A stretch of DNA of 28,425 bases from positions 1 to 28,425 of the IMG/VR virus record IMGVR_UViG_3300029822_001159; one strand, 5' to 3'. The notes beneath the pieces are model-generated. The model searched no databases. It saw nothing but the letters and a program-made list of their open reading frames with translations, and was not told where the DNA came from. A program made the position numbers and the translations under genes. The stretch is from a virus. Lineage: Duplodnaviria; Caudoviricetes. Shown one piece after another: positions 1 to 28,425 of this stretch (position 1 is the first letter of the stretch; every line of letters starts with the position of its first letter).

Positions 1-756
1 CTAGTTATTCCCAAAAATGGTTTGGCGGTGTTTTAAACGATAGCTGTCACCGCTTAAATGGATAACCTCACTTTTGTGGATTAAGCGATCCAAAATTGCA
101 GTTGTAATCGCTGGATCACCCAGGATATCTCCCCAATCTTCTGGCCCCTTATTTGATGTAATGATGATGGAGGTTTGACCGTAGAGCTTGTTGATTAGTT
201 GAAAAAAGAGGTTTGCCTCGTGTCGGTCAATAGCCATAAACATTAAGTCATCAATAATCACCAGGTCAGAACCGACCATTCTTTTTACCTTTGCCCTGGA
301 GTTACGGCTAATTTCCTCGGTTTTGAGAAGACGGATCAGTTCGTCCATCTGAACAAAAGTTACCCGGTAACCCCGGCTAATGGCTTCAATCCCCAGGCCA
401 ATAGACAAACAGGTTTTGCCAACCCCGGGAGGGCCTAGCAGAATTAGGTTGTAGGCCTGTTCCAGCCAGATAAGCTCCTGTAGCTGTTTTAGTTGCTTTT
501 TACTTAGAGATTGTTGCTCTGAAAGGTCAAAATTGTCCAGGGGTTTGTATTCAGGAAAAGCTGCTAGCTTGTAGAGCCTCCCTAACTGTTTTTCCTCTCT
601 TTTCTTTATCTCATGCTGCACCAGGTTCGTTAGAAACACTTGGTAACTGGGTTCCGTCACCTGGGCCTCAAGCAGTCTTTCTTCTACCACAGCAGCTGCT
701 TCCGTTATCTTTAAGCGTTTCATATCGTTTTTGAGTTGTTCAAGTTCTGCTGACAC
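1..756 (-). CDS. istB: IS21 helper AAA+ ATPase IstB
   Basis: Walker A GPPGVGKT, Walker B LVIIDD, SIIITSN, AILDRLIH and GDSYRLK motifs typical of IstB. Confidence 0.95.
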   Translation of the reverse strand: MSAELEQLKNDMKRLKITEAAAVVEERLLEAQVTEPSYQVFLTNLVQHEIKKREEKQLGRLYKLAAFPEYKPLDNFDLSEQQSLSKKQLKQLQELIWLEQAYNLILLGPPGVGKTCLSIGLGIEAISRGYRVTFVQMDELIRLLKTEEISRNSRAKVKRMVGSDLVIIDDLMFMAIDRHEANLFFQLINKLYGQTSIIITSNKGPEDWGDILGDPAITTAILDRLIHKSEVIHLSGDSYRLKHRQTIFGNN

Positions 757-2321
757 TCTCTCACTCCCTGTAATTCTTGTATATAGACGTTAATATCTCG
801 TACTTCTACACTGGTTTTAAGTACAGAACGGTCAACCTCGTAAAGTGGTTGAATATCATTTTTAATACTTAGTTTTTCTTCTGCCACGTTATGAAAATGG
901 TTAAAATGATTTAATGAATCCACAAAATCAGTTGCTCCGTAAAGCCTGTTTTTCAAGCAGTAGTTAAGTGCCTTGCTGATAACCTCGGGAGATTTATCCA
1001 GGCTGTGATCTTTAATTATTTTTAACTGATCCCGTATGTAGCGAGGTTTTTCCTGCCGCACCAGACCTAGAAAATCATAAGCTTGCTGGGAATCGTTAAG
1101 GATTTGCGCCACTTCTTGCAGATAGGTATCAATGCCCTTATCTTTTTCTCTGCGGCAATCACTGCTCTTAATGAGTCGGCCTTTTTCAAGGCATACGGGA
1201 TAGCGGATAATCTCTAGCTCATCATCGAGGTTTGCAATGATTAATATCCCCTCATCCTCCTTAACAACAACCCTTCGTTCAGGTGCATAGGTTCCTAACG
1301 GTAGGGCATAACGGTTACCCTTATAAACGATGGTATTGTCTTTGCGAACCACTCTAGTTATAATTTTAGTAGTTGAAATATTTATCTTGTGGGGTACCGG
1401 GATGAGGTGTTGTTTTTCAAGGGCGAACACTTCTACCGGTATCTTTTTTGTTGTATTGTGAACTTTTCCATTTCCGGTCCGTTCTAACCAGGCCAAACAG
1501 TCTTCGTTTAGTTTTTCCAGGTTATGAAAGGTGCGGTTTTTAGCAAAATTCCTTTTTACATATTTCACTACATTTTCAACCTTTCCTTTTGTTTCCGGGT
1601 CCGCTTTTCTGCACATGTAAATCTTGAATTTTCGGGTCTTTTGGTATTCTCCAAACTCTTTGGTGAGCAGCAGGTCTCCGCCGTTCTCACTTACCAGTAT
1701 TAGGTGATCCTGGTCGTATACAATTTCCTTAGTCATCCCTCCATAGTATTCAAATGCGTTTTCATGAACGTTAATTAAATCTCGAGTTGTAAACGGGCGG
1801 TCCAGCCACTCCACATATTTATGCCGGGAGTGGGCCAGGACGAAGGTTGCAAAATACAGGGTTACCATCCTAGCAATGCTGCTACGTAGAGCAATTTGTC
1901 CAAAGTCCATCTGCATTTGCTGGCCGGCAGGTAATTCATCAACGGCTTCGTATTGACGCACGTACTTAACCTGGGGAATAACACACTCCTCTCGTAATTG
2001 TCTGACATAGTTTCTAACTGTTCCTTCGCTAACACCTCCATCAAGTTTTCTTTCCTGCAGCCAGTCGAGCACCTGTGCACTGGTCATATCCTGATATTGT
2101 ATCAACCAGGATTTAATTAGCTCCCGATGCTTATCTAGTTTCTTGGTTCTGGTTTTTCGATTTTCTAAAATCTGTTCCATTTCTTCTGGTGGCATATCCA
2201 GATACTTATATACTGTAGTTCGAGATAGGTCTAGACGCCGGGATATCTGGCTTACGTTAAAATGCATTTTCTTTAGATCCTGGATTTCTAAATACATATT
2301 CCACCCTTCTGCTACGTTCAT
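720..2321 (-). CDS. istA: IS21 DDE transposase IstA
   Basis: N-terminal HTH (ISRRLDLSRTTVYKYL), QMDFG, IVYDQ and KGKVENVVKYVK catalytic segments. Overlaps istB. Confidence 0.95.
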   Translation of the reverse strand: MNVAEGWNMYLEIQDLKKMHFNVSQISRRLDLSRTTVYKYLDMPPEEMEQILENRKTRTKKLDKHRELIKSWLIQYQDMTSAQVLDWLQERKLDGGVSEGTVRNYVRQLREECVIPQVKYVRQYEAVDELPAGQQMQMDFGQIALRSSIARMVTLYFATFVLAHSRHKYVEWLDRPFTTRDLINVHENAFEYYGGMTKEIVYDQDHLILVSENGGDLLLTKEFGEYQKTRKFKIYMCRKADPETKGKVENVVKYVKRNFAKNRTFHNLEKLNEDCLAWLERTGNGKVHNTTKKIPVEVFALEKQHLIPVPHKINISTTKIITRVVRKDNTIVYKGNRYALPLGTYAPERRVVVKEDEGILIIANLDDELEIIRYPVCLEKGRLIKSSDCRREKDKGIDTYLQEVAQILNDSQQAYDFLGLVRQEKPRYIRDQLKIIKDHSLDKSPEVISKALNYCLKNRLYGATDFVDSLNHFNHFHNVAEEKLSIKNDIQPLYEVDRSVLKTSVEVRDINVYIQELQGVRECQQNLNNSKTI

Positions 2322-2397
2322 TTCTTCCTCCTCTGCTACGATAAAAGCTGTTTTATTTCCAGCTCTATCATAGCTGATTTGGAGGATTGTGGTAAAT

Positions 2398-2448
2398 ACT
2401 GTTCATTCTTATTTGTTGTTTTCTGTCCATTTTAGTTTAGCGGTTACA
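2398..2448 (-). repeat. IS21 terminal region with two imperfect tandem transposase-binding repeats
   Basis: CTGTTCATTCTTATTT (~2399-2414) and CTGTCCATTTTAGTTT (~2423-2438), then the terminal ...CGGTTACA. Multiple internal repeats are characteristic of IS21 ends. Confidence 0.7.
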
Positions 2449-5268
2449 ACTTTAACAGGACTTGGTAAATGGTGGGGCAGAAAACCACTTGTATTAGTGC
2501 GTGCAGCTATACTTGGTCTTTTAATGCCTGCCACTGATGATGCTAAAAAGGATATGGATATATTCCTTAAAATAATGACTATGGATAAAAAAGGTTTAAT
2601 TCACCGTAAAACTAAATCAGTTTCAGCGGCTGATGTATTTAGTGTACTTACTAACCGGGAAAAGGAAATATACTTTGTAGATAGTACAACTCCAAAGTGG
2701 AAAGCGGGAATTACTGCTGATGAAAAGCTGGAAGCAGCAAATAAGGCATGGAACCGATTCACTTATGATAAAAAACTAACCTATTGTGTTAGACCAGAAG
2801 AAGCGGAAAACATAGATTTATCACAATGGAAGGAAATAAATGCCCATCTAGGAACAACTGCTGAAAATCTGCAAGAGTTAATTGAACAGCTTGGCATTAA
2901 GAAATTTGGACACAGAGCAATGATTGGAGATTGCTTTTGTGGAGGTGGCTCTATTCCATTTGAGGCAGCTAGAATTGGTAACGATGTTTTTGCTTCGGAC
3001 TTAAATCCAATTGCAGGGCTATTAACTTGGGCAAGCATTAATATTACAGGTGCAAGCGATGAAGAAATAGAAAATTTACGGGCATTTCAACAAAATGTTT
3101 ATGATGAGGTTAATAAACAAATTTTAGAATGGGGTATTGAAACTAACGAAAACGGGGACAGAGCTAATTCATACCTATATTGTTTTGAAACAGCGTGCCC
3201 TGAATGTGGCTATAGGGTACCTTTATTACCAACGTTTGTTTTAGGTAAAGGTACAAAAACGATAGTTAATTTAGTTGAAAATAAAGAAACAATGAATTAC
3301 AGCTTTGAAATAATTGAAAATGCATCCAAAGTTGAATTTGAAGAAGCAAGTAAAAATGGAACAATAGCTAATTATAGGCTTGTTTGTCCACATTGCAATA
3401 AAGAAACACCTATTCCAAGCATAAGAAGAGATGCGGATGATGGTATTAAGCGACCATATCGATATAATACACCAAATAACTTGAGAAAATGGGAAAAGAG
3501 CGATTACACCTTTACATCAACTGATATTTTCACAGAAAGATTGTACTGCATAAGATATGAAAGTACAGACGAACGTTCATTGAGACCTAGGAGATATTAT
3601 GTTGCTCCCTCAGAGTCAGATATAAAGCGCGAGCAAAAAGTTGAAGAAATATTGCATAGAAAATTTTTAAAATGGCAAGAAGACGGAATAGTTCCATCTT
3701 CGTTAATTGAAGCAGGTTGGAATACAAATCAGTTAATATATGAAAAAGGGTGGACACATTGGCATCACCTTTTTAATCCTCGCCAACTATTAATACATGG
3801 AAAATTGATAGAAACTGCTCTCAAAAAAGCAAAGACGCAGAATGAAATGGTTATTTCTATGCTTGGAATTAATAGATGCTGTGATTGGAACTCTAAGTTA
3901 TGTATTTGGAATACGGGGGTAGGAACTGAAAAAACTCAAAATACTTTTACTACACAGTCTTTTAATACATTATTTAATTATGGAACAAGAAGTCTGAGCC
4001 ATTTACAGAACACATGGATAGTTAAACTAAACAGTAATAACATTTCAACAAAATGTAAAATTGAACTAGCTGATGGGAGAGAAGTTACTACAAAAAGTGA
4101 TCTGTGGATTACTGATCCACCTTATGCTGATGCAGTAAATTATCACGAGCTATCTGATTTTTTTATTTCGTGGGATAAAGTGTTTTTAAAGAAGGCTCTA
4201 TCAGAGTGGTACTCTGATAGTAAAAGGGTTTTAGCTATAAAAGGTGAGGCGGCGGAATTCAAGTCAAGTATGGTAGAAGTTTATTCAAATATTGCTAATA
4301 ACATGCCGGATAATGGCTTACAGATTATAATGTTTACCCATCAAGATGTAAGCGTATGGGCAGATTTAGCACTTATTGTTTGGTCTGCTGGATTACAAGT
4401 TGTGGCAGCATGGAATATTGCTACAGAAACCGAAAGTGGTGGGTTAAAAGATGGCAACTATGTTAAAGGTACTGTTCTACTTGTTTTACGGAAACAAACC
4501 TCAATAGAAACAGCCTATTTAGATGAAATTTACCCTGATATAGAAGAAGAAGTTAAAAAGCAAATAGACAGTATGCACTCTCTGGATGATAAAGAAGAAC
4601 CTAACTTTTCTGATGCTGATTATATTTTAGCTGCATATGCAGCTGCATTAAAAGTATTAACTTCAGTAAAACGAATTGAAGATATTGATGTTGCATATGA
4701 GCTTTCACAAGATAGAAAAAAAGGTGAATTATCCCCTGTGGCTAAATTAATTGAATCAGCAACAAAAATTGCTTATGACCAGCTTATACCAACAGAATTT
4801 GATAATTTTATATGGAGGTCTTTATCTCCAGAAGAAAGACTTTATATAAAAGGCTTGGAACTAGAAAAAAGTAATATATATCAGTTATCTAGCTATCAAG
4901 AACTCGCACGAGGTTTTGGGGTGACTGAATATAAAGATTTCATGGAAAACTCCAAGGCGAATGCAGCAAGGTTAAAAACTGCTAGTGAGTGGGCAAACCG
5001 TAATATTGGTGGTGAGAGTGGCTTTGCAGGAACACTCCTGCGTAATGTGCTAATGGCTATATATCTTGCACAAAAAGAGGATAACGTGCAGTCGGGTAAA
5101 AATTGGCTCAAACATGAGGTGGATGATTATTGGAACAAGAGGGAGCAAATTTGTGAATTTTTAAATTATATCTCGACTTTTGAACCTATATATAATATGG
5201 AGAATTGGCAAGAAGAAGCAAAAATAGCAGGTATACTTAAAGAACTTGTATCAAATGATGGAGTGTAA
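2449..5268 (+). pseudogene. DUF1156-domain adenine DNA methyltransferase of a restriction-like defence system, 5' end separated by the IS21 insertion
   Basis: LGKWWGRKPL (DUF1156), SAM-binding DCFCGGGSIPFEA, CPEC...CPHC Zn ribbon, catalytic TDPPY. The first 20 codons of the 2389 ORF are IS-derived. Confidence 0.85.
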
Positions 5269-5298
5269 TTTAAGTATAAGAAGGCGGGCGGTGAGATT

Positions 5299-8067
5299 TT
5301 GATAAATAGATTTTCATCACGAATTAAAAGACTCGATTGTGCTTTTTTAAATGATAAGTTAAAGAATGCAAAAAGTTATGATCGAATTGCCGGGTTTTTC
5401 AGTTCCTCAATTCTTGAAGTTGCAGGGGAGGAAATTGAAAATATTACAGGCACTGTACGGCTTATTTGCAATGCCTGTCTTGAAAAAGATGATGTTATAA
5501 CAGCTACTGCAGCAGCGAATGCTCTTCGTAAAGAATGGTGTGCAAGTGAACCTGAGCAACAACTTACAAACGCTACTCCGAGATTAAAAAAGCTATATGA
5601 ATTATTAAAAAGTAAAAAGCTGATAGTGCGTGTGTTACCTAATGATGTATTTGGTTTAATTCATGGAAAGGCTGGGGTTATTACCTTTTTAGATAATACA
5701 AAAACATCATTTATTGGTAGTGTAAATGAAACTTACTCTGGTTGGAGACTAAATTACGAAATTTTATGGGAAGATGACAGCGAAGAATCAGTGCAATGGG
5801 TGCAGGATGAGTTCGATTATTTCTGGCAGCATCCATCGGCAATACCACTTTCAGATTTTATTGTTGAAGATATTGGTCGTATTTCTGGACGTGAGGTAAT
5901 TGATGATATAAAAAAGTGGAAAGCTTCACCAGAGCCAGCACAAGCTATTGTAGAATCTCCCGTTTATCGTAAAGAATTGGGTCTTTGGGAGCATCAGAAA
6001 TTTTTCGTAGACACTGCTTTCCGTGATCATCAAAAGAGTTATGGAGCAAGATATGTTCTTGCAGATCAAGTAGGGCTTGGAAAAACAATACAGCTTGCTT
6101 TATCTGCACAGCTTATGGCTTTATGCGGAAGCAAACCTATTTTAATCATTGTACCAAAGACATTAATTTGGCAGTGGCAAGATGAAATGAAAAATTTACT
6201 TGGTATGCCATCTGCAGTATGGACAGGTAAAGAGTGGCAAGATGAAAATGAAATAAAATATCCACCAACAGATGATATAAGAAAATGCCCTCGTAAGGTT
6301 GGCGTTATATCCCAAGGACTTATTGTAAACGGACGTGATGAATACATAGAACAGCTTTTAACTATGCAATTTGAATGCGTTATTGTAGACGAAGCACATC
6401 GAGCAAGACGTAAAAACTTGGGTGAAGGTAAGGAAAATGATAAACCACAACCTAATAATTTAATGGATTTTCTATTAAAGATATCAAAGAATACTCATAG
6501 CATGTTGCTTGCAACAGCAACACCTGTTCAGATGTACCCTATTGAAGCCTGGGATTTACTTTATATTTTATCTCAGAAAAATGACAGTGTGCTAGGTAGT
6601 GAATTGTCAAAATGGCGTACTAATCCTCAAAAAGCATTAAACTTAATAATGGATAAAGAACGTATTAGTTCAAAAATCGATGGGTTATTAGAACAATGTG
6701 AGTGGTTAAGAAACCCACTGCCACCTGCAGCAGAAGATCCTATTAGTTTTGGAGTGTTAAGACGTAATTTAGGATTGTCTGATGATACTTTTGTAATAAA
6801 ACCAGATGTCTTTCGAGAAGTTATAGCAAGCAGAAGTCCTGATAGCAGGCGCATTGGTAGGATATTAGAAAAAGGATTTATGCAAAACCATAACCCGTTT
6901 ATCCGGCATATTATTCGTCGTACACGTGAGTTCTTAGAGACAAATAATAACCCAGAAACAGGTGAAGCATATTTAAAGAGAATAGAAGTTGTTTTAATGG
7001 GTGAAAAGGAAAACGAGGCAATCAAACTCACACCTTATTTAAAAGAAGCATATGAGTGTGCTGAAGAATTTTGTGAATTGCTCAGTAGACGAGTACGTGG
7101 CGGTGGATTTATTAAAACATTATTACTAAAAAGGGTTGGAAGCACTATGATAGCAGGTCTTTCCACTGCTGAGAAAATGCTAAATTGGAGTATTCAATCT
7201 GAAACAGTCTTTGATGAAGATGATGATGAATACGAAGAGGAAGTACCAAGACGTGGAAAGAAAAAGGTGAATTCGGAAGATGAAAGGTATAGTGAAGTCA
7301 AAGATTTAACTGATGCAGAAAGAGAATGTTTGAGTAGGTTTATTAAAAAGCTTGATGCAAATAAAGACAAAGACCCTAAATATGAGCTTGTTCTTTCACT
7401 GCTTAATAACAAAGGCTTTGCTGATAAAGGATGTATTATTTTTTCACAGTACTATGATTCAGCGTTGTGGGTTGCAACTGAATTGTCTAAGGATATGAAA
7501 GGTAAAGTTATTGGACTCTATGCTGGTGGTGATAAGTCTGGAATAATATGCGATGGTATCTTCAAAAAATGTACAAAAGAGGAAATCAAACGTAAGGTTA
7601 AATTGCGAGAGATTAAGATTCTTATAGGAACGGATGCGGCATCAGAGGGTCTAAATTTACAAACACTTGGTAGCCTTATTAACCTTGACTTGCCCTGGAA
7701 TCCAACAAGACTTGAACAAAGAAAAGGTCGTATCCAGCGTATTGGGCAGGAAAACGATAAGGTATTTATTTATAATATGCGCTATAAGGATTCTGTCGAA
7801 GATAGGGTACATGATATGCTATCCCAAAGGCTGCAAAATATTAGCAGTATATTCGGGCAATTACCCGATGTGCTTGAAGATGTATGGGTATATATGGCAT
7901 TGAATAATAAAGCTGAGGCAGAAAGAATAATCGATGCAATCCCAAAACAACATCCATTTGAAATTCGTTACGAGCAACAGGCAATTGGAAATGTGGACTG
8001 GGAAAGTTGTACTACTGTATTAAGTGAAAGAGAAAAATATAGAAGCTTATTGGATGGTTGGAAATAA
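5299..8067 (+). CDS. PLD-like nuclease fused to SNF2/SF2 helicase (restriction-like anti-phage effector)
   Basis: HGK and GSVNET...NYE PLD-type motifs; ADQVGLGKT, VDEAH, ATATP, TDAASEGLNLQ and DLPWNPTRLEQRKGRIQRIGQ helicase motifs. Confidence 0.9.
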   Translation: MINRFSSRIKRLDCAFLNDKLKNAKSYDRIAGFFSSSILEVAGEEIENITGTVRLICNACLEKDDVITATAAANALRKEWCASEPEQQLTNATPRLKKLYELLKSKKLIVRVLPNDVFGLIHGKAGVITFLDNTKTSFIGSVNETYSGWRLNYEILWEDDSEESVQWVQDEFDYFWQHPSAIPLSDFIVEDIGRISGREVIDDIKKWKASPEPAQAIVESPVYRKELGLWEHQKFFVDTAFRDHQKSYGARYVLADQVGLGKTIQLALSAQLMALCGSKPILIIVPKTLIWQWQDEMKNLLGMPSAVWTGKEWQDENEIKYPPTDDIRKCPRKVGVISQGLIVNGRDEYIEQLLTMQFECVIVDEAHRARRKNLGEGKENDKPQPNNLMDFLLKISKNTHSMLLATATPVQMYPIEAWDLLYILSQKNDSVLGSELSKWRTNPQKALNLIMDKERISSKIDGLLEQCEWLRNPLPPAAEDPISFGVLRRNLGLSDDTFVIKPDVFREVIASRSPDSRRIGRILEKGFMQNHNPFIRHIIRRTREFLETNNNPETGEAYLKRIEVVLMGEKENEAIKLTPYLKEAYECAEEFCELLSRRVRGGGFIKTLLLKRVGSTMIAGLSTAEKMLNWSIQSETVFDEDDDEYEEEVPRRGKKKVNSEDERYSEVKDLTDAERECLSRFIKKLDANKDKDPKYELVLSLLNNKGFADKGCIIFSQYYDSALWVATELSKDMKGKVIGLYAGGDKSGIICDGIFKKCTKEEIKRKVKLREIKILIGTDAASEGLNLQTLGSLINLDLPWNPTRLEQRKGRIQRIGQENDKVFIYNMRYKDSVEDRVHDMLSQRLQNISSIFGQLPDVLEDVWVYMALNNKAEAERIIDAIPKQHPFEIRYEQQAIGNVDWESCTTVLSEREKYRSLLDGWK

Positions 8068-8085
8068 AATTTATTGTTAGGGTGT

Positions 8086-8114
8086 ATATAGCCGAAGTGA
8101 GGCTTCGGCTGTAT
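8086..8114. promoter_or_regulatory. Intergenic inverted repeat between the defence helicase and the polymerase gene
   Basis: ATATAGCCGAAG-TGAGG-CTTCGGCTGTAT with no U-tract after it, so its role as a terminator is uncertain. Confidence 0.45.
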
Positions 8115-8153
8115 GTCTAAAAAAGATAGTTGTAAAGTGGGTGGTCAAAACAG

Positions 8154-11100
8154 ATGGTTAAAAAACGCCAATATCATATCTGGCAGTACAAGCTTGAGCA
8201 GCTTACTGAAACTGATGGCATGCTGATGCTGGAGTTTGATAAAAATGATGCCGTAAACACCAATGAAACACTGATGTTCTACATATTAAATGAGAAAATA
8301 ATGGGTCGTAAATTTGACGATACCGTTGAATATAAAACTGATGAGAATGGAAATGAAGTCAGGGTAAAAAAGAACTTCATTCCGATTATTACCATAGAAA
8401 CTGGCAGGAGCAGGAATAAGGAACAGACTGCAAAGCTTGAGAAGCTTTTGAATGAAGGCTTTTATACTGATACAGAACCAGTAGGACATTTTGTATTTAT
8501 TGATAATGTTCTTTCTGGCTCTCAGAATAAAGAGTGCAGACAGATTTTTGTGCTGGAGAAATACCTGGAGAAGTTGAAGGAACATATTTCTCTTGGTGTT
8601 GAGCCTGAAAAGTGTACTGTATCAAAGAATCTCACAAGAAATGCATTGACAACAACGGATGTATATTTAATTCCTGCTGATATGAAAAAGCTAGGCATCT
8701 GTATTATCCCCGACTGTGAAGTGCCTGTTTACGAAGATGTAATGATGGTTAATCCATATGCCCGTACTCCAGAGGAAGAGCAGCAGTATCAGGAACTAAT
8801 GGCTTGGATTGAAGCGGATAAAGAGTATTATAAGAAAATTAAAGCAGTAAGCGAAGCTGTGAATGCTTCTGACTGTACTGTGGAGAAAATACCGAAGGAG
8901 AATCGCAAAAAAAGCACTTATAAGACTGTAAAACAGTGGAAGGAAGCTGGCCGCAAGGTTAAGGCAGAGGAACTTGAAAATCCAAAAGCCAGAATCTATG
9001 TAGATACAAAGGCAAAATACTATGCTTTATATATAGAAGAACAGACCGATGAAATAGGTGAAGAAGAAACAAAGGAGATTCCTATTACTGAATGGTCAAC
9101 TGGGCTTCAATTAGCTACCGTTGAAAACCACAAGTGTATTGAAAATGTGTTTGATGGCATGGGGGTAGTATCAAAGGAGCTTGGGGAGAAGTTTAAGAGT
9201 TTTATAAAAACAGATTATTCTATTACAGGGTATCAGCTGCGACTCCCTGCTATTAAAGGATTTTTTCCTGTTGTAGATTTTAAAGCATATTATAAAAAGC
9301 ACAATATAGACTTCATTACCGATATGTGGGGACAAGCACATAGGGTAGATGAAATCGACATCCTTACCACAGAATCAACTTTTAAGGCAAAGCTGAATGT
9401 AACTGGGGTCAAAGAGGATGGCTCAGAAAAGAAGGAGTGGCTTTTTAAGAGTATTGATGAATATAAGGAACTGCTTGTTAAGTATGGATACGATGCCATA
9501 GGTGTATCTAATTTTGCAAAGCCTGTGGAAGAAGAGTTCAGAAGGGCTACATATCAGCTATGGCTGGCACTTAACATTCAAAAGCTGGACTTGCTTGCAT
9601 TGTCAAATGTTCAGGGAGATATTATCCATAAGGTATTGAGCATCTACCGAAAGGGTGAAATTGACTGGCAGGATATAAAGTATATTGAAACCTTCCTGAA
9701 CCTCATTCAAAAGGAGAATTCCGACACCAATTTGGCAAAGGAATGTGCGGATGCCATTAAAGCTATCCATATAAATAAGAAGATGGTTTTTGACCGCAAG
9801 GTGATTCAGACCATTAAAGATGTTATTAATAAAAAACTTGATGATATGTGCATGGGCAGATTCTATGCGAATGGAAAATACCTTTATGTAACACAGGATA
9901 TTCTTGCCTTTTTAAGATATGCTGAGGCTGAAAACAGAGAGCAATGGGAGTATTCAGGCTTTCTTGGGAAGAAGCAGTTTTACTGTGGCGGTAAAATAAT
10001 CGGCAGGAATCTGCTGACAAGGAATCCGATCATGAGCTACTCTGAAATTGCAAAGGTGGACTTTATTGATTATCAGAGAGAGGACTCGGAGTTTATAAAG
10101 CACCTGGATAATATAATTCAGATGCCGCTGGGTACTGAACCAGACAGACTTGGAGGAAATGACAAAGATGGGGACGAATTATTCGTGCTGTCCACCGATT
10201 ATAATTTAAAGCACACAAATATTGAATATTTACAGAATTATAACTTTATTGTGAAAAAAGAGGACAGCAAGCATTTTAATAAGAACTTGCTTGATGTTAT
10301 AAATGAAAGCTTACAAGAGCATTTTAATACTCGCTTTCCTGATAAAGTAGTGGTGACCATTGAAGATTATGTTGTTCCATCCTTGGTTCAGGTTAATGAT
10401 GAAGATAAAGCTACCGCACCGAGCAAAGAATGGAATAAAGAAAATGTTATCCAATTCATTATTGATTCCGAGGATAAAACAGGTGTAATTACTGACATCA
10501 ATACTGCTATAGAAAATGTGGCAAATGAAGAAGCCGACCTGCCGAAGTATGCCCTCCCAATTGCCATTATGAAAGACTTGCAGGGAAAAATGATTGATGC
10601 CAGTAAGTCTGGACTTTTCGACCAAGTGGTAGTGCCAGAGGTAATAAAACTTAAGTTCAGGAAAAAGCCACAGTTTATGTATTATAAGGATGGAAATGAA
10701 TTCAACAAGGATTATGACACCAAATCTGCTATGGACTTCTTTGCCGACAGGATGAAGCAGTTTAAAGAATATGTTAACAGGGTTATGAGAGAGGACATCA
10801 ATAAGAAAATCAAGGCACAGTGTTTTGAAAATATATACAATTATTTGATGAATCCTGAGCTTGATGGTGAAGTGGTACAGAAAGTAATTGAAGCATTGGA
10901 TGATATATATTCCCGTTTTATACAGGAAAACAGGACGCTGGCAATTTTAAAGTCAAGAATTAACCCTTATTCCAGTGATGACAGGTATAAACGGGAGCGT
11001 GAAATTGTAGACCAGAAATTCAAAGACCTTTATGGAAAAACAAGGATGGATGCGGAGAAGATTTGCAGCTGTCCGTCACTACTGGCTACTGCTGCTGTTA

Positions 11101-11654
11101 GAATGACTTACATTAATACCAAGTACAACAACCAAAACGACAACTACTCCTTCTGCTGGATTGTTGCACCTGAAGGTATTCTGCAGAATATAAAAATGCA
11201 TGAGGATAAAGAAAAAATCTATGTGGTTAAGGCTGATGAAAATGAACAGGATGTTTTCGAATGGTTGGGAGAGTATTACAAGACTCAGGTTTCCGATGGA
11301 GAGTATCCTTTAAAGTTTAATGCCGAAATGGATATGAGTATTCCAGAAGAATATTTGAGGAGCAAAGCAGATGAACTGCCTGATATTCAGGATTTAACAA
11401 TAACCATTATGGGTGTTGAAAAGGGAAAAGCAGAAGAGGTAGCTGCTGAAATGCTGGGGAAGGCATATCCTCTATTTGTAAATGAAAGTAACTGGCTTGG
11501 TATTAACGGAAATATGAGTATAAAGGAAAGAGAAACTCTTACTTCAGGAGTAGATTTAAGAAAATATATCGGGCATGATGTCCTGATTAAAGAAATTATT
11601 ACAGCTAAGAATACTCAAACTGTAATAAAAGTAACTGCTGATATTAAAGGATAG
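8154..11654 (+). CDS. Single-subunit two-barrel RNA polymerase, YonO-like / eukaryotic RdRP (QDE-1) superfamily
   Basis: Ordered motifs FDGMGVVS (~9150), YQLRLPAIKG (~9231), TRNP (~10017), LGGNDKDGD (DKDGD at 10161-10175), TGVITD and QGKMIDASKSG match the cellular RdRP/YonO motif series. Confidence 0.82.
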   Translation: MVKKRQYHIWQYKLEQLTETDGMLMLEFDKNDAVNTNETLMFYILNEKIMGRKFDDTVEYKTDENGNEVRVKKNFIPIITIETGRSRNKEQTAKLEKLLNEGFYTDTEPVGHFVFIDNVLSGSQNKECRQIFVLEKYLEKLKEHISLGVEPEKCTVSKNLTRNALTTTDVYLIPADMKKLGICIIPDCEVPVYEDVMMVNPYARTPEEEQQYQELMAWIEADKEYYKKIKAVSEAVNASDCTVEKIPKENRKKSTYKTVKQWKEAGRKVKAEELENPKARIYVDTKAKYYALYIEEQTDEIGEEETKEIPITEWSTGLQLATVENHKCIENVFDGMGVVSKELGEKFKSFIKTDYSITGYQLRLPAIKGFFPVVDFKAYYKKHNIDFITDMWGQAHRVDEIDILTTESTFKAKLNVTGVKEDGSEKKEWLFKSIDEYKELLVKYGYDAIGVSNFAKPVEEEFRRATYQLWLALNIQKLDLLALSNVQGDIIHKVLSIYRKGEIDWQDIKYIETFLNLIQKENSDTNLAKECADAIKAIHINKKMVFDRKVIQTIKDVINKKLDDMCMGRFYANGKYLYVTQDILAFLRYAEAENREQWEYSGFLGKKQFYCGGKIIGRNLLTRNPIMSYSEIAKVDFIDYQREDSEFIKHLDNIIQMPLGTEPDRLGGNDKDGDELFVLSTDYNLKHTNIEYLQNYNFIVKKEDSKHFNKNLLDVINESLQEHFNTRFPDKVVVTIEDYVVPSLVQVNDEDKATAPSKEWNKENVIQFIIDSEDKTGVITDINTAIENVANEEADLPKYALPIAIMKDLQGKMIDASKSGLFDQVVVPEVIKLKFRKKPQFMYYKDGNEFNKDYDTKSAMDFFADRMKQFKEYVNRVMREDINKKIKAQCFENIYNYLMNPELDGEVVQKVIEALDDIYSRFIQENRTLAILKSRINPYSSDDRYKREREIVDQKFKDLYGKTRMDAEKICSCPSLLATAAVRMTYINTKYNNQNDNYSFCWIVAPEGILQNIKMHEDKEKIYVVKADENEQDVFEWLGEYYKTQVSDGEYPLKFNAEMDMSIPEEYLRSKADELPDIQDLTITIMGVEKGKAEEVAAEMLGKAYPLFVNESNWLGINGNMSIKERETLTSGVDLRKYIGHDVLIKEIITAKNTQTVIKVTADIKG

Positions 11655-11749
11655 TTATATCGCCAGCGAAGCTGGCGTAGGGCGGACAATGCCGAAATAA
11701 TGGCTTGCTCGCAAACTATTATAAAAATATCAAGGAGGTCATGAGCATC

Positions 11750-11938
11750 ATGAAAAATGATACAATTGTAATAACGCAGGAAAGAATGGCTGGATGGCTT
11801 ATGTTTAATAGATTTCATAAATTTGATGAAAAGCCAGACTTAAAGGATTCAAAAAGAAAAATATTCATCTTTAAGGATTCCCCCAGACTGCGTGAAACTA
11901 TGGAGAAATATAATCATTTCAAAGAAATCATAAGCTAA
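11750..11938 (+). CDS. Small phage protein, DUF5659-like
   Basis: ITQERMAGWLMFNRF...KIFIFKDSPRLRETMEKY pattern. AGGAGG at 11733-11738 supports an ATG start at 11750 (or 11741) rather than 11705. Confidence 0.65.
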   Translation: MKNDTIVITQERMAGWLMFNRFHKFDEKPDLKDSKRKIFIFKDSPRLRETMEKYNHFKEIIS

Positions 11939-11962
11939 TGGTAAAGTTGGTGAGCAGAACAT

Positions 11963-14062
11963 ATGGAGAGCATGAACATTAAGGATTTAGTCATACCAAA
12001 AGCTGGCTATAAAACTCATGTTAATGAAATTATAAAGAATTTCAAGAAAGTAATTAATAGAGATATTCCTAGACGTCAAGAAGAGAACTTAAAAAAGCTT
12101 GCCAGTCTATTCTTGAATGATGTGAAGATTGATAAGCCAATTGTAGTCAATCTTGATATTGGTCAAGGTAAATCAACTTTATTATTGGAATTTATAAAAT
12201 ATATTTATGAAATAGACAGCACATTTACAACCGTTATAGTTAAAAGAACACTTCAAGAAGGAAGAGATTTTTGTATTGAAACTGGATTAAAAAACAAAGA
12301 AGCTGAAAGAGATCTTGCAGAATGGTGTGTTGATATCAGAAAACAACTTGAGGATATATATTATGGGGATATAGATGATTTAAAGGATTCTGGTCATGCT
12401 GAGGTGCTTCCAGATGAAGATGCTTTTATTGCAAGATTACTCCGAGGATTCAACTATAAAGATTGCATGAAATGGGAAGATCCTAAAAAGGTTGAGAAAT
12501 ATATAGGCAAACTTCCTGACTATTACAGGGATTATTCACCGGTTTTGTGTATGAATTGCGAAAGAATATGTGGTGCTAAATTGAGCAGATGGACTGCTGA
12601 TAAACACCCTGCATTAGTAATAACTCATCAAAGACTATTTCTTAGCAATGATATGGATAACATTGCCGAAAGTATATCGGGTAGAAAGGTTCTTATTATT
12701 GATGAAAAAATTGAAACAAAGGATATAGGAGATGTACTTCTTGAACAATGGAAAACTATATTTGCAAAATTGGAATCATCTAATTTGAATGATGAACTCA
12801 AGAAGGAGCTAAATCAAATAGATAAGCACCTTGTTAACTTACAGTATCCTTCAAAATCCGATGGTACTATAGTACGTATAGATGCATTTAACATGAATTA
12901 TAAGTTTAATTTCCAAATATATGCTTTATTGATGGAAGATTACGACAATATTAAGAACTTAATTGCGGTAGAGAAGTTTCTGAATTATGGAGGTACGGCA
13001 AGCAGGAGTTGGCATAAAAATGATAAAGAACAGTTCAGCTATATAAGGTATATCAACCTTGAAAACTATACAAGACATTTTGAAAAAACCATTATTCTTG
13101 ATGCGACAAGTGCAAGAAATGGTGAAATTTTGGATGAAGATTATAAAAAGAGTAATGTCGTGTTTCTAGATGGGCTGAACCAAACGGCTCAAGGAAAAGT
13201 TAACCTTTATTATAGTTCACAAAGGACAGCCAAAAGTTCTTTGATAGTTAGTTCCAATATTAAGACCGATAAAGAAAAGAAACAGTACAGGAAAGGAGAT
13301 AGAGAGTTCTACCAGTTAAATCTTGAGTTAATATCACACGAAATTCAAGATATAATAACTTCCAACAATGAAAAAACATTAATTATTTGCTACAAATTAA
13401 TATTGGATAGATACGGGAATGAATTCAAATTTGAAGATGATTTGAAGAAAATGATGAAAAATTTTGATTTAGATACAAAGCTTTATACAATCAGGCATTT
13501 TGGAGCATCAACCACAGGTGTGAATGATTTTAGAACGTATAAAAATATTATATTTGTTGGAATGTTAAATAAAGGTAAATTGTATTATACCAATAAGACA
13601 TTAGCCATAGGTAGCGGTAATCCCGATGTAACTGCACTCAGTGAATATATTATTGACAGTATACAGCAAATTGGTAGAATTTGCGTTAGACAAGGTGAAG
13701 ATGCAAATGTCTACATGTTATTTGAAGATAGCATTGGTCTGACTCAAGAGATGACTAAGCATTATTCATTAAAGAAGATGGAGTGGATACCAAAATATTT
13801 TAATGGAATTGAAAATGCAACTGTATCGAAAAAAGGGTCTTGCTGGTATGCAATTATTAGTGAACTTAAAAAAATGAATGAAGGTGATTTGTTGAGTTTG
13901 AATGATTTGCAGGATGCTTTAAAACCTAAATTTAAGGCAGATACAGTATATAGAGGAGTAGGACATCTTCAAGTTGAAAACTATATAGTTTCAAATTCAA
14001 TTACCTATAATAGAATGGAGAAGTGTTTTAAGAAAAAATTACCAAAGGTAGAAAAAGAATAA
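11963..14062 (+). CDS. Divergent SF2 helicase-like protein with a four-cysteine cluster (putative replication or transcription helicase)
   Basis: Walker A DIGQGKST, VITHQRL, Walker B LIIDEK, motif III LDATS, motif V-like TTGVNDF, motif VI QQIGR. Cysteines in YKDC...LCMNCERIC. Confidence 0.7.
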   Translation: MESMNIKDLVIPKAGYKTHVNEIIKNFKKVINRDIPRRQEENLKKLASLFLNDVKIDKPIVVNLDIGQGKSTLLLEFIKYIYEIDSTFTTVIVKRTLQEGRDFCIETGLKNKEAERDLAEWCVDIRKQLEDIYYGDIDDLKDSGHAEVLPDEDAFIARLLRGFNYKDCMKWEDPKKVEKYIGKLPDYYRDYSPVLCMNCERICGAKLSRWTADKHPALVITHQRLFLSNDMDNIAESISGRKVLIIDEKIETKDIGDVLLEQWKTIFAKLESSNLNDELKKELNQIDKHLVNLQYPSKSDGTIVRIDAFNMNYKFNFQIYALLMEDYDNIKNLIAVEKFLNYGGTASRSWHKNDKEQFSYIRYINLENYTRHFEKTIILDATSARNGEILDEDYKKSNVVFLDGLNQTAQGKVNLYYSSQRTAKSSLIVSSNIKTDKEKKQYRKGDREFYQLNLELISHEIQDIITSNNEKTLIICYKLILDRYGNEFKFEDDLKKMMKNFDLDTKLYTIRHFGASTTGVNDFRTYKNIIFVGMLNKGKLYYTNKTLAIGSGNPDVTALSEYIIDSIQQIGRICVRQGEDANVYMLFEDSIGLTQEMTKHYSLKKMEWIPKYFNGIENATVSKKGSCWYAIISELKKMNEGDLLSLNDLQDALKPKFKADTVYRGVGHLQVENYIVSNSITYNRMEKCFKKKLPKVEKE

Positions 14063-14286
14063 ATGCGTGTAAATGTTGGTATTAAGCCGTTTGAGGTAAT
14101 TATAATGGATGAGATGCTTTTTTATTATTACATTTCGTCCGAGCAATAAGGCTAAAACTCAACAAAATAAGGAGTTACAGTGAATATAACCAGAATGATT
14201 AGCGGTAAAAAAATATTTTGCGCTTTGAGGGGGTGTGGGGGTGGTGAAGCGCAGAAAAATTTTTTGACGTAAGGAAGAAAATTTAT

Positions 14287-14775
14287 TTGCAGCACCCCCA
14301 TGTAGAACTGTTTGGAGATGATAATTTGAATAACACAGAGGTTTTATATTTGAAAGAATTATGTTCCCAATTCAGAAATGCAATAATATCATATGGAATA
14401 AAAAACCTTCCTATTACATTTCATGAGTTTCCTATGGGTTCATGTGGTGATGCATCCCTGCTGGTAGGTAAATACCTTGATGAAATGGGACTTGGAAAAT
14501 TTGATTATGTCAGTGGTCAACTCGGAAGGCAAAGCCATGCTTGGCTTGAGAAGGACGGAATTATTGTTGATATTACTGCCGACCAGTTTGATGGTGCTGC
14601 TGAAGAGATAATTGTTACTGATAATAATGATTTCCATAAACAATTTGAGGAGAAATCAAGACGGCTTTATATTGATAGCTTTGGTAATGGTGACTTTGTT
14701 GATATTGAATTGCTGCCAGCATATTATAAAATTAGTGGCTGCATAGATGATAAATATAAACCAGCTTTAAAATGA
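14287..14775 (+). CDS. Hypothetical protein with papain/transglutaminase-like Cys-His-Asp triad
   Basis: FPMGSCGDAS, SHAWLE and VDITADQF motifs. RBS positions suggest the real start is TTG 14326 or 14350. Confidence 0.6.
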   Translation: MQHPHVELFGDDNLNNTEVLYLKELCSQFRNAIISYGIKNLPITFHEFPMGSCGDASLLVGKYLDEMGLGKFDYVSGQLGRQSHAWLEKDGIIVDITADQFDGAAEEIIVTDNNDFHKQFEEKSRRLYIDSFGNGDFVDIELLPAYYKISGCIDDKYKPALK

Positions 14776-14859
14776 TATCTTATTAATGTTATAAGGGTTA
14801 CCCAACGCCCACGAAGTGGGCATTGAGTGGAAAAAGAAAAAAGTATATAAGGTGAATAT

Positions 14860-14895
14860 AACTGTTTATTCAAATTAAGAATAGGCAGTTTTTTT
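14860..14895 (+). terminator. Rho-independent terminator
   Basis: AACTGTTTATT...AATAGGCAGTT stem followed by a T-run. Confidence 0.6.
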
Positions 14896-14926
14896 ATGCC
14901 AATTTTAAAGGGAGGATTAAACTACT

Positions 14927-16177
14927 GTGGAATTTAAAAAGATAAAAATAACAGATTTAAAACATGCTGATTACAATCCCAGAGTTGATTTGAAGCCTGG
15001 GGACAAAGAATTTGAGAAAATAAAAGGTAGCATTACTGAATTTGGATATGTTGAGCCGATTATTGTAAACAGTGATATGACAATCATCGGAGGACATCAA
15101 CGCAGCAAGGTATTAAAGGAACTCGGTTATACCGAGATTGATTGTGTTGTAATTGAGGTCGATAAAACTAAAGAAAAGGCATTAAATATTGCACTCAATA
15201 AAATTACAGGTGAATGGGATTTGTCTGCATTGGCTCATTTGTTGGATGAACTGAAAACCGAGAATTACAATATTGAGCTTACTGGTGTTGATTTTGCAGA
15301 AGCTGAAAAACTATGGGATGAATATATGCCCAAAGATGAACAAGAAGAGGAAGAAGAAATCCCTCAAGTCCCTGAAGAGCCAGTTATTCAATTGGGAGAT
15401 ATTATTCTACTTGGTAAACACAGAGTGATATGTGGTGACGCAACCAAGAGTGAAGATTTGATTCAACTTATGGATGAAAAAAAGGCAAAACTGACGGTTA
15501 CCGATCCTCCTTATGGGATAGCCTATGTCGGGAAAACAGAGGATGCTTTAACAATTCAAAATGATAATCTTAATGATGAAGAGTTTTATAATTTCCTGCT
15601 TGAAGCGTTTAAGAGGGTTTATGAAATATCCGATGATGGAGCAAGCATTTATATATTCCATGCTGATGCAAAGGGATTAATTTTCAGGAAAGCATTTGTT
15701 GATTCAGGCTTCAAGCATTCACAATGCTGTATATGGGTTAAGAATACCTTTGTTATGGGAAGGCAGCCGTATCAATGGCAGCATGAACCTGCCCTATTTG
15801 GATGGAAACCTACAGGGGCACATTATTGGAATGGTGACAGGAAGCAGAGTACCATATGGAACTTTGATAAGCCGAGGGTAAATGATGTGCATCCGACAAT
15901 GAAACCGATTTCGCTTATTGAATATATCATAAAAAACTCAAGCAAATATGGCGATATTGTTGTAGATACTTTCCTTGGCAGTGGGACTACTATACTTGCA
16001 GCAGATAAAGCTGATAGAATTTGCTATGGCTCAGAGCTTGATCCGAAGTACTGTCAGGTTATTGTTGAACGTTGGATTAATTATAAAGATGGAATCAATG
16101 GCGATGCTATTATTATTGAAAGGGATGGACAGCAATATAAATATTCGGACTTAAAACGTGAGCAAGTGGCGGTCTGA
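14927..16177 (+). CDS. Phage ParB-N domain / N6-N4 DNA methyltransferase fusion
   Basis: ParB-like YNPR...EFGYVEPIIVN...IIGGHQR; MTase motifs TDPPY, HPTMKP and DTFLGSGTT. GGAGG RBS. Confidence 0.92.
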   Translation: MEFKKIKITDLKHADYNPRVDLKPGDKEFEKIKGSITEFGYVEPIIVNSDMTIIGGHQRSKVLKELGYTEIDCVVIEVDKTKEKALNIALNKITGEWDLSALAHLLDELKTENYNIELTGVDFAEAEKLWDEYMPKDEQEEEEEIPQVPEEPVIQLGDIILLGKHRVICGDATKSEDLIQLMDEKKAKLTVTDPPYGIAYVGKTEDALTIQNDNLNDEEFYNFLLEAFKRVYEISDDGASIYIFHADAKGLIFRKAFVDSGFKHSQCCIWVKNTFVMGRQPYQWQHEPALFGWKPTGAHYWNGDRKQSTIWNFDKPRVNDVHPTMKPISLIEYIIKNSSKYGDIVVDTFLGSGTTILAADKADRICYGSELDPKYCQVIVERWINYKDGINGDAIIIERDGQQYKYSDLKREQVAV

Positions 16178-16251
16178 TATCATGAGAAATTATTATTATT
16201 TGTATGACCGATTCTAGCTCAATTTATTCTGCCGAAAACCCTTTATTTGAC

Positions 16252-16294
16252 TTGATTTAATGTGCTTTCAGAGTGATTAATGTAGTACACCAAA
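16252..16294 (+). promoter_or_regulatory. Promoter-like motif, copy A
   Basis: TTGATTT-N11-AGAG-TGAT-TAATGT...ACCAAA upstream of the GGAGG RBS. Confidence 0.55.
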
Positions 16295-16316
16295 ATCAAG
16301 AAATGGAGGGTTTTTT

Positions 16317-17081
16317 ATGGACAGAAAAGAAATCGTTAAGGCTTTAGGAGAACACTTTGGAGTAAAGCCAAAGTATATGGGAGTGCCGAGTTTTGCTTAT
16401 CAGATTGAAACAGCAGAAGAAACTTTTACAGTTGACCGAGCAGGAAAGATTACCACCTCGAAAGGCAAAGAAGTGGAACTTGAAACATTACTGAACGCAA
16501 CAAATGTAGAGGAAACAATCGAACCTCCAGCCCTAGAAAATATAAGCATTGAAGTAGCAGTTCCGATGGAAGGTCATACAGGCATAACCTTACGAAATCT
16601 GGTTAATATGATTTACAGCAAACAGGCTCTTGTCAAAAAATCACTTGGCATTGCAATAAATATTATTGAGGATGATTTTTGCAAAAGCATCAATGAAGCC
16701 AAAACGGAAACCTTAGAGGATTTTAAAATAGCCATAGAGAGTATAGGTACAAACAAATGCCCAGGTATAGGGTTTGAATTCAACAATTGCACCATTACCT
16801 TTAAATTTTTAGAAAGCGATGCAAGTCCTGAAAAGGTAAAAGCCTATACTCATTTTGTAGCATTATTGAATCATGGTTCAAAAACCTTAAAGCATGCTTT
16901 AGCTAAAGCCAAGGATACGGATAATGATAAATTTACCTTTAGGGTTTTCCTTGTAAGGCTTGGTATGGTGGGGGATGAGTATAAGATGGCAAGGAAAGTA
17001 TTGCTTGAAAACTTGGAAGGAAACTCAGCTTTCAGAAGCGGAAGCAAGCCAGAGAAGGTTGTTTCTAAAGACGCTGAATAG
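16317..17081 (+). CDS. Phage 'virulence-related' protein of unknown function
   Basis: KYMGVPSFAYQI, GHTGITLRNLVNMIYSKQ and KFTFRVFLVRLGMVGDEYK...LLENLEGNSAF resemble a family that commonly follows ParB-MTases in Firmicutes prophages. Confidence 0.65.
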   Translation: MDRKEIVKALGEHFGVKPKYMGVPSFAYQIETAEETFTVDRAGKITTSKGKEVELETLLNATNVEETIEPPALENISIEVAVPMEGHTGITLRNLVNMIYSKQALVKKSLGIAINIIEDDFCKSINEAKTETLEDFKIAIESIGTNKCPGIGFEFNNCTITFKFLESDASPEKVKAYTHFVALLNHGSKTLKHALAKAKDTDNDKFTFRVFLVRLGMVGDEYKMARKVLLENLEGNSAFRSGSKPEKVVSKDAE

Positions 17082-17096
17082 AATATGTTTTCCAAT

Positions 17097-17132
17097 ATAT
17101 CGCTTCACGTTGGCTTGTGGGGCGATATTTTT
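17097..17132 (+). terminator. Rho-independent terminator
   Basis: ATATCGCTTCAC-loop-GTGGGGCGATAT followed by TTTT. Confidence 0.7.
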
Positions 17133-17198
17133 ATATTGGTGGGGTAATTGATTGATACAAGGGGTGGAAGGCTTACAGGCAAAGTTATCAAATTCAAC

Positions 17199-17241
17199 TT
17201 TACTTTCAGCGGTAGTAGAGTTAATGTACTACCTAACCAAA
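17199..17241 (+). promoter_or_regulatory. Promoter-like motif, copy B (sigmaA-like)
   Basis: TTTACT-17 nt-TAATGT, with AGAG before the -10 and ACCAAA downstream. Confidence 0.55.
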
Positions 17242-17254
17242 ATAGGAAAGGGGA

Positions 17255-17467
17255 ATGTTGATGATGACAACTGAAAACTTAATAAGGGAAACCTTGAAAG
17301 GATTGCTGGCTACGGCAGTTGAAAAGGTTTGTGTGCTGGGTGAAGAGGATGCTCAAGAGGATTTAAAAAAACTGAGGGAAGTTTATGAGGATCTGATACT
17401 TTTCTGGGGACTGGATGAGGGCTTGATTAATGATTTTGATGAGAATATTGAAATATTAAAGCAATAA
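17255..17467 (+). CDS. Small acidic hypothetical phage protein
   Basis: 70-aa ORF with AGGAAAGGGG RBS, its own promoter-like motif and a downstream terminator. Exact start uncertain. Confidence 0.65.
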   Translation: MLMMTTENLIRETLKGLLATAVEKVCVLGEEDAQEDLKKLREVYEDLILFWGLDEGLINDFDENIEILKQ

Positions 17468-17496
17468 GGAAGGGGCTGATGCTCCTTTTCATTTTT
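17468..17496 (+). terminator. Rho-independent terminator
   Basis: GGAAGGGGC-TGAT-GCTCCTTTT followed by a T-rich tail. Confidence 0.55.
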
Positions 17497-17510
17497 AAGG
17501 AGGTGAGAAC

Positions 17511-18056
17511 TTGGGCAGTAGAAAGGGGATTCCTAATAAAAAAACTCGATATGATTCGGACATATTACCAAGACTGTCGGACATAAAGGAATGGCTGATG
17601 CAGGGAGATACTGTAAGGGAAATTTGCAAGAAACTTGATATATCACCCGACTCTTGGTATCGTTACTGCAAGGGGCATGAAACACTCTCTGAACTTGTAA
17701 CTATGGGCAGGAGCGTGTTATGTAATGAGGTGGAAAAATCATTATTGAAGCTTTGCACTGGTTATGAATATGAAGAACTCAAGACTATTGTTGAAGAGGA
17801 TAAAAATGGGAAAAAGCGTACCAAGATTGAAAAGGTAAAACGTCATCAGCCACCATCGGCTGTAGCTATCTCGTTTTTCCTCCGTAACCGTATGCCAGAG
17901 GAATGGTCGGAGAAGAAGGAACTTATATTGGATACAAGCCAGAATGAGGAAGCCAGGAAGCAGTTGTTCCTGCAAATGGTGAATGGTGAGTTTGATGCTG
18001 ATGCTGGAGATAGCGATGAAGATTGCCAAGAAGAGCAGCAAAGAACCGATGAGTAA
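17511..18056 (+). CDS. Putative terminase small subunit (N-terminal HTH)
   Basis: HTH (TVREICKKLDISPDSWYRY) and VEKSLLKLCTGYEYEE...PPSAVAISFFLRNRMPEEW pattern. Lies upstream of TerL; AAGGAGGTGA RBS. Confidence 0.72.
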   Translation: MGSRKGIPNKKTRYDSDILPRLSDIKEWLMQGDTVREICKKLDISPDSWYRYCKGHETLSELVTMGRSVLCNEVEKSLLKLCTGYEYEELKTIVEEDKNGKKRTKIEKVKRHQPPSAVAISFFLRNRMPEEWSEKKELILDTSQNEEARKQLFLQMVNGEFDADAGDSDEDCQEEQQRTDE

Positions 18057-18139
18057 TATATTCAATAATCTTATGTCGTCAGTTTTTACCGAGATAAATG
18101 CCGATTTTATATATAAAAATGCCCAGAATAAGCCTGATT

Positions 18140-18167
18140 ACAATGCATAATTAGGATTATGTCTTCA
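18140..18167. other. dif-like tyrosine recombinase core site (11-6-11)
   Basis: ACAATGCATAA-TTAGGA-TTATGTCTTCA. The inner GCATAA-N6-TTATGT matches the inner arms of E. coli dif; the site lies directly upstream of the recombinase. Confidence 0.6.
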
Positions 18168-18168
18168 G

Positions 18169-18209
18169 TTGACTTCGAGGCAGTACAGAGGTAACATGGA
18201 CACACCAAA
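18169..18209 (+). promoter_or_regulatory. Promoter-like motif, copy C (sigmaA-like) for the recombinase
   Basis: TTGACT-17 nt-TAACAT, with AGAG before the -10 and ACCAAA downstream. Confidence 0.6.
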
Positions 18210-18229
18210 TAAAGGAAGGTTGTGTCTAT

Positions 18230-19078
18230 GTGCTTGATTTAAGCGGGTTTGAAGTATATTTAAGAAGCGAAGAACGAAGCAAGAATACCATTGGCTGCTA
18301 TATTCGGGACAGTAAGGTTTTCATTAACTGGTATAACAGCAGAACTGATTGCGGTCTTGATAAACTGATTGAACTTGATGCCATTGAATATAAGAAGCAC
18401 TTGCTTAACACTAACGAATCGGTGGTTACAGCCAACAGGAAGATTGCCAGCATCAATGCCTTATGTAAATGGCTCTATGAAAGCGGAACAACTCCTACTG
18501 AAGTTAGTATAAAAGCAGTAAAGAATCGGGATGCTCGCCAGTATAAGGGCTTAGAGGAAAGGGACTTGAGGAGGCTCCGAGCGGAGATACACAGAAACAG
18601 GAATCAAATGCACATTTGCATTATTGAAGTATTGCTTGGCACAGGGCTTCGGGTGAGTGAACTTTGCAATATTAGGCTTAGGGATATTGATATAACAGAA
18701 CGTAAAGGCACTATAAGGGTTATAGGAAAAGGAAACGTAAACAGGACAATCCCATTGAATAAGGATGTCCGAAAAGCAATTCAGGACTATCTTGCAGTAA
18801 GACCAACGGATGAAAGTGACTTCCTATTATTAGGTCAACGTGGAGCCTTGAAAAGGAATGCAATAAACCTTATCCTTGAGAAATATGGTGATAGAGTTTC
18901 AGTTGAAGTGACACCCCATAGCTTAAGACATACCCTTGGTTATAAGCTGGTTAAGGAAGGCACAGCAATTACTACCATCCAGCAGATACTTGGTCACGAT
19001 AACATAATGACTACGAACCTTTACACAGTTACAACAGAACAGGATATGAGTGATTCCTTGGAGGCACTGGAGTGGTAA
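18230..19078 (+). CDS. XerC/D-like tyrosine recombinase (no arm-binding domain)
   Basis: Catalytic residues in GLRVSEL, GKGN, HSLRH, LGH and TTNLY. 282 aa with a SAM-like N-terminal domain. Confidence 0.92.
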   Translation: MLDLSGFEVYLRSEERSKNTIGCYIRDSKVFINWYNSRTDCGLDKLIELDAIEYKKHLLNTNESVVTANRKIASINALCKWLYESGTTPTEVSIKAVKNRDARQYKGLEERDLRRLRAEIHRNRNQMHICIIEVLLGTGLRVSELCNIRLRDIDITERKGTIRVIGKGNVNRTIPLNKDVRKAIQDYLAVRPTDESDFLLLGQRGALKRNAINLILEKYGDRVSVEVTPHSLRHTLGYKLVKEGTAITTIQQILGHDNIMTTNLYTVTTEQDMSDSLEALEW

Positions 19079-19096
19079 GCAATCCCACTCTTTTTT
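19070..19096 (+). terminator. Rho-independent terminator
   Basis: GAGTGG-loop-CCACTC followed by TTTTTT. Confidence 0.6.
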
Positions 19097-19203
19097 AATG
19101 CACCTTTCCCGATGGGAGGGGTGCTTCTATCTGTAAAAATTGTCCCGACAGCAAATGGTGTGAAAATTTTTGTAATATTTTTGTAGGAAAATAGTTTTTA
19201 GGA

Positions 19204-19212
19204 TGATATAAT
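19204..19212 (+). promoter_or_regulatory. Extended -10 promoter of the PemK/MazF gene
   Basis: TG-A-TATAAT about 35 nt upstream of the start codon. Confidence 0.55.
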
Positions 19213-19245
19213 CTATATTGATGTCAAATTAAGGGGGTGAGGGGT

Positions 19246-19875
19246 ATGGCATTAAATATAGATTTATCAAAAACTCAAGCGTATTTTGATTGGTTTAAGC
19301 AATTACTTTATTATAATTGGAAAGCAAACAATTCCAAAAATAAGAATATTAGAGTTGTTAAAAGAGGGCAGGTATATTATTGTGATCTTGGTTTAGGTGT
19401 TGGAAGTGAAGAAACTAAGAATAGACCTTGTGTAATAATACAGAATAATACTGGTAATAATTTTTCACCTAATACTATTGTTGCACCTATTACAAATGAA
19501 AAAGCAGAAGAGAAAGTTTCGGTTGCTATTACTGGAACTTATACATATAATGATATTGAGGATGGAATTCAGAAGAATTTATCGGGGTATATTCTCTTAG
19601 CTAATATAGTAACAGTAAGTAAAGCAAGGTTAGGACAATATATTGGTGAGTTAAATTGTGAATTAAAAGAAATGGATGAAAAAATATTAACATCATTAGG
19701 GTTATATGAAAAATTTAAAATTTTACAAGAAAAGGTAACCAAGGATAAAATCTTTATTAAAAATTCAATTGATGAAAATTATAGACTAAGGAAATCTTTA
19801 AAAGAGATTATTGATAGCAAGGATTTTGAAAAAACACAAGAGATTTTAAAGAAGTATAGGATAGAAAAAATTTAA
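19246..19875 (+). CDS. PemK/MazF-family endoribonuclease toxin with N- and C-terminal extensions
   Basis: VKRGQVYYCDLG..VGSE..KNRPCVIIQN...SPNTIVAPIT and TVSKARL. Start is ATG 19246 or GTG 19237. No adjacent protein antitoxin ORF. Confidence 0.9.
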   Translation: MALNIDLSKTQAYFDWFKQLLYYNWKANNSKNKNIRVVKRGQVYYCDLGLGVGSEETKNRPCVIIQNNTGNNFSPNTIVAPITNEKAEEKVSVAITGTYTYNDIEDGIQKNLSGYILLANIVTVSKARLGQYIGELNCELKEMDEKILTSLGLYEKFKILQEKVTKDKIFIKNSIDENYRLRKSLKEIIDSKDFEKTQEILKKYRIEKI

Positions 19876-19883
19876 TCTAATTG

Positions 19884-19913
19884 TTGTATAATTAAGTGCA
19901 TGTGTGTTATAAT
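19884..19913 (+). promoter_or_regulatory. sigmaA promoter downstream of the toxin gene, driving a non-coding region
   Basis: TTGTAT-18 nt-TATAAT with an extended TG at 19905-19906. Confidence 0.7.
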
Positions 19914-19919
19914 AAATAT

Positions 19920-20073
19920 ACAAATAAGTTTGCTCACGATGAGCGGACGCTAATTAAATTCAAATAAGAGGGATATTGTTTATCCCTCGCTACTTTACAA
20001 ATAAATTGAAACTTGAAGTTTCAATGCTAAATTTTCAAAAATGGGTGACCTTGTTGGTCACCTATTACTTTTT
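19920..20073 (+). ncRNA. Candidate small RNA (~150 nt) made of four CAAATAA-[21-nt hairpin]-GCTA units; putative RNA antitoxin
   Basis: Units start at 19921, 19961, 19998 and 20036. Hairpins lie at 19928-19948, 19968-19988, 20005-20025 and 20043-20063. The last unit (leader CAAAAAT, no GCTA) has a T-rich tail and looks like a terminator. Confidence 0.7.
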
Positions 20074-20100
20074 AAATCTAAAAAATACTGAGGTGATGCG

Positions 20101-21702
20101 ATGCAATTGCAACAAGACCATCACCGCCAGAACCTCCTACTAAAAGAATATCTGAACAAATATTTCTCTCCGAACAAGATAGAAGAGCTTGTCGGGGAGT
20201 TTTCATTTTCAGAGCTTCGTAGGTTGCTTGGCGAGATGGATATAGAATTTTTTGCTCTGTGTTACTTCCCGAAATACTTTGACCGTAAATTTGGGCAGTT
20301 TCATAAAGAGCTATTTGAAGAACTAAAATATATGCTGGACAATAATGGGTTGATTGAAGCTTTTGGATTGCCGAGAGAGCATGGGAAAAGCACAATCAAC
20401 TCTTTTTTATTTCCGCTGTATTCAACACTGTACTCTAAATCCTGCTTTACGCTGATAATATCGGCAACAGAGCAGATCGCTCTTCCTTTTCTTGATATGA
20501 TTAAGGATGAGCTTGAAACCAATCAATTACTAATGGAGGATTTTGGTATATATAAAGGTAACCGCTGGAACAATAATGAGATTTGGATTAGAGGTAGAGG
20601 TGGCTTAGATGCTTGCATAATGATTCGTGGTATAGATGGTTCGTTGAGGGGTATTCACTTCAAGCAGTACCGCCCTCAGCTTGTTCTTCTTGATGATCTT
20701 CTCAAAGATGATACTGCAAAGTCGGAAGCCAAACGCGAGCAGGTTAAAAGTACCTTTACAGATGTCATTATTCCTATTGGCACAAGAGATACAAATATAC
20801 TTGTTGTCGGTACCGTTCTTCATGAAGAGGATTTAATGGCTGATTTACTTAAAGGGAAAATCCCAGGAGTAAGAAGTATTAGGAAAGCAGCAATAATTAC
20901 TTGGACAGAGCGAGATGACCTTTGGAGTGAATGGGAAACAAAATACAATAATCTTCAGGATTTAGACAGGATTGAAACTGCTAAGTCCTTTTTTTATGAC
21001 CATCAAGAGGAAATGTTGGAAGGTACAGAAATTCTATGGTCTGAATATTTGGATTATCATTATCTCATGTGCAAGAAACAGGCTATGGGCGACAAAAGTT
21101 TTTATAAGGAAATGCAGAATGATCCTCGAAGTACCGATGATTACATATTCCAGAACATATCCTTTTGGGAAAGGCTTCCTGAATATGAGGAGCTTGAAAT
21201 CATCATGTACATCGACCCTGCAATAAAAGCAGGAAAAAGAAATGACTATTCTGCTATTACAATTCTTGGACAACACAGAAAGACCAATCAGATGTATGTA
21301 ATTGATGGTTCAATTTATAAGCTACTTCCAGATGATTTATTTCAAGCTGTAATTGAAAAGTTGCAGTATTACCCTGTTGAGAAAATAGGTTTTGAAGCTA
21401 CACAGGCACAGAGCTATATGAAGCAGAAGTTTGAAGAGCAGCTATGGCAGAATAAAATCTATGCTCCCGTTGAAGAGGTGGTTGCAAAGGGGCAAAAACA
21501 TGAAAGAATTATTACCTTAGAACCGGATGTCAAGAAGGGACACATACTGTTCAATTCTTCCAATGTCGGATATAATAATCAAGTAAAGGATTATAACAAA
21601 GGTGCAAAGCACGATGATGCTCCTGATAGCCTGTATGGTGCTGTACAATTAGTTCAGGGTGTACAGCGGATCAGGTTTTTCGACAGGAGCTTGCTATTTT
21701 AA
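20101..21702 (+). CDS. terL: Phage terminase large subunit
   Basis: Walker A PREHGKST, Walker B VLLDD, nuclease motifs YIDPA and HDDAPDSL. Confidence 0.93.
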   Translation: MQLQQDHHRQNLLLKEYLNKYFSPNKIEELVGEFSFSELRRLLGEMDIEFFALCYFPKYFDRKFGQFHKELFEELKYMLDNNGLIEAFGLPREHGKSTINSFLFPLYSTLYSKSCFTLIISATEQIALPFLDMIKDELETNQLLMEDFGIYKGNRWNNNEIWIRGRGGLDACIMIRGIDGSLRGIHFKQYRPQLVLLDDLLKDDTAKSEAKREQVKSTFTDVIIPIGTRDTNILVVGTVLHEEDLMADLLKGKIPGVRSIRKAAIITWTERDDLWSEWETKYNNLQDLDRIETAKSFFYDHQEEMLEGTEILWSEYLDYHYLMCKKQAMGDKSFYKEMQNDPRSTDDYIFQNISFWERLPEYEELEIIMYIDPAIKAGKRNDYSAITILGQHRKTNQMYVIDGSIYKLLPDDLFQAVIEKLQYYPVEKIGFEATQAQSYMKQKFEEQLWQNKIYAPVEEVVAKGQKHERIITLEPDVKKGHILFNSSNVGYNNQVKDYNKGAKHDDAPDSLYGAVQLVQGVQRIRFFDRSLLF

Positions 21703-21751
21703 AATAAAGTAAAATAAGTGGATTTTAAGTGTTTTATTGGGGGTCTGAGTT

Positions 21752-22564
21752 ATGAATACGGTTTTCGTTAGCATACTAACCAGCTTGGTAGTGAGTTTAA
21801 TAACATTCACACTTGGAATGAAATCTGGTAAAAATCAAGCCGATAGGCAGCGATTAAAAGAACTATACAAGAATATAACTGTCCATTTTCAAAATCTGAA
21901 GAAAGGTCTAGAAAGCCATACTCCAAAAACGTGGAGGAATTTTTTTGATAAAACAGGTAATTCAGACCCTCTTATAAAAAGAATGATAAAAAATGGGGAT
22001 ATAATTGAAATAAACGGGAAGATATCAAAAAGAGCGGAAGAGACTGAAAAGCAGGCACTTGTTTTAGGCTGGAGATTCTATGATATTTATAAGGATTTAC
22101 ATGCAATATCTATTGAAACAATCAAAAAGTATGCAACTATACATCACGAACCTACTGGAAACAATTATTGTACTAAAAAATCAGAAAACAAAATTGGTCG
22201 ACCTTATTGGGAATGTGGATTTGGAATCCTCCTAGATAAAAAGCTAATTGATGAAAGAATATCATATTTAAATAATAGTCCTAATAATGGCTTTAATTTT
22301 ATACACACTCAAGACGGTAAGATATTATACTCAGTAACAATTTATCCTGATGACTTAACGGACATTTCCATTAAGGATTTACTCTATGAGATTAATAGTA
22401 CATCAATTGAGAAGATAGAAAATGCAAGTAGTTTATTAAAGCAGAAAGAGGAAATATGTAAAGATATTAATGAGATTATCAAAAAGAGCATAAGAAGAGC
22501 GAGAGACCCCCATACATTTATCGAAACCATTGGGGGTGCTTTCCTAGATATTTTCAAAATTTAA
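21752..22564 (+). CDS. Hypothetical cargo protein with an N-terminal transmembrane helix (moron)
   Basis: Hydrophobic start VFVSILTSLVVSLITFTLG. AT-rich, sits between terL and portal, and has its own terminator. Confidence 0.7.
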   Translation: MNTVFVSILTSLVVSLITFTLGMKSGKNQADRQRLKELYKNITVHFQNLKKGLESHTPKTWRNFFDKTGNSDPLIKRMIKNGDIIEINGKISKRAEETEKQALVLGWRFYDIYKDLHAISIETIKKYATIHHEPTGNNYCTKKSENKIGRPYWECGFGILLDKKLIDERISYLNNSPNNGFNFIHTQDGKILYSVTIYPDDLTDISIKDLLYEINSTSIEKIENASSLLKQKEEICKDINEIIKKSIRRARDPHTFIETIGGAFLDIFKI

Positions 22565-22571
22565 TGTTTCT

Positions 22572-22600
22572 ATAGCTCTCTCATCAAGAGGGCTATTTTT
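22572..22600 (+). terminator. Rho-independent terminator
   Basis: ATAGCTCT...AGAGGGCTAT stem followed by TTTT. Confidence 0.65.
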
Positions 22601-22627
22601 ATGCCATTTTAGAAAGGATGTGATACT

Positions 22628-23899
22628 TTGCAAATAACTGAAAGACTTATAAAACAATGTTTGGCTGAGCTAGAGAGTAACTCAAGCATCAAGCAAAAAT
22701 ATAAAGATTATTATGAGGGAAACCACAGCATACTAAAAGATTATGACATGCAGGATAGCAGAAGTAACCGCAAGCTGATTTTTAACTTCCCCCGCAAGTT
22801 CGTAGATAATGAAACAGGCTACCTTCTCGGAAAACCTGTTAATTTCTTGTCAAAAAGTGATGACAAGAATATTATTGGCTGTATCGATTGGAATTGTAGC
22901 CATTGGGATAAGGAACACAATATTTCCCTTCGAAAGCAAAGTGAAATCTATGGCGAAAGTTATGAATTGAATTATATTAATGGCGATGGGGAATTCTGTG
23001 CGACAATTCTGACACCATTGGAGTGCTATGTCTTGGAGGATGGCACAGCGGAGAGAAATGTCCTGCTGGCAATACATAAATTTAAAAGAAGATTCGATGA
23101 TATAGAATATCTTGATGCTTACACTGACGCTGAGGTACTTCATTATAAGCTGATTGAGGATTCTAAAATTGAACTTATTGGAAAGCACAATCATATATTT
23201 GGCAGAGTACCTATTATTGTGTGTCCTGCCAATAGTGAGCGTAAAAGCGGATTTGAGGATTTAATAAGCCTTTTTGACTCATATAATGCTTTGAATTCTG
23301 ACTTGGTCAATGAAATTGCCGACCACAGAAACGCATATCTCATTATTGAAAATGCAAAAATCGAAGAAGAAGATTTACTCAAAATGAAGCAGATGGGAAT
23401 TATTCAAGTACCCAAAGGTGGAGCGGTCAAGTGGCTTACAAAGGATATCAATGATTCTTTTGTCAAAAATGAACTTGATAATATTGAACGAAAAATTTAT
23501 GACATGATGGATGAGGTCAACTTCAATGAGAATTGGGCTTCCAATACTTCCTCGCTAGCAATTAGAAATAAATTACTCAATCTTGAGAATAGGGTGTCTA
23601 TGCGTCAGGCTTTTATGGAGAAGGTTATCAAGGAAAGATTCAGAAACCTGTTTACATATATCCGTATAAGAGAAGGTAAGGTATTTGATTATAAGGATGT
23701 AGCAGTTAAATTTACCAGAAACCTCCCTACAGACCTTGTTGGATTGGCGGATGTAATTGTAAAACTTAAGGATACTTGTTCGCAGGAAACATTACTTACC
23801 CTATTACCTTTTATTGAAAATCCTGCATCAGAGGTGCGAAAACATAAAACAGAAAGGGCTAATGCAATCAATGAAGATATTAACAAAAATAATATTTGA
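22628..23899 (+). CDS. Phage portal protein, SPP1 gp6-like
   Basis: YYEGNHSIL, NFPRKFVD..TGYLLGKPV, HIFGRVPI, NTSSLAIRNKL, KFTRNLP and SQETLLTLLPFIENP. Confidence 0.92.
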   Translation: MQITERLIKQCLAELESNSSIKQKYKDYYEGNHSILKDYDMQDSRSNRKLIFNFPRKFVDNETGYLLGKPVNFLSKSDDKNIIGCIDWNCSHWDKEHNISLRKQSEIYGESYELNYINGDGEFCATILTPLECYVLEDGTAERNVLLAIHKFKRRFDDIEYLDAYTDAEVLHYKLIEDSKIELIGKHNHIFGRVPIIVCPANSERKSGFEDLISLFDSYNALNSDLVNEIADHRNAYLIIENAKIEEEDLLKMKQMGIIQVPKGGAVKWLTKDINDSFVKNELDNIERKIYDMMDEVNFNENWASNTSSLAIRNKLLNLENRVSMRQAFMEKVIKERFRNLFTYIRIREGKVFDYKDVAVKFTRNLPTDLVGLADVIVKLKDTCSQETLLTLLPFIENPASEVRKHKTERANAINEDINKNNI

Positions 23900-23923
23900 C
23901 ATTCATTTATCGAGTGATATAAT
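23896..23923 (+). promoter_or_regulatory. Near-consensus sigmaA promoter of a moron gene
   Basis: TTGACA-16 nt-TATAAT with extended TG, overlapping the portal stop codon. Confidence 0.75.
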
Positions 23924-23978
23924 AATTATAGATATGGAAAAAGTACATATATAAAATAAAGGTATAGGGGGATGCGTT

Positions 23979-24380
23979 ATGAATTATAAAGATTTTTTCC
24001 AAGAGCCAGAGAACAGAAAGTACATTAAGTACGAAAATGTTTCTGAAGTAGAAAATGTATTTAACTTCATGTGCAAGCCTGAGAGCATCGATAAGATGAT
24101 AATGTCATGTGGACAAAACCGACCAGCATTAGAAGGTATAATTGAGGACATTGAGGTGAATTTTCCTATAGGCACAAACTTTAATATTGATAAGGACTAT
24201 ACCTTAAGAAAGGCACTCGGTTCGATGGTAAAATATATCCTTTCAGATTTTGGATATGAGGTAAATATTCAAAAAGATATATCAAAAGGGTCATATATCA
24301 AGTCTGCAACACATTATACCTTTAACCAGGCAAAAGCTAGGAAGAAACTTGTTAGGGTAATAACCATTGAAAATATATAG
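23979..24380 (+). CDS. Hypothetical cargo protein (moron)
   Basis: 133-aa ORF with AGGGGGA RBS, bracketed by a consensus promoter and a terminator. Confidence 0.75.
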   Translation: MNYKDFFQEPENRKYIKYENVSEVENVFNFMCKPESIDKMIMSCGQNRPALEGIIEDIEVNFPIGTNFNIDKDYTLRKALGSMVKYILSDFGYEVNIQKDISKGSYIKSATHYTFNQAKARKKLVRVITIENI

Positions 24381-24390
24381 TACTGTTAAT

Positions 24391-24434
24391 AAAGAGGCTG
24401 TTCCTTACATTAGTGGGGAGCAGTTTCTTTGTTT
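24391..24434 (+). terminator. Rho-independent terminator
   Basis: AAAGAGGCTGTTCCTTA...TGGGGAGCAGTTTCTTT stem with a T-rich tail. Confidence 0.7.
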
Positions 24435-24502
24435 CATAAATAAAATTGCGTTCTTAGTTCCATAGGAGTTGAGAGGGCGAAATAATGAGGAGGATTTTTA
24501 TT

Positions 24503-25087
24503 ATGATATTTGAAGAAGTAAAAGAGTTTTTGGAAAGTGAAGCTGGGAAAGCTTCAGAAGTCACAGCATATTTGCAGGGGTTAAATCCATTGACCGTTGC
24601 AAAGATACAGGAATATATCTATAAAACGCCTGAAGGGAAATCATGGGCTGATTCTGTAAAGGATAAGCATTTACAGAAAGGGCTTGAAACTTGGAAAGCG
24701 AATAATCTGGAATCACTGCTTAATGAAGAAATCAAGAAGAGGTTTCCTGAAAAGGATGAAAAAGAGCTTGAGGTTGAGAAACTAAGGGCTGAAATTGAAA
24801 AAATGAAGCATGAAAAGCAGAGGGAAGTCCTCACAAATAAAGCCATCAAAATAGCAACAGAGAAGAGTCTACCGATTGAATTGGTAGATTTTTTTATTGG
24901 TGCGGATGAAGAAACCACTGTTTCGAATGTAAAGGTTTTTGAGGATACATTCAGTCAATATGTTCAGAAAACAGTGGAGCAAAGGCTTAAGGGTGACGGC
25001 TATGTTCCTCCAAAGGATAATGATAGCAAGCAAGGCAACTTAGAAAGCTTATCAATGGAGGATTATATCAAAGCGAGAAGCAAATAA
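24503..25087 (+). CDS. Capsid scaffolding protein, DUF4355-like
   Basis: Coiled-coil, charged protein with KSLPIELVDFFIGADEETT...VEQRLKG..PP, directly upstream of the capsid gene. AGGAGG RBS supports ATG 24503. Confidence 0.8.
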   Translation: MIFEEVKEFLESEAGKASEVTAYLQGLNPLTVAKIQEYIYKTPEGKSWADSVKDKHLQKGLETWKANNLESLLNEEIKKRFPEKDEKELEVEKLRAEIEKMKHEKQREVLTNKAIKIATEKSLPIELVDFFIGADEETTVSNVKVFEDTFSQYVQKTVEQRLKGDGYVPPKDNDSKQGNLESLSMEDYIKARSK

Positions 25088-25114
25088 AAATTCGAAAGGA
25101 TATGGTGATTTTTT

Positions 25115-25526
25115 ATGGGAAACACGATTTTAACTCCATCTATAATAGCGAAGGAAGCATTGATGCAATTAAGAAACAATACGGTTATGGCAAGTTTGGT
25201 ACATAGGGATTATTCGCAGGAATTTGTTGCTGGAGTGGGCAACACCGTTACAATTAGGAAGCCAGCAACTTTTGAAGCGCAGGAATTTAATAGGAGTACA
25301 GGTATTCAGATTCAGGATGCCACAGAAGGCTCTGAATCAGTGGTATTGGATAAGCTTTTGGATGTATCCTTTGAAGTTACGTCTGAACAGCTTACTATGG
25401 GCATCAAGGATTTCAGTGAGCAATTGCTGATTCCAGCAATGCAGGGCTTTGCAAATAAAATTGACCAGTATTTATTGGGTCTTTATAATGAGATTCCATT
25501 TAACTTCGGCACGGCAGGAAGTACCC
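25115..25526 (+). pseudogene. Major capsid protein (P22 coat / HK97-fold type), truncated by a transposon
   Basis: NTILTPSIIAKEALMQLRNN...VHRDYSQEF..GNTVTIRKP. Only ~137 codons precede the TGT transposon end; the ORF stop at 25543 is element-derived. Confidence 0.85.
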
Positions 25527-25564
25527 TGTTACAGCCAACTTAAACCGTCCAAAAGCTGACGGTA

Positions 25565-25593
25565 TTGCCTGACCGAGAATTGCTAGATATAAT
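25565..25593 (+). promoter_or_regulatory. sigmaA promoter inside the transposon left end
   Basis: TTGCCT-17 nt-TATAAT. Confidence 0.7.
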
Positions 25594-25741
25594 GACCATA
25601 TCTTAGGGAAAGGAAAAGACGCCTCTGTTAAATGTGCTAATGCAGCAACAAAAGCACCAGAAGCGTCCCCCAAAGGTATGGTAATTGTATCAAATTATGA
25701 ATTAGATTTAAACCCCGATAAGGGAGTTTTTTGTTAGGAGC

Positions 25742-26227
25742 TTGGAGCAACTTCCCTGCCCGTGTTGTAGTGGACAATTAAAAGTAATAGGTAGCCGCCA
25801 GAGAAAATGTATCAATGCCTCAGGGGAAAAGATAATTTTAATCATTCGTAGGTTAAGATGCATTGAATGTAACCGTATCCACCACGAACTACCGGATATG
25901 CTTGTGCCATACAAACTTCATGTTAGTGAAAGTATTGAGGCAGTGGTTAGCAATGATTCAGAGCTTAGTGTTATCTCCGATGAATCTACTCTGAATCGGT
26001 GGAGAAAATGGTTCAATGAGAAGGCCGATTACTTCCAAGGTTGCATGGAATCAATTACAATCCGTTATGGCAGTGAATCTGTAGAAGATAAATCCGATCT
26101 TCCTGAGTCCAAGCTCCAAAGGATTTGGCATTATGTAGGGGATGCTCCGGGATGGTTAGCCAGAGTTGTCCGCCCCATAGCCAACTTAAATTTATGGATA
26201 CATACCCGTTTAGCCTTTTGTCCATAA
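25742..26227 (+). CDS. Zn-ribbon transposon accessory protein, DUF6431-like
   Basis: CPCC...IRRLRCIECNRIHHELPDMLVPYK and ESTLNRWRKWF. Start uncertain (see frameshift finding). Confidence 0.7.
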   Translation: MEQLPCPCCSGQLKVIGSRQRKCINASGEKIILIIRRLRCIECNRIHHELPDMLVPYKLHVSESIEAVVSNDSELSVISDESTLNRWRKWFNEKADYFQGCMESITIRYGSESVEDKSDLPESKLQRIWHYVGDAPGWLARVVRPIANLNLWIHTRLAFCP

Positions 26228-26276
26228 GAGTATAGCTTTACACTCATGCTGAAACCTGAAAAAGGAGGTAATCAGC

Positions 26277-27632
26277 ATGAGAGACCAAAAGAAAGCGGAC
26301 GAAATTGCCGAGCAGCGAGTGCAAATCCTGTCCCCACTCCTGGCCGAAGGGCTGGATAGTGCTCAGGCCAGGCAGATTAAAGCCAGGATATGTGAACAGA
26401 CCGGCATATCCGAACGTACCCTGCGCAGATATCTGGCCCAGTACCGGAAGGATGGTTTTAGCGGACTCAAACCCAAAGGTAAGGGAGAGCGACGAAGTGA
26501 CGAAGCAATACCGGTTAACATCCTGGAACAGGCAATCCTTTTGCGCAGGCAGGTACCGAGCCGTAGCATTGCACAGATTATTCAAATCCTGGAATGGGAA
26601 GGGTTGGTAGAGCCAGGACAAATCAAGCGCAGTACCCTGCAGGAGAAACTGGCCGAACGAGGTTACAGCGCCCGGCACATGCGCATGTATGCCGATACCG
26701 GTACAGCTGCTCGGCGCTACCAGAAGAAATACCGTAACCAGCTCTGGCATTCGGACATAAAATATGGTCCATACCTACCCATAGGCAAAGACGGGAAAAA
26801 GAAGCAGGTTTACCTGGTAACCTTTGTAGATGATGCGACCAGATATATTTTGCATGGTCAGTTCTATCCCACTTTGGATCAGGTAATCGTCGAAGATGCT
26901 TTCCGCCAGGCCATTTTAAAATACGGGGTACCAGAAAAAGTATATTTCGATAACGGTAGCCAGTATCGAACCAAATGGATGAAAAGAGCTTGCGCTAAAA
27001 TGGGGATTCGCTTACTCTTTGCCAAGCCCTATTCCCCTGAAGCTACCGGGAAATCAGAACGATTTAACCGGGTAGTAGATTCCTTCCTGGCTGAAGCGGT
27101 TCTGGAGAAACCTCAAACCCTGGATAAATTAAACCAGCTATTTGAGGTCTGGTTGGAGGAGTGTTATCAGAACAAGCCCCATTCCGGGTTAGAAGGAAAC
27201 ATTAGTCCTCAGACTGCCTACCGCAGTGACAGGAAATCATTAAAATTTCTAGACCCCGAAACAATAGCCAGTGCTTTTCTCCATTGCGAAGAAAGAAAAG
27301 TAGATAAGGCAGGCTGCATCAGTTTTGCGGGGAAAAAATACGAAGTAGGACTAACCTTTATTGGCTGTAAGGTAGATGTCATCTATGATCCAGCCGATAT
27401 CAGCGAACTGACTATTGAATACGAAGGCCATAAACCTTTTAAAGCTAAAGAACTGGTTATTGGAGAACGGAGTGCTCCCAGGCCTAAACTACCCGAGCAT
27501 TTACAGAAGGCTCCAGCAGATTCTTCAAGGCTACTAAATGCAGCTGCCAGGAAGAACCAGGAACGTAAAGAAACCCAAATCCCTGCTGTCTCCTACCGGA
27601 AGGTAAGGAAGGAGGGGGAAAGTCATGTTTGA
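26277..27632 (+). CDS. DDE transposase (HTH, rve core, Mu-transposase C-terminal domain)
   Basis: ISERTLRRYL HTH; LWHSDIK, YFDNGSQY and GKSERF catalytic D-D-E; RKVDKAGCISF C-terminal domain. Confidence 0.92.
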   Translation: MRDQKKADEIAEQRVQILSPLLAEGLDSAQARQIKARICEQTGISERTLRRYLAQYRKDGFSGLKPKGKGERRSDEAIPVNILEQAILLRRQVPSRSIAQIIQILEWEGLVEPGQIKRSTLQEKLAERGYSARHMRMYADTGTAARRYQKKYRNQLWHSDIKYGPYLPIGKDGKKKQVYLVTFVDDATRYILHGQFYPTLDQVIVEDAFRQAILKYGVPEKVYFDNGSQYRTKWMKRACAKMGIRLLFAKPYSPEATGKSERFNRVVDSFLAEAVLEKPQTLDKLNQLFEVWLEECYQNKPHSGLEGNISPQTAYRSDRKSLKFLDPETIASAFLHCEERKVDKAGCISFAGKKYEVGLTFIGCKVDVIYDPADISELTIEYEGHKPFKAKELVIGERSAPRPKLPEHLQKAPADSSRLLNAAARKNQERKETQIPAVSYRKVRKEGESHV

Positions 27633-28425
27633 GAGTTTTTACGGTCTGGAAAGAACACCGTTTTCCAGGGATATCCCCACGGATCAGTTGTATCAATCGC
27701 ACATGTTGGAAGAAACCCTGGGACGTTTAGAATATACCGCTCAGCGCCAGATGTTTGCAGTGTTAACCGGGGACTGTGGAACCGGGAAGACTACTACCAT
27801 ACGTAAACTTAAAGAAGCATTAGATACATCCCGGTTTATGGTGATGTACCTAGCCGATTCCAAATTGACGCCCCGGCATTTTTACAAAGGTCTCCTTGAA
27901 CAATTAGGTTGTGAGGCCAAGTTCTATCGGGGTGATGCCAAACGTCAATTACATAAAGAGATTGAACTTATGCAAGGCATCCATCATCTACAACCCGTGG
28001 TTATCGTAGATGAAGCCCATCTTTTAGACAAAGAGATGCTGGAAGAAGTTCGTTTCTTACTAAATTTCAAAATGGATGCACAGAGTCCGATGGCTTTAAT
28101 ACTGGTAGGACAAAACGAACTCTGGGAACGGCTTAAACTCCAATCCTACGCAGCAATCAGGCAGCGCATTGATTTGCAATGCAAGTTGCCCTACCTGGAC
28201 CGGGCAGAAGTAGGGGAATATATTAAAACACACTTGGCTTATTCCGGTGCCGACCATGATATTTTTTCAGATAATGCTATAGATGAGATATTTAAGTTTT
28301 CGAGTGGAGCTGCCAGAATGGTCAACAAGGTTTGTACCCATTGTCTGATATACGGAGCACAAAATAATCGAAATATTATTGATGACCACATGGTGAAGTT
28401 TGTTGTTCAGGGGGAATTGAGTTAG
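27625..28425 (+). CDS. ExeA/TnsC-like AAA ATPase, transposition helper
   Basis: Walker A GDCGTGKT, Walker B VIIVDEAH, LILVGQ, AIRQRI and SSGAARMVN. Confidence 0.92.
   Translation: MFESFYGLERTPFSRDIPTDQLYQSHMLEETLGRLEYTAQRQMFAVLTGDCGTGKTTTIRKLKEALDTSRFMVMYLADSKLTPRHFYKGLLEQLGCEAKFYRGDAKRQLHKEIELMQGIHHLQPVVIVDEAHLLDKEMLEEVRFLLNFKMDAQSPMALILVGQNELWERLKLQSYAAIRQRIDLQCKLPYLDRAEVGEYIKTHLAYSGADHDIFSDNAIDEIFKFSSGAARMVNKVCTHCLIYGAQNNRNIIDDHMVKFVVQGELS

Follow-up and report, generated by a model that had tools for sequence, protein, structure and literature searches.

The window, by which we mean the whole 28,425-nt stretch of DNA analyzed here, is a provirus record in which a small cassette lies between the integrase and large terminase genes as a low-GC insert (25–32%, compared with about 40% around it). 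The features of this region are as follows:

17511–18056, small terminase gene
18230–19078, tyrosine-recombinase (integrase) gene, the 5′ neighbor of the cassette
19100–19124, + strand, terminator-like hairpin (z = –4.6)
19204–19212, + strand, predicted toxin-gene promoter, extended –10 (TG-n-TATAAT), inferred by reading the sequence
19230–19244, + strand, G-rich putative ribosome-binding region of the toxin gene, from the same reading
19246–19875, + strand, gene for a solo MazF/PemK endoribonuclease of 209 aa (PF02452, E = 1.2e-20)
19884–19913, + strand, predicted sigma-A promoter for the RNA, with –35 TTGTAT (19884–19889), 18-nt spacer, TG-n-TATAAT (19905–19913)
19920, + strand, predicted +1 of the RNA
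19920–19996, + strand, RNA module 1: ACAA leader, hairpin 1, linker ending in UCAA (19960–19963), hairpin 2
19928–19948, + strand, hairpin 1, 21 nt, loop ACGAU
19968–19988, + strand, hairpin 2, 21 nt, loop UUGUU
19997–20073, + strand, RNA module 2: ACAA leader, hairpin 3, UCAA (20035–20038), hairpin 4, U-tail
20005–20025, + strand, hairpin 3, 21 nt, loop UUGAA
20043–20063, + strand, hairpin 4, 21 nt, loop UUGUU, its U-tail forming a predicted terminator
20101–21702, large terminase (TerL) gene, the 3′ neighbor of the cassette

The promoter at 19884–19913 was read directly from the sequence and does not appear in the output of a simple promoter scanner. The hairpin at 19100–19124, which has a counterpart upstream in the C. 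acetireducens copy (L001), is terminator-like and may close the integrase gene and insulate the cassette. No same-strand open reading frame (ORF) of at least 60 aa was found in the gap between the integrase (from 19078) and the toxin or in that between the toxin and TerL (to 20101), in agreement with the original prediction that no protein antitoxin ORF flanks the toxin. Elsewhere, the window contains an IS21 element (1–2321) and a defence-like cluster (2389–14062) with a DUF1156 methyltransferase, a PLD-SNF2 helicase (PADLOC PDLC02189 and PDLC02193) and two large unannotated genes of 1166 and 699 aa. A second low-GC moron of 270 aa (21752–22564), which matched nothing in Pfam, PHROG, PADLOC or NCBIfam, lies between TerL and the portal gene. 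At 25115–28425, the major capsid gene ends after 142 aa at a DUF6431/rve/AAA insertion element, and the prophage is probably defective because this gene is cut off.

PF02452 was the only Pfam content of the toxin, and no PADLOC or NCBIfam model matched it. All PDB profile matches were MazF proteins (E = 1e-25 against solved MazF), and the top Foldseek matches were YdcE and MazF-sa, with 37–40% identity. Type III toxins share a fold with MazF, and we compared the toxin with both groups. Sequence identity was about 38–40% to the MazF of S. aureus and B. subtilis and 11–15% to CptN, ToxN and AbiQ, and structure comparison (VIA) yielded a Z score of 15.6 for MazF (rmsd 2.4, 109 residues aligned) versus 8.6 for CptN, 6.5 for ToxN-Bt and 5.5 for AbiQ. 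The toxin is thus a canonical MazF resembling those of B. subtilis and S. aureus. In the structure model (pLDDT 87), an N-terminal helix (residues 7–29) and C-terminal helices (154–203) are added to the MazF core. Among 54 aligned homologues, chosen among the 120 matches listed of 250, W16, R36, R40, E55, R60, N120, K126 and R128 were invariant, position 9 was K or R in all 54, and T83, S54 and L117 were each kept in 52; the N-terminal helix contains the invariant W16 and the conserved basic K9 and K18. Residue numbers were mapped to those of MazF-bs in part through profile alignment to solved MazF. By this map, R60, T83, S54 and E55 match R25, T48, S19 and E20 of MazF-bs, of which R25 and T48 act at the cut site, and L117 matches the Leu of ACA cutters, according to PMC10864209. 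Judged from the alignment, the catalytic residues are intact, and the E-Q motif is replaced by G/A-N in this family. With the toxin profile, about 100 clusters (50% identity) reached E ≤ 1e-30, a set that includes fragments and tandem canonical MazFs, and the carriers include Clostridia, Bacilli and one Fusobacterium plasmid.

We computed the folding of the stretch downstream of the toxin (19918–20075) and obtained four hairpins with a total energy of –48.5 kcal/mol (z = –7.13), which none of 200 shuffled sequences equalled; by half, the + strand gave –23.7 and –24.8, compared with –20.0 and –19.1 for the – strand. The coordinates, the promoter and the four 21-nt hairpins, with starts spaced by 40, 37 and 38 nt, were thus all present as originally described. 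However, they do not form the proposed four-unit array of ~38-nt monomers: ACAAATAA precedes hairpins 1 and 3, 77 nt apart, and TCAA precedes hairpins 2 and 4. The unit is instead a module of ~77 nt made up of two hairpins, and the window contains two such modules, with module 2 fused directly to module 1 and lacking a promoter of its own. In the nearest relative, L001, whose toxin is 74% identical, all four hairpins recur in likewise fused modules. A hand count of the stems of the two copies gave 11 substitutions and no broken pair, including three double compensatory changes and five one-sided changes that keep the pair. The claim that structure rather than sequence is conserved needs refining: the leaders are conserved as well, as is the G found in the third loop position of all four window hairpins.

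Profile matches were found at 115 loci, 94 of which were full length; 37 of the latter were left after loci with >90% identity or <200 nt downstream were dropped, and three whole-genome loci were added to give 40 non-redundant relatives. Most loci contain two modules 40–100 nt apart. The 5′ half of the consensus unit consists of a –35 box, TG, a –10 box, 6 nt, ACAA, about 4 nt and a hairpin of 7–8 bp, and the 3′ half of a linker ending in UCAA, about 4 nt, a GGGA...UCCC hairpin and a U-rich tail. Since hairpin 1 has two lengths among the relatives and a joint MAFFT alignment resolved hairpin 2 only, the alignments were split. In the module 1 alignment (28 rows), compensatory changes were observed at 13 of 15 pairs and 93.3% of positions were paired, a result equalled by 0/500 shuffles, with 39–56% in slid controls; the module 2 alignment (23 rows) showed compensatory changes at 15 of 16 pairs and 96.4% pairing. 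The shuffle control ignores kinship, and the covarying-pair count and the slide controls agree with it. In fixed alignment columns, G-U combinations exceeded A-C combinations (54 vs 8), and therefore the RNA is read from the + strand; this count was used in place of that from hairpins picked by folding (78 vs 0), which is circular. The invariance of the first ACAA in the alignments likewise arises by construction, through a regular-expression pick, and the leader was judged from a blind choice of promoter instead: when the best sigma-A promoter was selected without regard to the leader, CAA appeared at +2 to +4 in 29 of 40 loci, against a background of 6%. UCAA, which was unselected, preceded hairpin 2 in 25 of 28 modules.

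As the original prediction had proposed, we built a covariance model (R1) from the 3′ flanks of toxin homologues, and at 33 of the 40 non-redundant clade members it matched the covarying module downstream of the toxin in the same orientation; its training rows came from 28 of these loci, and 5 of the 12 untrained loci were matched. Within the window, module 1 (a training row) scored 57.1 bits and module 2 (untrained) 39.1 bits (E = 8e-5). The seven loci missed comprise five from one divergent subclade in which the layout is visible by eye, L101, in which an interruption directly follows the gene, and L029, which lacks ACAA. Among 83 other MazF loci, comprising 60 viral, 16 canonical chromosomal and 7 from a sister clade, R1 gave no match at E < 0.01, and one exact-pattern scan of viral contigs gave 0 matches. 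A match in L262 was rejected as chance, as it lies inside a coding gene. In a quick tree, a branch with an SH-aLRT of 92, below the starred level, separates the RNA-bearing clade from the rest. Loop type tracks the toxin tree by eye, with 4–5-nt loops around the window and ACGAGUG loops in a 20-member clade, although a shared tree of RNA and toxin is expected from co-inheritance alone. R1 matches adjoin the toxin at 32 of the 33 loci, and in L003 the match is displaced by 1.6 kb. These results show that a conserved, covarying RNA follows the toxin family in tight linkage.

The displacement in L003 (3770–5326) is due to a transposase between the toxin and both RNA modules, each of which still lies behind a promoter-like site, a naturally occurring test of the idea that the RNA can work at a distance from the toxin gene.

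If the hairpins were stacked terminators, stabilizers of the toxin mRNA 3′ end, palindromes at the DNA level or an attenuator acting on the phage gene that follows, U-tails would be unsurprising, and these are present on hairpin 4 and most second hairpins; the window promoter also faces TerL. However, a conserved promoter separates the gene from the hairpins, first hairpins lack a U-tail, conservation extends to leaders, loops and spacing, and the G-U excess is confined to one strand. Moreover, the genes that follow are not the same from locus to locus, nor is their orientation (roughly counted as ORFs at 40 loci, 20 are opposite and 12 in the same direction, with none at 8), and we regard such explanations as very improbable.

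Neighboring genes differ from locus to locus, with terminase, HNH, portal, repressor, transposase, zeta toxin and housekeeping genes among them, and the upstream flanks of the 40 relatives share no protein family. A same-strand ORF ending ≤60 nt upstream of the toxin was found at only 15 of 40 loci. Seven of these ORFs, directly upstream of the toxin, are Xre-HTH or CI-like, and no MazE-like protein was detected among the 11 upstream ORFs scanned. The Xre-HTH product could be a protein partner at those seven loci. It is improbable, in our estimation, that a protein, either this neighbor or a host MazE acting in trans, is what neutralizes the toxin while the RNA is a hitchhiking, independent small RNA of mobile elements. 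Of 399 genomes sampled from the class, 320 carry a MazF-like gene, and host MazE is therefore probably common; orphan copies of module 2 also occupy a constant prophage site, upstream of an HNH gene and behind unrelated morons. On the other hand, module 1 stays attached to the toxin in all the settings in which the cassette was seen (prophage, plasmid and chromosome), its –35 box often overlapping the region of the toxin stop codon, the module is behind 0 of the 83 other MazF loci, and a second MazF clade has repeats of its own.

Modules lacking a toxin were found in L139 (1451–1530), L141, L142, L147, L149, L150 (equivalent to L265, L266 and L269) and L151. Most are module 2 copies at the HNH site mentioned above, behind swapped morons (Abi_2, Panacea-PemK or unknown), and they are possibly relics, free decoys or independent RNAs. 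About 10–80 nt past the module, L147 and L150 share an element, GAGGAACAAAAAC ... TTTTTAGCGAGAAGGTGCCTG, which had no Rfam match at gathering score.

We compared the cassette with known systems. In common with the type III systems ToxIN, CptIN and TenpIN, as described in PMC5086642 and PMC12283969, it combines a MazF-fold endoribonuclease with a small RNA of repeated units on mobile elements, and has no protein antitoxin. However, those toxins constitute the ToxN, CptN and TenpN families, whereas the cassette toxin is a canonical MazF; their order is promoter, repeats, terminator and toxin in one operon (PMC5086642, PMC12283969), whereas the cassette RNA lies downstream of the toxin with its own promoter in the window and at every locus matching R1; and their RNAs are H-type pseudoknot repeats, whereas the cassette RNA forms simple hairpins of variable sequence. 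No pseudoknot was found: pairing of 4 Watson–Crick bp occurred between loop and linker in only 1, loop and tail in 2 and loop and loop in 2 of 28 modules. The cassette thus lies outside these systems in toxin family, gene order and pseudoknot. The original reading of a type III-like RNA-antitoxin module survives with respect to the conserved covarying RNA and the lack of a conserved protein antitoxin, but not with respect to the toxin, which the Z scores place with canonical MazF.

The nearest architectural analogue is AbiF-RCd22 of a C. difficile prophage, described in 10.1101/2025.04.15.648962 as a sigma-A small RNA with two stem-loop motifs that neutralizes its toxin by direct binding. Both are prophage morons with a two-motif sigma-A RNA, but the AbiF toxin is of the Abi_2/HEPN type and its RNA is upstream and co-transcribed (same source); the Rfam abiF family (RF03085) did not match the cassette RNA. 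Type II MazEF systems (EndoA/MazF-bs and MazF-sa) contain the closest solved toxins, with the catalytic Arg and Thr kept, but have a co-transcribed protein antitoxin gene, whereas the cassette is without a mazE gene. The cassette toxin further differs from MazF-bs and MazF-sa in its added N-terminal and C-terminal helices and in the change from E-Q to G/A-N, and the downstream RNA module is absent from the 16 chromosomal canonical MazF loci tested.

The original prediction also suggested a correspondence with the Rfam pemK motif. We rejected this candidate: RF02913 matched neither the window nor 20 relatives, although the positive control gave 11 of 151 genomes, and the true RF02913 is a different three-stem RNA starting with AUAAUGAUAC, which has only the name and Bacillota in common with the cassette RNA. 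The RF02913 matches (L118–L131) fall within regions of conjugative elements, close to genes for excisionase/recombinase and sigma-like proteins. No A1-family PemK ORF was found nearby in these 14 loci, and the name of the motif may therefore mislead. No Rfam family reached its gathering score in the window, with nothing better than E = 0.99 near the hairpins, and scans of 20, 15 and 11 related loci yielded no relevant match and none of ToxI/CptI type. In the freely accessible literature searched, we found no description of a MazF/PemK with a downstream hairpin RNA. The cassette layout, which dozens of relatives have in common, is uncatalogued in the sources covered, and its RNA module is a family missing from Rfam 15.

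We further analyzed the promoters of the two modules. For module 1, 29 of 34 promoters matched at least 5/6 of TTGACA at a spacing of 16–18 nt, and 30 of 34 carried the TG extension, whereas for module 2 the corresponding numbers were 1/33 and 2/33. Module 2 instead exhibited ATA-15/16-CATAnnnT in 14 of 33 cases and GNATA-13/15-GGnnAnAnT, which resembles the sigma-F promoter pattern, in 6 of 33 (20/33 together). These sporulation-type patterns were written after inspecting the sequences; they were observed in 0/34 of the module 1 promoters and at most twice in shuffles. As sequence patterns, the two promoter classes contrast clearly. According to the promoter descriptions in PMC3789822, mother-cell –10 elements read CATATTAT/CATATAAT, the sigma-E –35 element is ATA, and sigma-F promoters have an upstream G; the module 2 promoters with these patterns match either the mother-cell –10 element CATATAAT with an ATA –35 or a G upstream of the sigma-F –10. 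Its sigma-E-like spacer is 15–16 nt, versus the 16–18 nt termed 'classical' in the same description (PMC3789822). We hypothesize from these patterns that module 2 is read by sigma-E or sigma-F.

There is a small chance that the toxin restrains itself by means of its added helices, and that the RNA binds as a cofactor, sensor or substrate in a switch for phage defence or sporulation. This possibility would accommodate the family-specific helices (7–29 and 154–203), the two developmental promoter classes and the position of the RNA, which is downstream and separately promoted, unlike described RNA antitoxins. However, RNA can lack toxin, whereas toxin almost never lacks RNA, which is the direction expected of an antidote.

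We consider it fairly probable that the cassette represents a new RNA-antitoxin family, in which the ACA-led hairpins of the downstream two-hairpin RNA bind and inactivate the solo MazF as product mimics. Direct neutralization of the protein by the RNA is inferred because of the linkage, the covariation and the lack of a protein partner. The RNA would be transcribed from its own promoter with its 5′ end at ACAA. MazF grooves read ACA downstream of the cut (PMC10864209), so the 5′-ACAA end could act as a product mimic that fills the groove while presenting nothing to cleave. The added basic N-terminal helix would grip the hairpin that lies 4 nt past ACAA. MazF is a dimer, and the second CAA-hairpin, 37–40 nt further on, may fill its other groove; a stem of constant length at a constant distance from the leader word, present twice in each RNA, would suit a dimer with two sites. 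The idea that the A-rich leaders are processing sites does not suit the first ACAA, which is at the predicted +1, and leaves the internal UACAA of the fused form (19996–20000) as the only candidate; this site could be where the modules of the window and L001, fused under sigma-A, are split. In most relatives, two RNA genes, one under sigma-A and one putatively under a sporulation sigma factor, would keep the antidote supplied during host sporulation. Loss of the unstable RNA, through element loss or shut-off of transcription by a phage, would free the nuclease, which could then stabilize the prophage or plasmid or abort the infection. For comparison, the type III system ToxIN-Bt is reported to retain a plasmid through sporulation (PMC4615649). 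Neither ACAA (245 observed vs 237.7 expected) nor TACAA (82 vs 83.2) was depleted in 40 toxin coding sequences, which therefore provide no independent sign that the toxin recognizes the leader word.

An RNA antitoxin might instead act by base pairing in trans, in a type I or CreA-like manner, with the C-rich 3′ arm of hairpin 2 covering the toxin ribosome-binding site; to this we give a small chance. About 19974–19997 pairs imperfectly with 19230–19254, which includes the ribosome-binding site and start codon (raw –23.4 kcal/mol), but the net gain in the window is only –3.9 kcal/mol once the hairpins are opened. Cognate pairs slightly outperformed permuted pairs for module 2 (P = 0.007 raw and 0.046 net, n = 27, uncorrected for four tests and for kinship), whereas no cognate advantage was observed for module 1 (P = 0.26 and 0.65, n = 31) or over the whole mRNA (–14.56 vs –14.32, n = 33). 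Moreover, the arm is locked inside the best-conserved stem, and pairing leaves hairpin 1, the loops and the leaders unexplained.

A parallel case is provided by a sister clade (support 99, with six loci in the tree) of solo MazFs of ~197 aa at seven loci (L232, L233 and L235–L239). These proteins extend further at the N terminus, share the Trp and keep the canonical E-Q motif. At 60–260 nt past the MazF stop, these loci contain a promoter-like site, two repeats of the form CAUA, short hairpin, AGAYUMUAU..CAUA, and a terminator-like hairpin; the repeats matched no Rfam family. The first repeat begins with UACAU in six of the seven loci, and UACAU is the cut site given for MazF-bs and MazF-sa in PMC7781912.

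It is possible, although we lean against it, that on more than one occasion in Bacillota a canonical MazF replaced its protein antidote by RNA: distinct clades of solo MazF with N-terminal extensions would each have downstream hairpin RNAs of their own, with leaders that copy the product (ACAA in the family of the window, ACAU in the sister clade), separate RNA genes for growth and sporulation, and orphan copies in prophages that act as decoys against such toxins. If true, a form between type II and type III systems would survive today, and RNA antitoxins timed by development would constitute a new class. Within a single family, a canonical MazF with a simple hairpin RNA would open the transition from protein to RNA control to testing, specificity could be probed with cognate and non-cognate pairs that occur naturally, and a class of 'orphan' PemK/MazF annotations would be explained. 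A second antitoxin gene with a sporulation promoter would show prophages and plasmids scheduling addiction or defence through sporulation, and a small RNA off-switch for sequence-specific ribonucleases could result.

At four further loci (L030, L031, L034 and L037), distant, long solo MazFs of phages have a promoter-like site and hairpins of other sequence directly downstream.
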